In this document: positions 1-64,000 of the stretch, piece after piece | Numbering within the stretch: position 1 is the first letter of the stretch | Layout: the number at the start of each line of letters is the position of its first letter | DNA from: an uncultured Erysipelotrichaceae bacterium | Lineage (GTDB): Bacteria > Bacillota_I > Bacilli_A > RF39 > UBA660 | Direction of reading: 5' to 3' | Assembly: GCA_902794075.1 (NCBI GenBank) | Contig: CADBGE010000001.1 | Span: 76,603 to 140,602 of the forward strand | DNA: 64,000 nucleotides | Notes under the pieces: model-generated | What the model was told of the DNA's origin: nothing | What the model saw: the letters and a program-made list of their open reading frames with translations, nothing else | The model's database searches: none | Made by a program: the position numbers and the translations under genes

Positions 1-277
1 TTTTATAAAATTTAAAAGAAAAACCATCTGGCAATTTTGTAGTTCCCTCTGGAAGTCTTCCTCCCATAAGCTGTGCAACATATGCAACATCACCAATATT
101 CAGCTTAATATTAATACGGTTTGGTTTTACACCAAGCACTGCTGCAGTATCAGCATGACCAATAGCAGATGTCAAATTATTAGGAAATTTATCAACTTGC
201 TGAAAATCAACAGTTGCATTATCAGGCAGCATTTGAATACTAAAGGCATTAAGCAAATAAGTTGGGTTTGTAGTCAT
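1..277 (-). CDS. DUF1874 / STIV B116-like protein, partial (C-terminus runs off window start)
   Basis: Manual translation from ATG at 277-275: MTTNPTYLLNAFSIQML...TSAIGHADTAAVLG...NRINIKLNIGDVAYVAQ..GGRLPEG. It matches the B116-family motifs LxNAFSxxML, AIGHxxT and NR..GD..RLxEG. Absent from the ORF track because it has no stop inside the window. Confidence 0.7.
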   Translation of the reverse strand, partial: MTTNPTYLLNAFSIQMLPDNATVDFQQVDKFPNNLTSAIGHADTAAVLGVKPNRINIKLNIGDVAYVAQLMGGRLPEGTTKLPDGFSFKFYK

Positions 278-306
278 AACTATAAATTTTAAAAATTTGT
301 AATTAT

Positions 307-335
307 AATATATAAATAAAATTCAATAAATTTAA
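307..335 (-). promoter_or_regulatory. sigma-70-like promoter TTAAAT-N17-TATATT
   Basis: Minus strand: TTAAAT (335-330), 17-nt spacer, TATATT (312-307), about 30 nt upstream of ATG 277. The same architecture recurs at more than 10 intergenic sites. Confidence 0.5.
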
Positions 336-362
336 ATCATTAATATATGTTAACAATAATCT

Positions 363-2294
363 TTAATAAACTCTAATCTCAATTCCCTTCTCACGAGCCT
401 TTTTCATCTTTCCTGTGTTGCTTTCCAAATCATTCGTAAATACAATTTGAACTTCTTTCCAGGAACCAGTGACTCGGTACTGTGGATTATGCTGAATGAA
501 CTCACCCTTTGACTTGTAGTTGTTTGGTTCTCCAGTCAGGATCACGGGAATCTTGTCAGCATCAGCGTTCTTTGTTTCAACGGCATGCTGCTTAAAATCA
601 TCAATCTCTTTTCCAAGCTTCTTAAGCAGTTCAACAAGTTTCTTGTAGTTGTCAGACTCAGTATTCATTGCCCATTGATAACCTTCACTTGCCATACTTG
701 TGAAATCGTAATCAAGGCCAAGTAGATAATTTGTTACCTGTTCTGCAACTTTGTCTCCACAGAACTTGAAGTTGAACGAACGAATGATTTCCTTCAATGA
801 AAGTGTCTCAAGAATCTTCTTGAACTCATTCATAATCTTCTTTGCATTTCCCTCTGCCTTGTTCTTTGAAAGATTCTTGACAGCAAAGAACAGTTCCTCG
901 GGTGTGCATTCAAGAATATTGCTTGGAATATGTTTCTCTGTAGTCTCACCAAAAAATTCATCAGTTTCCTTGTCCTCAGTAATGAATGAGTCAAACACCT
1001 TAGAAGCAATCTCATTTCCAAGATTTGGAATGTTAAGTGATGCAGCTGAATTAATGAAAGCATTACGTTTAATTTCATTCTCATCAAGTACAGCCATCAA
1101 ATGAACACCATCAATTGTATATTTTTCAGGCATTGGAATGTTCAACGGAATATGTGTTTCAGTGACTTTGTAAAGGAACGGAATGATGTCACCTGCAAGG
1201 CTCATGATAATCTTTGACCCAATACCTACGCCTTGCTGAACAAGTAATCCGTAATTATGTCCTGAGCACTTCTGAACCATTCGTCCGTCCATCTCAACAG
1301 GATTCACCCAGATGATTGGTGTGTATTCTCCAGTCTTTCCGAGGTTCCAAGTGATGTTCACAACTTCAGTTTCCTCAAGCATTGGGATAAACTTGATAGC
1401 AACACAATCCTTAGGTCTTGCGTCAGTGAGGTTCAGTTTACGAGCACCTGCGATAGGCTTGATGACAAATCCGTCAAGTGCATATTCGGACTTTTTGCGA
1501 TGTTCCTCAAACTTCTTGTATAACAATGCAAGTTCGTTTTCATCGTCAAAGGTGTACAGTGTTGTCATCACGTGAAATTCGGGAAGAACTTTCTTAACAC
1601 CACTAAGATGAGTAAGTTCAGTCCAATCCTTGTCAATCCATTCATCATCCTCTAAAATCTTAATACGAAAATCATAAATGACAACATCGAGGTCATTCAG
1701 TAATTGATTGAATTCATAAGAATCAGAATAATCCCTTCCAAGAACACCAGCAACAAATGAGCGAGGATTTGTGAATTGGTCAGCATATTTCTTCTCAAAT
1801 ACAGATTTCTTAATCAGTACTTCACCACGAAGAACATACTCTGAATAGTTAAGTGAGAGCAATGACTGAGGAATCTTGTCAATGATATGATCATAAATGT
1901 CTCGGCCAAACTCACCGTCTCCACGAGTTGAGATTGTGATCTCATTATAATCAACATTGATGTACAGCTCAAAGCTACAACCATCATACTTAGGAGTGAC
2001 AATCAAAGGAGGATCCACATTAAACTTAGTGACAAACCCAGCAACTTCCTTGTAGTGCTTACCCCAGTCAACCTTACCGTCCTTCTCATGAATCTGCACC
2101 TTACTAAGTGAGCCCATCACAAATGGATGACGAACAGTATAAGAAGGATTATGACGAGTGCCTACATACGCCTTATTCTCCAGTCCAAGTTCCTTCTCAA
2201 GTGCATCAAATTCAATGTCACTCATGATTTCCTCACCGTTATAGTAGGCTTCCTTTGCAGCGTTGTAGAGCTTGAGTTGTTCTTCGCGAGTCAT
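363..2294 (-). CDS. ligA: NAD-dependent DNA ligase (LigA family)
   Basis: 643 aa. LigA-type N-terminal Ia motif YYNGEEIMSDIEFDALEKEL and adenylation motif TPKYDGCS (KxDG). ATG start, TAA stop. Confidence 0.85.
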   Translation of the reverse strand: MTREEQLKLYNAAKEAYYNGEEIMSDIEFDALEKELGLENKAYVGTRHNPSYTVRHPFVMGSLSKVQIHEKDGKVDWGKHYKEVAGFVTKFNVDPPLIVTPKYDGCSFELYINVDYNEITISTRGDGEFGRDIYDHIIDKIPQSLLSLNYSEYVLRGEVLIKKSVFEKKYADQFTNPRSFVAGVLGRDYSDSYEFNQLLNDLDVVIYDFRIKILEDDEWIDKDWTELTHLSGVKKVLPEFHVMTTLYTFDDENELALLYKKFEEHRKKSEYALDGFVIKPIAGARKLNLTDARPKDCVAIKFIPMLEETEVVNITWNLGKTGEYTPIIWVNPVEMDGRMVQKCSGHNYGLLVQQGVGIGSKIIMSLAGDIIPFLYKVTETHIPLNIPMPEKYTIDGVHLMAVLDENEIKRNAFINSAASLNIPNLGNEIASKVFDSFITEDKETDEFFGETTEKHIPSNILECTPEELFFAVKNLSKNKAEGNAKKIMNEFKKILETLSLKEIIRSFNFKFCGDKVAEQVTNYLLGLDYDFTSMASEGYQWAMNTESDNYKKLVELLKKLGKEIDDFKQHAVETKNADADKIPVILTGEPNNYKSKGEFIQHNPQYRVTGSWKEVQIVFTNDLESNTGKMKKAREKGIEIRVY

Positions 2295-2331
2295 ATTCTT
2301 AAGTTTTTGTTTGTTTTTAATTTGTATAAAT

Positions 2332-2360
2332 AAAATAAAAATGTTCTTCCAAAAATTAAA
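2332..2360 (-). promoter_or_regulatory. sigma-70-like promoter variant TTTAAT-N17-TATTTT
   Basis: Minus strand: TTTAAT (2360-2355), 17 nt, TATTTT (2337-2332), upstream of the ligase ATG at 2294. Confidence 0.4.
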
Positions 2361-2402
2361 AGCTTTAACAAACTTTAATAAAAGAGGAACTTTATTTTTT
2401 AT

Positions 2403-2696
2403 TTAGTTGATTTCCTTTACAAGAGTTTCAATAACGATTCTTGTGATAGTTTCAACGGGAGGCGCCCATTCAATAATAGTCACAATAGAATTATCAATCT
2501 TCTTGTTCTCAACGCTACTTACATAATAAATTTCCTTATTAGCATATTCGTTAACCATGTTAATGTGATTTAGAAATGCCTCATTCCAATCAGTCGTTAA
2601 CATAATATCGTCATTTGTGTCAAATGCATAATTTTCAATTTCGTCTGTCTCGGGAAATAAATTAACTGTTTGAATGGTTGTCTGATAAATCTTCAT
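2403..2696 (-). CDS. hypothetical protein
   Basis: The track ORF 2403..2720 begins at a TTG. The first ATG (MKIYQTTIQ...) is at 2696, so I prefer the ATG start. Confidence 0.55.
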   Translation of the reverse strand: MKIYQTTIQTVNLFPETDEIENYAFDTNDDIMLTTDWNEAFLNHINMVNEYANKEIYYVSSVENKKIDNSIVTIIEWAPPVETITRIVIETLVKEIN

Positions 2697-2739
2697 ATTA
2701 TCTTTTTTATAGTTCAACAAAAATTTTAATTACAAATAT

Positions 2740-2768
2740 AAAATAAAAACATTCCCCAGAAAATTCAA
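2740..2768 (-). promoter_or_regulatory. sigma-70-like promoter variant TTGAAT-N17-TATTTT
   Basis: Minus strand: TTGAAT (2768-2763), 17 nt, TATTTT (2745-2740). The -35 lies inside a ttccc/gggaa hairpin that follows the stop of the 2807..3544 gene. Confidence 0.4.
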
Positions 2769-2806
2769 CTTCCAGGGAACAAATATAATGCTAAAAAATA
2801 AATCAT

Positions 2807-3544
2807 TTAATCTCCTGTCCAATGACCTCCAGCACCTCTATAATATTCTTTACTTATTCTTTGGCCAAATTCGTATCTTTCTTTTTCCAATTTATCTTCA
2901 GTCTCATCATCAAATACTGGGAAAATATCAAATACAGTAGCATCCCACCTATTTGTGAATGAATTAGTTGCTACAACAATTTTTTTAAGTTTATTATATG
3001 TTGTGTCAGGATATTTTTTTAATGTGTCAATGATATCATTTAAAATATCTATCATTCGGTCTTCCTTAATGTTTGAACTATAAGAATGACCTGTTAAATC
3101 ACCATGCCAACAATACGATAATTTTAATTTATCTGGTTTAACTGATGCATCAATTGGGATAAATTTATTCCATGGATTATTGTCAAATTCATCAGAACTT
3201 TTCTTTAACTTATCGTTAAGCCATTCTTGTTGTTTTTCTGGAGATCTTTTAAGAATTCCTGGTTTACTTTCCTTATATTTTAACCAATGTTCCTCAGCTT
3301 TCTTTAATGCAGCTTCTTTTCTTGCTTGACGTTTATCTGTTTGCGTTTTATTATATTCTTCTATAATAGAAACACGAGCAATTAAGAATTTTGACCATGA
3401 TTCCAAGATACCTTCATTTATCTTTTTCTTGATTTTTTCTGATGAATCATTTATATTAATATCTATAGAATTAATGCATATTCTACCGAAATTTTCAATA
3501 TAATCTTTTTTCCATTCATTTATATATTGAACAAGTGATTTCAT
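2807..3544 (-). CDS. hypothetical protein with MKSL-type N-terminal leader
   Basis: 245 aa. Starts MKSLVQYINE. No recognisable domain. Confidence 0.7.
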   Translation of the reverse strand: MKSLVQYINEWKKDYIENFGRICINSIDININDSSEKIKKKINEGILESWSKFLIARVSIIEEYNKTQTDKRQARKEAALKKAEEHWLKYKESKPGILKRSPEKQQEWLNDKLKKSSDEFDNNPWNKFIPIDASVKPDKLKLSYCWHGDLTGHSYSSNIKEDRMIDILNDIIDTLKKYPDTTYNKLKKIVVATNSFTNRWDATVFDIFPVFDDETEDKLEKERYEFGQRISKEYYRGAGGHWTGD

Positions 3545-3578
3545 ATATATCTAATATATTTTAATTAAAAATAATTAT

Positions 3579-3794
3579 TCATTTAGCATCAGGATATAAC
3601 ATAGCCATTGTTTCTGGATATCCACTTAAAAACATTTCATTAAAAATTCTTTCATTTATGTTTACAAGTTTTCCAGAATCATTTTTAATCTTAAATTCAA
3701 TTTTACCACTTGTTGAATATAAACTTGTCATTTTATATTTCTTGTTATGAGAAAAACCTTCATATGTTTTCTCTGGCCTAAGTATTGCTAACAT
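3579..3794 (-). CDS. hypothetical protein
   Basis: 71-aa ATG-initiated ORF filling the gap between co-oriented genes. Confidence 0.5.
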   Translation of the reverse strand: MLAILRPEKTYEGFSHNKKYKMTSLYSTSGKIEFKIKNDSGKLVNINERIFNEMFLSGYPETMAMLYPDAK

Positions 3795-3804
3795 ATTATT
3801 TTAA

Positions 3805-4134
3805 TTATTTTTTAATTTCTTCTAATCCTTCATACTCACCAGTCTTCATACAACAGTTCTTATACTTTTTTCCACTGCCACATGGACACATGTCATTACG
3901 ACCAATTTTTTCATACTTACGAACAATTTGTTTTGGGCGCCTTGCCATTAGTGCACGTATTTTAGCAAGCTGATCTCCAGTAATTACACTATCCTCAAAT
4001 TGTTTCATTTCTTCTGAAACTTCTTCGTCTGTCTTATCTGTCAAATCAACCTCTAAATTACGAAGAGCATTTTGAGCGTCTTCAACAGCAGAACTTTGTT
4101 CTAGCATTTTAATGTTATTTTCTTCCATAGTCAT
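3805..4134 (-). CDS. SEC-C motif metal-binding protein
   Basis: 109 aa. Acidic N-terminal half and a C-terminal [13 protein letters not shown] (SEC-C zinc motif). Lies immediately downstream of the clpX-like gene. Confidence 0.65.
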
Positions 4135-4138
4135 AAAA

Positions 4139-5332
4139 TTATTTATTTAGAATTTTTTCTATATGCTTCTTTGTTATAGTTACTTTCTTATTTTTATATT
4201 CAGCACATCTGAACATATAATCCTCCATGATTTTTTCCATAATTCCTCGAAGACCTCTTGCACCAACTTCAGTATCTAAAGCTTTATCAACAATATAATA
4301 TAATGCATCCTTTTTGAAGTCAATTTCTATATCATCAAGTTTAAGCATCGTCTTATATTGTTTTATAAGTGCATTTCTAGGCCGTGTAAGTACATCATAT
4401 AGTTGTTCACGAGTAAGTTCTGTAGTATGTGCAATAATTGGAAGACGACCAATAATTTCAGGAATTAGTCCAAAACTTCTTAAATCTTGTGTGTTAACAT
4501 CATCCAATGGATCATCATTATTTTTGTCATTATCTCTTCCTGTGACAAAACCGACTGCATGTTTGTTATGTCTTCTCATTATTTCTTCTTCAATTCCAAC
4601 AAATGCACCACTACATATAAATAAAATATTTGTTGTGTCAATTGGAACAAGCTTTTGTTCAGGATGAATTCTTCCACCATTAGGAGGACAGTTGACAATA
4701 GTTCCTTCAAGCATCTTTAGTAATGCCTGCTGAACACCTTCTCCAGAAACATCACGCGTAATACTCGTGTTTCCCTTTTTAGTTCCAATCTTATCTATTT
4801 CATCTATGAACACGATACCTTGTTCTGCTTTCTTTATGTCATAATCCGATGCCTGCAGAAGTTTGCTAAGTACAGATTCAACATCTTCTCCAACATATCC
4901 GCTTTGTGTTAATGAAGTAGCATCAGCAATCACAAAAGGCACATCAATCATTCTTGCAATAGTCTTACACAATAATGTCTTTCCACTTCCTGACGGTCCC
5001 AATAGAACAATATTTGATTTCTCAAGCTCACATTCATTCTTATCATAATTTGAGAACAATCTCTTATAGTGATTATATACTGCAACACTTAATGTCTTCT
5101 TAGCGGAATCTTGTCCAATGACATATTGGTTTAGGAACTCATATATCTCTTGAGGATTAGGAAAACTTTTATTTTCTACGTTTGATGAATTAGGTTCAAA
5201 TTTAATGTTCCGTGCTAATGACAGACATGAATCACACATATATGTCTTACCGTTAAGTCCAACAACGGCGTTCATATCTTCTGTAATGGGTTTACCACAG
5301 AAACTACAAATATTTTGTATATTACTTTTCAT
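4139..5332 (-). CDS. clpX: ClpX-like AAA+ unfoldase
   Basis: 397 aa. N-terminal C4 zinc ribbon (CSFCGK...CDSC), Walker A GPSGSGKT, Walker [10 protein letters not shown], pore-1 GYVG and an IGF-loop-like VGF tripeptide. Confidence 0.85.
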
Positions 5333-5918
5333 TCACAAAATCCAATACTTCATTTAATATATCATTCTTATTGCGAAACTTGTTGCCATCATTAACAACG
5401 ATTAACTTCTTATTTAATTGTGATTTTTCAAATATTTCATAGAACAAAGAAGTTTCTTTCATAATGTTGTTTTCATCATTTGAAATTGAATTACCATCAT
5501 CATTTTTTAGTGCCAACTCTGTAGAATTATTAATCAATTGAACATAATATACATTTTCTAATTTTGTGTAAAATTTACTATTGTCATTAATGAACAACTT
5601 AATGTCTTGTTCAATGCCATCAATCATATTAAATACATCATTCTTTTGGCGATTTCTATATAATGTTCCATAAACATATTCACCATACCAGGCTCTATTA
5701 AATATAATTAAATCACATACACCATAGTAATTTTCATTATATAATTTATTTATGTAACTATTAAACAATGCATCCTGATTTAAGTTTTGTTCATCAAGTG
5801 TTTTTCCTACAGGCTTTCCACAATGAATAATTAATGTATGACTACATAAATTTTTTAATTCATTTATCAAAGTATCCTTACCTGTACGGTCTGTTCCTTC
5901 AATTATAATTATTTTCAT
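5322..5918 (-). CDS. P-loop kinase, thymidylate/deoxynucleoside-kinase-like fold
   Basis: 198 aa. MKIIIIEGTDRTGKDT fits the IEGxDxxGK(S/T)T P-loop of the dTMP/dNK family. Substrate unknown. Lies directly downstream of the RNA ligase gene. Confidence 0.55.
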   Translation of the reverse strand: MKIIIIEGTDRTGKDTLINELKNLCSHTLIIHCGKPVGKTLDEQNLNQDALFNSYINKLYNENYYGVCDLIIFNRAWYGEYVYGTLYRNRQKNDVFNMIDGIEQDIKLFINDNSKFYTKLENVYYVQLINNSTELALKNDDGNSISNDENNIMKETSLFYEIFEKSQLNKKLIVVNDGNKFRNKNDILNEVLDFVNEK

Positions 5919-5949
5919 GTTGTATAATTATGTATTATATATTAATATA

Positions 5950-5990
5950 TAAAAGTATGTGGCCATTTTTAATCATTATTAGCCACATAC
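5950..5990 (-). terminator. rho-independent terminator candidate after the RNA ligase gene
   Basis: 9-bp stem gtatgtggc (5955-5963) / gccacatac (5982-5990), followed on the minus strand by TTTT (plus-strand aaaa at 5951-5954). Confidence 0.5.
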
Positions 5991-6011
5991 TTACAAAATA
6001 TTATGAAAATA

Positions 6012-7418
6012 TTAGCTATTGTCCTCTACGTTTTCGACACCCTTGTCCAATTCTTTCTGTTCACGGTTCATAAATGCAAATGTCTTAAGTTTCCAGGCAT
6101 GTGCAATTCCGTCTTCTTTCTTGATGACAATACCTTCTTGAGGTACATTATTTGTACAGTCAGGACTATTCATCTCCATGAAAAATTTCTCATCATCAGC
6201 AAGTGCAGAAATAAAGTTATCCCCATAATTTTCATCATTGAAAATATTAGGATAAAGATCGTATGCATACCCATAATAGAACTCATTAACAGGCTTAAGT
6301 CCAACTGTTTTACAATAATCCTGAACTTCCTTTGCACTATACTCATGAAAAACTCCATCAATATTTGTAGAAGTAATACGATATACAACAACCTTAAAGT
6401 TTACACCTTCCTTATAATCATCAACTGCGCGAGGAGGTCTACATCCATAATCATATCCCTTTTGGATATATTTACCATTAGGAAGATACCCAACAATTTC
6501 TGCATAAATTGTCATTCCTTTCTGTAGATATGGCTTCAAATAATCAAAACCATATTTCCAAACATCAACACTATAAAATCCTTCACCGGTTGTAGGATTA
6601 ATGTTTGCATTTTTAATGACAGACCTTGAACTATAGATATAGTCATAATCAGGATATGAATCTACATCAGTGTATACAGGCAATGTTCCGCCAAACTTAG
6701 TATATAACCAAGTTAGAATTTTGTCCCATTTCTTTCTTGGTTGTCTACACAATACTCGAGACGCAATCAAACTTGTACCATGCCACTTACTTGTGATACT
6801 AATAAGATCTGTTGGCTTAATTACCCAAGGCTCCTTACGAATCAAAATCGTATCATAATGGAACTTAAACTGTCCTTCAATCAACTTATTAAACCTCTTA
6901 AGCTTATTGTTACGATATTCTCCAGTATTGGTTATTGAAGTTACATTGGTCTGAACAACATATTTACGATTAATCCAAAATGTCTTTCCGTTATGTTCAA
7001 CTTCATCAAATTCAGTATTTATCTCAATGTCGGTAAGTTCAACATTTACAGAATCAAGAATCCAATCTTTAAGATCATCAATAGGCAACAAAAATCCTTC
7101 AGAAGCAAATCCGCCAAGCTTAATTGCTTTTACTCGTCCATTCTTATCAAAGAAGCCCTTCTTCTCAGGATTCCTATTCAATGCACTATTAGAATATAAT
7201 GACAAATACTCAAGAAGTGACGGATTTATTTGTGACATTGCAGGAAAATACACATAAATGCCTTTCTTCATGTCCGTTGAAACAATAATATTAAATCCAT
7301 CTACAACAGCAACCTGAAGCTTAGTGTATTCAGGATTTGGATGCTTTGCGAAATTATTAATCTCAACAATTTTTGCGAGATAATTTACATTTGCTCCCTT
7401 TGATTTTTGTAACTTCAT
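6012..7418 (-). CDS. RNA ligase (Rnl2 / DraRnl-like nucleotidyltransferase)
   Basis: 468 aa. Motif I SKWHGTS (compare T4 Rnl2 EKIHGTN), motif IV-like YAEIVGY and motif V-like EGIVIKKE...WKLK. An extra N-terminal domain is present. Confidence 0.65.
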   Translation of the reverse strand: MKLQKSKGANVNYLAKIVEINNFAKHPNPEYTKLQVAVVDGFNIIVSTDMKKGIYVYFPAMSQINPSLLEYLSLYSNSALNRNPEKKGFFDKNGRVKAIKLGGFASEGFLLPIDDLKDWILDSVNVELTDIEINTEFDEVEHNGKTFWINRKYVVQTNVTSITNTGEYRNNKLKRFNKLIEGQFKFHYDTILIRKEPWVIKPTDLISITSKWHGTSLIASRVLCRQPRKKWDKILTWLYTKFGGTLPVYTDVDSYPDYDYIYSSRSVIKNANINPTTGEGFYSVDVWKYGFDYLKPYLQKGMTIYAEIVGYLPNGKYIQKGYDYGCRPPRAVDDYKEGVNFKVVVYRITSTNIDGVFHEYSAKEVQDYCKTVGLKPVNEFYYGYAYDLYPNIFNDENYGDNFISALADDEKFFMEMNSPDCTNNVPQEGIVIKKEDGIAHAWKLKTFAFMNREQKELDKGVENVEDNS

Positions 7419-7429
7419 AATCTTATTTT

Positions 7430-7696
7430 TTAAATTTCAATAACTATTTCACCTTCTTTGTCATAAATGTATTTAACTTGTTTACCGTTAATACAATAAT
7501 TATTTATTTGAATAAACGGACCACCACTTGGATCTACGAAATCATATTCTTTATCTTCCCAATCATGACCTTCTCGAAGTCCAAATCGACAATAGTCTTT
7601 ACTATTTTCTGCAAGTCTAAGAATATATATATTTTCATCTATCTTTTCAAGGTAGTTCTTATCACCATAACGATTAGATAATTGTATTCTTTCCAT
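7430..7696 (-). CDS. hypothetical protein
   Basis: 88 aa, ATG start, co-oriented, with its own upstream promoter motif. Confidence 0.6.
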   Translation of the reverse strand: MERIQLSNRYGDKNYLEKIDENIYILRLAENSKDYCRFGLREGHDWEDKEYDFVDPSGGPFIQINNYCINGKQVKYIYDKEGEIVIEI

Positions 7697-7737
7697 AATA
7701 CATTATTTAAATTATTGCATATTTAAATTACGATTAT

Positions 7738-7766
7738 AATATATTGATGAACTATGAAAAATTCAA
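7738..7766 (-). promoter_or_regulatory. sigma-70-like promoter TTGAAT-N17-TATATT
   Basis: Minus strand: TTGAAT (7766-7761), 17 nt, TATATT (7743-7738), 41 nt upstream of ATG 7696. Confidence 0.55.
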
Positions 7767-7790
7767 AAAGATAAATATTTTATTTACTTT

Positions 7791-8030
7791 TCATATAAGT
7801 TTTAAACAACAAATGAAAGTAATAAATATAGCAACAACCATAAGTATCAATATGATTTCCAATTTATGTATTTTCTGTAAGTATTTTTTATTGTCGCCTG
7901 ATGCACATTTGTCACACAATGTTTCATTTTCTGAAATTTTCCAATCAATTGCATAATCTTTTAAATGGTCTTCATATTCAAATGATGGAGTTCTTCTGCC
8001 GCATCTACTGCACCTATAACTATATTCCAT
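7791..8030 (-). CDS. small zinc-ribbon protein with C-terminal transmembrane helix
   Basis: 79 aa. CSRCGRR...CDKC cysteine pairs and a hydrophobic tail ILILMVVAIFITFICCL. Confidence 0.55.
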   Translation of the reverse strand: MEYSYRCSRCGRRTPSFEYEDHLKDYAIDWKISENETLCDKCASGDNKKYLQKIHKLEIILILMVVAIFITFICCLKLI

Positions 8031-8033
8031 AAA

Positions 8034-8603
8034 TTATGCTTTTGTTTTATTCTTAAAGTTATTAATTACATTAATTGCGTTTTCAATCTTGAACTTATCA
8101 TCAGACATAAGAATTTTTAGTATGATTGAGAACGCGTCATTCATTCCTTTTTCATACAAGTTTGGATGCTGTTCTACAGGTGACCAATCGTCTTCATGAT
8201 TGAAACTAATCTTATGTTTGCTCGCATGAGCAAGATGTCCAGTATTTTCATCATCAATAAATAGTTCAATGTAATCCCCATAGCCAGGTTCACGATTATA
8301 GTAATCCATCAAAAACGGTACATATCCTTCTGACTTGAATACTACATTGTGGTTTTCATCAAGCAGTTCATATACACCAGTATCAACAACCTTTGCGAAA
8401 ATTGAACAATCAGAATTTGGCAAAGTATCAAAACCATTTTTCACATCAACTGACCAAGTATCTTCATTTTCTGAACCAGCAGCTATAACTCCACTAATCA
8501 ATCTATCTGTAACAAGGTCAATTACAACATCTTGAAATCTGCATTCCCAAGGATCATGAGCGCTAAATCTTAAAAATCGTACAGTAGTAAAATCTTTTTC
8601 CAT
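8034..8603 (-). CDS. hypothetical protein
   Basis: 189 aa, ATG start, tightly packed between neighbouring genes. Confidence 0.65.
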   Translation of the reverse strand: MEKDFTTVRFLRFSAHDPWECRFQDVVIDLVTDRLISGVIAAGSENEDTWSVDVKNGFDTLPNSDCSIFAKVVDTGVYELLDENHNVVFKSEGYVPFLMDYYNREPGYGDYIELFIDDENTGHLAHASKHKISFNHEDDWSPVEQHPNLYEKGMNDAFSIILKILMSDDKFKIENAINVINNFKNKTKA

Positions 8604-8626
8604 AATCTTTTATTATATTAATATAT

Positions 8627-10051
8627 TCATTTAAATTCTTTTTCAAATTTCTTTTTCAGTTCATCAAGATCATTCAAATACATTTGTTGAATTGTTGTCT
8701 TTTTTATATAATCAAGTTCCTTTTTAATTTCTTCGTTTTCTTTAAGTAATTCGTCTCTTTCCTCAATAGTACATTTGCTCATAGGTGTTCCAATCAGATA
8801 CATTGGCAACTTGTGACCATCCATATCCACCTTGATGTCAACCTTAGAACGATTACGAATCTTCAACTTTCCCTTGCATACAAGTTCAATAAATTTTACC
8901 AATAGTGAGTTCTTTTCATATTTGTCCTCAAGTATCTTAACTAATCTTGACTTACGATCATTATATATATTTAATCTATACTTTACAAAATATTCTATAA
9001 GTTGCTGTGGTGTCTGAAAATGTCGGATCTTGTTATTTTCATCAAGCACCCACAGCAGGTCGTCAGGAACAACCTTCGTTAGTTTAAATAAATTGCATAT
9101 ATGTGAGTTAACTGTCTTACGCTTTCCTAATTTTGCTAATTCTCCCTTATTAAATTGAATGATATATTTAATATCCGAACCTTCACTAAAATTCTTCCAA
9201 TCTTTAATTCTATTCTTTTCTATTAATTTATTCAAATGCTTTTCAAATCCTTCAAAGTCTGTGTCATAAGGAAACATTGTAATTTCTACTCTATCTCTTT
9301 TCAAATCAAGTGTGAATTTTCCATCACTAACCCATTTTCCTTCATCATTTGTTCTCCAAAGTTTATTGTCATATTCTCTGATGTATGGATAAAGTACAAA
9401 GCCGTTTGTTGATTCATCTTTACATTTATTCTTGATGAATTCAATACAACAGTCGACGACATCCTTTGGGTTATATGACATTGTAGCAAACTTATATCCA
9501 GGCGCCATGCCTTCCTGACGATTCAGAATCACTGTAGGAATGATTGGTAAATAATTCTCTGGTTCAACATATTGTCCCTCATCAAAGATTTGGTTTGTCA
9601 ATTCAATATCTGTCTTCCATAAGTCACTAAATTCAGATAACTTAACATAAAGATAACGAGGTGCAGAAACCGACTTAGGAGACCTTAATGAACCAACCTG
9701 TCCATCACATTCAAGAGGATTGCAATTAAATTTAAATGGTTGTGAAAGAGTTATGATTGTCCCATTAAGACTTGAATCTCCATGAGGATAGAGCGACAAG
9801 TTCAATGTATCGCCTGACAGATTAAGAAGTTTCTTGTTTCCACCATTCTTAAGACCTCCATTGAATGCCGCGTGCATAATCTTTCTTGCACCAGTCTTAA
9901 GTCCGTCAATGAGAGAAGGAAGCGCACGATTTGCAAGAACATAAAAAGTATATTCCTTATATTCCTTATTTAAGAATTCTGTAATAGTTCTCTCTACCTC
10001 AGCATAATTGTTACTAAGATCTATATCAACAATTTTATCCTTCTTGTTCAT
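8627..10051 (-). CDS. type II DNA topoisomerase, breakage-reunion subunit (T4 gp52-like / GyrA N-terminal-like)
   Basis: 474 aa. Has the LPSLIDGLKTGARK motif and the SAPRYLY catalytic-tyrosine context. Its size and its separation from the ATPase subunit match T4-type topo II. Confidence 0.8.
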   Translation of the reverse strand: MNKKDKIVDIDLSNNYAEVERTITEFLNKEYKEYTFYVLANRALPSLIDGLKTGARKIMHAAFNGGLKNGGNKKLLNLSGDTLNLSLYPHGDSSLNGTIITLSQPFKFNCNPLECDGQVGSLRSPKSVSAPRYLYVKLSEFSDLWKTDIELTNQIFDEGQYVEPENYLPIIPTVILNRQEGMAPGYKFATMSYNPKDVVDCCIEFIKNKCKDESTNGFVLYPYIREYDNKLWRTNDEGKWVSDGKFTLDLKRDRVEITMFPYDTDFEGFEKHLNKLIEKNRIKDWKNFSEGSDIKYIIQFNKGELAKLGKRKTVNSHICNLFKLTKVVPDDLLWVLDENNKIRHFQTPQQLIEYFVKYRLNIYNDRKSRLVKILEDKYEKNSLLVKFIELVCKGKLKIRNRSKVDIKVDMDGHKLPMYLIGTPMSKCTIEERDELLKENEEIKKELDYIKKTTIQQMYLNDLDELKKKFEKEFK

Positions 10052-10379
10052 CTTTATTAAGTTTTAAATCAAGTTCTTTACAAAAATTATCTGCGTTTTT
10101 CTTTGATGTAGTTAAATATGTTTTTATGTATTTATGATCTTCATCAACATATTCAGTATAATTAGAATTGTTAAAACCGACATCATATTTAAACATTATG
10201 TTCTTATTAAATGTCGTGTCATAACAAATAAATCTAACTTGATAATTTTCTATAGAGGCATCACGTGCCATCACTAAATTTCTACAAACATAATCTTTTA
10301 TATTATTTTCGTCATCATACGAAACATCAATTCGGTATAATTTATTGTTTTCTTTTAACTTATAAAAAATTGTAGCCAT
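10035..10379 (-). CDS. hypothetical protein
   Basis: The track ORF starts at TTG 10385. The ATG (MATIFYKL...) is at 10379. The 3' end overlaps the topoisomerase-subunit start. Confidence 0.55.
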   Translation of the reverse strand: MATIFYKLKENNKLYRIDVSYDDENNIKDYVCRNLVMARDASIENYQVRFICYDTTFNKNIMFKYDVGFNNSNYTEYVDEDHKYIKTYLTTSKKNADNFCKELDLKLNKDEQEG

Positions 10380-10403
10380 AATCAAAAATAAAAATTTATA
10401 TTT

Positions 10404-10432
10404 AATATAAAAATAGATCCAAGAAAATTCAA
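10404..10432 (-). promoter_or_regulatory. sigma-70-like promoter TTGAAT-N17-TATATT
   Basis: Minus strand: TTGAAT (10432-10427), 17 nt, TATATT (10409-10404). The -35 sits in the loop of an 8-bp hairpin (10414-10421 / 10433-10440). Confidence 0.55.
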
Positions 10433-10474
10433 TGGATCTATAAACTTTTTAATCTATTTTAATATAATTATTTT

Positions 10475-11221
10475 TCATCCGTTGTACCAATCTGGTGTGT
10501 TTGTTATACCTGAACCGTCAAACATTCGTCCTGTAGCATAAATACTAGATAAATCCCATTTAGATAAATCTCCAACTGATTTTAAGTTTGTACAACAACG
10601 AAACATGGCTGAAATATCTTCAGCATTAGATACATCCCATTTAGATAAATCTCCAACTGATTTTAACTCTTCACAGAAATCAAACATACCGTACATATAT
10701 CTAACTTTTAATACTTTCCATTTTGATAAATCACCTACTGATTCTAATTTATAACAGTTACGAAACATAGTTGAGATATCTTCAACACCTGATACATCCC
10801 AATCAGATAAATCTCCAACTGATTTTAAATTAATGCATTTTTCAAACATTCTAGTTAAAACTTCAGCATTTTGTGTATCCCAATTTGATAAGTCCACAGA
10901 TTTTAATTTTGTGCAGTTTAAAAACATATTGTGCATATTTTTAATGTTTGATACATCCCAGCCAGATACATCTATGTATTCAAAGTTAGTTCCTTGAAAT
11001 ACTCCATAACTACGTTTTTCATCATAAAATGTAGTCATTCCACTTACATCTATATCATTAAAGTAAACAGGTTTCTGTTCTGTTCCAGGTCCTAACTTAT
11101 TGTATTTATCTTCTATAATCTTTCTTAACTCATCAAATGTTTTAGGAAAATATATATATGCGTTTTTATAGTTCTTATTAATGACAAGTTTTTCAGATAA
11201 ATAGTTAACAAGTGACTTCAT
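10475..11221 (-). CDS. DUF285 / BspA-type leucine-rich repeat protein with MKSL leader
   Basis: 248 aa. Starts MKSLVNYLSEKLVINKNYK, followed by about 6 repeats of the SVGDLSxWDVSxxxDxSxMFxxCxxLK type. Confidence 0.8.
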   Translation of the reverse strand: MKSLVNYLSEKLVINKNYKNAYIYFPKTFDELRKIIEDKYNKLGPGTEQKPVYFNDIDVSGMTTFYDEKRSYGVFQGTNFEYIDVSGWDVSNIKNMHNMFLNCTKLKSVDLSNWDTQNAEVLTRMFEKCINLKSVGDLSDWDVSGVEDISTMFRNCYKLESVGDLSKWKVLKVRYMYGMFDFCEELKSVGDLSKWDVSNAEDISAMFRCCTNLKSVGDLSKWDLSSIYATGRMFDGSGITNTPDWYNG

Positions 11222-11308
11222 AATAAATTTGTATGTTTATTAAATATATATTAAAAATATTTTTATATATATGATAATATCAACATACGAATTATACTAT
11301 AACAGTTA

Positions 11309-11653
11309 ATGAGTAAGGATCATCATAAACCTTTAAACAAGAATAACCTTAATGAAAAGGCGCTTGCTGCTTCCAAAGGCAAGGACAAGAAAAAATTCCT
11401 GAGACACATTTATAACAGCAAGAAATGGAAAGATATACGAAATGAATATATATCTGAACATCCTACATGTGAATGTTGTCATTTTGAACTAGCTACACAA
11501 GTTCATCATATAAAGAGATTCAGTACAGGAAAGAACAAAAAAGAAATAGAAAAGCTTGCTTATGACAGGAACAATTTAATGGCACTCTGCAGTCACTGTC
11601 ATATAAGCAAGCATTTAAAGAATTTACCTGAATCCGTTACCGAAGATTCATAG
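11309..11653 (+). CDS. HNH endonuclease
   Basis: 114 aa with CECC...HHIKR...N..ALCSHCHISKH. It is the only plus-strand gene inside a long minus-strand block. Its 3' end overlaps the convergent gene by 17 nt. Confidence 0.8.
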   Translation: MSKDHHKPLNKNNLNEKALAASKGKDKKKFLRHIYNSKKWKDIRNEYISEHPTCECCHFELATQVHHIKRFSTGKNKKEIEKLAYDRNNLMALCSHCHISKHLKNLPESVTEDS

Positions 11654-12101
11654 CACAAATAATCAATACAGGCATTGGAATATAGCCTTCGTATGTCATT
11701 ATAATATCTGATGAGTATGTTGAGTTTCCTCGATATACATGATTGTTTGCTACAGTAAGCACACAGTCACTGATGTATGTTGAATTTCCTTTGTATATTC
11801 TATTGTTATTATATGTCCATAGTACATCACTGATGTATGTTGAGTTTCCTTTATAACATTTTCCATTTGTGTACTTACATATGATATCTGATGTATATGC
11901 TGAATTTCCATTATATATATTGCTGTTATAGTAAGTATATACAATATCATATCCATACATTGAATTTCCTCTATACACCTTACCATTACTATATGTGTAT
12001 GCACAATCACTGATGTATGTTGAGTTACCACGATACATTCTTACAGCATCAACGGACAAGAACATCAGAACAGAAATAAGTATAAGTAAAATTTTCTTCA
12101 T
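11637..12101 (-). CDS. secreted repeat protein (MORN-like about 19-aa repeats)
   Basis: 154 aa. Signal-peptide-like MKKILLILISVLMFLSVDAV, then about 7 units of Y(R/K/N)GNS(T/A/M)YxSDxxxTYxNxx(V/I)Y. Confidence 0.65.
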   Translation of the reverse strand: MKKILLILISVLMFLSVDAVRMYRGNSTYISDCAYTYSNGKVYRGNSMYGYDIVYTYYNSNIYNGNSAYTSDIICKYTNGKCYKGNSTYISDVLWTYNNNRIYKGNSTYISDCVLTVANNHVYRGNSTYSSDIIMTYEGYIPMPVLIICAMNLR

Positions 12102-12106
12102 ATGAT

Positions 12107-13231
12107 TTAATTATTTATATTATTTAACCAATTATCAAATTCTTTCATGTTAAAAAATTCTATCCAATTTAAGTTATTTTCTTTTGCAGTTTTTCGTTTC
12201 TTGACATCTCTAATTGTCCAAGTTGAAATTGCATTTTTATAAAACTCTCCATTTCCGTTTTTCCATTTTTCTAAAAGTAAAATATCGTCAGTGTCGTCTT
12301 TATTAAAAGGATGTCCGCCATGAGTCCAAGTTCCTTGAAATTCAATAAATAATTTTAATGATTTTATATAAAAATCACAATTAAACGGATATTTTTCTTT
12401 GTCGTAAAATTGTCTAATTATATCGTCTTTATTAAATTTTGTTAATAATTTATTATAAATTTCTTCTTCAGGTTTTGATGTATTAAATGTATGATTTTTT
12501 CTTTTTGTTTCATTTTTTATCAAAATTAAATCTTCACGTTGCGACATCCATTCAACCCCATATTTTTCTAAATTGTTTTTTCTAATATTTTGTTGGATTT
12601 CTTTATTATTTACTGAACAAACACACCCATATCTTTTTAAATTTGTTTCTTTTTGTTTTTGTTTTGCTGCTTCTGAATGCGAATTTATTTGACATGATTC
12701 CATTTGAAAATTATGTTCAACACCATATTTTTTCAAACATGTTTGTTTCATTTTTTCCCTTATAGAATCTGATGCAGCGCCCATTCCCCCATTATTTTTT
12801 ACAACAGTTTCTTTTATTTTCTTTTTTATTTCATCATGTTGAGCAATATTGTCAACACCATATTTATCTTTAATTATTTGTTTTATTTTTTCTCGTGTTT
12901 CTTTATTTTGAAATGGCGATATTACTCCATATTTTTCTTTATATGTTTTTATTCGTTTTTCCTGACAACTTTGTGCTGCACAAGACCTTGAACAATATTT
13001 TTTATATCCTATGTTAATAATATATTGTAATTTATTACCGCATATTGGACATTTAGGAACGTTACTAATATTATTTATTAACATATATAATGCCTCAAAA
13101 ATATTTACGTTATATTTATTCAATAAATATTTTCTTTCTTCTTCAGATAATAATTTTTCTGTTTGTTTGACAGTCTTATATCTTGAATTATTATGTTTAT
13201 TAATTATTATGTTTTCTATTTCATTATACAT
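12107..13231 (-). CDS. putative homing-type endonuclease (zinc finger + KYG repeats + PD-(D/E)xK-like C-terminus)
   Basis: 374 aa. CPICGN..CSRSC zinc finger, five KYG(V/C) repeats, and a C-terminal CDFYI...IEFQGTWTHG (Vsr/DUF559-like core). Lies between the two topoisomerase genes. Confidence 0.55.
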   Translation of the reverse strand: MYNEIENIIINKHNNSRYKTVKQTEKLLSEEERKYLLNKYNVNIFEALYMLINNISNVPKCPICGNKLQYIINIGYKKYCSRSCAAQSCQEKRIKTYKEKYGVISPFQNKETREKIKQIIKDKYGVDNIAQHDEIKKKIKETVVKNNGGMGAASDSIREKMKQTCLKKYGVEHNFQMESCQINSHSEAAKQKQKETNLKRYGCVCSVNNKEIQQNIRKNNLEKYGVEWMSQREDLILIKNETKRKNHTFNTSKPEEEIYNKLLTKFNKDDIIRQFYDKEKYPFNCDFYIKSLKLFIEFQGTWTHGGHPFNKDDTDDILLLEKWKNGNGEFYKNAISTWTIRDVKKRKTAKENNLNWIEFFNMKEFDNWLNNINN

Positions 13232-13246
13232 ATAAGTTATTACATA

Positions 13247-15163
13247 TTAATTTTCTACTTCTTCCTTTAACATATCTTTACGGGTTGAAGCAAGTCCTTT
13301 GCCAAACCACTTGTTAAGCATCATATCAGCAAGATCATCTTTTGTAAAATACTGAAAATTGTTACTTGCCATCATTTCTTTAAACTCTGAGGCATTAAGA
13401 CCACCAAGTCCTTTAACATATTTAATTGCCCAGCCATTAGATAATTTTTTCTCATCTTTTTTATATTCTTCAAGTGAAAAATATTTCTTTTTTTGTTTTC
13501 CTTTTGTTGCTATAATAATTGGGGAAATAATACGGCAAATCATTTTTTGTTCAAACAATTCTGGAAATAAATTAAAAAATACCATTAATAATGCTGCAAT
13601 CTTATGGCCATCATAATCCATATCTGTTGATATTACAATCTTACCGAATTTTAAGTCAGCCTTTTTATTATATTCGCCAAACTTTAAACCAATAATTTTA
13701 ATGATGTCATTGAATACTTGATTCTTCATAATCTCGCTTGGTTTTAGACCCAAAATATTTAAAGGTACTCCACGAGTTAAATATCCTGCTTGTGTCATTG
13801 AATTTCTACCTGACCGAAGACCACTTGCTGCAGAATCTCCCTCAAATATCCATAATTGTTTTTCAGACGGTTTCTTACTAGTACAGTTGATGAATTTGTC
13901 ATTTCTTAACAACTTACCAGACTCACGATTCATTTTACGAATCTTTGCCTGTTCCTCAGCATTCTGTTTTTGAGAATACCAATCCTTCATTATGTCGATG
14001 ATCTCTGACTTCTCAACTTTCTTGAGAAACTGTTCAGGAACTTCAAACCTGATATTCTCATCCTTGCTAAACTTGTCAATAGGAGTAGTCAAACATTCCT
14101 TTGTTTGAGAATCATATGCGGGATTTGAAACAGTGCATTCACAGAACAATGAATATTTATTATCTACATTATGAAGTGTGACATTCATCTTTTTCTTTTC
14201 CAACAAGTCCTGTACTGTCTTATTGATACGAAGACGAATTGCATTCATATGTGTTCCTCTTGAACATTCTGCTCCATCAACAAATCCTACATTGATGTTT
14301 GACCCAGGAAATATCCATGCTCTAACAAGTTCATTCTCAAATGTCAACTTTGCTGATGTGTCGATGAAATCACTATATAATTCTATATACTGTTCAAATT
14401 TATTGAACACCCACGTCTTATTGAACAGTTCTTTATTGTTCTTGTTAATATATTTAAATGATACTTTCAGTTTTGGGTTTGCTGCTGCAGCATCAATACA
14501 ACGCTTCTCAAGAACAGCAATGAAGTCCTCAGGCAGTTCAGTATAGTCAACATCAAACTTACTGAAGTCAATCTTCAAAGTAGTTTGTGTATAATGATCC
14601 TTACATTTTTTAATAACAAGATCATCATTTAATTTTCTCATGTTGTCTGACCATGAACGGTGAAAACTATTCTTACCATCAGCGGAATCAACAATAAAAT
14701 TACTAGAAAAAATATTTGCTAGAACTGAACCTACTCCGTTCGTCCCAATCAGTTGTCTGTCTTCATCATCATTATAATTTGAAGAAGTACGAAGACGTCC
14801 AAACACAAATTCAGGAACATAACATTTTGCTTGTTTGTGCATGATAATTGGCATACCGCCATTATCTTTAATTATAATAGTTCCATCATATTTTACTGTA
14901 ACATCTATTCTTGTCAGACCCAAATTAGTATCTCTACGATATTCATCACATGAATTTGAAAGAATTTCATCAAAAACCTTTAACATTGCTGGTGAATAAT
15001 GAACATCCTTCATTGTCATCATAGATTCATCTGAATCATATATGAACATTTGTCGAGTTTCATCTTTAATTGACCCAACATACATACCTGGACGAGACAA
15101 CACATGTGTTATCTCATCCATTTCTTTGTAGATTTCTTCAATTTTCTTTTTTCTTGGTGCCAT
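13247..15163 (-). CDS. type II DNA topoisomerase, ATPase/Toprim subunit (T4 gp39(+60)-like / GyrB-like)
   Basis: 638 aa. GHKL-type N-terminus (EILSNSCDE, GTNGVGS), Toprim motif EGDSAA and the DMDYDGHKI motif. Confidence 0.85.
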   Translation of the reverse strand: MAPRKKKIEEIYKEMDEITHVLSRPGMYVGSIKDETRQMFIYDSDESMMTMKDVHYSPAMLKVFDEILSNSCDEYRRDTNLGLTRIDVTVKYDGTIIIKDNGGMPIIMHKQAKCYVPEFVFGRLRTSSNYNDDEDRQLIGTNGVGSVLANIFSSNFIVDSADGKNSFHRSWSDNMRKLNDDLVIKKCKDHYTQTTLKIDFSKFDVDYTELPEDFIAVLEKRCIDAAAANPKLKVSFKYINKNNKELFNKTWVFNKFEQYIELYSDFIDTSAKLTFENELVRAWIFPGSNINVGFVDGAECSRGTHMNAIRLRINKTVQDLLEKKKMNVTLHNVDNKYSLFCECTVSNPAYDSQTKECLTTPIDKFSKDENIRFEVPEQFLKKVEKSEIIDIMKDWYSQKQNAEEQAKIRKMNRESGKLLRNDKFINCTSKKPSEKQLWIFEGDSAASGLRSGRNSMTQAGYLTRGVPLNILGLKPSEIMKNQVFNDIIKIIGLKFGEYNKKADLKFGKIVISTDMDYDGHKIAALLMVFFNLFPELFEQKMICRIISPIIIATKGKQKKKYFSLEEYKKDEKKLSNGWAIKYVKGLGGLNASEFKEMMASNNFQYFTKDDLADMMLNKWFGKGLASTRKDMLKEEVEN

Positions 15164-15198
15164 CTATAATATGTTTTATTATATCAAATTGTAGTTAT

Positions 15199-15227
15199 AA
15201 TATATAATAATTGCCAAGAAAATTTAA
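15199..15227 (-). promoter_or_regulatory. sigma-70-like promoter TTAAAT-N17-TATATT
   Basis: Minus strand: TTAAAT (15227-15222), 17 nt, TATATT (15204-15199), 35 nt upstream of ATG 15163. Confidence 0.55.
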
Positions 15228-15229
15228 TT

Positions 15230-15439
15230 TCATCTTATATATTTTTTAATGACTTGTTTCATATCATCATAGTATTTATATATATTTTTTAAATTTTCAC
15301 TATCTCTCATATATGTAATATAACTATTGTTCATTTTTCTTTCAAGCCATCTAGAATCAAGAAATGAAAAGTTATATGATATTTTTGTATCAATGTAGGA
15401 TAATTCATATTTTAAATTGTCATACTCACTTAATGTCAT
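15230..15439 (-). CDS. hypothetical protein
   Basis: 69 aa, ATG start. First minus-strand gene after the divergent junction with the giant plus-strand ORF. Confidence 0.5.
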   Translation of the reverse strand: MTLSEYDNLKYELSYIDTKISYNFSFLDSRWLERKMNNSYITYMRDSENLKNIYKYYDDMKQVIKKYIR

Positions 15440-15535
15440 ATTTTCTTATTTACTTTTATATTAATATTAAAATATGAAACTTGACCCAATATTTTTAATT
15501 ATAAGGAAAATTAAACATAATTATTTGAGCATTTT

Positions 15536-18500
15536 ATGGCTAATCCTATAAAATTTGATATATACATTGGCAAGTCTGGAACTTCTGGACAAACACCAAA
15601 ACCAGTTGTAATTCCAGAAAGATGGAAACCAATTCTTGCATTAGCATATGCATACACAACATATTCAATAAATAATTCTGAACTAAATTTTGCCGTATTA
15701 ACTTCACAAGTTAATGAACATGAAAATAAAATCAATAACCTAGAAAATAATATAGCAGCATTAGAAATATTAGATAATGATGATTTTATTGAACAAATTA
15801 ATAACTTATCAGGTAAAATAGATAAATTAGATCCTGATTTGTTAAAAGGGCTTGCATATGCATATACATTATTGCATACTGAAAAGGTTCATTATGATTC
15901 ATATACATATTCATATGTATTATATGAAGATTCTATAGATCGTTCATATGATTATATTGATTCTATCAAAGATGAATTACAATATAAAACAAATAGTTTA
16001 AATCAATATGTAAATAATGAATTCATAAAGAAAACCGATGCTGATGAAAAATATGCCTATAAGGATAATATACCAACGAAGGTATCTCAATTAGAAAATG
16101 ATGAATTATTCATAACACATTCAGCACTTGACAATTACACAACATATAATTATGTAGATAAATTTGTTAATGATAAAATTACTGATGTTGTTGATGCCGC
16201 TCCACAGGCGCTTGATACATTAAAGGAACTTGCTAATGCTTTAAATAACAATGAAAATTTTGGTTCATATGTAGTAAATGAATTAGATAAAAAGGCTAAT
16301 ATATCTGAGGTTCAATCATTGATTGATGGAATGGTTGAACAGAAAAATGATATTCCTATATATGATTCCACAAAAATACAAGAACTTACGGATGCTGGAC
16401 AGTTGCCTGATAAGTATATAGATATAGATTCTGGAGATGAATTATTAGGAAAAACTGATGCTGGAAATTATCTTGACATTATATTTAGTACATTACGAGC
16501 ATTACAGCAAGAAGTAACAAAGATAAAGAACACATTTAATTCTGGAATAATGTCATTAACAAATGAAGACACTCATATGTCGGAGGTTGTTAATGAATAT
16601 TCTGAAACTGATGAAGAGGAACCATTATGGGCTGTAGATCCAAATACATTAACTGAAATAAGTGGTGCTGAATTTTATTTAGATACTGCACACACATTAA
16701 CTCCAACAGAAAATGTAACTGTTTCAACAAATAAATTAGTAATTAATAATACAGCGTCATGGAATGACAATAGAATTAATTTAACAAGTGGGGAACCAAC
16801 TAATTATTTACATGATAATGAAGATGCAAAACAATATGTATATATTACTTCAAGTACAACAAATATTCAGATACAGTTAACAAATTATTCTGACGATAGT
16901 AAATATATAAATATTGATTTAAGTAGGTTAAATATACCTGTTACCGAGGCACATAAATATAATATATTATTATGTCTATCACGGTCAGTAAAAACAACAA
17001 ACAATACATATGCTGGTGAGAATTTTGTATATGTAATAATTTCTGATTATTTTTCTGGAGAAGAACTATTGTCAGGATATATAAATAATGGAATATTAAG
17101 AAACACATTACAAGAAGGAAGATTTGTTGGTGGCACATTAGAAGAAAGAAGATATTACATTAGTAAGATTGATTTTACAGATCTTGAACTTTATAGAATG
17201 ACATTTTATTCAAAGTTTCAAGAATTTAATTCAGATGTTCAGCCATCTGTGCCATTAAAGGACGATACTTATTCTGTTGCGCACATAACTATTCGTTCTG
17301 TACAAAACATCGCTCAACTTAAAAAAATAAAAGATCAGTTATTAGAAAACGAATTAGTTTATAACGATAGTAATAACTGTATATATATAATTAAGAATAA
17401 TGAAATAAAATTAATAAGTGGTGGTTCTAACATAGACCCATCCAATGATATAACTGGAATGGAAAAAGATGAAATTATTAGCTGGCTTGCCGAAAATGGC
17501 ATAATCGTAACTGAAAATGGTGGTGAAAAGCTATCGTTTAATAATGTTGGAGACATCACATTCATAAATCAACTTAATGAAAAATTTAAGTTTGAAGCTG
17601 ACAGTGAGGGAAAACTTCATTCTACAAAAATTAATGACGTATCAATGATTCAAAGGGTTTCAGCGTCAAAAATGCCAATAGATGAATCTGCAACAGAATT
17701 TACAAACACAAGAGGGTTTATAGGTACATTAAGAGAATATGAACTTAATATTAAACCACAAACTACTGGTGATAATAGTACAGATATGAAATTAAATTCA
17801 GACAGAATTAAAATTGGAAACATATATGCACCATTTAAAGATTCTCAAACCTATGGATGTACACATGCTTATATAGAATTAGAAAATACATCTAATATTG
17901 ATTATCCTCTTGATGGATGTTATATTCATTTTGCACGTCGTAATAATAATACAGAACAATCTGTTGATGAATATAGTTTACCATTAAGTGGTATAATTCC
18001 TGCTGGAGGAACATATTTAATAAGATGTAAAAAATATTCTGACATAGAACAGGCAAATACATTTATTGATGTTGATTCATTTGACATTGAATGGATAACG
18101 GCTGATGGAGAGTTATTAGATCCATATCTTGGAATGCAAAACACATTCTTGTTGACATACGGTTGTCCAGGGAAAGACAGAGATTCAAATAGTAATTTTA
18201 ATTATACTGTGCCTATGACAGCAATTGGAACTGGTAAACTCGATAAAATAAGAGTATGGCATCCATGTTATATTGATTCAGTGTCTATTATAGCAAGTAT
18301 TAAAACAACAGACGATAAAACTGGGTTGACGACAACAACTTCAACATGGGAAGGCTGGAGCAGTAGCAAAGGATTTTATAGTAATCCAAATAAACTTGAT
18401 GCATTATATAAAACAACATTTGAACTTGATCCAGCAAAACAAGCATATCAAGGATTAAATGCAAAAGATTCTTCACGTGTTAGGTCAAATACAGCAACAG

Positions 18501-20875
18501 ACTATCAGACAGTATATTTACAGAAAGAATATATTGAATTTCCTAAGACAGCTGAAAAATATCCTGTTTCTATGTATAAACCAATGGCAAGTTACTTGCA
18601 TAAAAATGTTACAACTGATAAAACAAAACTTGATATGGAAAAACCAAACATGGTTACATCTGCGTTTGGTATAGATATGTTAACAACAAGATGTTTTAAT
18701 TGGGTTTCAGCAGGTAATTTTGATGAATATATTTGGATTCGTATAAAAGGAACAGATAATTGGACAAGATTTGAATCTTACAAAGAAAGAACTGCTTCTG
18801 ACACAACTTATTCAGAATATTATAATAAATTAAATAATAATGAATTATCTGTACCATATAGAAAAGAATTTACATATATGACAAATAATGCTGTATATGC
18901 CAGAATTCATAGTCAATTTCCAGGCAGTGGTATAAAATATACTGCGCATAAATGCATTATTAAAATTGTAGACAATGCTGTTACAACAAAAACAGAATAT
19001 GAATATATAGTTGGTCGGGCCGATAAAAATCTTAATCCAGACAATGAACATATTTCAGACATAATGACATTTACATTATATCCTTCTGATTATGAACCAC
19101 GTTTATATCAAACAACAGACCAACAAGGTTTCCACTGGATTGAATATCAGACATGGGCAGCAGCTGCAGATTATATAAATAATATTATTAATGAACAGTC
19201 TCAGGCTGAAAATATAATTCCTGTAGTATTGAACACTGGTGATGCCACACAGAATGGTACGCGTGTAAATGAATGGCTTGATTATTATAATGCAGGAAAG
19301 AATATATTTAATCATTTAGAACAAATGTCAATTGTTGGCAATAATGACTTGTGTGATACAGATGTAACTAAATTAGGAACTGGCGATGACAATGGAAAAT
19401 CAAATGGTTTTTATCATCATATATTTTATTGCTATGAGGTAAGTGAAAAATTAAACAATGACACATATCCTACAGCAGATTCAGATCCAATTGAATTATT
19501 AAATAATAAAGAATTTAAATATTTGCCGCTTGTGAAAGGCAATGATGATGTCATAAGATATATTCCTTCATTTTATTGGTTTGGAAATTCCACATATACA
19601 TTTATGATGATGAATTCAGAGTTAACATATGTTAACTGTGGAAAATGGTTTAAACGAACAATAAAAAATGAAAATATTTCTGATGTTAGTTTACAAGACC
19701 AAACAGTTAATTTATACACTGGTTGGTCCGTTCCAGCGAATACACAGGACATATCTATTTATGACGATAATTTTACAACTATTTATACAATGCTGTATAA
19801 TGTAATAAAAGAACATAAAGAAAATAAAGAAAATAAAAATAAAATTAGTAATCTAATTGTCGCATGTCATGAAATGCCATTCACTGTCGTTACAGCAGCA
19901 AATTTAAAACATTCAACAGCTTCAAATGATAGATCATTAAATGGAACATCGTTGGTAGGATCACATATGAACAAATTAAACAATCTTGATTATAAGTCAA
20001 ATTATTGGTTCTCTAGATTACTTGAGTTCTTTAATGTTAAATTCTGTTATGGCGGACATAAACACACATATGCTATAACAAATGAACTTCGTGAGAACTA
20101 TATATATTATGAAACTAATAATGAAGGAAATAATGTTAAGAAACGCAGTATTGATGGTAAAATGACAATGGAAAATACCCTCAAAAACGACACTGCAGAA
20201 TTTAGTGATACATTAAAAATATTTAATTCTACATCTGTTGAAGAAACGGTGACAGATCCTAAAACTGGTGAGGAACACACTCAAACGCGTCTTTTATCAA
20301 GTAAAATAAAATTTGACGATGACACAGACAATTTGCCTGATAATCAAAAACGTGTTATTGCGTTATCTAAATTCCCTCTAATGAATAAAAAATTAGATTG
20401 TAAATATGAAAAAAATAGTGACGAAACAATAACAAAAGAAATTATTGGAGAAGATGGTATATCATTTCAAAATGATGTTTTATTCCCATACTATGGTGTT
20501 GAGCTTCAAGAAAACGAAGAATTGGGTGGCGTAATATATTTAATGTGTCAGGCAACAGGATTTAAACTTAAATCAAACAAAGAGCTTCCTGGCCCAAATC
20601 AAAAATTTAGTTTTATAATTCCAAAAACGATTGTAGCAGACAGCGGTGACACACCATCTGATGAACAACTTCAGCCAATGTTTACTGAAATTCGTCCAAA
20701 CGAGCGTAAAACATATCTAATGAGATTAAAAAATATACAAAACGGGAAAAAGGTATTGTCTCAAACAGATTATGGAACTAAACCAATATTAGTTGAATAT
20801 TTATATAGAGATATGGAAGACGTTGATATGTATGGTGGATGGACTACAACTAAGAAGCCTGTAGTATCTTGGTAA
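15536..20875 (+). CDS. giant fibre-like protein with lamin-tail domain and calcineurin-like metallophosphoesterase domain
   Basis: 1,779 aa uninterrupted. N-terminal phage-fibre motif VVDAAPQALDTLKELANALNN. LTD-like AYIELENTSNIDYPLDGCYIHF...SGIIPAGGTYLI (about 17.8-18.15 kb). MPE motifs GDATQNG, GNNDLCD and GGHKHTY (about 19.1-20.1 kb). Confidence 0.8.
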   Translation: MANPIKFDIYIGKSGTSGQTPKPVVIPERWKPILALAYAYTTYSINNSELNFAVLTSQVNEHENKINNLENNIAALEILDNDDFIEQINNLSGKIDKLDPDLLKGLAYAYTLLHTEKVHYDSYTYSYVLYEDSIDRSYDYIDSIKDELQYKTNSLNQYVNNEFIKKTDADEKYAYKDNIPTKVSQLENDELFITHSALDNYTTYNYVDKFVNDKITDVVDAAPQALDTLKELANALNNNENFGSYVVNELDKKANISEVQSLIDGMVEQKNDIPIYDSTKIQELTDAGQLPDKYIDIDSGDELLGKTDAGNYLDIIFSTLRALQQEVTKIKNTFNSGIMSLTNEDTHMSEVVNEYSETDEEEPLWAVDPNTLTEISGAEFYLDTAHTLTPTENVTVSTNKLVINNTASWNDNRINLTSGEPTNYLHDNEDAKQYVYITSSTTNIQIQLTNYSDDSKYINIDLSRLNIPVTEAHKYNILLCLSRSVKTTNNTYAGENFVYVIISDYFSGEELLSGYINNGILRNTLQEGRFVGGTLEERRYYISKIDFTDLELYRMTFYSKFQEFNSDVQPSVPLKDDTYSVAHITIRSVQNIAQLKKIKDQLLENELVYNDSNNCIYIIKNNEIKLISGGSNIDPSNDITGMEKDEIISWLAENGIIVTENGGEKLSFNNVGDITFINQLNEKFKFEADSEGKLHSTKINDVSMIQRVSASKMPIDESATEFTNTRGFIGTLREYELNIKPQTTGDNSTDMKLNSDRIKIGNIYAPFKDSQTYGCTHAYIELENTSNIDYPLDGCYIHFARRNNNTEQSVDEYSLPLSGIIPAGGTYLIRCKKYSDIEQANTFIDVDSFDIEWITADGELLDPYLGMQNTFLLTYGCPGKDRDSNSNFNYTVPMTAIGTGKLDKIRVWHPCYIDSVSIIASIKTTDDKTGLTTTTSTWEGWSSSKGFYSNPNKLDALYKTTFELDPAKQAYQGLNAKDSSRVRSNTATDYQTVYLQKEYIEFPKTAEKYPVSMYKPMASYLHKNVTTDKTKLDMEKPNMVTSAFGIDMLTTRCFNWVSAGNFDEYIWIRIKGTDNWTRFESYKERTASDTTYSEYYNKLNNNELSVPYRKEFTYMTNNAVYARIHSQFPGSGIKYTAHKCIIKIVDNAVTTKTEYEYIVGRADKNLNPDNEHISDIMTFTLYPSDYEPRLYQTTDQQGFHWIEYQTWAAAADYINNIINEQSQAENIIPVVLNTGDATQNGTRVNEWLDYYNAGKNIFNHLEQMSIVGNNDLCDTDVTKLGTGDDNGKSNGFYHHIFYCYEVSEKLNNDTYPTADSDPIELLNNKEFKYLPLVKGNDDVIRYIPSFYWFGNSTYTFMMMNSELTYVNCGKWFKRTIKNENISDVSLQDQTVNLYTGWSVPANTQDISIYDDNFTTIYTMLYNVIKEHKENKENKNKISNLIVACHEMPFTVVTAANLKHSTASNDRSLNGTSLVGSHMNKLNNLDYKSNYWFSRLLEFFNVKFCYGGHKHTYAITNELRENYIYYETNNEGNNVKKRSIDGKMTMENTLKNDTAEFSDTLKIFNSTSVEETVTDPKTGEEHTQTRLLSSKIKFDDDTDNLPDNQKRVIALSKFPLMNKKLDCKYEKNSDETITKEIIGEDGISFQNDVLFPYYGVELQENEELGGVIYLMCQATGFKLKSNKELPGPNQKFSFIIPKTIVADSGDTPSDEQLQPMFTEIRPNERKTYLMRLKNIQNGKKVLSQTDYGTKPILVEYLYRDMEDVDMYGGWTTTKKPVVSW

Positions 20876-20954
20876 AAAATTAATTACATCTATATAAATA
20901 TCTAAAATATTTAAAACATTAATGAACTAAATATAAGTAAAATAGTACTTAATT

Positions 20955-23900
20955 ATGAAATTACACGAAAATGGAAATACATCCTATATAATTAATGACA
21001 CTGACATTAAAATGACTGGTGATGAATTAGGATTAAATGCCGGTTATACATTAAAAACAGTATTAAATGATCATTCAAAAAAGATTGAAAAACTGGAGTC
21101 AAATGTAAAATGGATGTATAGATATGGGGCACTTGGATCCGGAGGAACTGGGTCAGGATCAGGAAATGGCTCAACATCAAAATTAACTGTTCAAATATTT
21201 AAAGACGGTATTCAACCAATATCGCCAGGAACAAAGTTAATGTATCCAGGTGAGGATTATTATAAATTTAGAGTTGAAATTCATGGTGGTGGTTCAGATA
21301 CATTTCAAATTAAGTATTATTATAACAACGGTAAAGTTTTAACACGTGTTGTTTCAAAAGATAATGAATTCACAAATGAAGAATCTTTAAAATTAGAAGG
21401 AAATAACGAACTTACAATAACTATAAAAAATCAATCAACTGGAGATTTTTATAAGGTAAATGACTCACCTAACCTAACATTTCAATACATTACTTCTGCA
21501 TATAATATTTCTGCTAATTATGTAAAAGGATATGATTATGTAAATGAAAATAATATAAGATATGAACGTTTTACGCCGAACAATAATATAATATTCATAT
21601 CTGATATAGCAGATACTGGTTTAATGATAGCATTAAATTATAATATAGCAGTTAATTTGACTGATTCAAAAACATACATTGAGTATAATGATTGGGAAGA
21701 TAGAAACATACTAATAAATAATAATGGTATGACAATTAAATATCTTGATGCCAATAACATAGAAAGAACTGACCATACAGAATTTGATTTGAAATTAAAA
21801 TCCAATAGTGCGGGAATATTGTATTTACCGTTAGCTAATGATATACGAAATTATTTATCTGAAGATTCAGCTTCATTTAAACAAGTAACAATAAAAATAT
21901 ATTCACAACTTGCTGATGATGTTTCTGATGAATTATCTTTATTAGGTTCATTTAACTTTAATGACAATCTTATTCCAAATGGATTATTTCTAAATATTAG
22001 AACGTCTGCTGGTAAATTATATAGAAATTCAAATTCTGCTGATACTGCAAATGATGAAAATCAAATAACTGGCGGTGATATTTTATTTAAAGTTACTCCA
22101 TATAACGGATCATTAGTTCCAACTCGTCTTTATCAATTGTCCGTAAATGTATATGATAATAACAATCAGCGTATTTATACATCAAAACAACAAACATTGA
22201 GTGAACAAAAAGAAGCAGACGTTATTATATCAATATCTGAACCCGGTGTAAAGAAATTGGAATTTAATTTAGCATTTAATGGAGTTGTGACAACATATGC
22301 ATATTTTATAAAAATTAAAGAATTTATATCTAATTTTGAATGGTACCCAAATATATATGTTGATGATTTATATAAAGAAACTCAAATACTTGAACCGTAT
22401 TTTAATGCAGAATATAAAAGAAACTTTGAAAATAAGAATATTTCTTCTGATGAAATATTTATATCTCCAAAGTCTAACATTCAAATGACATCAAACGACA
22501 TTCCAAGAACAATATACTTTAATTATGGAGAAAAATATAATAATGTTCAATTAAATTATTATGATCTATTGTTCAGTCTTGGTATTCAATATTCATCAAT
22601 AAACAATACAAAAAATCCAATTCTTTCATTAAACATTTCAACATCAACAAGTGAATCAAAATCAGAATTCACAATATTTTTATATCAAGATAAAGTATCT
22701 ATTTCTACATCAAAAACAAATGTCACAAATTATGAAAATATTCAATTATCTTCAAAGAACATAGATATTTTCTTACCTATAGAGGATACTTATGAACCAG
22801 CCACAGCAGAAAAATATCATCTATTTAATATATATAAAAGATTTGAGACATTAAATGGAACAAATTATTGGAAAAGTATTAATGCATATATAGATGGTGT
22901 ACTTGACGGTGCACTTAATGAATTTGTTGGTGATAATTTAAAATATGATTCATTAACATTATATCCTGGAAACTATTCAATAAATCTTTTTGAGTTATCA
23001 TTATTTAATCATACAAATTTGTCTTATGATGAAATAAACAAAAGAACATGGTTAACCGATCTTGATATAAACAGATATTATAAGGCATATAATGAAAAAA
23101 TAATATATAGAAGTAAAATATATAATCAAAATGACTTTGCTCTATTTGAAAGATTTAGTCAATTTAGGATAGACGATAAAAATAGAGTAATTGTTGATGA
23201 TGACTCAGCTCAAAATATATCTAAATTAGTAAATTGTGCTGTTATGCAATTATACTTTGATGATAATGGAACAGGTATAGGAGAATTTAATTCTCATAAC
23301 ACTGATAATTTTATAAAATGGTTTGAACGTAGTTATGAAGAAAATGAACGAACTGTTTCAAATATTCCTGTTACAGTTGAATATTCATCTGGAGACAGCA
23401 CTGGTTTGCACAATGTGACTATGCCTGACGGCCAAATAGCAACATTTTCAATAAATATTCAAGGTTCATCAACAAAAACATTTAGAGACAAAAATCTTGA
23501 GTTATATGCTCCAGCATCTTCTTTCAAAGACGGTATAAAATATGATTATATATATTCTCCAAATATATGTAAAAACACATCATCATCAAATTATCATGAT
23601 TCATTTTTACCAGAAAGTTCATTCACATTAAAAGCAGATGTTGTGGACTCATCCCATACAAACAATAATGCAATTGGTAAATTTGTAAATGATAACACAA
23701 CGCCATTTGGACAGGCACGAAATAATTTAAATCAACATGGCACTGTGCATACAGCAAATATTAAAAACACACTTATTGGTTTTCCTGTTTTGTTGTTTAT
23801 GCACACAAGATACCAAATATATACAGAAACAAATGTTGCTACTGGAACATATAAAAATACTTATTATTTCTTAGGAATATATAACTTTAACCTTGGACGA

Positions 23901-26900
23901 AATTCTTCATATAATTTGGGATATAAAGATATTGCTAATATTGAACCTCTTATTGATGCTAATGAAAAAGATAATGATTTTGTAATTTATGAAATAGAAG
24001 AATCAAAAAATACACAAATAGACAATGTTGTTGGCGCAGAAATTCAGGGAAATAATATGTTCTTTGATTTTTCTCAATATAACGACAATACAGTATTATT
24101 TGATCCAAACTTTGGTATGTGGGCTGATTTTATAGGCAATAATGAAGAAAATATATTGCAAGGCTATATAAAAAATCTTTGTAGGGATGTTGCTTATGCC
24201 GGTGGATACGTGTTTAATATGGTTGGAAAACATATGTCTGAAGATCTATCAGATATGTATGGGTATGATGCAATGTATTCAAAAACGACAACAGATGAAA
24301 ATGGTAAAACACTTGAATGGGTTCCAAATTACCATTATCAGGTAAAGTATGAAGCAACCGTCGGTACAGAACGAACATATAGTTTTATAAAAGATTCATA
24401 TAATGGAACAGAAACAAATCTTCTTAGATTAATACTTCAATATGAAAATGATACTACTCAGTTAATGACACCTCCACGAATTGATTTTACATCAGTTTCA
24501 GAGTATTTCACAACTATGATGGCAATGGGTCTTGTTGATTCTCCAATGAAAAATCTAAATGTAAAATCATGGAACAATGGTCAAACATTTTACACTGCGT
24601 TTTATGATATGGACACAGGTCTTGGAAAAAACAATATAGGTACATATATAAATTATTTTGCATTTTCTGATTATTGGAAATCCAAATGGGAAAAATTAAA
24701 AAATCAACAGTCAGGAACATTAAAGCAGGTAGAAATATTAAGAGATTATTCTCCAGAAAAATTAGATGGTGATGATAAAGGTGGTTCTTCGTTTTTTGAC
24801 GTTCCGTCTACATATTTGTTTGCTGTTGTTAAATATACTAAATCTATATTATCAAGAGGTTATAAAAAAATAGAGGATGTATTAAAAGATTTTGAAAATT
24901 ATTCAAGCATATTTGAAAAAGATCCTTCAAATATATGGGGAGAATGGAGAAAAAGTAACGGTTGTTTAAGAGATGCTAAATATTTTATGAAAACATATTT
25001 TAATGATCATCTTAAAGACATACCTGAGGAGGCATTTAATTTTAATTATATATATAAATATTTTGTAAAAAATGAATCTAATAACGGTTACGATGGCGTT
25101 AATTTCATTAAATTCCATGGCAGAGGAAAGGCATACACGGAAAATTGGTTAGATTCACGTTTGCACATTCTTGATGCATATTTCAATTTAAATGGTATTG
25201 ATGACACTATAAACATTGTGAATGGTGTTGAAATTAAAGCAGCAACAGTTGATAATGCACATAAGCCAACAGATAATAAGGATGTATATGTATTACAGGA
25301 TGCATTCACTGGCAGTGCTGATCATGGTGCATACACAAAAGAAAGTAATGGAAATTTAACAATAACAGCAAAGGAATATGCTCCATTAATAATTCAATAT
25401 CCTCAGTTAAAGGAACGTTATTTGTTTCCATCAAATGGTAATCCGTCAGAAATCACTTTAAAGTTTTATAGTCCTCAAACGTGTCTGTTTGGTGGCTCTG
25501 GATTATGGACATCAATAAGTTCTATTGCACCATTTATAAATGATAAAAATTACTTTTCAATTTATTCTAAATATATATCTACTATAATTGGTACAAATAG
25601 AACATGTACAAGTTGGAATTTTGAAGCTCCATCATTAAGAATACTTAGATTAACTTCAAATAATTATAGTGGTGAAATTAGATTTGAATCTACTGATTCT
25701 GCTCCAGAATATCAAAACTTGGATGAAATAGATATATCTAATACGGGAATAAATCTTTCATTAAGTAATATTCCACTTCGTAAATTATATGCGCTTAATA
25801 TGAAGACTGGTGCGAATCTTAATGCAATAGGTTGTAACCGTCTTGAGGATGTTAAAATATCAGGTAACTTTAATTCAATATCTTTAAGTTCATGGAATAA
25901 TGTATCGGCTTTACCGACAGGAGGAAATTTAACTTGTGAAACAATATCAATAACTAATGATATAGAAAGATTTCCTGATGCGTCATTATATATATCAAAT
26001 AATAGTGAATTAAAAACAATCAATATTTCAGGATTTAGTCATTTATATATTAGCGCATGTCCAAAGTTAACAACAATTATATTTAATGATATAGAAACAT
26101 CCCCAATAAAAACTTTGGATATACAAATGCCTTCATTTAACGATGAAAACACATTTACAATTGGCAATACTGAAAATGCTGTAGATTTGTCAAATTTCAA
26201 TAATTTAACTACATTAAGACTTTCTAATCTACCGATAAAAGATTTACTATTACCGACAGGTACAGAAAATCTTGATGACGGATTTAGAAAAATAATTCTT
26301 CTGCCAGGTGCATTTTATAATTGTAAAAATCTTGAAACAATACAAAATGAAGATCACAGCGAATCTAAATTAAATAAATTATATATAACCGGAGATTCAA
26401 CATTCTTTAATTGTGGATCACATTCAGCAAACGGATATAAATTAATTAAATATGGTAAATCTGAAATATCAAATGTATATATTGATGAAACATGTATATC
26501 ATTAAAAGATACATTTAATTGTACAGATGGAAAAGGCAAAATAACATATGCTGTAGCAAAACAATTCTTACAAGAAAGATGCACAAATAGTTCTGTTGAG
26601 AATGTAACGACCATTGACAATATGTTCAGAAATAATGTAATTGAATATAATTATGCTAATTTTTATTCTGAATATTTAAGTAAAACATGTTCTTTACCAT
26701 TATACGGCTTTATAAATTGCGTTTCAGCAAATGACGTATTTTCATTAAACTCTATTAATTTCTGGAATAGATATATGTTTGAAAATGCTGATAAATCATT
26801 ATCATTATTTAAAAATTCTGACGTATTAAATCTTACTACAATGTGCAATACATTTGAATATGGAACTATAGATATATTATATCCATTTATAAATAAAACA

Positions 26901-29339
26901 ATTTCTATTGATTTCAAACAGCAAAATAATATAATGATCTATAATCCATCTGCATTATCTGCATATTCGACTTATAGTAAACTTATATTAAACAATATAT
27001 TTGATGACAGTTATAAAAATAACGAATCTGAAAATATACATCCAAATAAAATAATATCAATAAGTAATTTTACTATATCATCAACATATAGATCTGCTGG
27101 AGGATCATCAAATTCACAAAAATTTGATTTCACTGGATTGTTTGATAATAATAAAGAAAATATTGATGATTATGTTTGGACAGCTGCAGCTAAAAATGGA
27201 ATAATACTCCAAAACTTTATGAATTCTACATACAAGATAGACAATTATAATTCATCAAGTGTAAATATATTATTTAAGAATATTGTTCCAACATTAATTA
27301 TAAATTCATTTGGATCATTCATTTCATCTGAAAATGATATATTGAATATTTATACAATGTTCAATTGGGATAAAGTAAAAGAAAAAACAGTCAATCTATT
27401 TAGTGCTTCATATTCAGGGTCACCAAATATATCTTTCGGTGGAATTAATAATGTTAAGAAATGTTCATATAGTGAATTTAATGAAATATGGAATAAATTA
27501 ATAGAATCTACTAAATTAGCAGGAATTAGTTCAATATTCACTGATGCTATTATAACAGATGATGATTGGAACAATAAAGAATTTAAGTTATCTAATTCAT
27601 TAATAATAAATGAATCAATAACTACAGTTCCATCATTATTTAAAAACATCAAATTAATGGACACAAATCTTGAAAACGGACCATATCCAATTGACATAAG
27701 ATCAAGATTGTTTAAAAATCTAAAAAATATAAAATATGTACCTTCATTGTTTGAAAATACATATATGAAACATGCTATTCCGTTTGATGTATTTGCAAAA
27801 CGAAAGAAATCATCTTCACAACAGTCATGTTTTGTTAAAGTTTCAAATAATGGTAATGATTCAGATTATGAGCCAGGAAAAATAATACAATATGATTATG
27901 ATAATACTATTATAAATATGAATAGAACATTTTATAATATATCATTTGAAAACAAAACACTGGCAACATTTAGACACAATAATATAGATCATAACTATAA
28001 TGCATTTGAAAGAAATTATGCATATGCTGTTTCAGATCAGTCAACAAAATATTATAAATTCTACAAAAAAGAAAATGATGTATGGGTCGAGTACGATATT
28101 GAACAGCCATTAGAAATACAAGATATTGATAAATTATGGTGTGATCATAAAGATATTGATTTAATCAAATCTGATGTTAAGGAATATACTATACCAAATG
28201 TATATAAGTCAACGTATTCTAAAGATATAACTGACTATTCTAAAAATGGTACAGGATATTTTAATTTAGATAATTTCTGCGACACAGAAGATTGTGGCTT
28301 TGTTGTGTCTCCAGATATTTTTAGATGTTGCGATAAATCATGTACAATAACAGATGCTTTAAAATTTGATAGAGGAAACAATTTAGATCCTGTCATAATG
28401 ACTGGAATGATGCCACCATCAATATTTAAAACTGATTATTTAAGAACAATCAACTTTGAAGGAACATTCAGTGGACTTAACGTATCTCCAATTGAAATGA
28501 CATATTATGACATAGATGAAATAACTGTTGGTGGAGTACGTTCATTAGACAATTATATAGAGGAAAAAACATGTACAAGATATAATACTTATTATCAGTA
28601 TATTTTAGATAATTTTACTGAAAGAGATAGTTTATCAAATTCTTTTAATTTTACATTATTGTTACCTAAAAGTACATCAACATATGTTGAGGAAGGTTTA
28701 ATAGTATATGAAAAAACAAGAAATTCACAAATGTTCTTTATGTTCAGTGACAAATCAATCTCAAAAAATACGCAAAGATTATCTTCAACACTTCCTACTG
28801 ATTATAATAAGAAAATTTTAGAGGATTACAAAGAACAGGGCGAAAGTGAAAATCTTCGTATGCATTATTATTATATGATAGATAATGGCATATATTTTAA
28901 TATTATGTATTCATTTATTGATACATTAGACAATGATGAAAATGTAATAAAAACATTTATGACGGGCATAGACAAAAATACATTTAGATATTTAATGTTT
29001 GATAATCTTATTTCCTCAGATATTGCTAAGATATATAAAGGAAATATATTATCATCTAATAACTCATGGTCTCAATCTAATGTCACAAATGATTCATCTA
29101 CTGTATTTTATCAGGTTGGTGGAAACAACACAGGATTTATTGGTTTATCTTTAAATGCTGTGATACAAGCTGAATATAGCAATCGTGGTTGGTTCCCAAG
29201 AAACGGTAATGGATATATCATCAATAAAAAATCATTGCCATCACAATTTGAATATAATAATAGTTACATAGAACAATATTGGTCAAATTATAATTTCATG
29301 AATTATAAATTGTATGCTCCAAATAATGTTGTTATTTAA
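20955..29339 (+). CDS. giant protein (2,794 aa), function unknown, with a central LRR-like region
   Basis: Uninterrupted 8.4-kb ORF, ATG start. Gly-rich stretch GALGSGGTGSGSGNGS near the N-terminus. Leucine-rich-repeat-like block (LRILRLTSNN...NLDEIDISNTGINLSLSNIPLRKLYALNM...) near 25.6-26.3 kb. Confidence 0.8.
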   Translation: MKLHENGNTSYIINDTDIKMTGDELGLNAGYTLKTVLNDHSKKIEKLESNVKWMYRYGALGSGGTGSGSGNGSTSKLTVQIFKDGIQPISPGTKLMYPGEDYYKFRVEIHGGGSDTFQIKYYYNNGKVLTRVVSKDNEFTNEESLKLEGNNELTITIKNQSTGDFYKVNDSPNLTFQYITSAYNISANYVKGYDYVNENNIRYERFTPNNNIIFISDIADTGLMIALNYNIAVNLTDSKTYIEYNDWEDRNILINNNGMTIKYLDANNIERTDHTEFDLKLKSNSAGILYLPLANDIRNYLSEDSASFKQVTIKIYSQLADDVSDELSLLGSFNFNDNLIPNGLFLNIRTSAGKLYRNSNSADTANDENQITGGDILFKVTPYNGSLVPTRLYQLSVNVYDNNNQRIYTSKQQTLSEQKEADVIISISEPGVKKLEFNLAFNGVVTTYAYFIKIKEFISNFEWYPNIYVDDLYKETQILEPYFNAEYKRNFENKNISSDEIFISPKSNIQMTSNDIPRTIYFNYGEKYNNVQLNYYDLLFSLGIQYSSINNTKNPILSLNISTSTSESKSEFTIFLYQDKVSISTSKTNVTNYENIQLSSKNIDIFLPIEDTYEPATAEKYHLFNIYKRFETLNGTNYWKSINAYIDGVLDGALNEFVGDNLKYDSLTLYPGNYSINLFELSLFNHTNLSYDEINKRTWLTDLDINRYYKAYNEKIIYRSKIYNQNDFALFERFSQFRIDDKNRVIVDDDSAQNISKLVNCAVMQLYFDDNGTGIGEFNSHNTDNFIKWFERSYEENERTVSNIPVTVEYSSGDSTGLHNVTMPDGQIATFSINIQGSSTKTFRDKNLELYAPASSFKDGIKYDYIYSPNICKNTSSSNYHDSFLPESSFTLKADVVDSSHTNNNAIGKFVNDNTTPFGQARNNLNQHGTVHTANIKNTLIGFPVLLFMHTRYQIYTETNVATGTYKNTYYFLGIYNFNLGRNSSYNLGYKDIANIEPLIDANEKDNDFVIYEIEESKNTQIDNVVGAEIQGNNMFFDFSQYNDNTVLFDPNFGMWADFIGNNEENILQGYIKNLCRDVAYAGGYVFNMVGKHMSEDLSDMYGYDAMYSKTTTDENGKTLEWVPNYHYQVKYEATVGTERTYSFIKDSYNGTETNLLRLILQYENDTTQLMTPPRIDFTSVSEYFTTMMAMGLVDSPMKNLNVKSWNNGQTFYTAFYDMDTGLGKNNIGTYINYFAFSDYWKSKWEKLKNQQSGTLKQVEILRDYSPEKLDGDDKGGSSFFDVPSTYLFAVVKYTKSILSRGYKKIEDVLKDFENYSSIFEKDPSNIWGEWRKSNGCLRDAKYFMKTYFNDHLKDIPEEAFNFNYIYKYFVKNESNNGYDGVNFIKFHGRGKAYTENWLDSRLHILDAYFNLNGIDDTINIVNGVEIKAATVDNAHKPTDNKDVYVLQDAFTGSADHGAYTKESNGNLTITAKEYAPLIIQYPQLKERYLFPSNGNPSEITLKFYSPQTCLFGGSGLWTSISSIAPFINDKNYFSIYSKYISTIIGTNRTCTSWNFEAPSLRILRLTSNNYSGEIRFESTDSAPEYQNLDEIDISNTGINLSLSNIPLRKLYALNMKTGANLNAIGCNRLEDVKISGNFNSISLSSWNNVSALPTGGNLTCETISITNDIERFPDASLYISNNSELKTINISGFSHLYISACPKLTTIIFNDIETSPIKTLDIQMPSFNDENTFTIGNTENAVDLSNFNNLTTLRLSNLPIKDLLLPTGTENLDDGFRKIILLPGAFYNCKNLETIQNEDHSESKLNKLYITGDSTFFNCGSHSANGYKLIKYGKSEISNVYIDETCISLKDTFNCTDGKGKITYAVAKQFLQERCTNSSVENVTTIDNMFRNNVIEYNYANFYSEYLSKTCSLPLYGFINCVSANDVFSLNSINFWNRYMFENADKSLSLFKNSDVLNLTTMCNTFEYGTIDILYPFINKTISIDFKQQNNIMIYNPSALSAYSTYSKLILNNIFDDSYKNNESENIHPNKIISISNFTISSTYRSAGGSSNSQKFDFTGLFDNNKENIDDYVWTAAAKNGIILQNFMNSTYKIDNYNSSSVNILFKNIVPTLIINSFGSFISSENDILNIYTMFNWDKVKEKTVNLFSASYSGSPNISFGGINNVKKCSYSEFNEIWNKLIESTKLAGISSIFTDAIITDDDWNNKEFKLSNSLIINESITTVPSLFKNIKLMDTNLENGPYPIDIRSRLFKNLKNIKYVPSLFENTYMKHAIPFDVFAKRKKSSSQQSCFVKVSNNGNDSDYEPGKIIQYDYDNTIINMNRTFYNISFENKTLATFRHNNIDHNYNAFERNYAYAVSDQSTKYYKFYKKENDVWVEYDIEQPLEIQDIDKLWCDHKDIDLIKSDVKEYTIPNVYKSTYSKDITDYSKNGTGYFNLDNFCDTEDCGFVVSPDIFRCCDKSCTITDALKFDRGNNLDPVIMTGMMPPSIFKTDYLRTINFEGTFSGLNVSPIEMTYYDIDEITVGGVRSLDNYIEEKTCTRYNTYYQYILDNFTERDSLSNSFNFTLLLPKSTSTYVEEGLIVYEKTRNSQMFFMFSDKSISKNTQRLSSTLPTDYNKKILEDYKEQGESENLRMHYYYMIDNGIYFNIMYSFIDTLDNDENVIKTFMTGIDKNTFRYLMFDNLISSDIAKIYKGNILSSNNSWSQSNVTNDSSTVFYQVGGNNTGFIGLSLNAVIQAEYSNRGWFPRNGNGYIINKKSLPSQFEYNNSYIEQYWSNYNFMNYKLYAPNNVVI

Positions 29340-29575
29340 AGTATAAAAAAGTTCATAGAACATCATCCATGAACATCAAAAATGGCAACTATATAATTTA
29401 TTAAAATGATTATAAAAAGTTACTAGATGATGATCTAGATATAGTCTAAGATGTTCTAAGATACATAGTATACTTTAAAATATTTTAAAACTTTTTAACA
29501 TTTTTTATTTTTAAATAAAGGATAAAATATAAAGGTGAGAATATATCATAAACATATTTATATTTATTTTTCATA

Positions 29576-30016
29576 ATGTTTAAAAGATTTATCTCATTGT
29601 TTGTAAGAACGAATATGTGTAAGACAGAATATGACATATCTGATCCAACAAGAACAAAGTCTACCGACAATTATGTAAATAAGTTAATAAAATCAGACAA
29701 CAAAGTTAGTGTTGGTAATTTTTTCTTAGTTATGACAACTATAGTTGGTTTGTTATTACTACTTGTTCCATTATTTGCTTTGGTTATAGAGGCATGGTTT
29801 AATCATACTATAACTACTGACTTGTCAGGAATGGCTTCGTATATCGTTGCTGTATGCTCAATATTTACTGTTGGTGGATTGACTCACGGATGGACAAGTT
29901 GGTCTGAAAATAAGTTTAAATCAATCAACAAAGATTCCGAAGGTAATGAATTAATAGAAGAGGAAAAAATTGTTCCACAAAAGAATACTGAAGAAAATAA
30001 TACAAGCGAAATATAA
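29576..30016 (+). CDS. membrane protein (two predicted TM helices)
   Basis: 146 aa with hydrophobic segments FFLVMTTIVGLLLLLVPLFALVI and YIVAVCSIFTVGGL. Confidence 0.6.
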   Translation: MFKRFISLFVRTNMCKTEYDISDPTRTKSTDNYVNKLIKSDNKVSVGNFFLVMTTIVGLLLLLVPLFALVIEAWFNHTITTDLSGMASYIVAVCSIFTVGGLTHGWTSWSENKFKSINKDSEGNELIEEEKIVPQKNTEENNTSEI

Positions 30017-30026
30017 TTTTACATAA

Positions 30027-30938
30027 ATGAAGGGATTAGTTAAATATATACATGAATCGCGTATAGAACAAATATCGTTATTATTAGAATCATTAGGTAC
30101 AAATGATATATTAAATGAAATGACATTAGAAGAAGTTTCAAGATCTGAAATGAACGATATATTTAATGGAGAATATTTTGATATTAATGATCTTATACCA
30201 AATGAAATTTCACCATCGCCAGAAAACATTGGAGGATATCAACATTCAAAACATTATAAAATAACATTTAGAAATATACCAATAGCAGTGTTTGGGACAA
30301 TGCCTTTTAGTGATTTGCGAAATACTTTGAAAAATATTTCTAATTTGTATGAATTTTTTGAAGAATGTGAGGATGGGGATGAAACAATGTTTAGTCTATT
30401 ATTAAAATGGGGAGTATTATTATATGATTCAATATATAATATAACATCATGTCCAAAATTATATACAGATTTAAAAACATTTAAGAATAGCACAAATGCT
30501 CTTAAAATATTGTCAAATATAGAGAGTTCAGAAAATGATGATTTGTTATGTTCATTTTTTAAGAAAAGTGACACAGATTCTGCTCTTAAATTATTTATAG
30601 GCGATATTGCCAAAAAAACATGTTATGTTTCATATTTGCATATAAGTAAAATAGCTAAACAACAATTAGATCTTGGTATAACAAGTGTATTGAAAGCATT
30701 TATGATAAAATTTAAAGAAATGGTTAAACAAAACAAAATAGAAGCCCTTTTAGCTATTGGTAAAGATGCTAGAACGGCGAAAATGTATGAGAAAGTTTTG
30801 GATATGAAACAAGTAAATACATCTGATTTTGAAAATAATATTGACAAATTTCCATCAATACTTAATCAATGGATTGATGACGAATTATTTACCAATTTTG
30901 TATATATGTCTACACGTTCATATATGGCTACTCATTAA
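30027..30938 (+). CDS. hypothetical protein with leader-like N-terminus
   Basis: 303 aa. Starts MKGLVKYIHE. Confidence 0.65.
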   Translation: MKGLVKYIHESRIEQISLLLESLGTNDILNEMTLEEVSRSEMNDIFNGEYFDINDLIPNEISPSPENIGGYQHSKHYKITFRNIPIAVFGTMPFSDLRNTLKNISNLYEFFEECEDGDETMFSLLLKWGVLLYDSIYNITSCPKLYTDLKTFKNSTNALKILSNIESSENDDLLCSFFKKSDTDSALKLFIGDIAKKTCYVSYLHISKIAKQQLDLGITSVLKAFMIKFKEMVKQNKIEALLAIGKDARTAKMYEKVLDMKQVNTSDFENNIDKFPSILNQWIDDELFTNFVYMSTRSYMATH

Positions 30939-30978
30939 TATAATTATTATAAATATTTTACATTTTTTAACATTTATC

Positions 30979-31012
30979 ATCCGTTTCATTGAATTTATGG
31001 AACGGATTTTAT
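30979..31012 (+). terminator. rho-independent terminator candidate
   Basis: Stem atccgtt (30979-30985) / aacggat (31001-31007) followed by TTTT, downstream of the 30027..30938 gene. Confidence 0.5.
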
Positions 31013-31095
31013 ATTTTATAATATAAACATAGTTTCTATAACATAAATATACATTATTTTACTATCATAAATATATTTATTACTATAGAAAATAG

Positions 31096-32343
31096 ATGAG
31101 TAAGAGAGGACGAGTTCGAACCAAACAATCAACTACATTAATAGAAAACACATTAAGTAAAAATGGTGAACATATATGCAATTTTCTTGAAGATTTAAAT
31201 ATACCATATGAAGAATTTTATAATAAATTATACGAATATATTGATTACGATATAAAGATGATAAAGGATTGCACTGAAAAAGCAATCGTTGAATCATATA
31301 TTAAATCTATAGGGCAATTCTTTGTAGCAGAACAACGAAAAAGACTAACTCTTGAAGAAATATTAAATTCATTAAGAAACATCACAAGAAATGATCTTGC
31401 AAGCATATATGCTCCAGATATAAGTTTTGATGACACAATAGATAAATATTTTAATGATGTTAAACGTGAATACATTAAGCATCCTATGGGTGAATCAGAA
31501 ATGCTAGAAATGACTGATGAAAACCGTGATTTATTTATAAAAAACAATCTTAAGACTGTTATTGAATGCGCAAAACGATATAGGGGTTTAGGTGTTGATT
31601 TTGAAGATCTAATTCAGATAGGCAATATGGGTCTTTTAAAAGCATGGTATAAATTTGATACATCTAAATCAGATTTACAAGATAACATCATTAATGAGAT
31701 AAATGAGCATACAGCAGACGACTTTACATATAAGGATGCAGTCGATATAATAACACATAATTTCAAATATCCAAAACTTCTTGAGCAAACAATAGCAAAG
31801 ATTCCAGATAACGGGTTCTCAAATAAAGAATCGTTTATAGAATGGGCAAAGGATAACATTCGTAAAGCAAGTTTCGCAAGTCTTGGATTTATATGGGCGC
31901 GTGCAGCAATAACATCTGAACTAAATGGATTAAGTAATATCATAAGAATACCTCGTTCAATTCGTGATTCAGATGATAAGATAACATTCATAAATTTGGA
32001 TAGTATAAATCCGCATACATATGACAATTTTAATGATGACGAACTATACGAAATTTCCAATGATGCATTCGTTACTTCAGATGACAATATGGAAAACATG
32101 GAACGTAATGATATGTTTAAAGGAATAGTTAATGAATTATTAAATAAGCTTCCAAGCAAACAAAGAAGAATCATAATGAAAAGATTTGGAATTAATTTAC
32201 CATTCCCATTAAGTATTGCAGACATTTCTGAAAATGAAGGCATAAGTCAACGAGAAGTAAAAGCATTAATAGATAAGACAATGGCATTCATTGCAGAAAA
32301 TATATCTGATGAAAACAAAAAAATATTATTTGAATTGCTATAA
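31096..32343 (+). CDS. sigma-70 family RNA polymerase sigma factor
   Basis: 415 aa. Region 2 DLIQIGNMGLLKAWYKFD and region 4 HTH RRIIMKRFG...LSIADISENEGISQREVKALIDK. Confidence 0.8.
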   Translation: MSKRGRVRTKQSTTLIENTLSKNGEHICNFLEDLNIPYEEFYNKLYEYIDYDIKMIKDCTEKAIVESYIKSIGQFFVAEQRKRLTLEEILNSLRNITRNDLASIYAPDISFDDTIDKYFNDVKREYIKHPMGESEMLEMTDENRDLFIKNNLKTVIECAKRYRGLGVDFEDLIQIGNMGLLKAWYKFDTSKSDLQDNIINEINEHTADDFTYKDAVDIITHNFKYPKLLEQTIAKIPDNGFSNKESFIEWAKDNIRKASFASLGFIWARAAITSELNGLSNIIRIPRSIRDSDDKITFINLDSINPHTYDNFNDDELYEISNDAFVTSDDNMENMERNDMFKGIVNELLNKLPSKQRRIIMKRFGINLPFPLSIADISENEGISQREVKALIDKTMAFIAENISDENKKILFELL

Positions 32344-32600
32344 TGTTTCCTGGTTTTGTGAATGCATACAGAGATAAAAATAACCATGTTCATCTATATT
32401 TCTTTCCAGGAATAGATGAACATGGGAATAATATATATAATAACATTGATATGGCAGAATATGTATCAAGTTATACTATAACCAATAACAATGATAATTC
32501 TATAGACATATGTTTTTATAATGATAAAATAATTAGACTTAATGTAAAACTAATTAGAAACGTTGATTCAAAAGAAGAGTTCATAAAACTTAATGTTTGA
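32343..32600 (+). CDS. hypothetical protein
   Basis: 85 aa. Its ATG overlaps the sigma-factor TAA by 1 nt (TAATG), suggesting translational coupling. Confidence 0.55.
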   Translation: MFPGFVNAYRDKNNHVHLYFFPGIDEHGNNIYNNIDMAEYVSSYTITNNNDNSIDICFYNDKIIRLNVKLIRNVDSKEEFIKLNV

Positions 32601-32609
32601 TTTAAATGT

Positions 32610-32996
32610 CTAATCTGTTATCATAACATTATCATATAAATATGGAACAATTAAGCTTTGTATATAATCTCTTTGTTTAAAGATATGAGCATATTTCATA
32701 TCTATATCTTGGAATGCTCTAATCATATCCTTCTTGAGAAACTTTCCCCACTTCAGTATTTGAACTTCAAGATATTTCTTCACTTTTTCACGAATTTCAA
32801 CGTCATACATATTGCTGCTTATGAACAAGTCTAATTCAGCAATGAAACTTTGAATGAATGTCATTCCGTCTGCGTTAGTCCCAGTTATATTGAAATTCAT
32901 ATTTACATGATTCACTTCTTGATTGTTATGAAATACACGTGAATTGTTTAATATTTTATTAAATGCAGATTGAGTATATGGTATTGGGTTAGTCAT
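32610..32996 (-). CDS. hypothetical protein
   Basis: 128 aa, ATG start. Convergent with the sigma operon across a 9-bp gap. Confidence 0.6.
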   Translation of the reverse strand: MTNPIPYTQSAFNKILNNSRVFHNNQEVNHVNMNFNITGTNADGMTFIQSFIAELDLFISSNMYDVEIREKVKKYLEVQILKWGKFLKKDMIRAFQDIDMKYAHIFKQRDYIQSLIVPYLYDNVMITD

Positions 32997-33017
32997 AATC
33001 TTATACTTTATGTTTAT

Positions 33018-33653
33018 TTAATGTGACCATTTTGGAGCTTTTAATTTTGTTCCATTGGTCATTTTTCTACATTGTTGTGGTCCTAAATTGTTATTTAATT
33101 TTGATTCCCAATTGTCTATGTCTATTCCTTCAAGTGTTTCACAATCTCTAAACATTGCATTAAAATTTGTAACATTTTCAACATTCCATTTGCTAATATC
33201 TCCTATTGTCTTTAATCTTTTACATCCATCAAACATATATCCAAGATGCTTAGCTGATGTCATATTCCATTCAGATAAATCACCAATATATTTAAGATTT
33301 TTACAATCATAAAACATATCATTAAATTTTTTTATATTACTTACATCCCATTTTGAAATATCTATTGCATGCATTTTATAGTCTGATTTCTTTACGTTTT
33401 TATTAACAACGCCAAAAACAAATGATAAATCATCTAAATTAAATACATTAATATCGTTAAGGTCAACTGGTTTTTTATCGGTTCCTCCTTTTTGTTTTAT
33501 GACTAAATCTGAAATAACTTTTATAAGTTCTTCCTTTGTTTCTGGAGTATATATTTGTTCATCTTTATAGTTCTTATTAATTACAAGTTTTTCATTCACT
33601 TGTGATGGAAATATGACAAGTTTTTCAGATATGTAGGTCTTTAATGATTTCAT
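33018..33653 (-). CDS. DUF285 / BspA-type LRR protein with leader plus one FPSQV unit
   Basis: 211 aa. Starts MKSLKTYISEKLVIFPSQVNEKLVINKNYK, followed by IDISKWDVSNIKKFNDMFYDCKNLK-type repeats. Confidence 0.8.
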   Translation of the reverse strand: MKSLKTYISEKLVIFPSQVNEKLVINKNYKDEQIYTPETKEELIKVISDLVIKQKGGTDKKPVDLNDINVFNLDDLSFVFGVVNKNVKKSDYKMHAIDISKWDVSNIKKFNDMFYDCKNLKYIGDLSEWNMTSAKHLGYMFDGCKRLKTIGDISKWNVENVTNFNAMFRDCETLEGIDIDNWESKLNNNLGPQQCRKMTNGTKLKAPKWSH

Positions 33654-33739
33654 TACTAGTAATAATTTTGCATATTTGTTATGTTTGAATTACGAAACAT
33701 TCGTAAATTTTTTAATATAGTGTAAAATACAGATTTAGC

Positions 33740-34168
33740 TTATACTTTAAATTTTATAATCATCATTGGTTCATTAACATCATCAGTCTCTAGTCTTCTT
33801 AAAAGTATTGTTCCATCATTATTTGTGTATGTGTCATCACCAACTTCATTGTCAATTTTACCGATCTTACTTAAAAACTTGTTCATTTCATTAGAATTTT
33901 TGCCTTCTACATATTGAGCAAGATTGAATTTCCTAAAAAGCGCTTTATTAGAATTTACTTGATTTTTAACTGTTGAGCCATTAGGTAATTTTAGATCTGT
34001 GTTAAAATATATTTTTTCTATAGTAGCTTTATCTTGTATATTATTTGTGTCAATATTACATAATTCTAATTGTTTGTTTGCCATGGCAAAGTCTTTATAT
34101 GTAACTGGCTTTGTATCAAACACACCTTCATCAATTCTTTCCTGTATATAATTAACTAATGATTTCAT
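33740..34168 (-). CDS. hypothetical protein with MKSL leader
   Basis: 142 aa. Starts MKSLVNYIQE. Confidence 0.65.
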   Translation of the reverse strand: MKSLVNYIQERIDEGVFDTKPVTYKDFAMANKQLELCNIDTNNIQDKATIEKIYFNTDLKLPNGSTVKNQVNSNKALFRKFNLAQYVEGKNSNEMNKFLSKIGKIDNEVGDDTYTNNDGTILLRRLETDDVNEPMMIIKFKV

Positions 34169-34186
34169 ATTTATAATTTAGACTTT

Positions 34187-34876
34187 TTATCTTTTTCTGA
34201 CTTCTGAATACCATGCTGGCATCCTCCATCCAGTTGTTCCTGAAAAAAACATTCTAATATTTTGTCCTGTGACACTCTTATTTATTTTCCAATTATCTAA
34301 ATTTATTGGTTTAAGTTTTTCACATCCTTTAAATAAATAATTAAAATTTTTTACTTTAGAAACATTCCATTGTCCAATATCACCAATATCAGTTAATCGT
34401 TTGCAATTCTCAAACATTGATTTTATATTAACTGCGTTATTCATTTTCCAATTAGATAAGTCACCAATGTTTTTTAACATTTTGCATCCATTAAACATAT
34501 TATAAAAGTCCGTACCAGACGAAACATCCCAGTTACTTAAATCACCTATATAATGAATTGATGAGCATTCACTAAACATATTAGAAAAATCAAGTACATT
34601 ACTTACATTCCAATTACTTATATCAATATATTTAATTTTTCCATAATTAGCATAATAATAATCAGTATAATAAAATGTACTACTTAAATCTTGTACATTA
34701 GACACATCAATATCATTTAAATTTATAGGGTTTTTTTCAGATGATTCTTGTTGACCTTCAAATCTTTCTTTAAGTATTTCTATAAGTTCATGTTTATCTT
34801 TTGGATGTTCAACATAAGGCTCAACATAATCCTTATTTATCTGTAATTTTTCATTTATGAATGATGTTAATGACAT
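34187..34876 (-). CDS. DUF285 / BspA-type LRR protein with degenerate leader
   Basis: 229 aa. Starts MSLTSFINEKLQINKDY. Contains repeats such as IDISNWNVSNVLDFSNMFSECSSIHYIGDLSNWDVS. Confidence 0.8.
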   Translation of the reverse strand: MSLTSFINEKLQINKDYVEPYVEHPKDKHELIEILKERFEGQQESSEKNPINLNDIDVSNVQDLSSTFYYTDYYYANYGKIKYIDISNWNVSNVLDFSNMFSECSSIHYIGDLSNWDVSSGTDFYNMFNGCKMLKNIGDLSNWKMNNAVNIKSMFENCKRLTDIGDIGQWNVSKVKNFNYLFKGCEKLKPINLDNWKINKSVTGQNIRMFFSGTTGWRMPAWYSEVRKR

Positions 34877-34904
34877 ATTTCTATAGGCAATTATTTAATA
34901 TAAT

Positions 34905-34938
34905 TAAAAATAAAAATTGCACCCTTTATAGAGTGCAA
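34905..34938 (-). terminator. rho-independent terminator candidate after the fibre gene
   Basis: Stem attgcac (34916-34922) / gtgcaat (34932-34938), followed on the minus strand by a T-rich run (plus-strand aaaaataaaa at 34906-34915). Confidence 0.5.
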
Positions 34939-34972
34939 TTTGATATAATGTTAATTATGTGAATAATATAAT

Positions 34973-37753
34973 TTACTTCTTAACAACTTTGTAAATCTTA
35001 ATTCCATTTTCCTCACCAATCATTTGCGATTCATATTCATTAAGATCTATCATACTATATTCTTCACCTGGATCTGCTGTAACATGAGCAGGATCGAAAC
35101 CATAGAATGTACCACCTGTGATAGTGAAACAGTTACCTTCACGAGTATATGTAGCATCATAATGATTAAGCATATATCTGTAATTGCCATTAGCATCATA
35201 AGGATTAACATCATCAGAACCAACAGTCATCTTGAATGTACCACCAATGACATTAATATGTGGCTTCTTAGAACCTTCACAATATAATGTATGAGTTACA
35301 CCTATGATCTCAGTGTTTTCTTTTCCATCAATTGTAAATGTTGAATTATCACCTGCCCATAGACCATATCCAGAGTTATTGATTAACTTACCGCCACCAA
35401 CACTATCTGTAATAGTAATATTAACTGTATTACGTCCCATGATAGCATAATTTGTATTAGTTAAATCAAGTGTGTGACCTGCAAGATCAAGTGTATAATT
35501 ACCACTCCATAATATACCACCAGCAATACGACTACGAGTAAAGTCACCACCTAATGTGACGATACCAGGATTTCCAGTAAGTAATGTTGCAACCTCAGCT
35601 GCAGTTGTTGCGGTATTACGATTAAGATCTACTGTATATTCAGTATCATTTACAACTTCGCCAATACGATTTTTAATATCATTGTCATATACTATAACAT
35701 TACCCTTACCGACAATCAACTTATTAATATGAGCATTTTGTGTAACAATTAATGTGTTATCACTTACATTAGAAGTAAGTTCATTCCATTGGCTCTTATT
35801 CAATGTTACAGTAGTATTTTCTGCATTAATTGTTGCTGATGGAATAATATTTCCTTCAGCTTCAGTGTTGTTATTAGCAAGACCAAGTTTTGGAAGATTT
35901 GTTGTAGTAATTGTTGCGTTATTGTTATATACAACACCTGTAACAGAAGCATTCTTTTCAATGTCATTATTAATAATTACATTAGATACTGTTGCATTGT
36001 TCTTACCGGTAATAGATCCATTATTTACTTCAAGAGTAGTAAAGTTACCAGATACATTCATATTTGGAACTGATGTTCCAACAGGAGCATCAATAGTAAC
36101 AGCAACAGGATTTTCTGATGTATTGTTTAGATTGAATGCTTTAGGACTTGACAAAGTAACAGTTGCACCATCTTGCATAGGAGCAGTTACAGTCATTGTC
36201 TTTGTAGCTTCTGGAATTGTAACATCACCAAGTTCACCCTCTGTGATCTCAACAGATGTATTAGTATTTGACAAGTTGTTAGCAACATAATCAGCATTAA
36301 GTACAGTAGCAGTTTCACCTGTTGCATTTGAATAAACTACATTAAACAATGTTGTATATTTATCGTTTAATTCATCATATTTTGCTTTGTCAACAAACTT
36401 ATCGTCTGCTGCAGTCTTGTCGTATACATCTTCCTCGTTTGCCTTATAACCAAGAATTGTATTGATTTTTGAAAGACTTGTATTTTCATCGTTGATTACA
36501 TCAGCAATTTCTTTAAGAGTATCAAGATTTTCATCTGCACCAGCAATTAAGTCAGAAATCTTTTGGTTTACATATGTTATTGTTGCATATTCTTCAAGTG
36601 ACTGATGTGCCGTTAAATAGTTTGCGTCATTTTCAAATTCACTTACCTTTGTAGGAACTGATGGAAGTTCTGACTTAAGTGCATATGCTGACAGATCTTG
36701 ATGTTCAGTTAAGTACTCACCCTTTTGTTGATATTTAGCATCAGCATCTTCTTCTGAGATTAGTCCATCAATAGAGGGAACCTCAGGTAACTCACTCTTA
36801 AGTGCATAATTGTCAAGATCTGAAGCATTTGCCTTCATGCCAAGAATATCAATTAATTCAGCAGTGCCCTGCTTTTTTGCAAGCTCTGTTGCAATTTCAT
36901 TAAGAGTATTTAATGCTTCTGGAGCACCATCAATTACTTCTGAAATTTTGTTATTGACATAATCTTCAGTTGCAAGACCCTCAATAGAAGGAACTTCAGG
37001 TAATTCACTTTTAAGTGCATAGTCATCAAGTGATTGGTGTTCAGTCAAATAGTTTGCATCATTCTCAAATGCACTAATCTTTGTAGGAACATCAGGTAAC
37101 TCACTCTTAAGTGCATATTTATCAAGTGATTGATGTTCAGTCAAATATTCACCCTTGGGTTGATATTTAGCATCGGCATCTTCTTCTGAGATTAGTCCAT
37201 CAATAGAAGGAACTTCAGGTAATTCATTTTTAAGTGCATATTTATCAAGTTCTGATTTATCTGCCTTTGATTGAAGTGCAGCAATAAATTCGGCAGCATC
37301 TTGTTTCTTATCTAATAAATCAACAATTTCTTTTAATGTATCGTGATCTGCATCAGCACCATTCAATAGTTCATTTATCTTTTCTGCTACATATTCTGTT
37401 GTAGCATAATTACTTAAGTCTTGATGTTCAGTTAGATATTCACCTTTTGGCTGATAATTTTCAAGCTCAGTTTTATCTGCCTTAGAACTTAACAATGAAG
37501 CAACATCAGAAGCATTTACCTTTGTATCTAATAAGTTTATGATTTCTACAATAGAATCGATTTTTTCAGTATCGTTTTCTAATAATTTTGATAATTCTTC
37601 TTTTGTAGCATATGTTGCTGCAACAAGTGACTTGAATTCTTCGTCTGCTGCAGAGTTAGCATTTATTGATTCTAAGTTTTGTTCAATTTGCGCTAACTTT
37701 GCATCAAGTTCTTGACCGCTTACAGATAATTTATATAATTTTACTTCTGCCAT
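34973..37753 (-). CDS. tail fibre protein (repetitive N-terminal shaft, beta-helix-like C-terminal part)
   Basis: 926 aa. Repeated DTLKEIVDLL / ALNTLNEIATELA fibre motifs and duplicated YALKSELPEVPSIDGLISEEDADAKYQxKGEYLTEHQ modules. Confidence 0.8.
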   Translation of the reverse strand: MAEVKLYKLSVSGQELDAKLAQIEQNLESINANSAADEEFKSLVAATYATKEELSKLLENDTEKIDSIVEIINLLDTKVNASDVASLLSSKADKTELENYQPKGEYLTEHQDLSNYATTEYVAEKINELLNGADADHDTLKEIVDLLDKKQDAAEFIAALQSKADKSELDKYALKNELPEVPSIDGLISEEDADAKYQPKGEYLTEHQSLDKYALKSELPDVPTKISAFENDANYLTEHQSLDDYALKSELPEVPSIEGLATEDYVNNKISEVIDGAPEALNTLNEIATELAKKQGTAELIDILGMKANASDLDNYALKSELPEVPSIDGLISEEDADAKYQQKGEYLTEHQDLSAYALKSELPSVPTKVSEFENDANYLTAHQSLEEYATITYVNQKISDLIAGADENLDTLKEIADVINDENTSLSKINTILGYKANEEDVYDKTAADDKFVDKAKYDELNDKYTTLFNVVYSNATGETATVLNADYVANNLSNTNTSVEITEGELGDVTIPEATKTMTVTAPMQDGATVTLSSPKAFNLNNTSENPVAVTIDAPVGTSVPNMNVSGNFTTLEVNNGSITGKNNATVSNVIINNDIEKNASVTGVVYNNNATITTTNLPKLGLANNNTEAEGNIIPSATINAENTTVTLNKSQWNELTSNVSDNTLIVTQNAHINKLIVGKGNVIVYDNDIKNRIGEVVNDTEYTVDLNRNTATTAAEVATLLTGNPGIVTLGGDFTRSRIAGGILWSGNYTLDLAGHTLDLTNTNYAIMGRNTVNITITDSVGGGKLINNSGYGLWAGDNSTFTIDGKENTEIIGVTHTLYCEGSKKPHINVIGGTFKMTVGSDDVNPYDANGNYRYMLNHYDATYTREGNCFTITGGTFYGFDPAHVTADPGEEYSMIDLNEYESQMIGEENGIKIYKVVKK
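36715..37245. repeat. intragenic direct repeats inside the fibre gene
   Basis: Segments of about 95 bp at about 36721-36815 and 37150-37245 are near-identical (ttgatatttagcatc.gcatcttcttctgagattagtccatcaataga.ggaac.tcaggtaa...). Shorter copies lie between them. Confidence 0.7.
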
Positions 37754-37793
37754 TTGTTTTTATATAATATATATTTTGTGATATTTAGTGAAA

Positions 37794-38228
37794 TTATGGT
37801 TCATCATTACCTATGATAATTTCACCATTTGAAGTAGCAAGAGTTTCATCATTCGTATCATCATCATCTCCATCATCAACTGTTATTGGTTCAACTGTAC
37901 TTGTTGGATCCAATTGCTCGCTTGATGTGCCGCCTTCACCATTGTCTTGATTAACGGTTACATTATTGTTAGGATCATTAATAGTATTGTCAATGTTTTG
38001 TTGTGTTGTACCAGGTTCATCTGAAGGAGTTTCTTCTGAAATTTTAAATGCTGCACCCTTTGGATAATACCAATCAATATCTTTATATTCTTTTTCTTCT
38101 CCGTTAAACATTCTTTTAGCCTTAGGGTCAAATGTTAGACCAGTTCTTACAAGAAATTCTAACTTTTCATCACTGTATTCTGTAACACCTTTAAGATATG
38201 TAAAACGGGCTTCTTCTGTTTTTGTCAT
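37794..38228 (-). CDS. hypothetical acidic protein upstream of the fibre gene
   Basis: 144 aa with an Asp/Glu/Thr-rich C-terminal half. Confidence 0.6.
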   Translation of the reverse strand: MTKTEEARFTYLKGVTEYSDEKLEFLVRTGLTFDPKAKRMFNGEEKEYKDIDWYYPKGAAFKISEETPSDEPGTTQQNIDNTINDPNNNVTVNQDNGEGGTSSEQLDPTSTVEPITVDDGDDDDTNDETLATSNGEIIIGNDEP

Positions 38229-38300
38229 AATGTATTATAATGTTTTTATGAAATTATAATTAAAAATAATTTTTAGTGTTTTGTATAGTATAATGATATA

Positions 38301-38333
38301 GAAAAAACGAAGTATGCATATGTCATACCTCGT
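38301..38333 (-). terminator. rho-independent terminator
   Basis: On the minus strand, a 10-bp stem acgaggtatg/catacttcgt with a 7-nt loop, followed by TTTTTT (plus-strand stems 38307-38316 and 38324-38333, A-run 38302-38307). Confidence 0.65.
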
Positions 38334-38366
38334 TATTTCATAATATTATTTAAATTATATTATATC

Positions 38367-39545
38367 TTATGCTGCAATTCTTGCTTTTATTTCATCAAGA
38401 TATTTCTTTGCTTTGTTAAGTCTGTCTTTACAATCCTCAAGTCTTGATGCAGCATCAGATCTATAATACTCACCACGTCTTTCAGGATTTTCATCTCCCT
38501 TTTCACGACCAAGTTGAACTGATTTTTCAGCGTCTTTCATACTCTTAAGATATTTGAAATAATCCTCAAATGCCGATGTAATGTAATTCATTACGTTACC
38601 GATGTTATAGCCTTCATCAATATGATCTGTATTGTCAATTATCTGTTCTGATAGTTTAAGAGCTTCATTATGAATTTTTGTGATTTCATTGAACATATAC
38701 TTTGGATTATCTTTAAGTCTCTTTGCGCGAAGTTCTTTAGCAAGTACTTGATAGTGCAATTTTTGAAGTCTAGCAAGTTCTTTTAATGATTCATCATCAT
38801 AATTTATGACACCTTTCTGAGATTCTTCTCTGTCTTTCACAAGTACATCATAATCAGTTATGAATTCATTTGGAATTTCAACAAAGTATATTTCATAATC
38901 ATTAATAAGTTCAATTAATGCGTCTACCTTAAGGTCTCCTTCTTGCCAACCACCCTTACGAAGTGGCGCAGTCTTTTTAGCAACCCTCCTATGTGAATCA
39001 CCTGATGAATTAGTCCATGCCTTAAATTCAAATGTTGAAGGTTTATATGGTTTGCCTGTTTTAGAATCATTATTTGAATATCCGCGAACAGCATATACGA
39101 TATCATGAGTCTCTGGGTCACACACAATGATTAGTCCACGAATCTTACCAGCATATAGCTGCTTAATTCTCTTATGAAGAGCATTCTCATATCCACCTTC
39201 ATAATAAGTTACATTATCATCAGTAATCTTATCCCATTGGCACCCACGAACTTTTTTCTTAGATGATCCATATCTTGAAGTTTGAACAATAGGGCCAAAC
39301 AATGAAGCAAAAGATTTTTCTGATGGTGTTATTTTTCCATATCCTTTCTCATCATATTCTTTTTGTTTTCTTATGTCTTCTGCTCTGTGTTCTTTTTCAT
39401 ATTCTTTTACTGTAGAAGCAAGTTTGCCTAATATCTTTGCCTTGAATGCTTCGTTAATCATTTCTTCACCAATGATTGATGCAGCCTCAGTAAGAATAAT
39501 ATTATCGCATTCCTTGTCAAACAAGTATTCTTTTAAGTTCTTCAT
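38367..39545 (-). CDS. hypothetical protein with leader-like N-terminus
   Basis: 392 aa. Starts MKNLKEYLFD. Confidence 0.7.
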   Translation of the reverse strand: MKNLKEYLFDKECDNIILTEAASIIGEEMINEAFKAKILGKLASTVKEYEKEHRAEDIRKQKEYDEKGYGKITPSEKSFASLFGPIVQTSRYGSSKKKVRGCQWDKITDDNVTYYEGGYENALHKRIKQLYAGKIRGLIIVCDPETHDIVYAVRGYSNNDSKTGKPYKPSTFEFKAWTNSSGDSHRRVAKKTAPLRKGGWQEGDLKVDALIELINDYEIYFVEIPNEFITDYDVLVKDREESQKGVINYDDESLKELARLQKLHYQVLAKELRAKRLKDNPKYMFNEITKIHNEALKLSEQIIDNTDHIDEGYNIGNVMNYITSAFEDYFKYLKSMKDAEKSVQLGREKGDENPERRGEYYRSDAASRLEDCKDRLNKAKKYLDEIKARIAA

Positions 39546-39601
39546 ATTATGAAATAGTATATTTTACAACATTATATATTAAAAATAAATTATTAAAACA
39601 C

Positions 39602-39627
39602 AAAAAAGGAACCCATTTCTGAGTTCC
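39602..39627 (-). terminator. terminator candidate downstream of the tmRNA
   Basis: On the minus strand, ggaac-tcagaaatgg-gttcc followed by TTTTTT, 24 nt after the tmRNA CCA end. Confidence 0.5.
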
Positions 39628-39651
39628 ATAGGAGTTTTTCCGCAGTCACAT

Positions 39652-40035
39652 TGGTGGACCTTGAGGGAATCGAACCCTCGTCCAAGCAATTCAACCTATC
39701 AGCTTTCTACATGCTTGTTTCGTTCGTTAATTTCGGTAACAATCAGCCAAACGAACAAAACCGACCTTTTACCTATCTCATTATGTGAATCTACTCGACG
39801 GTATACTTGAGAGTCCTACCCCGTCCAGTCATCTGTAACAATGCGCTGTATATTCTTAAACCCAGTGACCAAATTTTTGAACCAGCGTCAAGCAGTCAAT
39901 CCTAGATCAAGCTGCGAGAGCAAAAGTATCTTCGCCATCTAAAAGTGTCAATCGAAAGTTTAAAGAGTTCTTCACGATCATTCCTCTGCATGCTTACCAA
40001 TTTGTCAACATTGCTGTCAAATCCAAGTAAGGCCC
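39652..40035 (-). ncRNA. ssrA: tmRNA (ssrA), phage-encoded, tag GEDTFALAA
   Basis: 5' GGGCCUUACUUGGAUUUGACAGC and ...GCAUGCAGAGG resemble the tmRNA consensus. 3' GGACGAGGGUUCGAUUCCCUCAAGGUCCACCA has a T-arm and an encoded CCA. The acceptor GGGCCUU/AAGGUCC contains G3:U70. The tag frame GGC GAA GAU ACU UUU GCU CUC GCA GCU UGA lies at 39936-39907. Confidence 0.9.
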
Positions 40036-40058
40036 ATGTTTTACATTTTATAATATAT

Positions 40059-40087
40059 AATATATAAATTATTAGAAAAAAATTCAA
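40059..40087 (-). promoter_or_regulatory. sigma-70-like promoter TTGAAT-N17-TATATT upstream of the tmRNA
   Basis: Minus strand: TTGAAT (40087-40082), 17 nt, TATATT (40064-40059), 23 nt before the mature tmRNA 5' G at 40035. Confidence 0.55.
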
Positions 40088-40092
40088 TATCT

Positions 40093-40707
40093 TTATTCTA
40101 TTATGAACATGTACCAATATTCCATGTATTCTTTTCCATTGTAATTGACATGCATATTAAGTTTCAATAAATTACATTTATGTTTACCTAATTGTTCTTC
40201 CCATACTGTTGCAGTGCAATTCATTTTCTGATGTATGATTCTTGATTTCCATGTATCTGTTATATCATTTATAAATTTTGGAACAATCTTATCTAATGCA
40301 TCAAAACTATCATAATTTTTCCAGCCAACTACAATGTTACCATCACAAAATCGTTCAATTACTTCATACATATCGTCAGACTTTCCAAAATTGTCTTCCC
40401 AAGGTTCAAAATAGTCTCTGACTGTAAACTCTTCTGAATCATCCCAAAGAGCAGGATCATTCTTGCCTGATTTTGCAATGTATTCAACCGTATCATACAA
40501 GTCGTCATCACTATTTATAGATTCAATTTTATCAAACACTTCATTATTATATAATTTAGTGTTTTTATTTATGACAAGTTTTTCATTCACTTGCGATGGA
40601 AATATGACAAGTTTTTCATCTACTTGTGATGGACGTATTATTAGTTTTTCATTTATTGAAATCGAAGGTTGCTTCTTATATTTTAGATATTGTTTTAATG
40701 TTTTCAT
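40093..40707 (-). CDS. hypothetical protein, leader with two FPSQV-type units
   Basis: 204 aa. Starts MKTLKQYLKYKKQPSISINEKLIIRPSQVDEKLVIFPSQVNEKLVINKN. Confidence 0.7.
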   Translation of the reverse strand: MKTLKQYLKYKKQPSISINEKLIIRPSQVDEKLVIFPSQVNEKLVINKNTKLYNNEVFDKIESINSDDDLYDTVEYIAKSGKNDPALWDDSEEFTVRDYFEPWEDNFGKSDDMYEVIERFCDGNIVVGWKNYDSFDALDKIVPKFINDITDTWKSRIIHQKMNCTATVWEEQLGKHKCNLLKLNMHVNYNGKEYMEYWYMFIIE

Positions 40708-40783
40708 TTTATTATGATTTATACATTGAGCTAAAATAATAAAAAGCTCAAAGAAATTGTCATCACCAAATAAGGCTCACGTT

Positions 40784-41416
40784 TCATATTAGTGATAACT
40801 TATTCAAAATACTTGATGGAACATAATCATCAGCATAAACATTTTCAAAATCATCATTTGAAACTTTGTCTGATCTAATTGTTCCGCATGTAAATTCTTT
40901 AACTATATCACGTCTTTCGTTAGTTAATGTAGGTAAGAATTTATCGTTTCCTTCCAACATGTTGTTCATTAATTGATTTGCGTTAACGATTTTTACAGAA
41001 TTAAAATTATGTGAATAACATACATAATAATTATTAACGTCATTTCCAAAATTGACAAGTGAACGTGCTGTTGGCGGTCCGTAAACAATTTTTCTACTGT
41101 TTGATGGTTGAGAAACTTTAATGTCAATATGAATTTCTGACTTGCCATTAGTTAATATAATATCGCCATACTGCAGATCATTTTTTGTAGAATATGTCAT
41201 ACCGTTATCCTTTAACCATTCACGTAATGTCATTGCAGTATATTCAGTATTCGCTTCATTAAAAGCTTCACACCATTTTTCTGCTTGCGTATCTGCAATA
41301 TCATATGACCTTTTTTCCATTGGATTCAATTTTGGATTCAAATTCTTAATGGTCTTCCACAAATTATTTAGACCAGAATTTGAACTTTCTTTAATATAGT
41401 TAATGAGTGATTTCAT
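40784..41416 (-). CDS. hypothetical protein with MKSL leader
   Basis: 210 aa. Starts MKSLINYIKE. A possible D...D-x-K nuclease-like pattern (GDIIL...IHIDIKVS) is only weakly supported. Confidence 0.65.
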   Translation of the reverse strand: MKSLINYIKESSNSGLNNLWKTIKNLNPKLNPMEKRSYDIADTQAEKWCEAFNEANTEYTAMTLREWLKDNGMTYSTKNDLQYGDIILTNGKSEIHIDIKVSQPSNSRKIVYGPPTARSLVNFGNDVNNYYVCYSHNFNSVKIVNANQLMNNMLEGNDKFLPTLTNERRDIVKEFTCGTIRSDKVSNDDFENVYADDYVPSSILNKLSLI

Positions 41417-41445
41417 TGTTATTACTTTTTATTTAATTATTATAT

Positions 41446-41474
41446 AATATAAAAATATTTTTCTTTAAATTTAA
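41446..41474 (-). promoter_or_regulatory. sigma-70-like promoter TTAAAT-N17-TATATT
   Basis: Minus strand: TTAAAT (41474-41469), 17 nt, TATATT (41451-41446), 29 nt upstream of ATG 41416. Confidence 0.5.
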
Positions 41475-41477
41475 AAA

Positions 41478-42536
41478 TCATTTAAAAATTTTGTCTAAAT
41501 CTTCAATGTCTCCTTCAGGCTCAACAGTTTCAATGGATATATCGTCAATGTCAGCATCAGATAAATTTACATCAGCAGGTACACAATATTTAATACCTTC
41601 AATATCTTTTTTACTGAGTTTTCTTGGTCTTTCATTCCAATAACTTTCATCAATATTTGATTCGGCAATGATTTCATTTGTCTTAGTCATAGTCTCATAT
41701 ATAAATTGTTTTTCTTTATAATTGTCCAAAGTGTAATATCTTAAAGATGTTACTGTTTTAAACATGCATTCACAATAAACACAAATTTTTTCATATGTGT
41801 TTTCTGTTACATATATTGTTGGATTAAATAGTTTATAATATTTTGTCACATAGTTAATTAGTTTATTAGAAACATTTCTTGTACAGAATAAGAATATTTC
41901 TCCTTGTCTAGGATCTTTTAATTTTTTTGCATCAAATGAAATAAATAAACCAACAACATTTTTAACATTTTTACTTTTTAACTGATCTTTTATAATTGAT
42001 TCAACGTCGAAATTTTCATTTTCTTTTGAAGCATATGTCGTTAATTCATAATCAATATTATATTTATCTTTAGCCATTTTTCTAATTTCATTGCATTTTG
42101 CCTTAAACTCTTTGCCGTGAGCTTGTTTTGGATATGTACAATCAATAGAAGTCCAAAGATGAACCATTTCATGAATTAGTGTGTCTTCATACTTTGTTAT
42201 AGACATTGGTATATTACTATTAATATATATGTATGGCTTCATATCTAAAATGTTGGTGACTTCTTTAGACGATGACTGAAAATGCATAATGTATTTTCCA
42301 TTTTTAAGTTTATTCTTAAAATATACACCAGATTCATGAAATCCTTGAACACCTAACATACTACCTTTTATTAATTTTCCATGAGTATATTGTATGTCTA
42401 TTTCTTCTGCATTAGGCAATTCATTAAAAAAATATTCAGCATTGAATTTATTATAATGTTCAATCATCCATTCAGTAGATATTTTTTCATATGATGATTC
42501 TTTTATATAATCAATTAAACTCTTCATATATGACAT
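41478..42536 (-). CDS. SprT-like zinc metalloprotease domain protein with MKSL leader
   Basis: 352 aa. Starts MSYMKSLIDYIKE (an alternative ATG at 42527 gives a canonical MKSL start). HExxH motif TLIHEMVHLW. Confidence 0.65.
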   Translation of the reverse strand: MSYMKSLIDYIKESSYEKISTEWMIEHYNKFNAEYFFNELPNAEEIDIQYTHGKLIKGSMLGVQGFHESGVYFKNKLKNGKYIMHFQSSSKEVTNILDMKPYIYINSNIPMSITKYEDTLIHEMVHLWTSIDCTYPKQAHGKEFKAKCNEIRKMAKDKYNIDYELTTYASKENENFDVESIIKDQLKSKNVKNVVGLFISFDAKKLKDPRQGEIFLFCTRNVSNKLINYVTKYYKLFNPTIYVTENTYEKICVYCECMFKTVTSLRYYTLDNYKEKQFIYETMTKTNEIIAESNIDESYWNERPRKLSKKDIEGIKYCVPADVNLSDADIDDISIETVEPEGDIEDLDKIFK

Positions 42537-42621
42537 AAAATTCTATAATTAAAAATAAAAATATGTCATCAATATACTTTTATACATATATTGATGACAT
42601 ATAATTTATCTTGTTTAACTA

Positions 42622-43275
42622 TTAGGGCCATTCACCAAGAGGCATATTCAAATTTGCAGGAAACACTGGATTCTTATCAACTACGTTTCCAGTACCTGCA
42701 TCAACATAAAGTTGAGCCTGCGAATTTCCAAAGATGTATTGAGGATTTGCATCAATAGGTCCAACTTCCTTACGTAGTACAATATGACGGCTATGTGGCT
42801 TCGGATAATTTACAGCCATAACCTTATCGTATGCATCCTTAAATGATACCTTGATTGCGTCCTCATTCATTGGCTTATCCTCTACCCAGAACCCTCGCTT
42901 AACATCAACCTGAGTACTGTCTCCAACATGAGTAATCATAACTACATTAACATCAGCGCCATTACCCTTCTCAAAAACAACTTGGAAAATATTAGATACA
43001 CCTGTAATAGTACCATCATTTTCCTCATCCAGGAAATCCTTTAGTACAATACATGTCTCATACCAACGGTAATCCTTACCATAAGTGTTAAACATGTACT
43101 GCTTGTCAAGATTTACAAGATTCTCAACATTCAATTCAGCAGTCTGTCCGTCAACAACTTGAGTTGTGTCGACCTTTGTGTCATTAGGAACTGTGTTCTT
43201 GTTATTGTCACAACTAATCATTGCAAAACTAAGAACCAAGCTAATCAATAGACTAAAAATAAAAGTCTTCTTCAT
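42622..43275 (-). CDS. lipoprotein
   Basis: 217 aa. Signal peptide MKKTFIFSLLISLVLSFAMISC with a lipobox-like ISC cysteine followed by DNNKN. Confidence 0.7.
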   Translation of the reverse strand: MKKTFIFSLLISLVLSFAMISCDNNKNTVPNDTKVDTTQVVDGQTAELNVENLVNLDKQYMFNTYGKDYRWYETCIVLKDFLDEENDGTITGVSNIFQVVFEKGNGADVNVVMITHVGDSTQVDVKRGFWVEDKPMNEDAIKVSFKDAYDKVMAVNYPKPHSRHIVLRKEVGPIDANPQYIFGNSQAQLYVDAGTGNVVDKNPVFPANLNMPLGEWP

Positions 43276-43537
43276 AATCTTAAAATGTTTAATTTAAATT
43301 AGTTAATATATAATATTTATGTTTATTGTAATTATAATATAGAAAAGTAAAACTAAAAAATTTCAATATTTTAGGATTCTTTTTTCATATGTTCCATTAT
43401 TTTTTACTATGTTGATACCGTTAAACGGATGATTAGATGAATGTCCTTGAAGATCGTAATAGATCATATCATCATTATCATTATGATTAATCATATTATC
43501 ATGAATATTGTTTACACAAGTTAATTTTTAATTTTAG

Positions 43538-43609
43538 TTGCCTCGCCAGGATTCGAACCTGAACCAACAGCTCCAAAAACTGTTGTGCTTACCGTTACAC
43601 CATGAGGCA
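43538..43609 (-). tRNA. tRNA-Gln(TTG)
   Basis: 72 nt. Acceptor tgcctca/cgaggca, D arm gtgt-aacggtaa-gcac, anticodon arm acagt-ttTTGga-gctgt, T arm tcagg-ttcgaat-cctgg. Confidence 0.85.
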
Positions 43610-43620
43610 AAATAAAAAAT

Positions 43621-43815
43621 GTGAGTAGATTTACGAGCTACGGACTGTGAAGGATTTATGAACTTATCAACCTTCTCTGTTGCGTTGCCTCTTATGGCCT
43701 CTCACGATAACCAACACGTTTCATCAAGCGAGGATATATTCTCCAGTCTACATACAATAATTACACCGGTTCATTATCATACTTACACTGATCCTACTCA
43801 GTGGTCTATACTCAC
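43621..43815 (-). ncRNA. structured non-coding module (about 195 nt) closed by a terminal helix
   Basis: No credible ORF here. gtgagta (43621-43627) pairs with tactcac (43809-43815), and internal hairpins are present. Lies between the GIY-YIG gene and tRNA-Gln. Strand inferred from context. Confidence 0.3.
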
Positions 43816-43919
43816 ATTTTATATTTTCCATAATATATTCAAAGTGATGGTTAAACATCATCGCAAATTCACACGGATTAATACGATATCCTTTTAAGAC
43901 AAGTTGCTATATTATGGAT

Positions 43920-45035
43920 TTATTTTTTAAATGGTTTTCCAAATTTCCAACCATTATTTAAATATTCTTCAAATTTTTCTTTCGGTAATCTTATTACTTC
44001 ATCATCTTTATACATCCATTTTCTACCTTTATGTGGACTTGTTCCTTTTTGTTTCCAATGTTTATTTTTGTTTACTCCAACAAATTCTCCAGATATATAT
44101 CGTTTATCTGTTTTATCAACAAAAAATGTATTACCATTATTATCTTTAACGGCTACTTTATTTTTCATATATTCATAATCATTATTTCTAAATTTGATAA
44201 TTTCACCGGTTTTAAATCTTGGATCATTTTTATTAACTAATCCTAATTTATTTCCATTCTTGTCTATGGCAGGTATTTTGTTTTTGTAATATGATACAAA
44301 TTCACCAGATATATATCGTTCGTCTGTTTTATCAACAAAAAATACATTACCATTATTATCTTCAACAAGGATATGTGTTTTATAAAAATTACTATAATCT
44401 TTTTGTGACCCAATTTTTCGTTCAATTTTATTTTCTGTTTTTTCAGTTCGACCAATTTTATATCCTTTATCTAAATAATACTGTAATTTATCTTTTTGAA
44501 TAAATTTTGTTTCATCATCATTATGAATCCAAACTTTATTACTTGATGCAATTTTATGTTTTGTAGTGTCATTAACTTTAAAACCTTTGTTCCATCCATT
44601 AGATAAATATATTTCTAAATCTTCTCGTTTTATTCTTTTATTTATATAAACATTATTTTCAATTTTATAAATACAAACAGTATTATATTGAGAATTTTTT
44701 TCTCCTTTTTGTTTTTCAGAATTAATTTGTCCAATATGTTTTAACAGTTCTTCATCTAAATAATAACCACCAGGAACCATATTATAACAATTATTATCAT
44801 TAACTAATTCTTCTGTTACAATAGATTTTTCAAGTTGACAAAGCTCATTCCAATCATTACAGTATTGTATAATTTCTTTAGTAAAATTTTCTATACCGTA
44901 TTTTTTATAAGCCGCATGTAATCGTTTTCCAGAACCCATGTACCCATCATCTAAATTTGATGTTTTGTGAATTCCGTAATAAAAATGATTATTTACATTA
45001 TTTGTTATTTTATATAAATAAAAATATGTTTTCAT
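43920..45035 (-). CDS. GIY-YIG homing endonuclease (Seg-like)
   Basis: 371 aa. N-terminus YLYKITNNVNNHFYYGIHKT...GYMGSGKRLHAAYKKYGIENF is a GIY-YIG module. The C-terminal half is repetitive (FFVDKTDxRYISGEFV). Embedded in the tRNA array. Confidence 0.8.
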   Translation of the reverse strand: MKTYFYLYKITNNVNNHFYYGIHKTSNLDDGYMGSGKRLHAAYKKYGIENFTKEIIQYCNDWNELCQLEKSIVTEELVNDNNCYNMVPGGYYLDEELLKHIGQINSEKQKGEKNSQYNTVCIYKIENNVYINKRIKREDLEIYLSNGWNKGFKVNDTTKHKIASSNKVWIHNDDETKFIQKDKLQYYLDKGYKIGRTEKTENKIERKIGSQKDYSNFYKTHILVEDNNGNVFFVDKTDERYISGEFVSYYKNKIPAIDKNGNKLGLVNKNDPRFKTGEIIKFRNNDYEYMKNKVAVKDNNGNTFFVDKTDKRYISGEFVGVNKNKHWKQKGTSPHKGRKWMYKDDEVIRLPKEKFEEYLNNGWKFGKPFKK

Positions 45036-45095
45036 AATTAAAATCCATTAACCATTTATATATATAAAAATAAAATAATTAATGAAATAATTTTG

Positions 45096-45181
45096 TACCG
45101 GGAACAGGAATTGCACCTGCACTTCCTTCACAGGAAAACAGATTTTAAGTCTGTCGCGTCTACTTGTTTCGCCATCCCGGC
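45096..45181 (-). tRNA. tRNA-Leu(TAA), class II, non-canonical D and T loops
   Basis: 86 nt. Acceptor gccggga/tcccggt, anticodon arm acaga-ctTAAaa-tctgt, 17-nt variable arm. T loop is tgcaatt and the D loop aaacaagtaga lacks GG. Confidence 0.75.
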
Positions 45182-45195
45182 AGAGAATATTTTAG

Positions 45196-45267
45196 AGCCG
45201 CTACTCCGAATCGAACGGAGATCTCATGATTACAAGTCAAGCGTAATAACCTTTATACTATAGCGGC
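45196..45267 (-). tRNA. tRNA-Thr(TGT)
   Basis: 72 nt. Perfect acceptor gccgcta/tagcggc, anticodon arm cttga-ctTGTaa-tcatg (one U-U mismatch), T arm ctccg-ttcgatt-cggag. Confidence 0.75.
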
Positions 45268-45302
45268 AATTTATATAATTAATATAATAATGTTTTTATA
45301 AT

Positions 45303-45857
45303 TTATTCAAAGCATTCACTATATTTTTCAATATCTTCTACAGAAAAATATTTCTTATATTTCTCAAGAATTTTCAGTCCATGCTCATGAATATACTCAA
45401 GTAATGGATTTGAGTTCTTCAGTCCTCCTGATTCAAAATTATAAAAATATATTATTGCATCAAGATTATCAATAAAGTCACCTCTAACATCAATATCATT
45501 ACTAAATAGCCAATCAACAAAATCCTCATATAATTTATGATAACCATTCCAAGAACATATATTTCTATTCTTTCTATCTATATGTTTTGATTGATCCTTC
45601 ATTCTAATAAGATTTATTTCGTCATAACACAAAATTTCATCAAGTGCTATTTCAAAATTAAATTTAGAAAAAGGTCTTTTATCATTACTAAGATAAATGT
45701 GTATATGAGGTCTTTGCCTATCTCCGGCATTAGTTCCATGAACAGTAATATAATAATCTATTTTATTTAGTACAGGATATCCTATACTTGCCATTTCTAC
45801 TACATAATCCCATTCAGGATTGAACTGTTCATCCACGTATGTATTTAGATGTTTCAT
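45303..45857 (-). CDS. hypothetical protein with leader-like N-terminus
   Basis: 184 aa. Starts MKHLNTYVDE. Located between tRNA sub-clusters. Confidence 0.65.
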   Translation of the reverse strand: MKHLNTYVDEQFNPEWDYVVEMASIGYPVLNKIDYYITVHGTNAGDRQRPHIHIYLSNDKRPFSKFNFEIALDEILCYDEINLIRMKDQSKHIDRKNRNICSWNGYHKLYEDFVDWLFSNDIDVRGDFIDNLDAIIYFYNFESGGLKNSNPLLEYIHEHGLKILEKYKKYFSVEDIEKYSECFE

Positions 45858-45872
45858 TTTTATTATATTTTG

Positions 45873-45947
45873 TGGTCCCTGACGGCGCCGCCCCGTCCAC
45901 CCCGAAATTAAAAGTTTCGTGCTCTACTAATCATGAGCTAAGGAACC
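45873..45947 (-). tRNA. tRNA-Lys(TTT) with aberrant T loop
   Basis: 75 nt. Acceptor ggttcct/agggacc, anticodon arm cgaaa-ctTTTaa-tttcg. The T arm is gacgg-GGCGGCG-ccgtc (no TTC) and the D loop atgattagta lacks GG. Confidence 0.65.
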
Positions 45948-45953
45948 TATTTG

Positions 45954-46026
45954 AGCAGATGACGTGATTCGAACACGCAACTTTCAGATTGGAAATCTGA
46001 CGCTCTGCCAATTGAGTTACATCTGC
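45954..46026 (-). tRNA. tRNA-Trp(CCA)
   Basis: 73 nt. Acceptor gcagatg/catctgc, anticodon arm tcaga-ttCCAaa-tctga, T arm gcgtg-ttcgaat-cacgt. Confidence 0.85.
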
Positions 46027-46031
46027 AGCTG

Positions 46032-46115
46032 TGGGAGCGGGTCGACTCGAACGACCAGTCCAATTAAGGAATGGATTTACAGTCCATGCGGCTTCCAGTT
46101 ACCGGTTACGCTCCC
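46032..46115 (-). tRNA. tRNA-Tyr(GTA), class II
   Basis: 84 nt. Acceptor gggagcg/cgctccc, anticodon arm atgga-ctGTAaa-tccat, long variable arm, T arm ggtcg-ttcgagt-cgacc. Confidence 0.85.
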
Positions 46116-46130
46116 AATATTAAAGATTAG

Positions 46131-46296
46131 TCAGGTAAGATGGAATTGAACCACCACTAATATAAATTGATATTTTTAGATTTAGTACAATTAACATAAA
46201 CTACCAAATTCATATTACCTTTTATCCTTCCTGTACACACTATAGATAAAAACCTCCCATACCATCATGGGTGTGCTACCGTTACACCATTACCTG
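46131..46296 (-). ncRNA. tRNA-like gene with about 95-nt internal insertion, anticodon unassigned
   Basis: Perfect acceptor caggtaa/ttacctg, D arm gtgt-aacggta-gcac, T arm ggtgg-ttcaatt-ccatc. The anticodon-position hairpin cccat-gatggt-atggg has a 6-nt loop, and about 95 nt (two hairpins) lie between the variable-loop position and the T arm. Confidence 0.4.
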
Positions 46297-46301
46297 ATAT
46301 A

Positions 46302-46631
46302 TTATTCTTTAACGTCTTTAGACATAATAACTTCATCAGGATAAAATTCTAAAAATGTTTTAAGTACTTCATTATAAAATATATAAGTAACTAAGCCTTT
46401 TCTTGATGAAGTAATTGTTTTACTTAATGTGAAGTAATACTTTTCCGATTTGCCAATCATAGTCTTTCCAAGATCCCATACAATAATTGGTAAAACATTT
46501 CTATCGATCATATCAGAAATCTTTTTAATTATTTCATCAGATTTCATATTAGGTAAAGTACCATATATATGAATGATATTAGAACAATTAGATTTTGATT
46601 TTGTCTTAAATAATGAACTAAGAATATTCAT
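46302..46631 (-). CDS. hypothetical protein
   Basis: The track ORF 46302..46667 starts at a GTG that overlaps tRNA-Pro. The first ATG (MNILSSLFK...) is at 46631. Confidence 0.5.
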   Translation of the reverse strand: MNILSSLFKTKSKSNCSNIIHIYGTLPNMKSDEIIKKISDMIDRNVLPIIVWDLGKTMIGKSEKYYFTLSKTITSSRKGLVTYIFYNEVLKTFLEFYPDEVIMSKDVKE

Positions 46632-46652
46632 GATTAATTCTTTAAATATTTT

Positions 46653-46728
46653 TGGTAGGGTAAACACGGCTCGAACGTGCGACCTCTACATCCCAAATGT
46701 AGCATTCTACCTACTGAACTATTACCCT
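46653..46728 (-). tRNA. tRNA-Pro(TGG), CCA encoded
   Basis: 76 nt. Acceptor agggtaa/ttaccct, anticodon arm ctaca-ttTGGga-tgtag, T arm gcacg-ttcgagc-cgtgt, 3' ACCA. Confidence 0.85.
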
Positions 46729-46839
46729 TGGCGCCGCCTTACTTATATTTTTACATTCAGTATATATCCTGAACACTGGGGCCGTGCGGCATGTTCTTTA
46801 TGAAGCTTCTCCCCATCTATTGGCCGAATAGAGTATGTG

Positions 46840-46914
46840 CGGTGCGTACGGGACTCGAACCCGTGACCTCCTGCGTGACAGACAGGCATTCCAAACCAAC
46901 TGAACTAACGCACC
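46840..46914 (-). tRNA. tRNA-Asp(GTC)
   Basis: 75 nt. Acceptor ggtgcgt/acgcacc, anticodon arm cctgt-ctGTCac-gcagg, T arm acggg-ttcgagt-cccgt. Confidence 0.85.
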
Positions 46915-46920
46915 AAAATA

Positions 46921-46988
46921 TGTTTGATTTATCATCGTGCTACCGTTACACTAAGGAGTCGAACCTAATCTTATGATATAATCAAACA
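46921..46988 (-). ncRNA. permuted tRNA-like element: long closing helix + T arm + D arm, no acceptor stem
   Basis: Minus-strand RNA: tgtttgattatatcat-aaga-[ttagg ttcgact cctta]-[gtgt aacggta gcac]-g-atgataaatcaaaca. The ends pair over about 15 bp. The D-arm sequence is identical to that of element 46131..46296. Confidence 0.35.
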
Positions 46989-47019
46989 CCTTAAAAATTC
47001 ACGTGAACTTTAATTTTTG

Positions 47020-47088
47020 TGGGAAACAGAGGACTCGAACCTCCTAATAGATTGTGATTATCTGCAGTTTCAAAATCTAATACCACCC
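47020..47088 (-). ncRNA. tRNA-like element (canonical T arm, weak acceptor, no D arm)
   Basis: The 3' part is ggagg-ttcgagt-cctct-gtttccc-a. An upstream 6-bp stem tagatt/aatcta encloses 20 nt beginning ttGAAac (Phe-like). The 5' strand gggtggt pairs only with wobbles. Confidence 0.3.
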
Positions 47089-47153
47089 AATTTTAAATTC
47101 AATTATGTACACTCGTTGAATACAAATTTTGTGTAGAATCCCATATTTAAAAG

Positions 47154-47227
47154 TTGCGTGGGGTCAGATTCGAACTGACGACCTTCTGCTTATGAGACAG
47201 ACGAGCTGACCACTGCTCCACCCCGCA
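47154..47227 (-). tRNA. tRNA-Met(CAT) (fMet-like body, bulged acceptor)
   Basis: 74 nt. TGCGGGGTGGAGCAGTGGTCAGCTCG... closely resembles the E. coli tRNA-fMet 5' half. Anticodon arm tctgt-ctCATaa-gcaga, T arm gtcag-ttcgaat-ctgac. The acceptor 3' strand ccc-a-cgca has one bulged A. Confidence 0.65.
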
Positions 47228-47245
47228 ATATATTTATCTATTTAG

Positions 47246-47332
47246 ATGCCACCGAAGGAATCGAACCTCCACCCGAATCACCAGGGATGTACCTGCGGGT
47301 TCCCATGTGTATGCAGCTAACATACGGTGGCA
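47246..47332 (-). ncRNA. tRNA-like element, 87 nt, anticodon unassigned
   Basis: Acceptor tgccacc/ggtggca and T arm ggagg-ttcgatt-ccttc are canonical. The remainder (gtatg-ttagctg-catac hairpin, acccg...cgggt helix) does not fit a D/anticodon arm layout. Confidence 0.35.
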
Positions 47333-47380
47333 ATATAAAAAATTGAAATCCCTATAGGTAAATGTAAATCATCATTCATA

Positions 47381-47450
47381 ATCAATAGATGGGATTCGAA
47401 CCCATAATCTCTGAACGTTACAGCGGTAATACCGTTTGCCTAACTAATGA
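47381..47450 (-). ncRNA. tRNA-like element, 70 nt, anticodon unassigned, embedded in a longer closing helix
   Basis: Acceptor tcattag/ctattga (one U-U mismatch) and T arm atggg-ttcgaat-cccat. No 5+7+5 anticodon arm found. Flanks pair: ttgaaatc (47343-47350) with gatttcaa (47473-47480), and aatgtaaat with atttacatt. Confidence 0.35.
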
Positions 47451-47490
47451 CTGGTGAACAATCATTTACATTGATTTCAATTTTTATTTT

Positions 47491-47610
47491 AAAGTTGAAA
47501 TTCTTGCAAGATTGAATGCTTATCTCGGGATGATCTTCTGTCATCTCTGAGGTTGATTTTCCCCAGAACCATTATCAGTGTTCTACATCCGCATTCAAAA
47601 TTTCAACTTT
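47491..47610 (-). ncRNA. structured spacer module closed by a 20-bp interrupted helix
   Basis: aaagttgaaatt..ttgaatgc (47491-47520) pairs with gcattcaa-aatttcaacttt (47591-47610). Two internal hairpins: 7-bp tctgggg/cctcaga, and gatga/tcatc with a 7-nt loop. Confidence 0.3.
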
Positions 47611-47614
47611 ATTG

Positions 47615-47689
47615 TACTGCCAACGGGACTCGAACCCGTAATCTCCGCCGTGAAAGGGCGACGTCCTAAACCAATTAGACGATGGCAGC
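47615..47689 (-). tRNA. tRNA-Glu(TTC)
   Basis: 75 nt. Acceptor gctgcca/tggcagt (G1-U72), anticodon arm tcgcc-ctTTCac-ggcgg, T arm acggg-ttcgagt-cccgt. Confidence 0.8.
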
Positions 47690-47919
47690 ATATTGAGATT
47701 TCACAGTAATCTCAAAACTGTATACGTGAGCAATTTGATATGGAGTGTACTGCTCATTGATTCATGTTGTGATCTCAACAGTTATCTCTCCTGAATGGAA
47801 CATTATCCGGAATAATTCCAAACCATCGGACCTTACTCAGATTTGAATTACATCAGGGATCTCTCAGGAAAATTTCCGAGGCTGATTTGTATCTGCAATA
47901 AAACCAGCAAACATTTTTG

Positions 47920-47991
47920 CGCTTGTGGAGAATTACGATATCCCGACCTAGTGGTTAACAGCCACTCGCTCTACCTCTGAGCTACACAAGC
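47920..47991 (-). tRNA. tRNA-Asn(GTT) with unusual T loop
   Basis: 72 nt. Perfect acceptor gcttgtg/cacaagc, anticodon arm agtgg-ctGTTaa-ccact. T arm gggat-atcgtaa-ttctc (A at position 54, 53-61 unpaired). Confidence 0.7.
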
Positions 47992-48000
47992 ATATTTCAT

Positions 48001-48103
48001 AATCAACCGAACTTATCGTCACTTCATCGATAACATAGCACTTTGTGCCTCATTTATCATTACAAACAGAAGTTAGACTAAACAAAACGTTTAACTGTTG
48101 ATT
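48001..48103 (-). ncRNA. structured spacer module closed by a 7-bp helix
   Basis: aatcaac (48001-48007) pairs with gttgatt (48097-48103). Internal hairpin ttatcg/cgataa. Lies between tRNA-Asn and tRNA-Val. Confidence 0.25.
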
Positions 48104-48114
48104 ACGAAGTTTTG

Positions 48115-48189
48115 TGGGCAATGTTGGATTCGAACCAACGACCCCTTGCTTGTAAGGCAAGTGCTCTGAACCAGCTGAGCTAATTCCCC
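48115..48189 (-). tRNA. tRNA-Val(TAC)
   Basis: 75 nt. Acceptor ggggaat/attgccc (one G-G mismatch), anticodon arm cttgc-ctTACaa-gcaag, T arm gttgg-ttcgaat-ccaac. Confidence 0.8.
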
Positions 48190-48276
48190 AGAAAAGTGGT
48201 GTCCTAACAATTAAACGACAAATTTTAAAAAATTTGATTGAGTTCATACCCCAATATCTCCACCAAAATAATTTAC

Positions 48277-48385
48277 GAAACTGACATATTGAAATTCTGT
48301 GCAGTAAACCATGAATTGTAATTTAGTACGTTCTACTAAGTGCACCAATTATTCTAAGGTTAATTTCAACTTAGGTATCAGTTTC
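48277..48385 (-). ncRNA. structured spacer module closed by an 8-bp helix
   Basis: gaaactga (48277-48284) pairs with tcagtttc (48378-48385). A nested 8-bp helix ttgaaatt/aatttcaa and the hairpin tagta-cgttc-tacta are also present. Confidence 0.3.
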
Positions 48386-48386
48386 T

Positions 48387-48504
48387 AAATGAGAATAAAC
48401 AATACTTACGAATTGCCACCAATAAGCATCGTATAAAGAAATAAGGGAGTCTATAAGGAGGCAATTTTCTCTGCTTATACTTGCCTTTCATTCTATTCTC
48501 ATTT
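48387..48504 (-). ncRNA. structured spacer module closed by a 10-bp helix, pseudoknot-like interior
   Basis: aaatgagaat (48387-48396) pairs with attctcattt (48495-48504). Inside, aattgcc...ataagca...ggcaatt...tgcttat are interleaved 7-bp complements. Confidence 0.3.
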
Positions 48505-48506
48505 TG

Positions 48507-48595
48507 CGGAAGCTGAGGGATTCGAACCCCCGGAACCTTGTTAAGGCTCGCCGGTTTTCAAGACCGGTGCAATCGACCAACTCTGCCAAACTTCC
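48507..48595 (-). tRNA. tRNA-Ser(TGA), class II
   Basis: 89 nt. Acceptor ggaagtt/agcttcc, anticodon arm ccggt-ctTGAaa-accgg, long variable arm, T arm ggggg-ttcgaat-ccctc. Close to E. coli tRNA-Ser(UGA). Confidence 0.85.
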
Positions 48596-48911
48596 GTAAT
48601 ATTAAATAATATAAAAATAAGTGTGTTGTTAAACCAAAAAATCCATAGTGTTCTTATGAACGTATGTGATCTTGACCAGAACAACTAAGGCCATTATATC
48701 ACATTACTCAGGTTCCGCCTGAACTGTTCCTGCAACCTCTTTCACTATTTGTCATGGATTTGATTTCAGCTACTTGAGACAGTTCTGATACTTTCAGACA
48801 TAGTTACAATTTACTCTTTAAAAGATGGACACTTTCAATCCCACTTCCTTATTTATATTATCGTATTCAGTATTTCCAACATGTCAAAGAACTTTGTTTT
48901 GTTGTTTTTAT
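48596..48911 (-). ncRNA. promoter-proximal leader RNA upstream of tRNA-Ser (paralogue of 50467..50720)
   Basis: No credible ORF here. Shares the 15-mer ccaacatgtcaaaga (48876-48890), ttgtcatggattt (48749-48761) and gcaacctc (48732-48739), in the same order, with the 50.5-50.7 kb segment. Preceded by a consensus promoter. Confidence 0.35.
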
Positions 48912-48917
48912 ATAATC

Positions 48918-48946
48918 AATATATAAATGATTATATGAAAATTCAA
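48918..48946 (-). promoter_or_regulatory. sigma-70-like promoter TTGAAT-N17-TATATT
   Basis: Minus strand: TTGAAT (48946-48941), 17 nt, TATATT (48923-48918). Drives the leader RNA / tRNA-Ser sub-cluster. Confidence 0.55.
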
Positions 48947-49004
48947 ACTTTTTTAATTTTTTGCACCCGAAGTGAAACTCGTCATCTCAGCAAAATATTT
49001 TAAG

Positions 49005-49079
49005 TGGACCCAGAGGGTCATGATCCCCCGACCTTGACATTATGAGTGTCCTGCTCTATACCAACTGAGCTATGGGTCC
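49005..49079 (-). tRNA. tRNA with CAT anticodon (Met or Ile2), unusual T loop
   Basis: 75 nt. Perfect acceptor ggaccca/tgggtcc, anticodon arm ggaca-ctCATaa-tgtca (27-43 mismatch), T arm ggggg-atcatga-ccctc (A at position 54). Confidence 0.65.
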
Positions 49080-49960
49080 TATTTCATTTTTCTACCTTTT
49101 ATCCAACCGTTGTTAATATAATCATTAAGTTCTTCTTTTTTAATTTTTATATTAATTGGTTTATTATTTTCATCAAATTTATAAATCCAGCATGTCCCGT
49201 ATTGTGAATTATTTTTACCCTTACCGTGATTTATTAATTTATATGTTTCTTTTTGTTTTTTAATTGATTCAGGTTTATGTTTTCTTCCAGTCCATATACA
49301 TTTTAATTCTCCAGATAAATATCTTGGATCATCAACTGAAACAGAATAATAATTTCCGTTTTTATCTTTTACAGATACTTTATTTTTTCCTAAAGCAATA
49401 TATTCACCAGATATATATCTTGGATCATCAACTGAAACAGAATAATAATTTCCATTTTTATCTTTTACTGTTATTTTGTTTTTTGTTAAAGCTTCATAAA
49501 TTTCTTTGTTATATTCTTCCTTTTTTATCATCAAATGTTCTCCTGTTGATTTTATTTTTACAGGAATTAAACCTTTTGTTGATGGTGTGTATTCACCGCT
49601 CATATATTTTGGATCATTTTTTGAACATCTAAAATAGTTTCCGTCTTTATCTTTTACAGGCACAGAACCATACGTATTCCATCCTTTTCCGCCACATTGA
49701 ATATTATAACATTCAGGATCATGAACTAAATCTTCTGTAACAATTTCAGATTCATATTGATATGCCTCATTTATAGTATTAAAATATTTTAATATTTCTT
49801 TACTAAAGTTTTCAATACCATATTTCTTATATGCATATTTTAATCTTGTGCCTGAACCCATATATCCATCATCTAAATTATCTGTACAATGTACACCATA
49901 ATAAAAATGATTATTTATATTATTTGTTATTTTATAGAAATAATTGTATTTTCTTTTCAT
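49079..49960 (-). CDS. GIY-YIG homing endonuclease (Seg-like), second copy
   Basis: The track ORF starts at TTG 49969. The ATG at 49960 gives MKRKYNYFYKITNNINNHFYYGVHCT...GYMGSG...YGIENF. The TAG stop abuts the tRNA 5' end. C-terminal repeats KDKNGNYYSVSVDDPRY(I/L)SGE. Confidence 0.8.
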   Translation of the reverse strand: MKRKYNYFYKITNNINNHFYYGVHCTDNLDDGYMGSGTRLKYAYKKYGIENFSKEILKYFNTINEAYQYESEIVTEDLVHDPECYNIQCGGKGWNTYGSVPVKDKDGNYFRCSKNDPKYMSGEYTPSTKGLIPVKIKSTGEHLMIKKEEYNKEIYEALTKNKITVKDKNGNYYSVSVDDPRYISGEYIALGKNKVSVKDKNGNYYSVSVDDPRYLSGELKCIWTGRKHKPESIKKQKETYKLINHGKGKNNSQYGTCWIYKFDENNKPINIKIKKEELNDYINNGWIKGRKMK

Positions 49961-50032
49961 AATGTTCAATGATATTTTATATATATTTATATTGAACTAT
50001 ATAATTAAAAATAATAAATTATTTCTAATTAG

Positions 50033-50106
50033 TAGGGATGATGGGTACTGCCCCCACTATCTCGAATTTATAAGATTCGCGCTTCTACTGTCTAAGCTAC
50101 ATCCCA
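50033..50106 (-). tRNA. tRNA-Ile(TAT) with aberrant T loop
   Basis: 74 nt. Anticodon arm cgaat-ctTATaa-attcg, acceptor gggatg/catccc (6 bp plus a terminal U-U). T arm gtggg-GGCAGTA-cccat, and the D loop agacagtag lacks GG. Confidence 0.6.
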
Positions 50107-50113
50107 ATGTTTG

Positions 50114-50187
50114 TGGAGCCATGGGGAGTCGAACCCCAGACCTTCTGCGTGCAAAGCAGACGCTCTACCAAACTGAGCTATGACCCC
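50114..50187 (-). tRNA. tRNA-Ala(TGC)
   Basis: 74 nt. Acceptor ggggtca/tggctcc with G3:U70, anticodon arm tctgc-ttTGCac-gcaga, T arm tgggg-ttcgact-cccca. Confidence 0.85.
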
Positions 50188-50190
50188 ATA

Positions 50191-50382
50191 AAAGTAAAAT
50201 GTTCTACACGCTCTGACTTTCACAGATACCCTCTAAAGATTTTAAAATCTCCCTTTAGCAAGGATTCCTTACCAAATATACAGATGCAACTCTGCCCCTT
50301 GCTTCCGCTCCATCACAGGCATACTTTATCAGCAGACGGTAAGATCTCTAATAAATTTCCTGTACCTCGAACTATTTACTTT
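50191..50382 (-). ncRNA. structured spacer module (about 190 nt) closed by an 8-bp helix
   Basis: aaagtaaa (50191-50198) pairs with tttacttt (50375-50382). Internal palindrome agattttaaaatct flanked by ctaaag/ctttag. Lies between tRNA-Leu(TAG) and tRNA-Ala. Confidence 0.3.
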
Positions 50383-50385
50383 TTG

Positions 50386-50466
50386 TACCCCATCTCCGAC
50401 TCGAACGGAGACCCAGTAAAGGATGGCTTCTAAGGCCACTGACTATACCAATTCGTCTAATGGGGT
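50386..50466 (-). tRNA. tRNA-Leu(TAG), class II
   Basis: 81 nt. Acceptor accccat/atggggt, anticodon arm gtggc-ctTAGaa-gccat, 12-nt variable arm, T arm ctccg-ttcgagt-cggag. Confidence 0.8.
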
Positions 50467-50720
50467 ATCTTATCTCAAACACTGAGGCTGTGAACCCTCT
50501 TGGATGTTCTCACCTGGCAACCTCCACAACTTGCCTTCACAAACAGCACCAAACAATTGTTTGAGATTTGTTTAGCACTCAAGGGAGCTTTTGTCATAGG
50601 GATTTCGCGTACTAATTTCCAAATGACTACTTGCATTATCCCAGGAATGCAAAAAGTTCTTTGTTTATCGGTACCAACATGTCAAAGACCTTAGTTATAA
50701 TGATTATTCAAATCATTTAC
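50467..50720 (-). ncRNA. promoter-proximal leader RNA upstream of tRNA-Leu(TAG) (paralogue of 48596..48911)
   Basis: Contains ccaacatgtcaaaga (50674-50688), ttgtcatagggattt (50591-50605) and gcaacctc (50527-50534). Hairpins ttgcatt/aatgcaa and a 9-bp atctcaaac/gtttgagat helix are present. The track ORFs here are implausible. Confidence 0.35.
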
Positions 50721-50726
50721 AATTAT

Positions 50727-50755
50727 AATATATAAATACCACAGAGAAAATTTAA
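50727..50755 (-). promoter_or_regulatory. sigma-70-like promoter TTAAAT-N17-TATATT
   Basis: Minus strand: TTAAAT (50755-50750), 17 nt, TATATT (50732-50727), at the head of the 50.7-49.0 kb RNA/tRNA/GIY-YIG unit. Confidence 0.55.
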
Positions 50756-50810
50756 ATGCTAAATTGTTAAAATATATAAAAATTTTAGATACTCAATTTT
50801 TGAAGTTTAC

Positions 50811-50845
50811 TGAAAAAATTTAGGGAACCCTGATTGAGGATTCCC
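50811..50845 (-). terminator. terminator candidate
   Basis: Hairpin gggaacc (50823-50829) / ggattccc (50838-50845), followed on the minus strand by a T-run (plus-strand aaaaaa at 50813-50818). Confidence 0.4.
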
Positions 50846-51046
50846 TTATGAAGTGGTATTCAATATTCTTAAGTTTTACGGAATCCTCAGTACACTTACA
50901 TACGCTTCTGGTAATGATATGTTTGTATCATTATTGAGTTGTGATTTTGATATGTATGTATAAAGTTTCATCCTTTGTTGTTTTATATAATATATATAAA
51001 AATATAAATTTCTTAAAGAAAAATTCAAAATTTTGCTAAAAAATAA

Positions 51047-51349
51047 TTAAAATCCTTCATCTCTTAACCATTCCTTTGCATGACGAACGATAAGTGCATC
51101 AATATCGCGACGATCACTAGCATTTTTATACTTATGCTCAAGCCATTCGAGACCATCATAATCATATAAGAAGTTCTCAAGGAAGTCTTCAATGTCATCG
51201 CCATCAGCAAGAGACATAACAACGGTCTCTACCCATTCCTTACCGTCTGTTTCATAATTTGAATCAAGAACATCCATATATACTTCATATAAATATTCGA
51301 GATCATCTTGACTTATGGATTCATTGATGTATTCTATTAAACTTTTCAT
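51047..51349 (-). CDS. small acidic protein with MKSL leader
   Basis: 100 aa. Starts MKSLIEYINE. Very Asp/Glu-rich. Confidence 0.65.
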   Translation of the reverse strand: MKSLIEYINESISQDDLEYLYEVYMDVLDSNYETDGKEWVETVVMSLADGDDIEDFLENFLYDYDGLEWLEHKYKNASDRRDIDALIVRHAKEWLRDEGF

Positions 51350-51417
51350 AATAAACTGTTTTTTATATATTAAAAATAAACTGTTTTTTTTTGCTTATAT
51401 ATTAAAAATAACAATTT

Positions 51418-52215
51418 TCATATTTCATATAAATCTATCTTTCCAGACATTCCTTCAAGCATGTCAAGACAAACAAACTTACAGCCATGATCATACTCAT
51501 TTTCCATAATCATTGAGCCATTTGTTAGTAAAGCCTTTTCATGTTCTGTAAATCCATCATTAGGAACATATGTTTCATAATGCATATGAAAATGACCATG
51601 AAACCAATATTTAAGATTCTTGCATATGTCAAAATATACATTACTTAATATTAGTCTATCGTTTTTTGCTCGTATGTCATCATCATCTGACATCCATGAA
51701 ATACGTTCATATTTTGGAGAAACAAACATCGGAGCACTATGGCTTACAACAATATCAACAGAATCAAGAAGCATTGAATTGTTTTCATTTACAATGTTTC
51801 TGTCATATTCTTGCACAGATTCTTTAGACCACCAAGTTTTATTTTCTGTTCTATATATTCTATCAACAGAGGTAGCACCACCAATGCATAATATATTGTG
51901 ATTATTTATTGTCAATATTTCATAATCTTTAATGAAATGAATATTACTATAATAAACATCTAATGGTGTTTCTGAAGTAAAGAATATTGGATTATCGTGA
52001 TTACCACGAATAAGACACAACTGTATATTATGTTGAGATAACTTTTTATTCATTCTGTTAAATTCATCAACATAATAATTTAGTTTATGGAAACCCATCC
52101 CAATATCACCACAAGCAAATACATAACAATCATGAAGCTGCTTCTGGTGTATCACATAAAATATAAGTGGCCGGAAATTTCCATGAATGTCTCCTATAAA
52201 ATATGTTTTGTTCAT
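51418..52215 (-). CDS. calcineurin-like metallophosphoesterase
   Basis: 265 aa. Ordered motifs GDIHGN, GDIGMG, GNHDN, SHSAP and GHFHMH. Lies directly downstream of the interrupted tRNA-Arg gene. Confidence 0.8.
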   Translation of the reverse strand: MNKTYFIGDIHGNFRPLIFYVIHQKQLHDCYVFACGDIGMGFHKLNYYVDEFNRMNKKLSQHNIQLCLIRGNHDNPIFFTSETPLDVYYSNIHFIKDYEILTINNHNILCIGGATSVDRIYRTENKTWWSKESVQEYDRNIVNENNSMLLDSVDIVVSHSAPMFVSPKYERISWMSDDDDIRAKNDRLILSNVYFDICKNLKYWFHGHFHMHYETYVPNDGFTEHEKALLTNGSMIMENEYDHGCKFVCLDMLEGMSGKIDLYEI

Positions 52216-52231
52216 TTGTGTTTTCTTTTTG

Positions 52232-52380
52232 TACCCCAGGTGCGATTCGAACGCACAACTTACGGCTTAGTTCTCGTGTAAGGAATTGAACCTTTATTTT
52301 ACCTGGTCACGAGATTTTGAATTTTTCGTAAAATTCTAACGTAAGAAGGCCGTTACTCTTTCCAATTGAGTTACTGGGGC
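52232..52380 (-). tRNA. tRNA-Arg(TCT) gene interrupted by a 75-nt insertion in the anticodon loop
   Basis: 5' part 52380-52344: gccccag-ta-actc-aattggaaa-gagt-a-acggc-cttct. 3' part 52268-52232: aa-gccgt-aagtt-gtgcg-ttcgaat-cgcac-ctggggt-a. Joined, the loop reads CUUCUAA as in E. coli tRNA-Arg(UCU). The insertion is 52343-52269. Confidence 0.7.
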
Positions 52381-52386
52381 AATTAC

Positions 52387-52415
52387 ATTATATAATTATA
52401 ATATATAACTTTCAA
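52387..52415 (-). promoter_or_regulatory. near-consensus sigma-70 promoter TTGAAA-N17-TATAAT
   Basis: Minus strand: TTGAAA (52415-52410), exactly 17 nt, TATAAT (52392-52387), then 6 nt to the tRNA-Arg 5' G at 52380. Confidence 0.6.
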
Positions 52416-52425
52416 GTCATTTAGT

Positions 52426-52806
52426 TTAAAAACAAGGATCTCTATAATTATCTGCAGAACCAAATCTTACTGAGCAAGTTTCCCAGAGTCCAGAACCCTT
52501 TGGAAGCCATCGACCATTCTTGCGAAGAGTATATTCAGTACCTTGATAGTATGATCCGAAGTTTTTGTACTTCTTAATTGCTTCCTCACCATCAAAATGC
52601 TCCGGATCTTTAATGTATGCTTCATAATCAGTATCATGCATATAAGTAACGATAACTTTCTTTGGAGATTTTACTTCAAGAACAATCATTGCATATCTAT
52701 CAGATCCAACGAACATTGTTGCTGGCATTCCAACTTTCGGAGTCTCATTAGCACGAGTATTCATTACTTCATTGATGCAAGCATGAGAAATAGAAGAAAC
52801 TGTCAT
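52426..52806 (-). CDS. hypothetical protein
   Basis: 126 aa, ATG start. Confidence 0.6.
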   Translation of the reverse strand: MTVSSISHACINEVMNTRANETPKVGMPATMFVGSDRYAMIVLEVKSPKKVIVTYMHDTDYEAYIKDPEHFDGEEAIKKYKNFGSYYQGTEYTLRKNGRWLPKGSGLWETCSVRFGSADNYRDPCF

Positions 52807-52879
52807 AATCTTAATAAATTTAGATAGTTAAACAATCAAAAAGTTTAAGGGACTTCATTTTTATATGATTTTAAAAAAA

Positions 52880-53194
52880 TTATGCAGTTTTTGACCTAAA
52901 CCAAGGACGTTTTGACTTAAGATATTTATTAGCGAGTTCATTAATATATTCAACATCTTCGTGAATATTCAAAGTTGAATCATTAACCACAAAAGTTCCA
53001 TCAGTTGGTTCTTTGTAAGAATCTTTACGATTATCCTCATTAAATGTTGCCAAATCACGATCCTCATCAATTGTCATTTCTCGGCAAATTTCACGATTTT
53101 GGCGGCGAGTCTTTCGATTACGATCACGGTAAAATTCCGTGTTTGTTCCGCCACAATGACCAATTCGGATGTTCTTACGATAAGTCTTACCCAT
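52880..53194 (-). CDS. hypothetical basic protein
   Basis: 104 aa with an Arg/Lys-rich N-terminal half (RKNIRIGHCGG...RDRNRKTRRQNRE). Confidence 0.6.
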   Translation of the reverse strand: MGKTYRKNIRIGHCGGTNTEFYRDRNRKTRRQNREICREMTIDEDRDLATFNEDNRKDSYKEPTDGTFVVNDSTLNIHEDVEYINELANKYLKSKRPWFRSKTA

Positions 53195-53239
53195 AATTTG
53201 TTTTAATTAAAAGTTATTATAATTAAAAATTACAATTAT

Positions 53240-53268
53240 AAAATATAAAGATATCCCAAAAAATTCAA
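53240..53268 (-). promoter_or_regulatory. sigma-70-like promoter variant TTGAAT-N17-TATTTT
   Basis: Minus strand: TTGAAT (53268-53263), 17 nt, TATTTT (53245-53240). Confidence 0.4.
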
Positions 53269-53277
53269 AGAATTGGA

Positions 53278-53808
53278 TTATTTTTTTCCTAAGAACAGAT
53301 CATAATATTCATCATTGCCAATAACGATAATAATGAATTCATCAGTTTCATCATATTCAAAAGCATATCCATTCATATCATTAAATTCTAACTGTTTTAA
53401 TTCTATATTCTTATTAATCATTTCATCGAATGCTTTTGAAATGAATTCATTTTTTCCATTAACTTCAATCATATACGTTTCATTACATTGCTTCAATAAA
53501 CGTATAGTTTCAATAGCATTTTTTATTTCTGAAAGTTTGTGCCCAAACGCTGATGTAATGTCTGCAGCTTCAACAAATGCATTATCTGGGCTAATTTGTG
53601 TGTATATTAGACCACCTTTTCTTTCGTCTATCGACCGCCATATTTTTGATAATATTTCATTAAGATCATCTGAAGAATTTTTATAGTTCTTATTAATGAC
53701 AAGTTTTTCATCCACTTGTGATGGAAATATGACAAGTTTTTCATTTAAATATTCATTTAAAGAATAAAGATCTTTCACATGTGAAATATATTTACTTAAT
53801 GATATCAT
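53278..53808 (-). CDS. hypothetical protein, doubled leader plus one FPSQV unit
   Basis: 176 aa. Starts MISLSKYISHVKDLYSLNEYLNEKLVIFPSQVDEKLVINKNYK. Confidence 0.7.
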   Translation of the reverse strand: MISLSKYISHVKDLYSLNEYLNEKLVIFPSQVDEKLVINKNYKNSSDDLNEILSKIWRSIDERKGGLIYTQISPDNAFVEAADITSAFGHKLSEIKNAIETIRLLKQCNETYMIEVNGKNEFISKAFDEMINKNIELKQLEFNDMNGYAFEYDETDEFIIIVIGNDEYYDLFLGKK

Positions 53809-53907
53809 CTATTTATTATATATTATATTTACAGATATAATCTAGAAACGTTACTTCAAAAATTAAAAGAATTGGATTATTTTTTCTATTTTTTAGGATG
53901 TAGAAAT

Positions 53908-54405
53908 CTATTTTTTACGATGTAAAAATATATGATATCTTCTAGTCAGCTTACCAAAAAACAGCATATCATATTTTTCGGTTGACAACCATTCTACATT
54001 AATGTCGAATGACGGAGTTTCTTTTATCAAGACTTTTATATGTATGTTAGCTTTTTCAAAATCATCAAGCATATCATTAACATGTTCTGATCTTAAAAAA
54101 TTTAAAATTGGATATTTTGAATTACTCTCATACATTGATTTTATTTTGTTCCGTATGTCATTAATGACATTTCTATCTGGAGCTTTTCCATACAAATTTG
54201 CATTATTGCAGAATATTTCCCATGCTGTTTTAAACTTTGCTATCGGGCATCCAAATTTCATTATGCTGCTTAACTTTTCATCTTTGTTGTCCCATAGGTT
54301 TTTGTCAATTATATCGTCTATTGTATCGTCATCTGGATTTCCAACTTGAACAAAGTTCTTGTTAATGACTAGTTTTTCAGTCAAATATTTATTTAATGAT
54401 TTCAT
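53908..54405 (-). CDS. hypothetical protein with MKSL leader
   Basis: 165 aa. Starts MKSLNKYLTEKLVINKNF. Confidence 0.7.
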   Translation of the reverse strand: MKSLNKYLTEKLVINKNFVQVGNPDDDTIDDIIDKNLWDNKDEKLSSIMKFGCPIAKFKTAWEIFCNNANLYGKAPDRNVINDIRNKIKSMYESNSKYPILNFLRSEHVNDMLDDFEKANIHIKVLIKETPSFDINVEWLSTEKYDMLFFGKLTRRYHIFLHRKK

Positions 54406-54424
54406 AATTCACATAATGTTAAAT

Positions 54425-54964
54425 TTAAGCTTTTGACATCCAGAATGCATATATTTCATCAGTCATTGAATCACATACAGCAAACAGTGTATATTTATTA
54501 TTTGAGCAGCCTTTAAGTATGGCGTCTTTGACATTTGAGCCAAGAGCAATGTTCAATTCATCATATATAGCATTTTTATTTGATGAATATTCAGTAAATA
54601 TTTTGTTGATTATCTTATATGATTCTTTACTTATTGTGTCTTGTTTTTCTATTTGTACCCACATAGCATATTCATCACTATTGTCGGCTATATCAAGAAT
54701 CTTTGTTAGAAAATTGTCTTCAATGTATGATTGTATATGCTTAACATCTACATTTGAATTGATGTATCTTTTACTTACATATAAATATATTGTGTATGCT
54801 AAATTTTTTGCAATGACAGATGATTTTCCTGAATTTGAATAATAATATGTAAGTTCATCAGAGAACTTGTATAGCTTCTCAAGCAGTTCGTCACAATCGT
54901 CTGGAGATTTGTAGTTCTTGTTTACTAATAGTTTTTCAGTAAGATATGCGTTTAATGACTTCAT
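54425..54964 (-). CDS. hypothetical protein with MKSL leader
   Basis: 179 aa. Starts MKSLNAYLTEKLLVNKNYK. Confidence 0.7.
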   Translation of the reverse strand: MKSLNAYLTEKLLVNKNYKSPDDCDELLEKLYKFSDELTYYYSNSGKSSVIAKNLAYTIYLYVSKRYINSNVDVKHIQSYIEDNFLTKILDIADNSDEYAMWVQIEKQDTISKESYKIINKIFTEYSSNKNAIYDELNIALGSNVKDAILKGCSNNKYTLFAVCDSMTDEIYAFWMSKA

Positions 54965-54970
54965 AATTTA

Positions 54971-55438
54971 CTAAATAAATATGTATATAAGAGTATGTTC
55001 TTTTCCTATCACTTTATTTTTCATTATCCATACGATTACATAATTTCCATCATCTCTTTCAAACTTAGCTAACGAATCATAATCGTTCCAATTTATAGGT
55101 CTATGGTCATCGTCACTTTCAAAATTGATATATTCCTCAGGTATGTAGTTTCTTAAGTCTTTAGGAAATATTTTACCAACACTTTTTTCATAATCATCTT
55201 CTTTTGTTATGTCACAAAAACAGTATTCAAATGTATTACGATTCATATCTTTAAACAAATCATTTACTTTATCTGATTTTTTATTCATAGTCGATTCATT
55301 TATTGTGTCTATAATATTTTTACATGACTCTTCTCCAGTTATATGAACATCGTGTGGAATAAATAATTTGCTACCAACATTTTTATAATTTTTATTAATA
55401 ACTAATTTTTCATTTATGTAACTACTTAATGACTTCAT
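54971..55438 (-). CDS. hypothetical protein with MKSL leader
   Basis: 155 aa. Starts MKSLSSYINEKLVINKNYK. Confidence 0.7.
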   Translation of the reverse strand: MKSLSSYINEKLVINKNYKNVGSKLFIPHDVHITGEESCKNIIDTINESTMNKKSDKVNDLFKDMNRNTFEYCFCDITKEDDYEKSVGKIFPKDLRNYIPEEYINFESDDDHRPINWNDYDSLAKFERDDGNYVIVWIMKNKVIGKEHTLIYIFI

Positions 55439-55441
55439 ATA

Positions 55442-56020
55442 TTATGAATTATCTTCAATGAATTTTTTAATTTTTTCAATGTCCTTTTCGGATAAATTTA
55501 ACGAATATGACATCTCTGAATCTACTCCATCTAAATTATCTATATATTCATATGTAAAAATGTTAAATAATTTATCGATATATGCTGGTGTATATTCTTT
55601 AAAACTAGTCAAATTGTCAAATGCATTTATATTCCTCTTCATATGAGATACTGGAATAAATACATAATATGATCCACAATTATTATTTATTGACTCCTTT
55701 GTTGCTACAAGTTGATTATTAGTATCATATTTTACATCTATTGCCCAGTTTCCAAATCCTGTAACAGATGATCCTTCTAAATGTTGTTCACCATATTTGT
55801 TTGGTTCTCCTAATTCATCAAGTGATATACCAATTATACTTAAATAAGCGTTTGGCTTAGAATTTGGGCTATATATAAATACTAATAAATTTTGAAAATG
55901 ATTATAATCTTCTGACGAAATTGATACATCTTTGAAGTTCTTATTAATTACAAGCTTTTCATCTACTTGTGATGGAAATATGACAAGTTTTTCATCTATG
56001 TAGCGTTTTAATGATTTCAT
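55442..56020 (-). CDS. hypothetical protein, leader plus one FPSQV unit
   Basis: 192 aa. Starts MKSLKRYIDEKLVIFPSQVDEKLVINKNFK. Confidence 0.7.
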   Translation of the reverse strand: MKSLKRYIDEKLVIFPSQVDEKLVINKNFKDVSISSEDYNHFQNLLVFIYSPNSKPNAYLSIIGISLDELGEPNKYGEQHLEGSSVTGFGNWAIDVKYDTNNQLVATKESINNNCGSYYVFIPVSHMKRNINAFDNLTSFKEYTPAYIDKLFNIFTYEYIDNLDGVDSEMSYSLNLSEKDIEKIKKFIEDNS

Positions 56021-56118
56021 AAATTATAAGAATAAAAAAATTATATATTAAAAATAAAGGAATCCTACTATCACGAGTAAGATTCTCATAAAATTGTTCT
56101 TCTATTTAAATGTATTTA

Positions 56119-57480
56119 CTACACACCGAACATATTTGGATCTCTTCTGTTTACCTTCATATCTATTCCTTTCTTGTCTTCATATTTAAATCCTTCAAGC
56201 TGTGCAATACGATTAAATATAAGATTATTTAGAAAGCTTCCGTCAATGAATTCTGGCTTAATAAGGTCAAAGCATTCATTAAGTAGTGCAACATATTTAT
56301 CGGAATTTGCATCAAGTTCTCTCATCTTTGCTATCATATCATCAACATCCTTTAGATATAGGTACTCTGGGAAATTCAGTAGATGATCCTTGTCGTAATC
56401 AGGATGTAAGAACGGAAGAAGACCCATTGTGATCATTTCGTATGGCTTGATGGTGATAAAACCGGGAATCTGTGAATAGACAAGAGTATAGCGAGCATCA
56501 CCCATTTCATCCTTCAAGTCTTCAATCATAATTTCCTTAATTCTGTCCGTCTTTTCATAAACCCATTTATCCCACCTACCATAAATCATTGTCTTGTCAT
56601 ATTCAGTTCCTTCAAGTCCGTTGATGATCCATTTCTCATATTCGGGATATCTACATGAATTATTTCCATTATGATTAATACGTCCTGTTCCACAACCGTT
56701 ACTAAGAACAATAAGATGCTTCGAAGGATCTGACTTAAGCTTCCTGTCAATATCAATCTTATCACGGAAATCATCAAGAACACCCATCATACAAATTTTT
56801 TCAGTATGCATATATTCAGTTGGAACCTTTGTACCATGAATCATTGTATGATTGTTCCAAGAGGTAATATGATAATGCGTTTCAAATTCACCATTTGTCT
56901 GTGATAATATAAGTTTAGGATTATTGTATAAATCAGTTGCATTTACTGTAATATATCTTGGATCTTCTGAAATGACATATACAGGAACATCACTCATTTG
57001 GTCCATGACATAAATATATGGAGCCCCATATTTTGCAAAACAAAGAAGTTGTTTCTTATATTCACCATTCTTTAATTTTAAGAATTTTTCAATATTTCCA
57101 TTACCGCTGATAATACCATTGAAAAACAACATAAAATCAGGTATAATTTCTCTATCCTTAAACCAATCAACAATTGGCTTATAATCATGGCATGTATGTT
57201 CCTTAATCTTTGAATATTCTACGCAATTTGCAGAAAGTACATTATGATTTGGGAAAATCTTATCATATTCCTCATCAGTTAATTTATTTAAATGATTTGG
57301 CCCAATAAAATAAAACATAAAGTCAGGATTCATTCTTGCAATAAATGCATAAAAAATAATAGGAGCATCATCACCTGTACCTACTTTTATATTCTTAATC
57401 TTTACGGACTTACCCATCTTTCCAATAAGAATATGTTTCTTAAAATCCTTTGGGTTAAAATTATAAAACTTATCTGTCAT
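56119..57480 (-). CDS. glycosyltransferase, T4 DNA beta-glucosyltransferase-like (tentative)
   Basis: 453 aa. By recollection of T4 Bgt: the N-terminal ILIGKMGKSVKIKN..PIIFYAFIARM resembles IAIINMGNNVINFK..TIYLFKVISEM. The C-terminal MIYGRW, FITIKPYEMITMGLLPFLHPDYD and DDMIAKMRELD resemble VIYGGS, FITLRVWETMASDAVMLIDEEFD and AELIDRVNELK. Confidence 0.45.
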   Translation of the reverse strand: MTDKFYNFNPKDFKKHILIGKMGKSVKIKNIKVGTGDDAPIIFYAFIARMNPDFMFYFIGPNHLNKLTDEEYDKIFPNHNVLSANCVEYSKIKEHTCHDYKPIVDWFKDREIIPDFMLFFNGIISGNGNIEKFLKLKNGEYKKQLLCFAKYGAPYIYVMDQMSDVPVYVISEDPRYITVNATDLYNNPKLILSQTNGEFETHYHITSWNNHTMIHGTKVPTEYMHTEKICMMGVLDDFRDKIDIDRKLKSDPSKHLIVLSNGCGTGRINHNGNNSCRYPEYEKWIINGLEGTEYDKTMIYGRWDKWVYEKTDRIKEIMIEDLKDEMGDARYTLVYSQIPGFITIKPYEMITMGLLPFLHPDYDKDHLLNFPEYLYLKDVDDMIAKMRELDANSDKYVALLNECFDLIKPEFIDGSFLNNLIFNRIAQLEGFKYEDKKGIDMKVNRRDPNMFGV

Positions 57481-57554
57481 ATCTTAAATTTTTTAAAAAC
57501 TTTTTATATAGTTATAAAATATAAATTCTTTAACACATTTTTCAATGAAAACAT

Positions 57555-57725
57555 TTAAAAAATATCATCAAGATCTTTAGGACATTTCTTTGAAGTTAAT
57601 AATCCATATATAAAAGAAATACAACCAAGTAACCAAAGAATCCCAATAGGTATCCAGCATTTAAATATAATTAACCCAATCAAAACTGCAAAGTAAATCA
57701 AAATGAAAATACCAAATTTGTTCAT
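57555..57725 (-). CDS. small membrane protein (56 aa, below the ORF-track cutoff)
   Basis: Manual translation: MNKFGIFILIYFAVLIGLIIFKCWIPIGILWLLGCISFIYGLLTSKKCPKDLDDIF, with two hydrophobic helices. Preceded by a promoter-like motif. Confidence 0.4.
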   Translation of the reverse strand: MNKFGIFILIYFAVLIGLIIFKCWIPIGILWLLGCISFIYGLLTSKKCPKDLDDIF

Positions 57726-57753
57726 AATATCTAATATATGTTATGTTTATAAC

Positions 57754-57782
57754 AAAATATTTAAATACATTAAAAAATTCAA
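57754..57782 (-). promoter_or_regulatory. sigma-70-like promoter variant TTGAAT-N17-TGTATT
   Basis: Minus strand: TTGAAT (57782-57777), 17 nt, TGTATT (57759-57754), 28 nt upstream of ATG 57725. Confidence 0.35.
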
Positions 57783-57826
57783 AACCTATTTGATTTTTAA
57801 ATATAACAGTTTTTTATCTATACTAT

Positions 57827-58366
57827 ATGACTAATGCTGAACAAATAAACAAATATGAATTAACTGCTGACCAGGTTTTAGATTTATTAAAATTAGACAG
57901 GAAAAAATGGAAGGCTGAAAAGGATTTTTCTTCATCTGCCGTAAAGAACATAAAATCAAACAAAGAATATAAGAATACTCAATTATATGAATGGATATTT
58001 AGTGAGAAAGTAAATGGCAAATGGGTTAAACGAAAAATAGACACTTCAAAACTATTATCTAAATCTGGATATAATAACTATGCTCGTAGCGGTGACAATG
58101 GTATAGTCATTATTCAACCATTGAGTTTAGCAAAAGCAGAAAAAATAAAACCAGTAGAAAATAAAGGAAAAGGACAGACAGCATTAGATAATAGTATAAG
58201 TAGTTCATCTGATTCATCATTAGATGGTAATGGAGATTCATTTGGTTCATTTCGGTTTCAACCAACAAATTATAAAGGCAATGATGAGGATATAATAAAA
58301 CATATATCATTTGCAAAATTATGTCTATTGAAAGAGTGTTATGAGGGCTTGGGAATATTACTATAA
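57827..58366 (+). CDS. hypothetical protein
   Basis: 179 aa, ATG start. First gene of a plus-strand block. Confidence 0.6.
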   Translation: MTNAEQINKYELTADQVLDLLKLDRKKWKAEKDFSSSAVKNIKSNKEYKNTQLYEWIFSEKVNGKWVKRKIDTSKLLSKSGYNNYARSGDNGIVIIQPLSLAKAEKIKPVENKGKGQTALDNSISSSSDSSLDGNGDSFGSFRFQPTNYKGNDEDIIKHISFAKLCLLKECYEGLGILL

Positions 58367-59048
58367 AGAAGTAGAAATAATAAATAAAATATCTGTTTCA
58401 GACAAATGGTATGATCAGAGAATTCTATATAAGAATAGACTAATAAACAAACCAATAGAAATTGGTGCAGCTATCGATACAAACGCGTTTTCTGGTGATT
58501 TACCAATGCCAACTGGTCCATGTCCATTCAAAGGAAAAAGCAATGAAGAAAAATTTAGAATGTGCGGTGTTCAACGAGGGTGGACACCAAGTCAGGCCTA
58601 TGGTGCAGGAGTAATCACGAATGTAACATTTAATCAGACAAGTGGTCCAAAAACATTACAGATGAACAAATATATAGCAGAAGACTTTAAGGCAATATGT
58701 AATGAAATATTGCAACTTGGATTTTTTAAATTAAATGTTGGGAATTGTTTTAGAACTTCACTGTCAGCCGGCGGAAAAAGTTTACATCAGATTGGTGTAG
58801 CTGTAGACATAAATCCGGGGCGAGGCGGTAATCCTTGGTTTTCATGCAGAATTCCAAAAACTCAGCCAGAGCCATCACCGGGATCTACACCATGGGGTAT
58901 GAAGTCATGTCCATATCATGGAGGATATGATAGATCTATATGCGTGTGGCATTGGGGTCATCCTGTTGTAAGAATATTTCTAAATCATGGATGGGGCTGG
59001 GGCGGATCATACGGAGATGTTATGCATTTTAGTATAACAGGAAATTAA
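58341..59048 (+). CDS. peptidase M15-type cell-wall hydrolase (endolysin candidate)
   Basis: 235 aa. Zinc-ligand pattern SLHQIGVAVD (H-x6-D) and DVMHF, with GWGWGG, typical of VanY / L-Ala-D-Glu peptidase-like enzymes. Confidence 0.6.
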   Translation: MRAWEYYYKEVEIINKISVSDKWYDQRILYKNRLINKPIEIGAAIDTNAFSGDLPMPTGPCPFKGKSNEEKFRMCGVQRGWTPSQAYGAGVITNVTFNQTSGPKTLQMNKYIAEDFKAICNEILQLGFFKLNVGNCFRTSLSAGGKSLHQIGVAVDINPGRGGNPWFSCRIPKTQPEPSPGSTPWGMKSCPYHGGYDRSICVWHWGHPVVRIFLNHGWGWGGSYGDVMHFSITGN

Positions 59049-59066
59049 AAAATAATGTAAATATTT

Positions 59067-59858
59067 ATGGATTATATATATAGTAATGCAGATGGAGTAG
59101 GAACACATGAATGGCCAGAATTTAATATAAAATCATTTAGTAAATATAGTGATGAAAATGGAGTATATACAAATGAACCGATATTACTTGGAATTGCAAA
59201 TCATCTAAGAATAAATGGAGGAAACGGTGGTTATGGTGAAGATGGATTTGTTGGTGACGGTATAAGTGGTTCTACACCATTTGGATCTCCTAATGAATTT
59301 TTATCGAAAATAAATTGGTCAGCATGCGAAAAATATGGAGCAGGAAGCTATAGAAATTTCAGAAGTGCTGTAATAAATAGAAAACTTACTCAACCACCTG
59401 CTGATTTTGTTAGAATGGCACGATCATATTCTTCAAAAAGCGGAGTTCCTACATCTATAATAATAATGATAGGCAAATCGGAAAGTGGTTATAGAAACTG
59501 TCCAAAGAATTCATACGGATATGGTGGGTATTTTGGTTCAAAGGCTGGGCCTGAAGGTTCTTTTGATACACAGGCAGAAACAGTTAGAAAATCATATGAA
59601 GGAGCAAAAAGAAATTCTGCTGGAGCGGATGAACTTGCATTAGCAATGTTAACATACATTCATCATCACTTACCAGCAGTTGGTTCAAAATATTGGAATA
59701 AAACTGGAGGAAAAATTTGGTCTACAGATCCTGATTATATAGTAAATAATGTAAAAGCATGTTACCCATCTATAAGACCGGTAACATTAGCTGAACATTT
59801 AATGCTACAGCTTGCAGCACAATATATGGCTTTACAACTTAGAACATTGAGTTTCTAA
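59067..59858 (+). CDS. hypothetical protein, possibly lytic-transglycosylase-like
   Basis: 263 aa. IGKSESGYRN...GYGGYFG weakly resembles the SLT catalytic ES..G.G.(M/F) region. Confidence 0.35.
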   Translation: MDYIYSNADGVGTHEWPEFNIKSFSKYSDENGVYTNEPILLGIANHLRINGGNGGYGEDGFVGDGISGSTPFGSPNEFLSKINWSACEKYGAGSYRNFRSAVINRKLTQPPADFVRMARSYSSKSGVPTSIIIMIGKSESGYRNCPKNSYGYGGYFGSKAGPEGSFDTQAETVRKSYEGAKRNSAGADELALAMLTYIHHHLPAVGSKYWNKTGGKIWSTDPDYIVNNVKACYPSIRPVTLAEHLMLQLAAQYMALQLRTLSF

Positions 59859-60343
59859 TACACCTTATCCCACATGATTAGCATGAACATTGTTGTCTTG
59901 TTTACTTTTACATTAGGATTTAATTGTTCAAGTTCATTCTTCCCAAGACACCATACTTGATAGCCATAAGAAGATAGTGAGTTTACAATTTCATCAGTAT
60001 AGTTCATCATCTCAGGCTCAATATCAATAATAGTGTACAATGTATTCTGTTCCATACGACCCTTAATACGATCTTTAATTCTTTGGACAAGGTCATGAAA
60101 CAACTTCTTTTTTGAAGTATACTCCTTATATGTTGCTCGAAGATACGCATCTTCAGCACTAAGCAGTTTATTGTCAGATGTCCCAGAAGGCAAAAATACT
60201 TGCTTTAGAACATTCTTAACAGTCGACAACTTAGACTTCTCCTCATTATCAGAATAAGAAGTAATCTCTTTGTTTAATTCATCCACAGCATTAAAATCCT
60301 GATTCTTGTTTGACATAATTATTTTTAATTTTTGATTTAACAT
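59855..60343 (-). CDS. hypothetical protein
   Basis: 162 aa, ATG start. Convergent with the preceding plus-strand gene, overlapping it by 4 nt. Confidence 0.6.
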   Translation of the reverse strand: MLNQKLKIIMSNKNQDFNAVDELNKEITSYSDNEEKSKLSTVKNVLKQVFLPSGTSDNKLLSAEDAYLRATYKEYTSKKKLFHDLVQRIKDRIKGRMEQNTLYTIIDIEPEMMNYTDEIVNSLSSYGYQVWCLGKNELEQLNPNVKVNKTTMFMLIMWDKVY

Positions 60344-60406
60344 TTTATATTTTATATATATAAATGAAAAACATAAAAATTAAATGAATTAAAATTTTTT
60401 AACAAA

Positions 60407-60706
60407 ATGGAAAAGATTAAGAAAAATTGTCAGATTATCGTTATTGTTATATTGTTGTTATTTGGAATGAGTAAATGTACACAATCATGTAATCGCGATA
60501 CAGAAATAAATAAGAATATTGAAAGTATACAACAAAAAGATAGTATAATGAAAGTACTTAATGATAGTATTGTAACGTTAAACCATAAGATAGATTTATT
60601 AACTAATGACAAGTCAAATCAAGAAAAATTAATTGAATCTCAGAAAGAATCAATAAATAAAATTAATGAAGCAAAAAAGAACATTAATGTCACTGTAAAG
60701 AAATGA
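60407..60706 (+). CDS. membrane-anchored coiled-coil protein (i-spanin-like candidate)
   Basis: 99 aa. N-terminal TM segment QIIVIVILLLFGM followed by a heptad-like Lys/Glu/Asn-rich region. Confidence 0.4.
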   Translation: MEKIKKNCQIIVIVILLLFGMSKCTQSCNRDTEINKNIESIQQKDSIMKVLNDSIVTLNHKIDLLTNDKSNQEKLIESQKESINKINEAKKNINVTVKK

Positions 60707-60746
60707 AATATTTTTAATTATATAAATGATATAGTTTAAATTATCC

Positions 60747-61217
60747 ATGAAACGGCTAAATAATTATATAATTAAAGAAGGAATAAAGAAGACATCAAAA
60801 ATTCGTGACAATATTAAATTCATTATTTGGCAGCGTCCAGAGAAAAAGATAAAATGGTTAGAAAATAACGATAAATATCAAAAAATCGAATATAAGTACG
60901 AAGACGTCGATAAAATGATATTTATCCAATTCCTCTTAGGCTATGTCAAAGAAGATAAGACATGGAAAATGTGGATAGGTAAAATAGGTGCAGCGAGTTA
61001 TGATGATGATCCATATTGTAAATTAGATACGGAAAAGTTCTCAGAAGCAATTCTAACGGCATGTGACAAAATTGAGGAATTTATTGAGAAAGTAAATAAA
61101 GATCCGCTGAACTATATTCAGTTTTATAAAAGTAATCCAGCAGATTCTGGTGGCGGTGATGAAGGATCTGGTGAAGATAGTGGTGGAGATGAAGGTGGTG
61201 GAGGAGATCTATTATGA
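60747..61217 (+). CDS. hypothetical protein with leader-like N-terminus and Gly/Asp/Glu-rich tail
   Basis: 156 aa. Starts MKRLNNYIIKE and ends SGGGDEGSGEDSGGDEGGGGDLL. Confidence 0.6.
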   Translation: MKRLNNYIIKEGIKKTSKIRDNIKFIIWQRPEKKIKWLENNDKYQKIEYKYEDVDKMIFIQFLLGYVKEDKTWKMWIGKIGAASYDDDPYCKLDTEKFSEAILTACDKIEEFIEKVNKDPLNYIQFYKSNPADSGGGDEGSGEDSGGDEGGGGDLL

Positions 61218-61417
61218 AAAGCTTCATTGATGATTTAATATATGGAATTGGACAAGGATTCTTAATATTATTTTATATACTGTATTTCATATTTTCTTGG
61301 ATTTTAGCAATTATAGTTGTTCCATTGTTAATAACATATTGGTTCATATTAAAATTATTCAATAAAAATACTGGAAAACTTTCAAATATAATAAGAATAC
61401 ATTTTAGAAAAAAATAA
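61214..61417 (+). CDS. small two-TM membrane protein (holin-like candidate)
   Basis: 67 aa. Segment GQGFLILFYILYFIFSWILAIIVVPLLITYWFIL and a basic C-terminus. Its start overlaps the upstream stop (ATGA). Confidence 0.45.
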   Translation: MKSFIDDLIYGIGQGFLILFYILYFIFSWILAIIVVPLLITYWFILKLFNKNTGKLSNIIRIHFRKK

Positions 61418-61422
61418 AAATA

Positions 61423-61449
61423 AAGAGAGAACTTAAGTTCTCTCTTTTT
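61423..61449. terminator. bidirectional rho-independent terminator
   Basis: 10-bp stem aagagagaac (61423-61432) / gttctctctt (61437-61446) with loop ttaa. T-run on the plus strand and an A-run upstream, so it fits both convergent genes. Confidence 0.7.
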
Positions 61450-61467
61450 ATATTAGTTTATATTAAT

Positions 61468-62112
61468 TTACATGTTAGAACATCCATGTAACATATTATA
61501 TGTTTTTGCGGATGACACAATGTTCCATTTATTTAAATCAAAATTTAATTCATAACAAAACATAAACATTCCAGTAAAATCTTTTCCATTCTTTACGTCC
61601 CACTTACTTAAGTCGCAATTGAATTTTTTACATCCATAAAACATGCAAGAAAAATCTTCTCCATTCTTTACGTCCCACTTACTTAAGTCACAATTGAATT
61701 TCTGACAATTAAAAAACATACTTTTAAAATTATTGCCGCCACTTACATTCCAATCACTAATGTCAAATCCTTTACGTCCTACATTTTTGTCTTCAAAAAA
61801 CAAATCACTAAAATCATCTATTTCTGAAACATCAATGTCATTTAAATCATATATATCTTTGTCATAATGTTCTTTTATAATGTCTTTTAGTTCATCTTTA
61901 TTTTTAGGATGATAATTATACATTTTATAGTTCTTATTAATTACAAGCTTTTCATCTACTTGTGATGGAAATATTACAAGCTTTTCGTCTACTTGTGATG
62001 GAAATATTACAAGCTTTTCATCTACTTGTGATGGAAATATGACAAGCTTTTCATCTACTTGTGATGGAAATATGACAAGTTTTTCATGTATATACTTATT
62101 TAATGATTTCAT
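61468..62112 (-). CDS. DUF285 / BspA-type LRR protein, leader with four tandem FPSQVD units
   Basis: 214 aa. Starts MKSLNKYIHE(KLVIFPSQVDE)x4 KLVINKNYK. Contains repeats such as FDISDWNVSGGNNFKSMFFNCQKFNCDLSKWDVKNG. Confidence 0.8.
   Translation of the reverse strand: MKSLNKYIHEKLVIFPSQVDEKLVIFPSQVDEKLVIFPSQVDEKLVIFPSQVDEKLVINKNYKMYNYHPKNKDELKDIIKEHYDKDIYDLNDIDVSEIDDFSDLFFEDKNVGRKGFDISDWNVSGGNNFKSMFFNCQKFNCDLSKWDVKNGEDFSCMFYGCKKFNCDLSKWDVKNGKDFTGMFMFCYELNFDLNKWNIVSSAKTYNMLHGCSNM
61943..62087. repeat. 33-bp tandem repeat, 4 full copies plus a partial one (coding)
   Basis: Units acaagcttttc(a/g)tctacttgtgatggaaatat(t/g) at 61943-61975, 61976-62008, 62009-62041 and 62042-62074, plus a partial unit to about 62087. 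Each encodes EKLVIFPSQVD on the minus strand. Confidence 0.9.
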
Positions 62113-62672
62113 TTTAATTTGTCTATTATTTTATCATAATCTGATTTTGACGGATTATCTGTTCCTACAACATAATCGTTATCAACTATTGTTTTAAACA
62201 ACGTTATAAAGTCATCAATTGGCATTTTATAACAGTTTCTTATTTCCCAGCCTTCAACAGATGAATGGGTACCCTGATCATATACAGCTTTAACTATTAT
62301 TAAATTATCATTAACTGGATATATTGATAATTCAATAATTTTATTTTCATCTAATACACTCTTATGAAATGTTATTGTATTATCAAAATTTGATACTGTA
62401 ATAACAACTAAACCTTCATCTAAATACTTGTTGACATCGCCATTAATAGATGCGTATTTTTGTTTTATATTTTTTTCAACTGACTTCAATAGATTTTTAT
62501 ATGCACTGTTATTAAGTTCAAGACGATATCCCCATATCATACCATTACGTTTCAATTCACTCATTTCTCCATCAGTAATCAATCTAATAATATTATCAAG
62601 TTCATTGTCGGTATTCTTGAAGTTTTTATTGATGATTAATCTTTCATTCAAATATGTCATGAGTCTTTTCAT
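62109..62672 (-). CDS. hypothetical protein with MKRL leader variant
   Basis: The track ORF starts at TTG 62684. The ATG at 62672 gives MKRLMTYLNERLIINKNFK. ATGA overlaps at both ends link it to its neighbours. Confidence 0.7.
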   Translation of the reverse strand: MKRLMTYLNERLIINKNFKNTDNELDNIIRLITDGEMSELKRNGMIWGYRLELNNSAYKNLLKSVEKNIKQKYASINGDVNKYLDEGLVVITVSNFDNTITFHKSVLDENKIIELSIYPVNDNLIIVKAVYDQGTHSSVEGWEIRNCYKMPIDDFITLFKTIVDNDYVVGTDNPSKSDYDKIIDKLK

Positions 62673-63277
62673 TCTTTGTACCAATATGGTGTATTTTTTA
62701 TTCCTGAGTGTGCAAACATACCGCGCATATTTTCACATTCTGAAACGTTCCAATTTGATAAGTCACCTACAAATTTTAAATTTATACAGTCATAAAACAT
62801 GCTGTTCATATTTTCAACTTTTGAAACATCCCAATCTGATAAATCTCCAATTGATATTAACTTGTTGCACCATGCAAACATACCGCGCATATTTTCAACT
62901 TTTGAAACATCCCAATTAGATAAGTCTCCCGCTGATTCCAAATTTTCACAGTGATAAAACATATATTCCATGTGTTCAACATTTGAAACATCCCAATCTG
63001 ATATGTCAATATATTCAAATTTTGTTACATCAAATATTCCTACAGTTCCATCATAAAATGAATCAATGTTACTTACATCTACATCGTTAAAGTCAATAGG
63101 ATTCTTCTCTGTACCAGGTCCTTGTTCTTTATATCGTTGTTCTATAATCTTTCTTAACTCTTTAAATGATTTTGGAGCACATGTATATAAGTTGTAATTT
63201 TTATTAATGATTAGCTTTTCATCAAATCGCTGATTGATGATTAATCTTTCATTCAAATATGTCGTGAGTCTTTTCAT
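62669..63277 (-). CDS. DUF285 / BspA-type LRR protein with MKRL leader variant
   Basis: The ATG at 63277 gives MKRLTTYLNERLIINQRFDEKLIINKNYN. Contains repeats such as IDISDWDVSNVEHMEYMFYHCENLESAGDLSNWDVSKVENM. Ends YWYKE. Confidence 0.8.
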   Translation of the reverse strand: MKRLTTYLNERLIINQRFDEKLIINKNYNLYTCAPKSFKELRKIIEQRYKEQGPGTEKNPIDFNDVDVSNIDSFYDGTVGIFDVTKFEYIDISDWDVSNVEHMEYMFYHCENLESAGDLSNWDVSKVENMRGMFAWCNKLISIGDLSDWDVSKVENMNSMFYDCINLKFVGDLSNWNVSECENMRGMFAHSGIKNTPYWYKE

Positions 63278-64000
63278 TCTTTGTACCAATCTGGTATATT
63301 TGTTATTCCTGAATCTTTAAACATATCATCCGTAAACATAACATTTGAAACATCCCATTTAGATAAATCTCCTACTGATTTTAAGTTTATGCATCCATAA
63401 AACATGCATGACATATTTTCACATTTTGAAACATTCCATTTTGATAAATCTCCAATTGATTTTAATTTTTCGCATCCGCTAAACATTTCTACTGTATCTT
63501 CAACACTTGAAACATCCCATTTAGATAAATTTCCAACAGATTCTAATTTATAACAATTACGAAACATATAACTAATATCTTCAACACTAGATACATCCCA
63601 TTTAGATAAATTTCCAATTGTGTTTAAATTATAACATCCATAAAACATATAACTAATATCTTTAACATTTGAAACATTCCATTTTGATAAGTAACCAACC
63701 GATTTTAAATTGTGACAATCAAAAAACACCCCAAACATATTTTCAACACTTGAAACATCCCATCTTGATATGTCAATGTATTCAAACTCAATTTCTTCAA
63801 ATGCGCCTCTATTATTATAAGAAACAAGTGTTTTTAATTTACTAACATCAACATCATTAAAGTCAATAGGTTTCTGTTTTGTCCCAGGTCCTTGTTCTTT
63901 GTATCGTTGTTCTATGATCTTTCTTAACTCTTCAAATGTTGATGGATCACAGGTATATGGATTATTATAATTTTTATTTATAACCAACTTTTCATTCAAA
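63274..64000 (-). CDS. DUF285 / BspA-type LRR protein, 5'-partial (start beyond window end)
   Basis: The reading frame is open to the window edge. The first visible residues, (L)NEKLVINKNYN, are the distal part of the leader. At least 6 LRR units follow. Ends DWYKE, with the stop overlapping the next ATG. Confidence 0.8.
   Translation of the reverse strand, partial: LNEKLVINKNYNNPYTCDPSTFEELRKIIEQRYKEQGPGTKQKPIDFNDVDVSKLKTLVSYNNRGAFEEIEFEYIDISRWDVSSVENMFGVFFDCHNLKSVGYLSKWNVSNVKDISYMFYGCYNLNTIGNLSKWDVSSVEDISYMFRNCYKLESVGNLSKWDVSSVEDTVEMFSGCEKLKSIGDLSKWNVSKCENMSCMFYGCINLKSVGDLSKWDVSNVMFTDDMFKDSGITNIPDWYKE

Follow-up and report, generated by a model that had tools for sequence, protein, structure and literature searches.

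A Bacteroidota-type one-piece tmRNA gene in a megaphage lineage related to the Lak phages

Anatomy of the tmRNA locus

The window analysed here is a stretch of 64,000 nucleotides, and its minus strand carries a one-piece tmRNA gene with the tag GEDTFALAA (Table 1). ARAGORN run on the window and the Rfam model RF00023 delimit the gene at identical coordinates, and RF00023 aligns over its full length (model positions 1-374) with 118.8 bits (E 8.1e-46), the gathering score of the model being 47 bits. Consistently, an earlier note on this DNA had described a 384-nt minus-strand tmRNA with all hallmarks and had named ARAGORN and RF00023 as the check, and both searches bear it out. The G3:U acceptor pair, the T arm, the encoded CCA, the GCAUGCAGAGG box and the tag ending in ALAA and a stop codon, which that note had listed, are all read in the sequence.

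Projection of the Rfam consensus structure onto the window tmRNA gives 73 standard pairs, which include the 7-bp acceptor stem, the canonical T arm, a long helix 2 and one stem per pseudoknot. The H-type knot of PK1 was completed by hand through its AGAG/CUCU stem. Helix 2 and both stems of PK1 are in place, as is a single stem for each of PK2-PK4, and covariation backs them all. The U and A at positions -5 and -4 of the tag frame correspond to U85 and A86 of E. coli tmRNA, which are known to set the resume frame (Miller et al. 2008, PMC2481249). The G+C content of the tmRNA is 42% as against 27-33% in its flanks. A permuted two-piece tmRNA was considered and rejected: ARAGORN gives an unpermuted gene, and the RF00023 alignment is colinear.

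Table 1 Features of the tmRNA locus in the window
Feature	Position	Strand	Details
ssrA (one-piece tmRNA)	39652..40035	-	384 nt; ARAGORN, RF00023, compensatory changes in related phages
Acceptor stem, 5' strand	40029..40035	-	GGGCCUU; Rfam structure mapping
Acceptor pair G3:U378	G3 at 40033, U378 at 39658	-	alanine identity pair
Acceptor pairs (gene numbering)			G1-C380, G2-C379, G3:U378, C4-G377, C5-G376, U6-A375, U7-A374
GCAUGCAGAGG box	gene positions 43-53	-	read from sequence
PK1	39951..39987	-	AGAG/CUCU (gene 49-52 with 69-72); AUCG.G/U.CGAU (57-62 with 80-85)
U, A at -5/-4 of tag frame	39941-39940	-	UAGAU precedes resume codon GGC
Tag frame	39936-39907	-	GGC GAA GAU ACU UUU GCU CUC GCA GCU UGA; GEDTFALAA + stop
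T arm, acceptor 3' strand, discriminator and CCA	39652..39679	-	T arm 39679-39663, acceptor 3' strand 39662-39656
T arm sequence		-	GAGGG-UUCGAUU-CCCUC; read from sequence
Discriminator A381	39655	-	
Encoded CCA	39654-39652	-	
Intrinsic terminator	39601..39627	-	GGAACUCAGAAAUGGGUUCC hairpin then UUUUUU; 24 nt past CCA; terminator scan
Promoter-like motif	40059..40087	-	TTGAATTTTTT-N-TTTATATATT (TTGAAT-N17-TATATT); 23 nt upstream of mature 5' end
Mechanical 71-aa ORF	39902..40117	-	TTG start; overlaps tmRNA 5' third; not a gene
392-aa protein	38367..39545	-	function unassigned; downstream neighbour; synteny anchor
204-aa protein	40093..40707	-	function unassigned; upstream neighbour
17-tRNA array	43537..50466	-	interspersed GIY-YIG homing endonuclease genes; tmRNA strand; ARAGORN + Rfam

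The hairpin and T-run that had been pointed out downstream of the gene were recovered by a terminator scan and are kept in relatives. The hairpin persists with loop variation in L204 and L129 (handles of this kind denote related phage lineages), and L201 has another hairpin followed by a T-run. By these comparisons the predicted terminator is real and conserved. The proposal of a promoter of its own stands in part. The two hexamers are present, but hexamer pairs of this kind are at chance level in AT-rich DNA (29 sites observed and 27.6 expected in 4 kb), and the relatives L204, L129 and L127 have no conserved copy of the motif ahead of the tmRNA. The extended motif TTGAATTT[TC]-N8-12-T[TA]TAT[AT]T is strand-specific and recurrent: the minus (coding) strand has six copies and the plus strand none, and 200 Markov simulations gave a mean count of 0.135 and a maximum of 2. 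All six copies are intergenic and lie upstream of minus-strand genes. This strand bias, with 0.135 copies expected, makes a phage promoter class plausible, and the extended motif is probably a genuine one. To our knowledge, housekeeping promoters of Bacteroidota do not follow the sigma-70 -35/-10 pattern.

The mechanical ORF that overlaps the tmRNA had been regarded as an artefact, and this view is upheld. Its frame differs from the tag frame and does not stay open in L129, L227 and L127, where stop codons break it, which rules it out as protein-coding, and the gene calls on the source contig contain none in the interval. The 392-aa protein encoded downstream of the tmRNA has no match in Pfam or PHROG.

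The locus in a megaphage and its relatives

A gene for exactly the same 392-aa protein lies on the 400,026-bp metagenomic contig k141_844548 of ENA ERZ27280413, where the window is calculated to span roughly 29,158-93,157 in reverse orientation, and the same locus with an identical tmRNA is found on contigs from three independent samples. The mean G+C content of the window is about 29%, its base composition is uniform over 64 kb, and phage-type genes lie on both sides of the tmRNA. The window encodes subunits of a T4-type topoisomerase II together with two ligases, one for DNA (NAD-dependent) and one for RNA. It also has genes for a sigma factor, for homing endonucleases of the GIY-YIG and other types, for many DUF285/BspA-like repeat proteins and for large proteins in which short stretches match tail-fibre families. 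A search of the 64-kb window for capsid and terminase genes identified none. The best tblastn matches of the topoisomerase large subunit are in Prevotella Lak megaphages, with 52-54% amino acid identity over the whole protein. The window very probably belongs to the genome of a gut megaphage that is a distant relative of the Lak phages.

The tmRNA lies about 3.5 kb downstream of the tRNA array on the same strand. The count of 17 tRNAs combines 15 calls by ARAGORN with 14 by Rfam, which include the Asn(GUU) and Ile(UAU) tRNAs missing from the ARAGORN list. Because TAA, TGA and TAG all end long ORFs and the window has no suppressor tRNA, the standard code is in use here, and stop-codon recoding in the region was rejected.

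Searches of INPHARED with the locus by megablast and blastn returned no related phage, the 392-aa neighbour has no homologue in IMG/VR or in deposited phages, and blastn of the tmRNA against deposited phages gave no match outside the T arm. Related loci were reached through homologues of the 392-aa neighbour with 34-95% identity, and their contigs were then scanned for tmRNA. Eight of the 11 lineages, the window included, carry a tmRNA at the syntenic position or next to it, with the neighbour protein 47-100% identical. The tag is GEDTFALAA in the window (neighbour 100%) and in L228 (94%), whose tmRNA is 96% identical to that of the window, and GEDTYALAA in L227 (81%; 441 nt), L204 (79%) and L203 (49%). 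It is GENTYALAA in L200-202 (47%), GKNTLALAA in L129 (82%; 507 nt, detected by Rfam only) and GKDNFALAA in L127 (47%), where the gene lies inside a tRNA cluster. The 441- and 507-nt alleles correspond to hairpin insertions. In L205 (88%), L124-126 (76%) and L128 (34%) the flanks that were available yielded no tmRNA. Because the gene is absent from the locus in these three related lineages, it is dispensable or mobile.

The eight phage sequences were aligned (alignment A4) and scored with the Rfam-derived pairs plus PK1. Standard pairs occupy 92.1% of the pair cells, a share that falls to 34-43% once the 3' partners are displaced by 1-3 columns, and 23 pairs are changed on both sides, as against 3-9 after this displacement. 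None of 500 shuffles matches the observed value on any of five pairing measures. In PK1 the AGAG/CUCU stem is invariant, and the second stem has three pairs with compensatory changes. The G3:U pair is invariant in all seven relatives that cover the acceptor. The resume codon GGC is kept in 8/8 sequences, and the U-A at -5/-4 in 7/7, L203 having no upstream bases. Across the eight alleles the ALAA codons show synonymous differences only (CTC/CTT, GCA/GCG/GCT, GCT/GCA/GCC) and the tag stop codon is TGA or TAA, while tag positions 2-5 vary (E/K, D/N, T/N, F/Y/L). The covariation, the invariant G3:U pair and the synonymous-only changes in the ALAA codons argue that the gene is under selection for both its fold and its encoded peptide, as a working tmRNA. 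The CCA is encoded in the window and in L201 only, and not in L228, L227, L204, L129, L127 and L203. Because it is missing even from the 96%-identical tmRNA of L228, an encoded CCA is evidently not a required feature, and these six relatives must presumably rely on CCA addition.

The earlier note likened the tag to low-GC bacterial tags of the xEDNFALAA and GENNYALAA types; more exactly, the tag belongs to the Bacteroidota family of GENNYALAA, GENNFALAA and GENTYALAA and is not generic to low-GC bacteria. The 3' motif of the tmRNA (GCATGTAGAAAGC...GGACGNGGGTTC) matches at least 120 bacterial loci, and among the 83 titles listed all are Bacteroidota except one Chlorobiota. GENNYALAA is the dominant ARAGORN tag at these loci (37 among the matches listed), and GENNFALAA, GENTYALAA and GETNYALAA also occur. 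The Bacteroidota tmRNAs of RF00023 have the same overall architecture as the phage RNA, which matches the full-length model. They also have in common with it the motifs UGGAUUUGACAGC, GGUAAGCAUGCAG, AAGCAUGUAGAAAGC and UUGGACGAGGGUUCGAUUCCCUC, the G-E-x-x-[YF]-A-L-A-A tag family, the G3:U pair and the discriminator A. Bacteroidales tmRNAs share with the phage RNA the blocks UGGAUUUGACAGC, GUAAGCAUGCAG and UUUGGACGAGGGUUCGAUUCCCUC and differ from it at acceptor positions 4-7; the phage acceptor is GGGCCUU/AAGGUCC, whereas that of Bacteroidota is GGGGNUG/CAGCUCC. Identity to Bacteroidota tmRNAs is 86-97% in the T arm plus acceptor and 64-82% in the tag region, and the phage helix 2 is AU-rich in comparison. 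PK2-PK4 are essentially unalignable, with 34-40% identity. The Bacteroidota tmRNAs are chromosomal, whereas the present one is on a megaphage. A search of IMG/VR and JGI metagenomes with the T-arm/acceptor pattern returned mostly tRNAs, the only other low-GC tmRNAs being those at the three loci L161, L175 and L188.

In its motifs and tag family the phage tmRNA can thus be classed as Bacteroidota-type. This type of RNA, together with the relationship to Lak phages, points to a probable host within the Bacteroidales, possibly Prevotella. Over its whole length the phage RNA is 47-56% identical to bacterial tmRNAs, the median between bacteria being 57% among the sampled sequences. The tag GEDTFALAA, in any synonymous spelling, occurs neither in IMG/VR nor in 185,579 species genomes (one per species). 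The overall identity and the absence of the tag from the species genomes argue that the tmRNA gene is old in the phage lineage and was not recently captured.

Possible function in infection

With this gene the phage most likely contributes a standard RNA of trans-translation, which would work with SmpB of the host or phage and with AlaRS and proteases of the host, and would free ribosomes during infection. Transcription would be on the minus strand, with the recurrent TTGAAT...TATATT motif at 40087-40059 as its probable promoter and the hairpin and T-run at 39627-39601 as its most likely end. RNase P would remove a 5' leader of about 17 nt, and the 3' trailer would be trimmed to the CCA. The host AlaRS would charge the tRNA-like domain with alanine, recognising G3:U, the discriminator A and the T arm, and SmpB, either that of the host or the product of a gene in another part of the 400-kb genome, would bind the tmRNA. 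The complex would enter ribosomes halted on mRNAs that are broken or lack a stop codon, and translation would resume at GGC, adding (A)GEDTFALAA. The UGA codon would then release the ribosome, and the ALAA tail would flag the peptide for host proteases. Host mRNA would be degraded in infection, and the supply of host tmRNA may fail once host transcription stops. The tmRNA and the 17 tRNAs would most likely keep ribosomes available in a long, translation-heavy megaphage infection. The steps from charging to release are those of established tmRNA biology and, like the expression, the processing and the benefit to the phage, are inferred for this RNA.

Neither phmmer on the ORFs of the 64-kb window nor Pfam scans of 40 ORFs found an SmpB (PF01668). 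The phmmer query, an E. coli SmpB sequence, does detect an smpB gene in Lak-A1 at 507067-507534 (E 2.6e-22), the product of which shares about 64-66% identity with SmpB of Bacteroidales. An SmpB cluster, P0113, occurs on phage-like contigs of about 26-27% G+C, with members on contigs of up to 364-474 kb. At the P0113 loci the promoter motif is absent, and no record is tied to the present 400,026-bp contig. The samples of P0113 have accession numbers close to those of the samples that hold the present phage.

Phage tRNA arrays may buffer tRNA-targeting defences, and the tmRNA might likewise act mainly in counter-defence and not serve translation capacity in general. It would clear ribosomes stalled by abortive-infection RNases or mRNA interferases, or replace host tmRNA that has been depleted or cleaved. 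The neighbouring tRNA array on the same strand would suit this role, and the presence and absence of the tmRNA among relatives resembles that of accessory counter-defence genes. Given the differences from Bacteroidota tmRNAs in the acceptor and in PK2-PK4, a nuclease specific for host tmRNA could miss the phage RNA. However, no defence or anti-defence gene was identified adjoining the tmRNA, and we know of no tmRNA-targeting nuclease in Bacteroidota. Such a role is unlikely and would in any case be a special case of ordinary phage-supplied trans-translation. It is less probable still that the RNA serves as a decoy, which would compete for SmpB, AlaRS or EF-Tu and damp host trans-translation, or redirect tagged proteins through a tag with DTF in place of NNY. 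Such a role has been proposed for the TLD-only molecule of mycobacteriophage DS6A, and a phage tmRNA reduced to the TLD can inhibit tmRNA, perhaps by titrating SmpB (PMC4131195). The lack of smpB in the window and the variation of tag positions 2-5 among alleles would fit a decoy as well. However, a pure decoy needs no mRNA-like domain, and this domain is kept in full here: PK1, the resume codon with its upstream U-A, the stop codon and an ALAA end whose codons change only synonymously are all conserved.

The suspicion that the gene is not phage-encoded at all, being a host ssrA beside a prophage, a chimera made in assembly or a captured copy in decay, draws on the higher G+C content of the tmRNA relative to its flanks and on the use of ssrA as a common integration site; ssrA genes are frequent attB sites (PMC11915505). 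However, the phage-type genes on both sides, the uniform composition over 64 kb, the full-length gene, the 3' end of which occurs only once in the window, and the identity of only 47-56% to bacterial tmRNAs make this origin extremely improbable. The same gene and flanks also recur in three independent samples and, with compensatory changes, in diverged relatives. An ssrA-derived attachment site (attP) was rejected likewise, as the gene is full-length, its 3' end is single-copy in the window and its identity to bacterial tmRNAs is in the same 47-56% range. A further possibility extends the phage-supplied trans-translation preferred here: the Lak-related clade may keep its own diversifying trans-translation system, in which alleles swap modules, gain hairpins and vary at tag positions 2-5, maybe with a phage SmpB. 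Conceivable but doubtful, this would mean that the phage takes over host ribosome rescue or evades stalling or tmRNA-depletion defences, and that its tmRNA is an infection-specific component of an arms race, not simple extra capacity.

Comparison with other phage tmRNAs

The statement in the earlier note that tmRNA genes occur in a minority of phages is right, and several cases have already been reported. For huge phages, tmRNA and SmpB figure in the translation gene set listed by Al-Shayeb et al. 2020 (PMC7162821), and complete tmRNAs are known in Bacillus phage G and in the Bxz1-like (cluster C) mycobacteriophages (PMC4131195, PMC12484599). Because tmRNA in huge phages is already known, what is new here is a canonical one-piece tmRNA of Bacteroidota type in a megaphage lineage related to Lak phages.

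Phage G and the Bxz1-like phages are large virulent phages with a complete tmRNA and many tRNAs, and the function of their tmRNAs is without experimental demonstration. They differ from the present phage in that they infect other host phyla, carry unrelated tags (that of phage G is AKLNITNNELQVA) and show no similarity to the present RNA beyond the T arm. The crAss-like phages cr114_1, cr125_1 and cr131_1 and Chryseobacterium phage MA9V-3, with Bacteroidota hosts (in part presumed), have an annotated SsrA. ARAGORN calls these tmRNAs permuted and two-piece, with the atypical tags GNFYVTDYTRIAA and GNVIDINKYVAKLEVAA, whereas the present RNA is one-piece and has the canonical ALAA end.

The huge phages, Lak phages among them, are like the present phage in being huge low-GC gut phages with a large tRNA set and translation-related genes, and Lak phages are its nearest deposited relatives. 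Lak-A1 (MK250015) carries an unannotated tmRNA at 223026-223421, which scores 54 bits with RF00023 and is missed by ARAGORN. This RNA belongs to a different, weaker-scoring lineage, and its tag, read by eye, is DDEIDFRMAA with an RMAA end. It is not syntenic with the present gene, the 392-aa neighbour of which is without a homologue in deposited phages. Furthermore, Lak-A1 has suppressor tRNAs, whereas the present window has none and uses three stops.

The present gene adds a covariation-backed tmRNA to the translation genes known from gut megaphages that are not in culture, and its Bacteroidota-type RNA and tag give an independent signal of the host phylum for a 400-kb phage without a cultured relative. 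Surveys based on ARAGORN undercount phage tmRNAs, since the Lak-A1 gene and the L129 insertion allele are seen by the covariance model only. Trans-translation is little studied in Bacteroidales, and the allele set, with five tags and lengths of 380-507 nt, amounts to a natural mutagenesis series for features of Bacteroidales tmRNA. The understanding of how tmRNA works is unchanged. Of modest additional interest are the modular hairpin insertions in the allele series, the pattern of presence and absence among the relatives and the genes that ARAGORN misses.

tmRNA alleles in related phages

Two relatives of the window phage, reached through homologues of its 392-aa neighbour protein, carry expanded tmRNA alleles. 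The L129 and L227 genes have in common two extra hairpins, one located past the tag stop and the other within PK2, and the L129 gene, which ARAGORN did not call, also has two tandem TTTCGTTGAAAACGAAA hairpins ahead of helix 2. The expanded alleles look mosaic, with L227 joining L129-like insertions to PK3/PK4 resembling those of L204, another related locus. The tmRNA is absent from the syntenic locus of L124, the relative whose neighbour protein is 76% identical. The acceptor/T-arm sequence of the window tmRNA is also found in tmRNAs on three other low-GC metagenomic contigs (L161, L188 and L175), one of which is 101 kb in length. These tmRNAs are either short (about 292–298 nt, tag AEDNTYRMAA) or have a long tag, and adjoin tRNA clusters.

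Features in the window, unless a locus is named
Feature	Position	Strand	Remark
Expanded tmRNA allele	L129:3397-3903		507 nt
Expanded tmRNA allele	L227:1375-1815		441 nt
tmRNAs, low-GC contigs	L161:7265-7562; L188:4375-4666; L175:1384-1778	L188 minus	
Lak-A1 tmRNA	L212:25026-25421 = MK250015.1 223026-223421	minus	Rfam, 54 bits
Lak-A1 smpB	L218 = MK250015.1 507067-507534	minus	
Intergenic motif	TTGAAT starts 57782, 53268, 51028, 48946, 40087, 10432, 7766, 2768, 326	minus	recurrent
Sigma factor gene	31096-32343		
DUF285/BspA-type leucine-rich-repeat genes	10475-11221, 33018-33653, 34187-34876, 61468-62112, 62109-63999		
ORF, 1779 aa	15536-20875	plus	short tail-fibre-like domain matches only
ORF, 2794 aa	20955-29339	plus	adjacent to 1779-aa ORF
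tRNA Asn(GUU), tRNA Ile(UAU)	47920-47991, 50033-50106	minus	Rfam matches, no ARAGORN call
GIY-YIG homing-endonuclease genes	43920-45035, 49079-49969	minus	paralogous; inside tRNA array
Further homing endonuclease	12107-13231		separates topoisomerase II genes
Topoisomerase II subunit genes	13247-15163, 8627-10051		
tRNA matches (Rfam)	L129:2330-2476, L204:447-592		span about 146 nt
TnpB/OrfB_IS605 (Cas12f-like) gene	L124:1139-2449	minus	about 1.5 kb upstream of syntenic tmRNA position

SmpB in Lak-A1 and in cluster P0113

The tmRNA of Prevotella phage Lak-A1, whose record carries no annotation, was detected by Rfam only. Its tag reads by eye as DDEIDFRMAA, and two suppressor tRNAs with the anticodon CUA lie near it. 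Lak-A1 SmpB shows about 64–66% identity to Bacteroidales SmpB. The phage-like loci that encode the 147-aa SmpB of cluster P0113 have a G+C content of about 26–27% and also contain DUF285 genes. Contigs with members of this cluster reach 364–474 kb, and their sample accession numbers are close to those of the window phage. The window phage and these loci (L219–L226) may fall within one phage group; no link between the loci and the window's contig was found.

A recurrent promoter-like motif

The intergenic motif TTGAATTTT(Y)-N8-9-TTTATATWTTATA, often followed by TGTAA, recurs on the minus strand of the window. Its strict form, with an expected count of 0.135, occurs six times on this strand and is absent from the plus strand. 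The motif is probably a promoter class of the window phage, and the phage sigma factor is perhaps its reader.

tRNA genes and other genes

The T loops of both Rfam-only tRNAs in the window are non-canonical. The two GIY-YIG paralogues share a 252-nt repeat of 75% identity. Since the tRNA matches in L129 and L204 extend over about 146 nt, they suggest a tRNA gene split by an insertion or an intron; no equivalent interrupted match was seen in the window. The 2794-aa ORF has no PHROG matches. The DUF285/BspA-type family is multi-copy, with a repeat period of 81 nt and at least five loci in the window, and similar genes flank SmpB loci in related contigs.

Follow-up and report, generated by a model that had tools for sequence, protein, structure and literature searches.

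Altered but probably compensated D/T elbows in tRNA genes of a Lak-like megaphage

The tRNA-Lys(UUU), tRNA-Leu(UAA) and tRNA-Ile(UAU) genes of the array described here are very probably functional genes of an uncultivated Lak-like megaphage from gut or rumen, and their elbow, at which the D loop packs against the T loop, appears to be rebuilt from alternative, mutually compensating nucleotides. Few nucleotides in biology vary as little as G18, pseudouridine 55 (Psi55), T54 and A58. In these genes the outer Watson-Crick pair G19:C56 is retained, position 18, the intercalating base, is A instead of G and T-loop position 55 is G instead of U, and the loop-closing pair U54-A58 is replaced by G54-G58 in tRNA-Lys and tRNA-Ile; by sequence, the resulting pentaloops UGCAA (Leu) and GGCRG (Lys, Ile) still fit the general T-loop motif. 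The molecules would presumably form the L-shape and be accepted by EF-Tu and the ribosome as well as by the synthetases and the CCA-adding enzyme of the host. The variant recurs in many giant-phage tRNAs, beyond the three genes from which the analysis started; no description of A18/G55 (G18A/U55G) covariation, or of altered phage-tRNA elbows of this kind, was found in the literature.

Gene structure and elbow nucleotides

The three genes belong to one array within the window (the whole stretch of 64,000 nt that was analysed), where the variant genes stand 5–14 nt from canonical tRNAs (Table 1). A sequence-only reading of this DNA had reported three tRNAs without the D-loop GG dinucleotide and had given their T loops; the letters and positions proved exact for all three genes, which lie on the minus strand. 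The regular acceptor and anticodon arms that it described were likewise borne out by a cloverleaf scanner blind to loop sequence, with 21/21 stem pairs formed in Lys, 20/20 in Leu and 20/21 in Ile. All three follow the tRNA plan of a 7-bp acceptor stem, a D stem of 3–4 bp, and anticodon and T stems of 5 bp each; the anticodon loop has 7 nt, with U at position 33 and a purine at 37, and for each gene the minimum-energy fold is the cloverleaf. The anticodon loop of tRNA-Lys is an ordinary CUUUUAA, and the T stems of all three are ordinary and G:C-rich; the complete tRNA-Lys, divided by structural element, reads GGTTCCT TA GCTC atgattagta GAGC A CGAAA cttttaa TTTCG gggtg GACGG ggcggcg CCGTC AGGGACC A. 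Judged by its 1:72 mismatch and by an RF00005 score below that of tRNA-Leu, tRNA-Ile is the least secure of the trio.

Table 1. Features of the tRNA array, in window positions.
Feature	Positions	Strand	Details
Whole array, 17 tRNAs and tRNA-like elements	43537-50466	-	canonical elbow in 12/17 tRNAs
GIY-YIG homing-endonuclease genes, two, interrupting the array	43920-45035, 49079-49969		
tRNA-Leu(UAA), class II, long variable arm	45096-45181	-	D loop aaacAAGtaga (A18-G19); T loop U54 G55 C56 A57 A58 U59 U60 (tgcaatt); G1-U72
tRNA-Thr(UGU), internal control	45196-45267	-	canonical elbow, GG / ttcgatt; 14 nt upstream of Leu
ORF, 184 aa, between tRNA-Thr and tRNA-Lys	45303-45857	-	not part of the tRNA feature
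tRNA-Lys(UUU), variant elbow	45873-45947	-	D loop atgattAGta (A18-G19); T loop G54 G55 C56 G57 G58 C59 G60 (ggcggcg); discriminator A73; no encoded CCA
tRNA-Asn(GUU)	47920-47991	-	T loop atcgtaa, A54...U58 swap; normal GG; RF00005 54.1 bits
Second CAU tRNA	49005-49079	-	T loop atcatga, A54...U58 swap; normal GG; RF00005 56.4 bits
tRNA-Ile(UAU)	50033-50106	-	D loop agacAGtag (A18-G19); T loop G54 G55 C56 A57 G58 U59 A60 (ggcagta); U1-U72 mismatch

Among the conserved elbow nucleotides G18, G19, U54, U55, C56 and A58, only G19 and C56 stay in all three genes. Position 18 is A and position 55 is G in each, and positions 54 and 58 are both G in Lys and Ile; the A is numbered 18 by the RF00005 alignment (GGUA in the model, AGUA in Lys) and by D-loop length homology, not by structure. 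The T loops, which had been called degenerate, are not: C56, a purine at 57, G53:C61, the 7-nt length and the single G19 are all kept. Likewise, the earlier proposal of an altered or absent elbow stands for the alteration and fails for an absent, mitochondrial-like corner, given that G19:C56 is retained and that 18/55 and 54/58 have changed jointly. The correct observation of A54 in tRNA-Asn and the second CAU tRNA had overlooked that both also have U58.

The simultaneous change of both partners at A18/G55 and G54/G58, together with the retained G19:C56, suggests that the elbow contacts still form. In the yeast suppressor tRNA SUP4oc, single changes at G18-U55, G19-C56 or U54-A58 abolish function (PMC4117946), so that paired changes are what selection would be expected to allow. 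The elbow changes also run counter to the AT bias of the genome; the T loop of tRNA-Lys is 100% G+C in a contig of 29% G+C. Given the letters at 18 and 55, tRNA-Lys, tRNA-Leu and tRNA-Ile cannot carry Psi55 or Gm18, and given those at 54 and 58, tRNA-Lys and tRNA-Ile cannot carry m5U54 or m1A58; with no such modifications possible, the elbow is independent of the host modification enzymes. As the reason for the swap, an elbow that is stable without modification, or compensatory drift that was nearly neutral, is ranked first, and evasion of a host factor that recognizes the canonical corner second.

Detection by gene finders

With RF00005 (gathering score 29 bits), above-threshold, full-length matches were obtained for tRNA-Leu (52.4 bits) and tRNA-Ile (43.3 bits); tRNA-Lys reached 37.5 bits only when a stretch of 101 nt was searched alone, and was dropped by the default filters in searches of 64 kb and 13 kb. 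ARAGORN did not report Ile, Asn and Phe; the default filters of Rfam removed Lys and Phe. Phage tRNAs are thus under-counted by standard gene finders, and the variant is often overlooked. Scores that are low, or lost to the filters, in general tRNA models could also mark pseudogenes that decay within a redundant array, a reading to which the 1:72 mismatch of tRNA-Ile and several broken-looking tRNA-like elements in the array would lend themselves; it is nevertheless very unlikely, since 20–21 of the 21 stem pairs are formed and only partner positions have changed, in opposition to the AT bias. The pseudogene alternative left standing by the sequence-only reading also has against it the perfect cloverleaves, the intact identity features, and the conservation and compensatory changes of the elbow in tRNAs of related phages, and the genes in question are the contig's only tRNAs for the high-use codons AAA, UUA and (with UAU) AUA.

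Covariation among phage tRNAs

The elbow was compared across 403 distinct cloverleaves, collected from this genome and from 74 loci that include related phage contigs by means of the loop-blind scanner; since the D-loop tail varies in length from 2 to 6 nt, the statistics refer to the presence or absence of dinucleotides. G55 occurs in 22 of the 403 cloverleaves, distributed over 14 anticodon classes, and all 22 combine G55-C56 with A-G at positions 18-19; GG with U55-C56 accounts for 350. The co-occurrence of G55 with the absence of GG has a Fisher p of 2e-22 across the 403 cloverleaves, a value that overstates the number of independent events because seeds from this array were used to collect the loci and the sequences are not phylogenetically independent. 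The joint change at GG and position 55 is far beyond chance.

The remaining contacts behave in the same manner. In the 403 cloverleaves, positions 19 and 56 covary as a Watson-Crick pair: at 18-19 and 55-56, G-A occurs with U-U in 14, G-U with U-A in three, and G-C with U-G in two. At 54:58, U:A is found in 373, G:G in 18, A:U in nine, and other combinations in three. Such tight covariation at 18/55, 19/56 and 54/58 would not be expected if the contacts were lost, as in truly elbow-less tRNAs with a floppy corner and D and T loops that no longer interact, comparable to type II mitochondrial tRNAs. GG and UUC are indeed missing from the three genes, and type II mitochondrial tRNAs and tRNAPyl function without these motifs (PMC7609411); yet G19, C56, R57, G53:C61 and the 7-nt loop are kept here, and orthologues switch both partners together. 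The loss of G19:C56 and the unconstrained loop sizes and sequences of an elbow-less class are contradicted by the covariation in the 403 cloverleaves, and this reading is highly improbable.

Relatives and double switches

Compensation is also seen between orthologues. The syntenic tRNA-Tyr has GG/UUC in one megaphage of ~410 kb and AG/UGC in another, with arrays that are ~88% identical, and three of its stems are compensated as well. A gut-phage tRNA-Lys family has GG/GUCAG in nine members and AG/GGCGG in one; it is 100% paired with nine doubly changed pairs, a result that none of 500 shuffles reached. Between the two megaphages of ~88% identity, a tRNA-Leu(UAG) with A18/G55 is 100% identical and a tRNA-Met is 98.8% identical, which suggests that A18/G55 tRNAs are under purifying selection in these phages.

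The nearest database homologues of tRNA-Leu(UAA) are the tRNA-Leu of crAss-like phages, with GG/TTC. The best DNA match, Lak-A2, has canonical elbows except for one tRNA-Arg with A19:U56, and has no homologue of tRNA-Lys. Searches for closer relatives gave two matches to the exact tRNA-Lys T arm in IMG/VR, both non-tRNA, none to the tRNA-Ile anticodon-arm pattern, and none to a tRNA-Lys pattern with free loops in JGI metagenomes; tRNA-Lys was not found in 200 relatives of the bin, and tRNA-Ile had no homologue in GenBank phages. When every fetched locus was compared with the contig by blastn, the matches were tRNA-sized only, and the 184-aa ORF, used as a lead to relatives of the array, led only to an unrelated phage of 193 kb. 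As no close relative of this array was found in these searches, the conservation evidence comes from tRNAs of other phages rather than from these three genes themselves. The ORF, without a Pfam match, looks mobile; its copy in the 193-kb viral contig is 73% identical and has a different neighborhood.

Genomic context and codon usage

The source contig has a length of 400 kb. Codon usage, which the sequence-only reading had proposed to compare with the tRNA set, ranks AAA second, ATA seventh and TTA tenth on this contig. The proposed link of the variants to A-ending codons is nevertheless weakened, as the trait is not limited to readers of such codons: tRNA-His(GUG) and tRNA-Phe(GAA) on the same contig carry the A18/G55 swap too, tRNA-His with the T loop UGCGA and G-1:C73, and further isotypes carry it in two other megaphages.

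None of the three genes encodes CCA. No CCA-adding enzyme was found on the contig, and the sole one in the bin sits on another contig; Pfam families PF00133 and PF00152, which represent the Ile/Leu- and Lys-family synthetases, had no match on the contig either, and phage-encoded orthogonal synthetase pairs were accordingly rejected. Consequently, host enzymes are assumed to accept the variant elbow. A host tRNA-Lys(UUU) is absent from the bin, and a promoter and terminator scan performed no better than shuffles.

A role outside translation is also very improbable. Such tRNAs would be kept off the ribosome or EF-Tu, in the manner of the staphylococcal non-proteogenic cell-wall tRNA-Gly, which has G55 and lacks pseudouridine (PMC7826273). 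The staphylococcal tRNAs represent a single isotype and lose G18G19 without keeping G19:C56, whereas the phage variants comprise at least 14 anticodon classes with G19:C56 kept and with G:C-rich T stems in place of weakened EF-Tu-binding pairs, and on this contig they are the only decoders of very frequent codons.

Possible evasion of host factors

A compensated elbow would be compatible with an adaptation by which phage tRNAs go unnoticed by a host factor that recognizes the canonical elbow, such as a tRNA nuclease or defence effector, although we regard this as rather unlikely. Some phage tRNAs are known to evade tRNA nucleases by an altered sequence (PMC10264068, PMC11464382), and AriB, the nuclease of PARIS, recognizes U16 in the D loop and parts beyond the anticodon arm (PMC12409363). 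The contig encodes the RNA-repair protein RtcB and an RNA ligase annotated by PHROG, the latter without Pfam support; a pattern search found an acceptor-less RNA with a canonical elbow in the array that could act as a decoy, and the changes increase G+C in an AT-rich genome. On the other side, the analysis identified no nuclease with a specificity for position 18, 54 or 55, most tRNAs of the array keep the canonical elbow, and the anticodon loop of tRNA-Lys is unremarkable. The variant isotypes moreover differ between phages, with Lys, Leu, Ile, His and Phe here versus Ala, Met, Leu(UAG), Glu, Tyr and Arg in two other megaphages, which argues against one isotype-specific nuclease.

Implications

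The compensated elbow would mean that two of the three contacts have been exchanged naturally, repeatedly and with compensation in phage arrays, and would indicate that a tRNA T-loop can adopt the sequence solution known from T-loops of riboswitches and rRNA. Translation in bacteria can probably make use of tRNAs that are never able to carry T54 or Psi55, and the variants could be scaffolds for orthogonal or modification-independent tRNAs. If the change is defensive, the known phage-host conflict over tRNAs extends from the anticodon loop to the elbow. More speculatively, and in our estimation improbably, giant gut and rumen phages may keep a second elbow code (A18-G55, G54-G58) whereby selected tRNAs would go unseen by a host system that recognizes or cuts the canonical GG/T-psi-C corner and would have no need of TruB, TrmA or TrmH, complemented by acceptor-less decoys with canonical elbows and by RNA-ligase repair; the elbow, and not the anticodon loop alone, would then be the battleground between phages and tRNA-targeting immunity.

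Comparison with known systems

Defence-evading phage tRNAs, such as the T5 tRNA-Lys acting against PARIS and anticodon-loop variants acting against PrrC-type nucleases, resemble the present case in that a phage tRNA-Lys(UUU) is unlike its cellular counterparts and in that the phage genome here also has an RNA-repair gene; the known evaders change the anticodon arm and D-loop U16, whereas in the present tRNA the anticodon loop is of the standard type and the elbow is altered. Type II mitochondrial tRNAs and tRNAPyl likewise have neither GG nor T-psi-C (PMC7609411); G19:C56 is lost from them and their loops vary in size, while the phage tRNAs keep both the pair and the loop size, and their contacts covary. 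The staphylococcal tRNA-Gly, with a T loop of UGC or UGU and no pseudouridine, is another natural bacterial case of G55 (PMC7826273), and differs as a single isotype that has lost G18G19 without gaining A18-G19, serves cell-wall synthesis and binds EF-Tu poorly.

T-loops outside tRNA offer a closer sequence parallel. The T-loops of FMN and cobalamin riboswitches follow YGNRA with a near-invariant intercalating A, tRNA T-loops follow UUCRA, and one rRNA T-loop is GGAAG (bioRxiv 10.1101/2022.12.26.521914). UGCAA of tRNA-Leu fits UGNRA, and GGCRG of tRNA-Lys and tRNA-Ile is similar to the rRNA loop. At the sequence level, UGCAA (Leu), UGCGA (His), GGCGG (Lys) and GGCAG (Ile) all combine pairable positions 1 and 5, a purine at 4, and G at 2 with A18 as the presumed intercalating adenosine. 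Riboswitch and rRNA T-loops with G at position 2 insert an adenosine between positions 4 and 5, corresponding here to A18 with G55; they dock other receptors, in contrast to the phage motif, which sits in a tRNA and keeps C56:G19.

Canonical tRNAs, as represented by RF00005 and the 25 tRNAs of phage T5, have the same cloverleaf with stems of 7/4/5/5 bp and 7-nt anticodon and T loops, and share U33, purine 37, A73, G53:C61 and G19:C56 with the phage variants; T5 and T4 likewise have a tRNA array with homing endonucleases and tRNA-like RNAs. The T5 tRNAs all combine G18 with U55 and U54 with A58, where the variants have A18/G55 and G54/G58 instead. In the T5 tRNA-Ile(GAU) (D loop agcGAtcta, T loop ttTaaat), an elbow pair is changed on both sides to A19:U56, which concerns 19:56 and not 18:55 or 54:58; the T5 record annotates this tRNA as an amber suppressor after replacement of its anticodon, suggesting that a compensated elbow can be functional.

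Setting of the tRNA Array

The 400-kb contig (29% G+C), which was binned together with a 1.8-Mb genome of ~25% G+C, is a giant phage. The window spans C1:76603-140602; its genes include those for T4-type topoisomerase II subunits, an NAD ligase, a sigma factor and tail-fibre-like proteins, and its top DNA match is the Prevotella megaphage Lak-A2. A tmRNA is accompanied by a minus-strand array of 17 tRNAs, broken up by GIY-YIG endonuclease genes. A 184-aa ORF of unassigned function, located between tRNA-Thr and tRNA-Lys, behaves like a mobile gene, as the two GIY-YIG genes do; a 73% identical copy occurs among different neighbors in an unrelated 193-kb IMG/VR contig. One of the array's tRNA-like elements is a T-loop/D-arm module without an acceptor stem, and its core pattern is found again in three IMG/VR and 23 metagenome stretches; the phage T5 array likewise annotates stable tRNA-like RNAs of unassigned function. 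The bin has one more phage-like contig (43.8 kb, 33.6% G+C) with about 20 tRNAs, among them an amber suppressor with anticodon CUA and an Arg(ACG) tRNA with A19:U56; its source may be a different phage in which a stop codon is recoded.

Features of the array and its surroundings (window positions, or contig positions where prefixed C1)
Feature	Position	Strand	D loop	T loop	Remarks
RNA ligase ORF (candidate)	6012-7418	-			PHROG 968 "RNA ligase", E = 7e-35; no Pfam hit
GIY-YIG gene	43920-45035				mobile-gene-like
tRNA-Leu(UAA)	45096-45181	-	A18 G19	U54 G55 C56 A57 A58 U59 U60	20/20 stem pairs
184-aa ORF	45303-45857	-			
tRNA-Lys(UUU)	45873-45947	-	A18 G19	G54 G55 C56 G57 G58 C59 G60	21/21 stem pairs
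tRNA-like elements	46131-46296, 46921-46988, 47020-47480	-			textbook T arm; anticodon or D arm abnormal or missing
tRNA-Asn	47920-47991	-			apparently U53-U61 where G53:C61 expected; minimum-energy fold with 4-bp T stem, 9-nt loop
CAU tRNA	49005-49079				
GIY-YIG gene	49079-49969				mobile-gene-like
tRNA-Ile(UAU)	50033-50106	-	A18 G19	G54 G55 C56 A57 G58 U59 A60	20/21 stem pairs; U1-U72 mismatch
Metallophosphoesterase, calcineurin-type	51418-52215	-			adjoins tRNA array
RtcB ligase gene	C1:259962-261077				
tRNA-Phe(GAA)	C1:323450-323523	-	aacttAGtaga	gGCggaa	A8 and G37
tRNA-Trp(CCA)	C1:323635-323707		G18-A19	U55-U56	A19:U56
tRNA-His(GUG)	C1:323807-323879	-	agtAGtta	tGCgatt	encoded G-1, C73

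Cloverleaves and Elbow Nucleotides

The Lys, Leu and Ile genes, with no GG in the D loop and no T-psi-C, had been taken in a sequence-only reading as having an altered or absent elbow, the corner where D and T loops dock, or possibly as pseudogenes; the underlying positions and loop sequences proved exact on re-reading. All three were recovered by our own scanner, which demands only the four stems and U33/R37, whatever the sequence of the D and T loops, and for each the minimum-energy structure is the cloverleaf. With the Rfam tRNA model, Leu scores 52.4 bits and Ile 43.3 bits; Lys scores 37.5 bits when a 101-nt stretch is searched alone, and is lost under default filters. Ile and Asn were not called by ARAGORN, and Ile is the weakest case of the three. 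The pseudogene reading is not supported. The CAU tRNA presumably resembles a lysidine-type tRNA-Ile2, in which case AUA would have two decoders in the array.

Because the Rfam alignment places the model's GGUA opposite AGUA in the D loop of Lys, the lone G there is G19, and the preceding base at position 18 is A. G19, C56, purine 57, G53:C61 and the T-loop length of 7 nt are preserved in Lys, Leu and Ile alike. In the canonical elbow, G19:C56 forms the exposed Watson-Crick pair, G18 is stacked between 57 and 58 and bonded to Psi55, and U54-A58 closes the T-loop (PMC4810234); by this scheme the outer pair is intact in the phage tRNAs, and the other two contacts are changed on both sides. The A54 reported earlier for Asn and the second CAU tRNA is indeed present and stands alongside U58, a 54:58 pair with its sides swapped. 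Elsewhere on the contig the same elbow occurs in tRNA-His and tRNA-Phe, the latter overlooked by ARAGORN and by an RF00005 genome search; host-like contigs of the bin have canonical elbows only.

Covariation Across Phage tRNAs

The pooled set comprised this genome and 74 loci, namely IMG/VR and JGI contigs retrieved with the Lys anticodon arm and with an array tRNA-like element as queries, Lak-A2, the 462-kb phage LR756500, and the complete tRNA arrays from two IMG/VR megaphages of ~410 kb; loop-blind scanning yielded 403 distinct cloverleaves with G53:C61. Twenty-two of these, belonging to 14 anticodons, carry G55, always followed by C56 and always with A-G at 18-19; in 21 of the 22 the D loop is entirely free of GG. 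GG occurs with U55-C56 in 350 of the 403, and the association between G55 and absence of GG is strong (Fisher p = 2e-22, relatedness of sequences ignored). Positions 19:56 remain Watson-Crick-like when 18-19 and 55-56 change (G-A with U-U, n = 14; G-U with U-A, n = 3; G-C with U-G, n = 2), positions 54:58 are U:A (n = 373), G:G (n = 18), A:U (n = 9) or other (n = 3), and 8:14 is swapped as well (A:U, n = 12; C:C, n = 5). Since non-touching positions would not covary so tightly, the elbow positions should still be in contact; with G19:C56 kept and contact positions covarying, absence of the elbow is not supported. The best reading of the sequences would be that the tRNA arrays of giant phages repeatedly contain an elbow variant that is compensated and does not depend on modification. 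No description of A18/G55 or G54/G58 covariation was found in the searchable literature.

Further core variants occur among the fetched phage loci (L-numbers). C8 and C14 replace U8:A14 in five tRNA-Tyr(GUA) (L014, L026, L048, L056, L068), a further core contact that covaries. Nine distinct tRNAs (L010, L012, L013, L017, L020, L030, L031, L035) have C55 in a tCCgaat-like T loop while GG is normal, and position 18 apparently need not change when U55 becomes C. The tRNA-Pro(UGG) of L072 (LR756500.1; T loop gtcgtgg) pairs G54 with U58, one of only three 54:58 exceptions.

Lineage Switches and Nearest Homologs

The tRNA arrays of the two ~410-kb megaphages are ~88% identical; their syntenic tRNA-Tyr(GUA) has gagtGGtcaaa and tTCaaat in one and gagtAGacaaa and tGCaaat in the other, with compensated differences also in the D, anticodon and T stems. 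The A18/G55 tRNA-Leu(UAG) is identical in both and the A18/G55 tRNA-Met 98.8% identical; they are conserved far beyond the surrounding DNA. A common gut-phage tRNA-Lys(UUU) family (L015, L016, L019, L020, L022, L027, L028, L030, L035, L036, L010), found in 100-230-kb viral contigs and GenBank MT835539.1, combines the window's anticodon arm with A8:U14 and T loop GUCAGUA (G54...G58); GG accompanies U55 in nine distinct members, and AAG accompanies GGCGGUA in one. In these ten sequences all stem cells are paired and nine pairs are changed on both sides, matched by 0 of 500 shuffles; the L010 copy is uncalled by ARAGORN. LR756500 has a further tRNA-Lys (agatAGta, tGCaatt) beside its own tmRNA, and the closest GenBank homologs of the window's Leu, in crAss-like phages, have a canonical elbow. 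No close relative of this array was found in the collections searched, so conservation holds for the class, not for Lys, Leu and Ile themselves.

Origin and Function of the Variant Elbow

The nucleotides of Lys, Leu and Ile by themselves preclude the formation of Psi55 and Gm18, and those of Lys and Ile also that of m5U54 and m1A58. Neither a CCA-adding enzyme nor a synthetase of the Ile/Leu or Lys type is encoded on the contig, so the variant elbow would have to suit host enzymes. The Lys T loop consists of G and C throughout, and the elbow changes push G+C up in an AT-rich genome, which mutational drift does not fully account for on its own; stabilization of an elbow that cannot lean on host modification is plausible. 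The proposed link to A-ending codons holds insofar as AAA, ATA and TTA are frequent (58, 38 and 31 per thousand), but the trait also extends to His and Phe. The reason could be defensive: phage tRNAs are known to evade tRNA nucleases (PMC10264068; PMC11464382), AriB recognizes D-loop U16 and further regions (PMC12409363), and the contig carries RtcB and the candidate RNA ligase; yet the isotypes with a variant elbow vary from phage to phage, which counts against a single isotype-specific nuclease, most tRNAs in each array are canonical, and Lys has an ordinary anticodon loop. Like the RNA ligase ORF and RtcB, the metallophosphoesterase is a candidate RNA-repair gene.

For the compensated elbow, yeast SUP4oc is instructive: 45 of 47 variants mutated in the conserved tertiary pairs U8-A14, R15-Y48, G18-U55, G19-C56 and U54-A58 were completely non-functional (PMC4117946), and so only paired elbow changes are seen. 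In phage T5, unlike the A18/G55 of the window's Lys, Leu and Ile, all tRNAs have G18/U55; T5 tRNA-Ile1 has A19:U56, and its record annotates an amber suppressor upon anticodon replacement. The T-loop is a general five-nucleotide motif, which is UUCRA with an inserted G in tRNA, YGNRA (mostly UGNAA) in FMN and cobalamin riboswitches, where it is nearly always an adenosine that is inserted between positions 4 and 5, and, in one rRNA example, GGAAG (bioRxiv 10.1101/2022.12.26.521914). UGCAA of Leu and UGCGA of His, both with A18, match the riboswitch class, and GGCGG of Lys and Phe and GGCAG of Ile resemble the rRNA type; together with these motif surveys, the sequences suggest that phage tRNAs may have shifted between two known T-loop solutions while retaining the tRNA-specific C56:G19.

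Follow-up and report, generated by a model that had tools for sequence, protein, structure and literature searches.

The window, i.e. the whole 64,000-nt stretch of DNA that was analysed, comes from one 400-kb contig (G000:C1) of a giant gut or rumen phage, with a G+C content of 29%; relatives of this contig are found among the IMG/VR viral contigs. The contig encodes RtcB and uses the standard genetic code: long standard-code ORFs cover 86% of it, and reading TAG as sense adds only 1%. The minus strand from ∼43.5 to 52.4 kb of the window holds a tmRNA, ∼20 tRNA genes and two genes for GIY-YIG endonucleases, together with several unusual tRNA-like elements. One of these elements, at 46131–46296, is the subject of this study. 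Upstream, 6 nt separate it from the stop codon of a 109-aa ORF; its downstream neighbour is tRNA-Tyr, 15 nt away, and a normal tRNA-Pro(UGG) lies at a distance of 360 nt. The features of the window that are referred to below are as follows.

39652–40035: phage tmRNA, separate from the tRNA-like gene.
46131–46296, minus strand: the whole tRNA-like gene, 166 nt including the discriminator A at 46131, with no encoded CCA; supported by its minimum-free-energy fold and the folds of its homologues.
46921–46988: permuted T-arm/D-arm module in the same array, 625 nt from the tRNA-like gene.
52232–52380: tRNA-Arg(UCU), whose 75-nt anticodon-loop insert is a mini-tRNA module.

Read on the minus strand from 46296 to 46131, the element has the sequence CAGGUAA-UG-GUGU/AACGGUA/GCAC-A-CCCAU/GAUGGU/AUGGG-AGG-[H1]-G-[H2]-GU-GGUGG/UUCAAUU/CCAUC-UUACCUG-A, in which H1 and H2 are two extra hairpins. 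All its parts are on the minus strand.

46290–46296, minus strand: 5′ strand of the acceptor stem, CAGGUAA (C1), which pairs with 46132–46138; all seven pairs covary among relatives.
46273–46287, minus strand: D arm, GUGU-AACGGUA-GCAC, with U8, A14 and G18G19 in place; identical across family members.
46256–46271, minus strand: hairpin at the anticodon position, CCCAU-GAUGGU-AUGGG, with a 6-nt loop (46261–46266) that contains UGG and then U; all five stem pairs covary.
46219–46252, minus strand: extra-arm hairpin H1, UUUUAUC...GAUAAAA, with a 7–9-bp stem and an 18-nt loop.
46158–46217, minus strand: extra-arm hairpin H2, UAAUAUGAAUU...AAUUUAUAUUA, with an A/U-rich basal stem of 11 bp and an apical region that contains UUGUAC (46185–46190).
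46139–46155, minus strand: T arm, GGUGG-UUCAAUU-CCAUC, preceded by ..AGU, whose U48 can pair with A15.
46132–46138, minus strand: 3′ strand of the acceptor stem, UUACCUG (G72), followed by A73 at 46131.

The minimum-free-energy fold of the window copy is exactly this arrangement of cloverleaf, H1 and H2. Every feature of the original prediction, which had described a tRNA-like cloverleaf with a 6-nt loop at the anticodon position and two additional hairpins, is present. The loop of H1 contains GUACAG (46231–46236) and the motifs AUAG...GGAAG. The fold energy is unremarkable, with z-scores of −1.55 for the whole element and −0.8 for the insert alone; since these values are unexceptional for the composition, the single sequence proves nothing, and the case rests on the comparison of homologues.

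The element keeps the canonical elbow of a tRNA, with a 7-bp acceptor stem, D and T arms, U8, A14, G18G19 and a T-loop of the type UUCRANY. Different from the elbow, the anticodon loop is not of the canonical form (7 nt, U33 and a purine at position 37); it is 6 nt long in the window copy and, as had been predicted for the window copy, so it is in the relatives G003, RHMF and L144 described below. G37, the site of m1G37, is absent; the GG of the loop is followed by U and then directly by the stem. The flanks of the insert (AG.. before H1 and ..AGU before the T stem) match the variable loops of short forms (UAGAU and UAGUU), the A15-U48 pair is possible in every member, and each of the three long members has AGU before its T stem. 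The flanks and the possible A15-U48 pair place the insert between nucleotides 45 and 46. This is the natural extra-arm site of class II tRNAs, where the L-shaped body best tolerates an appendage. Like the class II tRNAs (Leu, Ser, Tyr and Sec), the element therefore carries its extra structure between nucleotides 45 and 46, with A15-U48 and the AG/AGU flanks kept. However, class II tRNAs have one hairpin with a short stem and a small loop, whereas the element has two hairpins of ∼95 nt with large loops, and a 6-nt loop at the anticodon position. The 95-nt insert is single-copy in the 1.8-Mb assembly, on which ground a mobile repeat was rejected.

In default mode, ARAGORN made no call on the window copy. 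Rfam, including RF00005, gave no match on it either at the gathering thresholds or at E ≤ 10, even when 191 nt were searched alone. These results agree with the earlier view of the element as tRNA-derived but not a recognisable decoder. RF00005 gives the G003 copy 38.2 bits, but to do so the model passes over 104 nt, among them the entire anticodon arm. The models of tmRNA and permuted tmRNA did not match the element. An Infernal-type check with the Rfam tRNA and Y RNA models, as suggested with the original prediction, gave no above-threshold match on the window copy; the sole Y RNA match was a 13.6-bit Y_RNA on the opposite strand, compared with a threshold of 38. The ends of the element form a normal acceptor stem, not an end helix of the Y RNA/YrlA type. 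A known ribozyme or sRNA was rejected for lack of Rfam matches. An intrinsic terminator was rejected; a hairpin with a U-run was flagged in the window copy only, and the G003 and RHMF copies have no U-run. A stop-codon suppressor is ruled out by the standard code of the contig, in which ARAGORN found no suppressor tRNA.

The original prediction had also pointed out that the acceptor strand CAGGTAA recurs inside the insert of tRNA-Arg, which hinted at a shared origin. The string is indeed there (GACCAGGUAAAA at 52297–52308, minus strand). However, the shared origin was not supported. CAGGTAA occurs 14 times in the window, so that the match is uninformative; the common GGTTCAATTCC is a mere variant of the T-arm consensus; and the tRNA-Arg insertion is an anticodon-loop mini-tRNA module, different from the element's insert in both kind and site.

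Homologues of the element were collected in several ways. The G003 copy emerged when phage records with the neighbouring permuted T-D module were searched with the element by BLAST. A pattern derived from the window and G003 copies, in which GGT was required in the loop, led to the RHMF copy. A looser pattern and our own covariance model, R1, added further relatives; the pattern for L144 also required GGT. The model R1 scores the window copy at 162.8 bits.

G003 homologue: IMGVR_UViG_3300028886_000055, L126:1496–1653, 5 nt downstream of a permuted T-D module.
RHMF homologue: metagenome contig RHMF01154329 (1.2 kb), L134:475–638, adjoining tRNA-Gln(CUG).
L144:1192–1259: a 68-nt form without insert, with the 6-nt loop AGUGGU, between tRNA-Pro and tRNA-Gln.
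L147:1302–1453 (L147a): a long but divergent form, whose loop has 9 nt (AAGGUACAC), whose insert is branched and whose A-CCA end is encoded.

The known members are few: three long ones, plus one or two that are short or divergent. L145 and L146 also have 6-nt loops but are plainly tRNA-Gln derivatives with U1-A72; they were not counted as members. The operon of L147a consists of tRNA-Lys and three long tRNA-like genes, and is closed by a terminator.

The window, G003 and RHMF copies are barely alignable outside the D arm; natively, all three fold into an acceptor stem, a D arm, a 4–5-bp stem with a 6-nt loop, H1, H2 and a T arm. G003 and RHMF each have an equivalent of H1 with a different stem sequence, and likewise a long hairpin of the H2 type. 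The main differences in the core are as follows.

Acceptor stem: CAGGUAA/UUACCUG in the window copy, CGGAAAA/UUUUCCG in G003, CAGUCAU/GUGGCUG in RHMF.
Stem at the anticodon position: CCCAU/AUGGG in the window copy, CCCU/AGGG in G003, CCCUG/CAGGG in RHMF.
6-nt loop: GAUGGU in the window copy, UUAGGU in G003, GUUGGU in RHMF, AGUGGU in L144.

In the model-guided alignment of seven sequences, 97.7% of the core-helix positions are paired, and 16 of the 21 core pairs have changed on both sides (compensatory changes); the D stem is invariant. None of 500 shuffles reached the observed covariation values, and the signal was lost when the partner strand was slid. The alignment was fitted to the model, which favours structure; the effect is nevertheless large. 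Each of the three inserts (window, G003 and RHMF) folds alone into two top-level hairpins, the first of 30–34 nt and the second of 57–60 nt, a layout that was reproduced by 8, 6 and 5 of 400 dinucleotide shuffles of the three inserts, respectively (1.3–2%). Because the core helices covary in diverged homologues, the comparison indicates that the tRNA-like fold is not due to chance, and that the element is under structural selection and is not a dead gene.

The distribution of the family is patchy. Searches of IMG/VR with exact or degenerate patterns that contained the full 5′ half gave no matches; with the D-arm 15-mer alone, the matches listed were ordinary tRNA-Gln, tRNA-Trp and tRNA-His genes. 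A pattern for the CCC...GGG stem without the GGT requirement returned normal tRNAs only, two scans of species-representative genomes gave no useful matches, and the hits of R1 on 21 large phage records were mostly intron-bearing tRNAs or adjacent tRNA pairs, not members. The relatives reached through a 184-aa ORF and through a 147-aa ORF of G003 carry mosaic tRNA arrays without the element. Since close relatives of both the window phage and G003 lack it, the element is a dispensable, accessory cassette. The permuted T-D module at 46921–46988 has the identical D-arm 15-mer, belongs to the same array and is found 5 nt from the G003 homologue. However, the module lacks an acceptor end, and its sequence is 94% identical between the two phages, whereas the element keeps structure and not sequence. 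On the 1.2-kb RHMF contig no such module was seen; the sole copy of the D-arm 15-mer there belongs to the element.

In each long member, the same G/C-containing palindrome is present in the H1 loop and at the H2 apex, at equivalent positions 46–48 nt apart.

Window: GUAC at element positions 61 and 109, 48 nt apart; GUACAG (46231–46236) with UUGUAC (46185–46190), 6 bp.
G003: GCGC at element positions 57 and 103, 46 nt apart; GCGCGG with UUGCGC, 6 bp.
RHMF: AUGCAU at element positions 58 and 105, 47 nt apart; AAUGCAUG with UAUGCAUU, 8 bp.

With criteria that were picked after seeing the data, shuffled loop pairs shared a G/C-containing 4-nt palindrome in 2.0%, 3.1% and 1.7% of trials for the three members. 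By our own rough estimates from genomic word densities, the chance of two copies within ∼95 nt is 0.013, 0.002 and 0.0005. The RNAduplex energy of the proposed pair gave p = 0.013 for G003 and 0.11 for RHMF, and p = 0.375 for the window copy, which is not significant alone. Both motifs fall within predicted loops. We infer, with good motivation, a covarying loop–loop (kissing) contact between H1 and H2. Because all three motifs are palindromic, intermolecular pairing, i.e. the formation of dimers, would also be allowed.

The ancestry of the element is suggested by its acceptor end and its loop. C1-G72, G3-C70 and A73 are present in all five members of the C1 type (window, G003, RHMF, L147a and L144), whereas the other acceptor pairs vary. 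G72 and A73, found at the acceptor end of all five, are the marks of tRNA-Pro; together with G35 and G36, they form the identity set of bacterial ProRS (PMC11229370). In a set of 800 distinct phage tRNAs, C is the first nucleotide of 40 of 45 tRNA-Pro but of 0 of 95 tRNA-Gln. When the D arm was excluded, tRNA-Pro made up 7, 9 and 4 of the best 15 neighbours of the window copy, G003 and L144, respectively, against a background of 5.6%. Overall, the window copy is most similar to a tRNA-Pro(UGG) whose D arm differs from its own by one base (GUGUAAUGGUAGCAC, of the L147a type).

The loop is compatible with this ancestry, depending on the side from which it is counted. Counted from the 5′ side, it has the form NN-UGG-U three times and UU-AGG-U once, and may be read as a proline anticodon without nucleotide 37 or 38, the numbering of a 6-nt loop being ambiguous. 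GG occupies loop positions 4–5 in every member, an observation that is independent of the search only for the window copy, G003 and L147a. Counted from the 3′ side, UGGU corresponds to U35-G36-G37-U38 of phage tRNA-Gln, whose D arm the element shares. Among the matches listed, phage tRNA-Gln, tRNA-Trp and tRNA-His commonly have the 15-mer of the element as their D arm, and 77 of the 97 parsed genes that contain it have 7-nt loops, mostly those of Gln. U33 is not conserved; it is A in the window copy and, by the 5′-side count, G in L144. Pure descent from tRNA-Gln fits L145 and L146, with their U1-A72, but not the C1-type members, and was rejected. By sequence, then, the element looks like a tRNA-Pro paralogue. 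It resembles the bacterial-type (P-type) tRNA-Pro(UGG) in C1-G72, A73, the GG that follows U or A in the loop, the cloverleaf with its canonical D/T elbow, the location in a tRNA array near a normal tRNA-Pro, and its nearest sequence neighbours outside the D arm; it differs in the 6-nt loop, the lack of G37 and (in this copy) of U33, the D arm of the Gln/Trp/His type and the 95-nt arm of two hairpins.

Taken together, the reading that we prefer, one that could equally well prove right or wrong, is that the element is a functional, structurally constrained paralogue of bacterial-type tRNA-Pro that has turned into a tRNA mimic. Given the tight packing of the array, in which 6 nt separate the element from the stop codon of the upstream ORF and 15 nt from the downstream tRNA-Tyr, the element would almost certainly be transcribed together with the neighbouring tRNAs. 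Ordinary tRNA end-processing could plausibly excise it, given an intact acceptor/T-arm helix and D arm and intact elbow nucleotides; RNase P would act at the 5′ end, and RNase Z or exonucleases, together with the CCA-adding enzyme, at the 3′ end. Maturation of the tRNA type is supported by the related L147 gene, which ends in an encoded A-CCA within a tRNA operon, and by the existence of L144, a short form that has the 6-nt loop but no insert. The product may then be recognised by ProRS through the retained G72, A73 and loop GG. The phage contig is not a candidate source of this enzyme, as all class II synthetase cores were found on other contigs. With a 6-nt loop, no G37 and, in the window copy, no U33, normal tRNA decoding is not expected. 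The H1 and H2 loops would probably pair, either within one molecule or between two, to give a compact or dimeric appendage. As to the role, we can only speculate that the element is a stable RNA that engages a factor which binds tRNA-Pro, with ProRS as the best candidate; it may be prolylated, and it would not serve as a standard adaptor.

The alternative that survives best, unlikely as it is, regards the 95-nt insert as an intron. Some endonuclease and the phage RtcB would remove it, which would leave a functional tRNA of ∼71 nt with a 6-nt loop, similar to L144. Indeed, the short form L144 has the same body and 6-nt loop with no insert, RtcB is encoded on the phage contig, the tRNA-Arg(UCU) of the window carries its own insert in the anticodon loop, and Lak megaphages have 'enigmatic', unexplained tRNA introns (Devoto et al. 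2019, PMC6784885). Like the Lak introns, of which the window's tRNA-Arg(UCU) is an example, the insert is a stretch of ∼60–100 nt in a tRNA-shaped gene of a phage tRNA array. However, those introns interrupt the anticodon loop of an assignable tRNA and can look tRNA-like themselves, whereas the insert of the element lies in the variable region, at the extra-arm site, and, unlike the tRNA-Arg insert, lacks any tRNA-like module that has a T arm or acceptor stem of its own; even insert-free, the body has no standard anticodon loop. No bulge-helix-bulge motif could be placed at the junctions by eye, and no ribozyme family matches. The hairpins and their matching palindromes survive complete sequence turnover, a degree of conservation beyond that expected of an excision signal. 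L144 is not an insert-free allele but a distant paralogue, the only insert-free form that was found; close relatives lack the whole gene.

More doubtful still is an unconventional adaptor, which would be prolylated by ProRS, enter the ribosome and, by means of a 6-nt loop without nucleotide 37, read CCN abnormally (in a frameshift or doublet-like manner) at particular phage genes. The ProRS identity nucleotides are kept, the loop contains UGG in the window copy, RHMF and L144 and AGG in G003, and the extra arm is located where class II tRNAs tolerate one. In addition, loop variants of tRNA-Pro (sufA6 and sufB2) and the loss of m1G37 are classic causes of frameshifting. However, U33 is not conserved, we know of no established natural decoder with a 6-nt loop, and engineered 6-nt loops decode poorly. 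The 95-nt appendage may not fit the ribosome, and the normal tRNA-Pro(UGG) is encoded nearby.

We consider it very unlikely that the element is a decaying pseudogene, i.e. a duplicated tRNA-Pro or tRNA-Gln that lost one loop nucleotide and gained junk sequence. The absence of the element from close relatives, the unremarkable fold energy of the window copy and the sporadic occurrence of 6-nt or 8-nt loops in phage arrays (15 of 1066 ARAGORN calls) would be compatible with decay. However, the helices, including both insert hairpins, are held by compensatory changes in three lineages with almost no common sequence, the acceptor stem is fully paired, and C1-G72, G3-C70, A73, the loop GGU and A15/U48 are kept while their neighbours vary.

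A feature that acts at the DNA level is highly improbable. Here, the palindromes, ∼47 bp apart, would be the binding or cleavage sites of a dimeric protein, such as an endonuclease or a regulator of the array; perfect palindromes with a fixed spacing in all three members, and the GIY-YIG homing endonuclease genes of the array, would suit such a protein. However, the palindrome differs from phage to phage (GTAC, GCGC and ATGCAT), so that the specificity of the protein would have had to co-evolve each time, whereas RNA pairing explains the changes directly; the complementarity reaches 2 bp past the palindrome only in the H1:H2 combination, and both motifs are in loops of the predicted RNA fold.

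Finally, the original prediction had reckoned with a conventional fold that a standard tool might find, and formally there is one. When run in intron mode on the whole contig, ARAGORN places tRNA-Ser(act) i(35,75), i.e. tRNA-Ser(ACU) with a 75-nt anticodon-loop intron, at exactly the coordinates of the element. We rejected this scarcely credible model, because its D stem is only 3 bp long, its anticodon stem contains a U·U mismatch and an open pair, and it destroys the covarying CCCAU/AUGGG hairpin. Nor is it reproduced in the homologues; intron mode makes no call on G003 or on the window copy when excised, and calls Asp(GTC) with a different intron position on RHMF.

For the preferred reading, a tRNA-Pro paralogue turned tRNA mimic, the nearest functional analogy is RNA C of phage T4, a stable RNA of the T4 tRNA cluster whose function is unknown (PMC3014915). 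Like RNA C and RNA D of T4, the stable RNAs called species 1 and 2, the element belongs to a phage tRNA cluster and lies beside a gene for a GIY-YIG (Seg-type) endonuclease. Like RNA C, it has paired 5′ and 3′ ends, a canonical T arm and long internal hairpins. However, the predicted fold of RNA C has neither a D arm nor a hairpin at the anticodon position, whereas the element is a full cloverleaf with an appendage. A search of the T4 tRNA cluster with R1 gave no match and detected no homology; the likeness would thus define a loose class of stable RNAs from phage clusters, with no homology family.

Even if it were inert, the element would be a recurrent annotation trap, as it is called tRNA-Ser by the intron mode of ARAGORN. 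Phage tRNA arrays are usually viewed as a supplement to codon usage, or as a replacement for host tRNAs cut by defence nucleases. Our analysis suggests that such arrays may, in addition, be home to conserved derivatives of tRNAs which no longer decode normally, yet have kept the marks of one synthetase and gained a structured appendage. A more specific proposal, which is distinctly unlikely, is that the element is a prolylatable phage paralogue of tRNA-Pro, to which the short loop without nucleotide 37 and the kissing or dimerising extra arm would give a non-standard job, either as a frameshifting or doublet reader of CCN, or outside normal decoding as a proline donor or a ProRS-capturing particle; if one of these were true, a new functional class would be added to the natural tRNA derivatives. 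The 166-nt element is also a test object, both for the behaviour of a 6-nt anticodon loop and for the tolerance of an extra arm by RNase P, the CCA-adding enzyme, ProRS, EF-Tu and the ribosome. It likewise bears on what the unexplained long tRNA-like genes of megaphages do. Should its processing, and its binding or charging by ProRS, be borne out, nature would here use a tRNA body as the scaffold for another RNA domain, and a giant phage would possibly have a new way to act on host translation or tRNA-directed defence.

In all three long members of the tRNA-Pro-like family (the window copy and the L126 and L134 copies), the loop of the first hairpin, H1, carries the same two motifs, AUAG and GGAA(U/G), which flank the palindrome; in the window copy this hairpin lies at 46219-46252. 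The loops read AUAG-UGUGUACA-GGAAG, AUAG-CGC-GGAAU and AUAG-GAAUGCAU, and the shared motifs may form a candidate protein- or RNA-binding site. On the 5′ side, the element is preceded by a 109-aa ORF, whose stop codon (window 46302-46304) lies 6 nt ahead of the first base of the element (46296). Since the stop codon is so close, the 3′ end of the ORF mRNA would be set where RNase P cuts at the element; the proposed arrangement is similar to tRNA punctuation.

In this phage and in G003, an IMG/VR contig (window 46919-47016 and L133:10023-10118, respectively), the copies of the array's permuted T-arm/D-arm module, each taken with 30 nt upstream, share 94% identity, whereas the surroundings, including the tRNA-Pro-like element, are not alignable between the two. 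Owing to this difference, the comparison indicates that the module is either under very strong constraint or recently transferred. Phage tRNA arrays are mosaics; between L165:3400-5000 and L133:9500-11200, blocks of 96-100% identity take turns with unrelated cassettes of tRNAs and tRNA-like modules. One tRNA-Asn in locus L165 is split by a 515-nt insert, and in locus L168 there are tRNAs split by inserts of ~1 kb bearing HNH genes.

Off-size anticodon loops are rare yet recurrent in the phage arrays. ARAGORN identified 1066 tRNAs in 154 phage loci (1.3 Mb), nine with 6-nt and six with 8-nt anticodon loops; the sequences of these loops are unrelated. Long or split genes are listed below together with an RNA ligase gene.

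Long or split tRNA genes and the ligase gene
Window 52232-52380, minus strand: tRNA-Arg(UCU) with an anticodon-loop insert of ~75 nt
L147:1113-1574, IMGVR_UViG_3300028886_000031 (321 kb): three successive long tRNA-like genes of ~180, 152 and 112 nt
L137:570-688 and 2937-3056, IMGVR_UViG_3300031994_000001 (413 kb): related ~45-nt inserts in two distinct tRNA genes
L136:1501-1634, IMGVR_UViG_3300031555_003626: tRNA-Gln-like gene, anticodon split as CUUU, ~62 nt, GAC
G000:C1:259962-261077 (locus L162), outside the window on the same phage contig: RtcB RNA ligase gene, 186.7 bits

The tRNA-Arg(UCU) gene was called by ARAGORN in intron mode only. Its insert has an acceptor-like stem (UCUCGUG/CACGAGA) and a T arm (AAGG-UUCAAUU-CCUU) of its own; it is a Lak-phage intron of the 'tRNA inside a tRNA' type. 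The three L147 genes, which follow a tRNA-Lys and precede an intrinsic terminator, all encode an A-CCA end; ~125 nt separate the D and T arms of the first, and the third contains an insert of roughly 40 nt within the anticodon loop. Both L137 inserts contain GGUUCUUG(U/A)CAA(A)GAAUUAUGCAGCAA and look like members of one short-hairpin insert family that is spreading from tRNA to tRNA. In the split tRNA-Gln-like gene, the acceptor, D and T arms are all intact. The RtcB frame is also intact, 407 aa in length, and the phage enzyme is a candidate for sealing RNA, either in tRNA repair or at the unexplained tRNA inserts.
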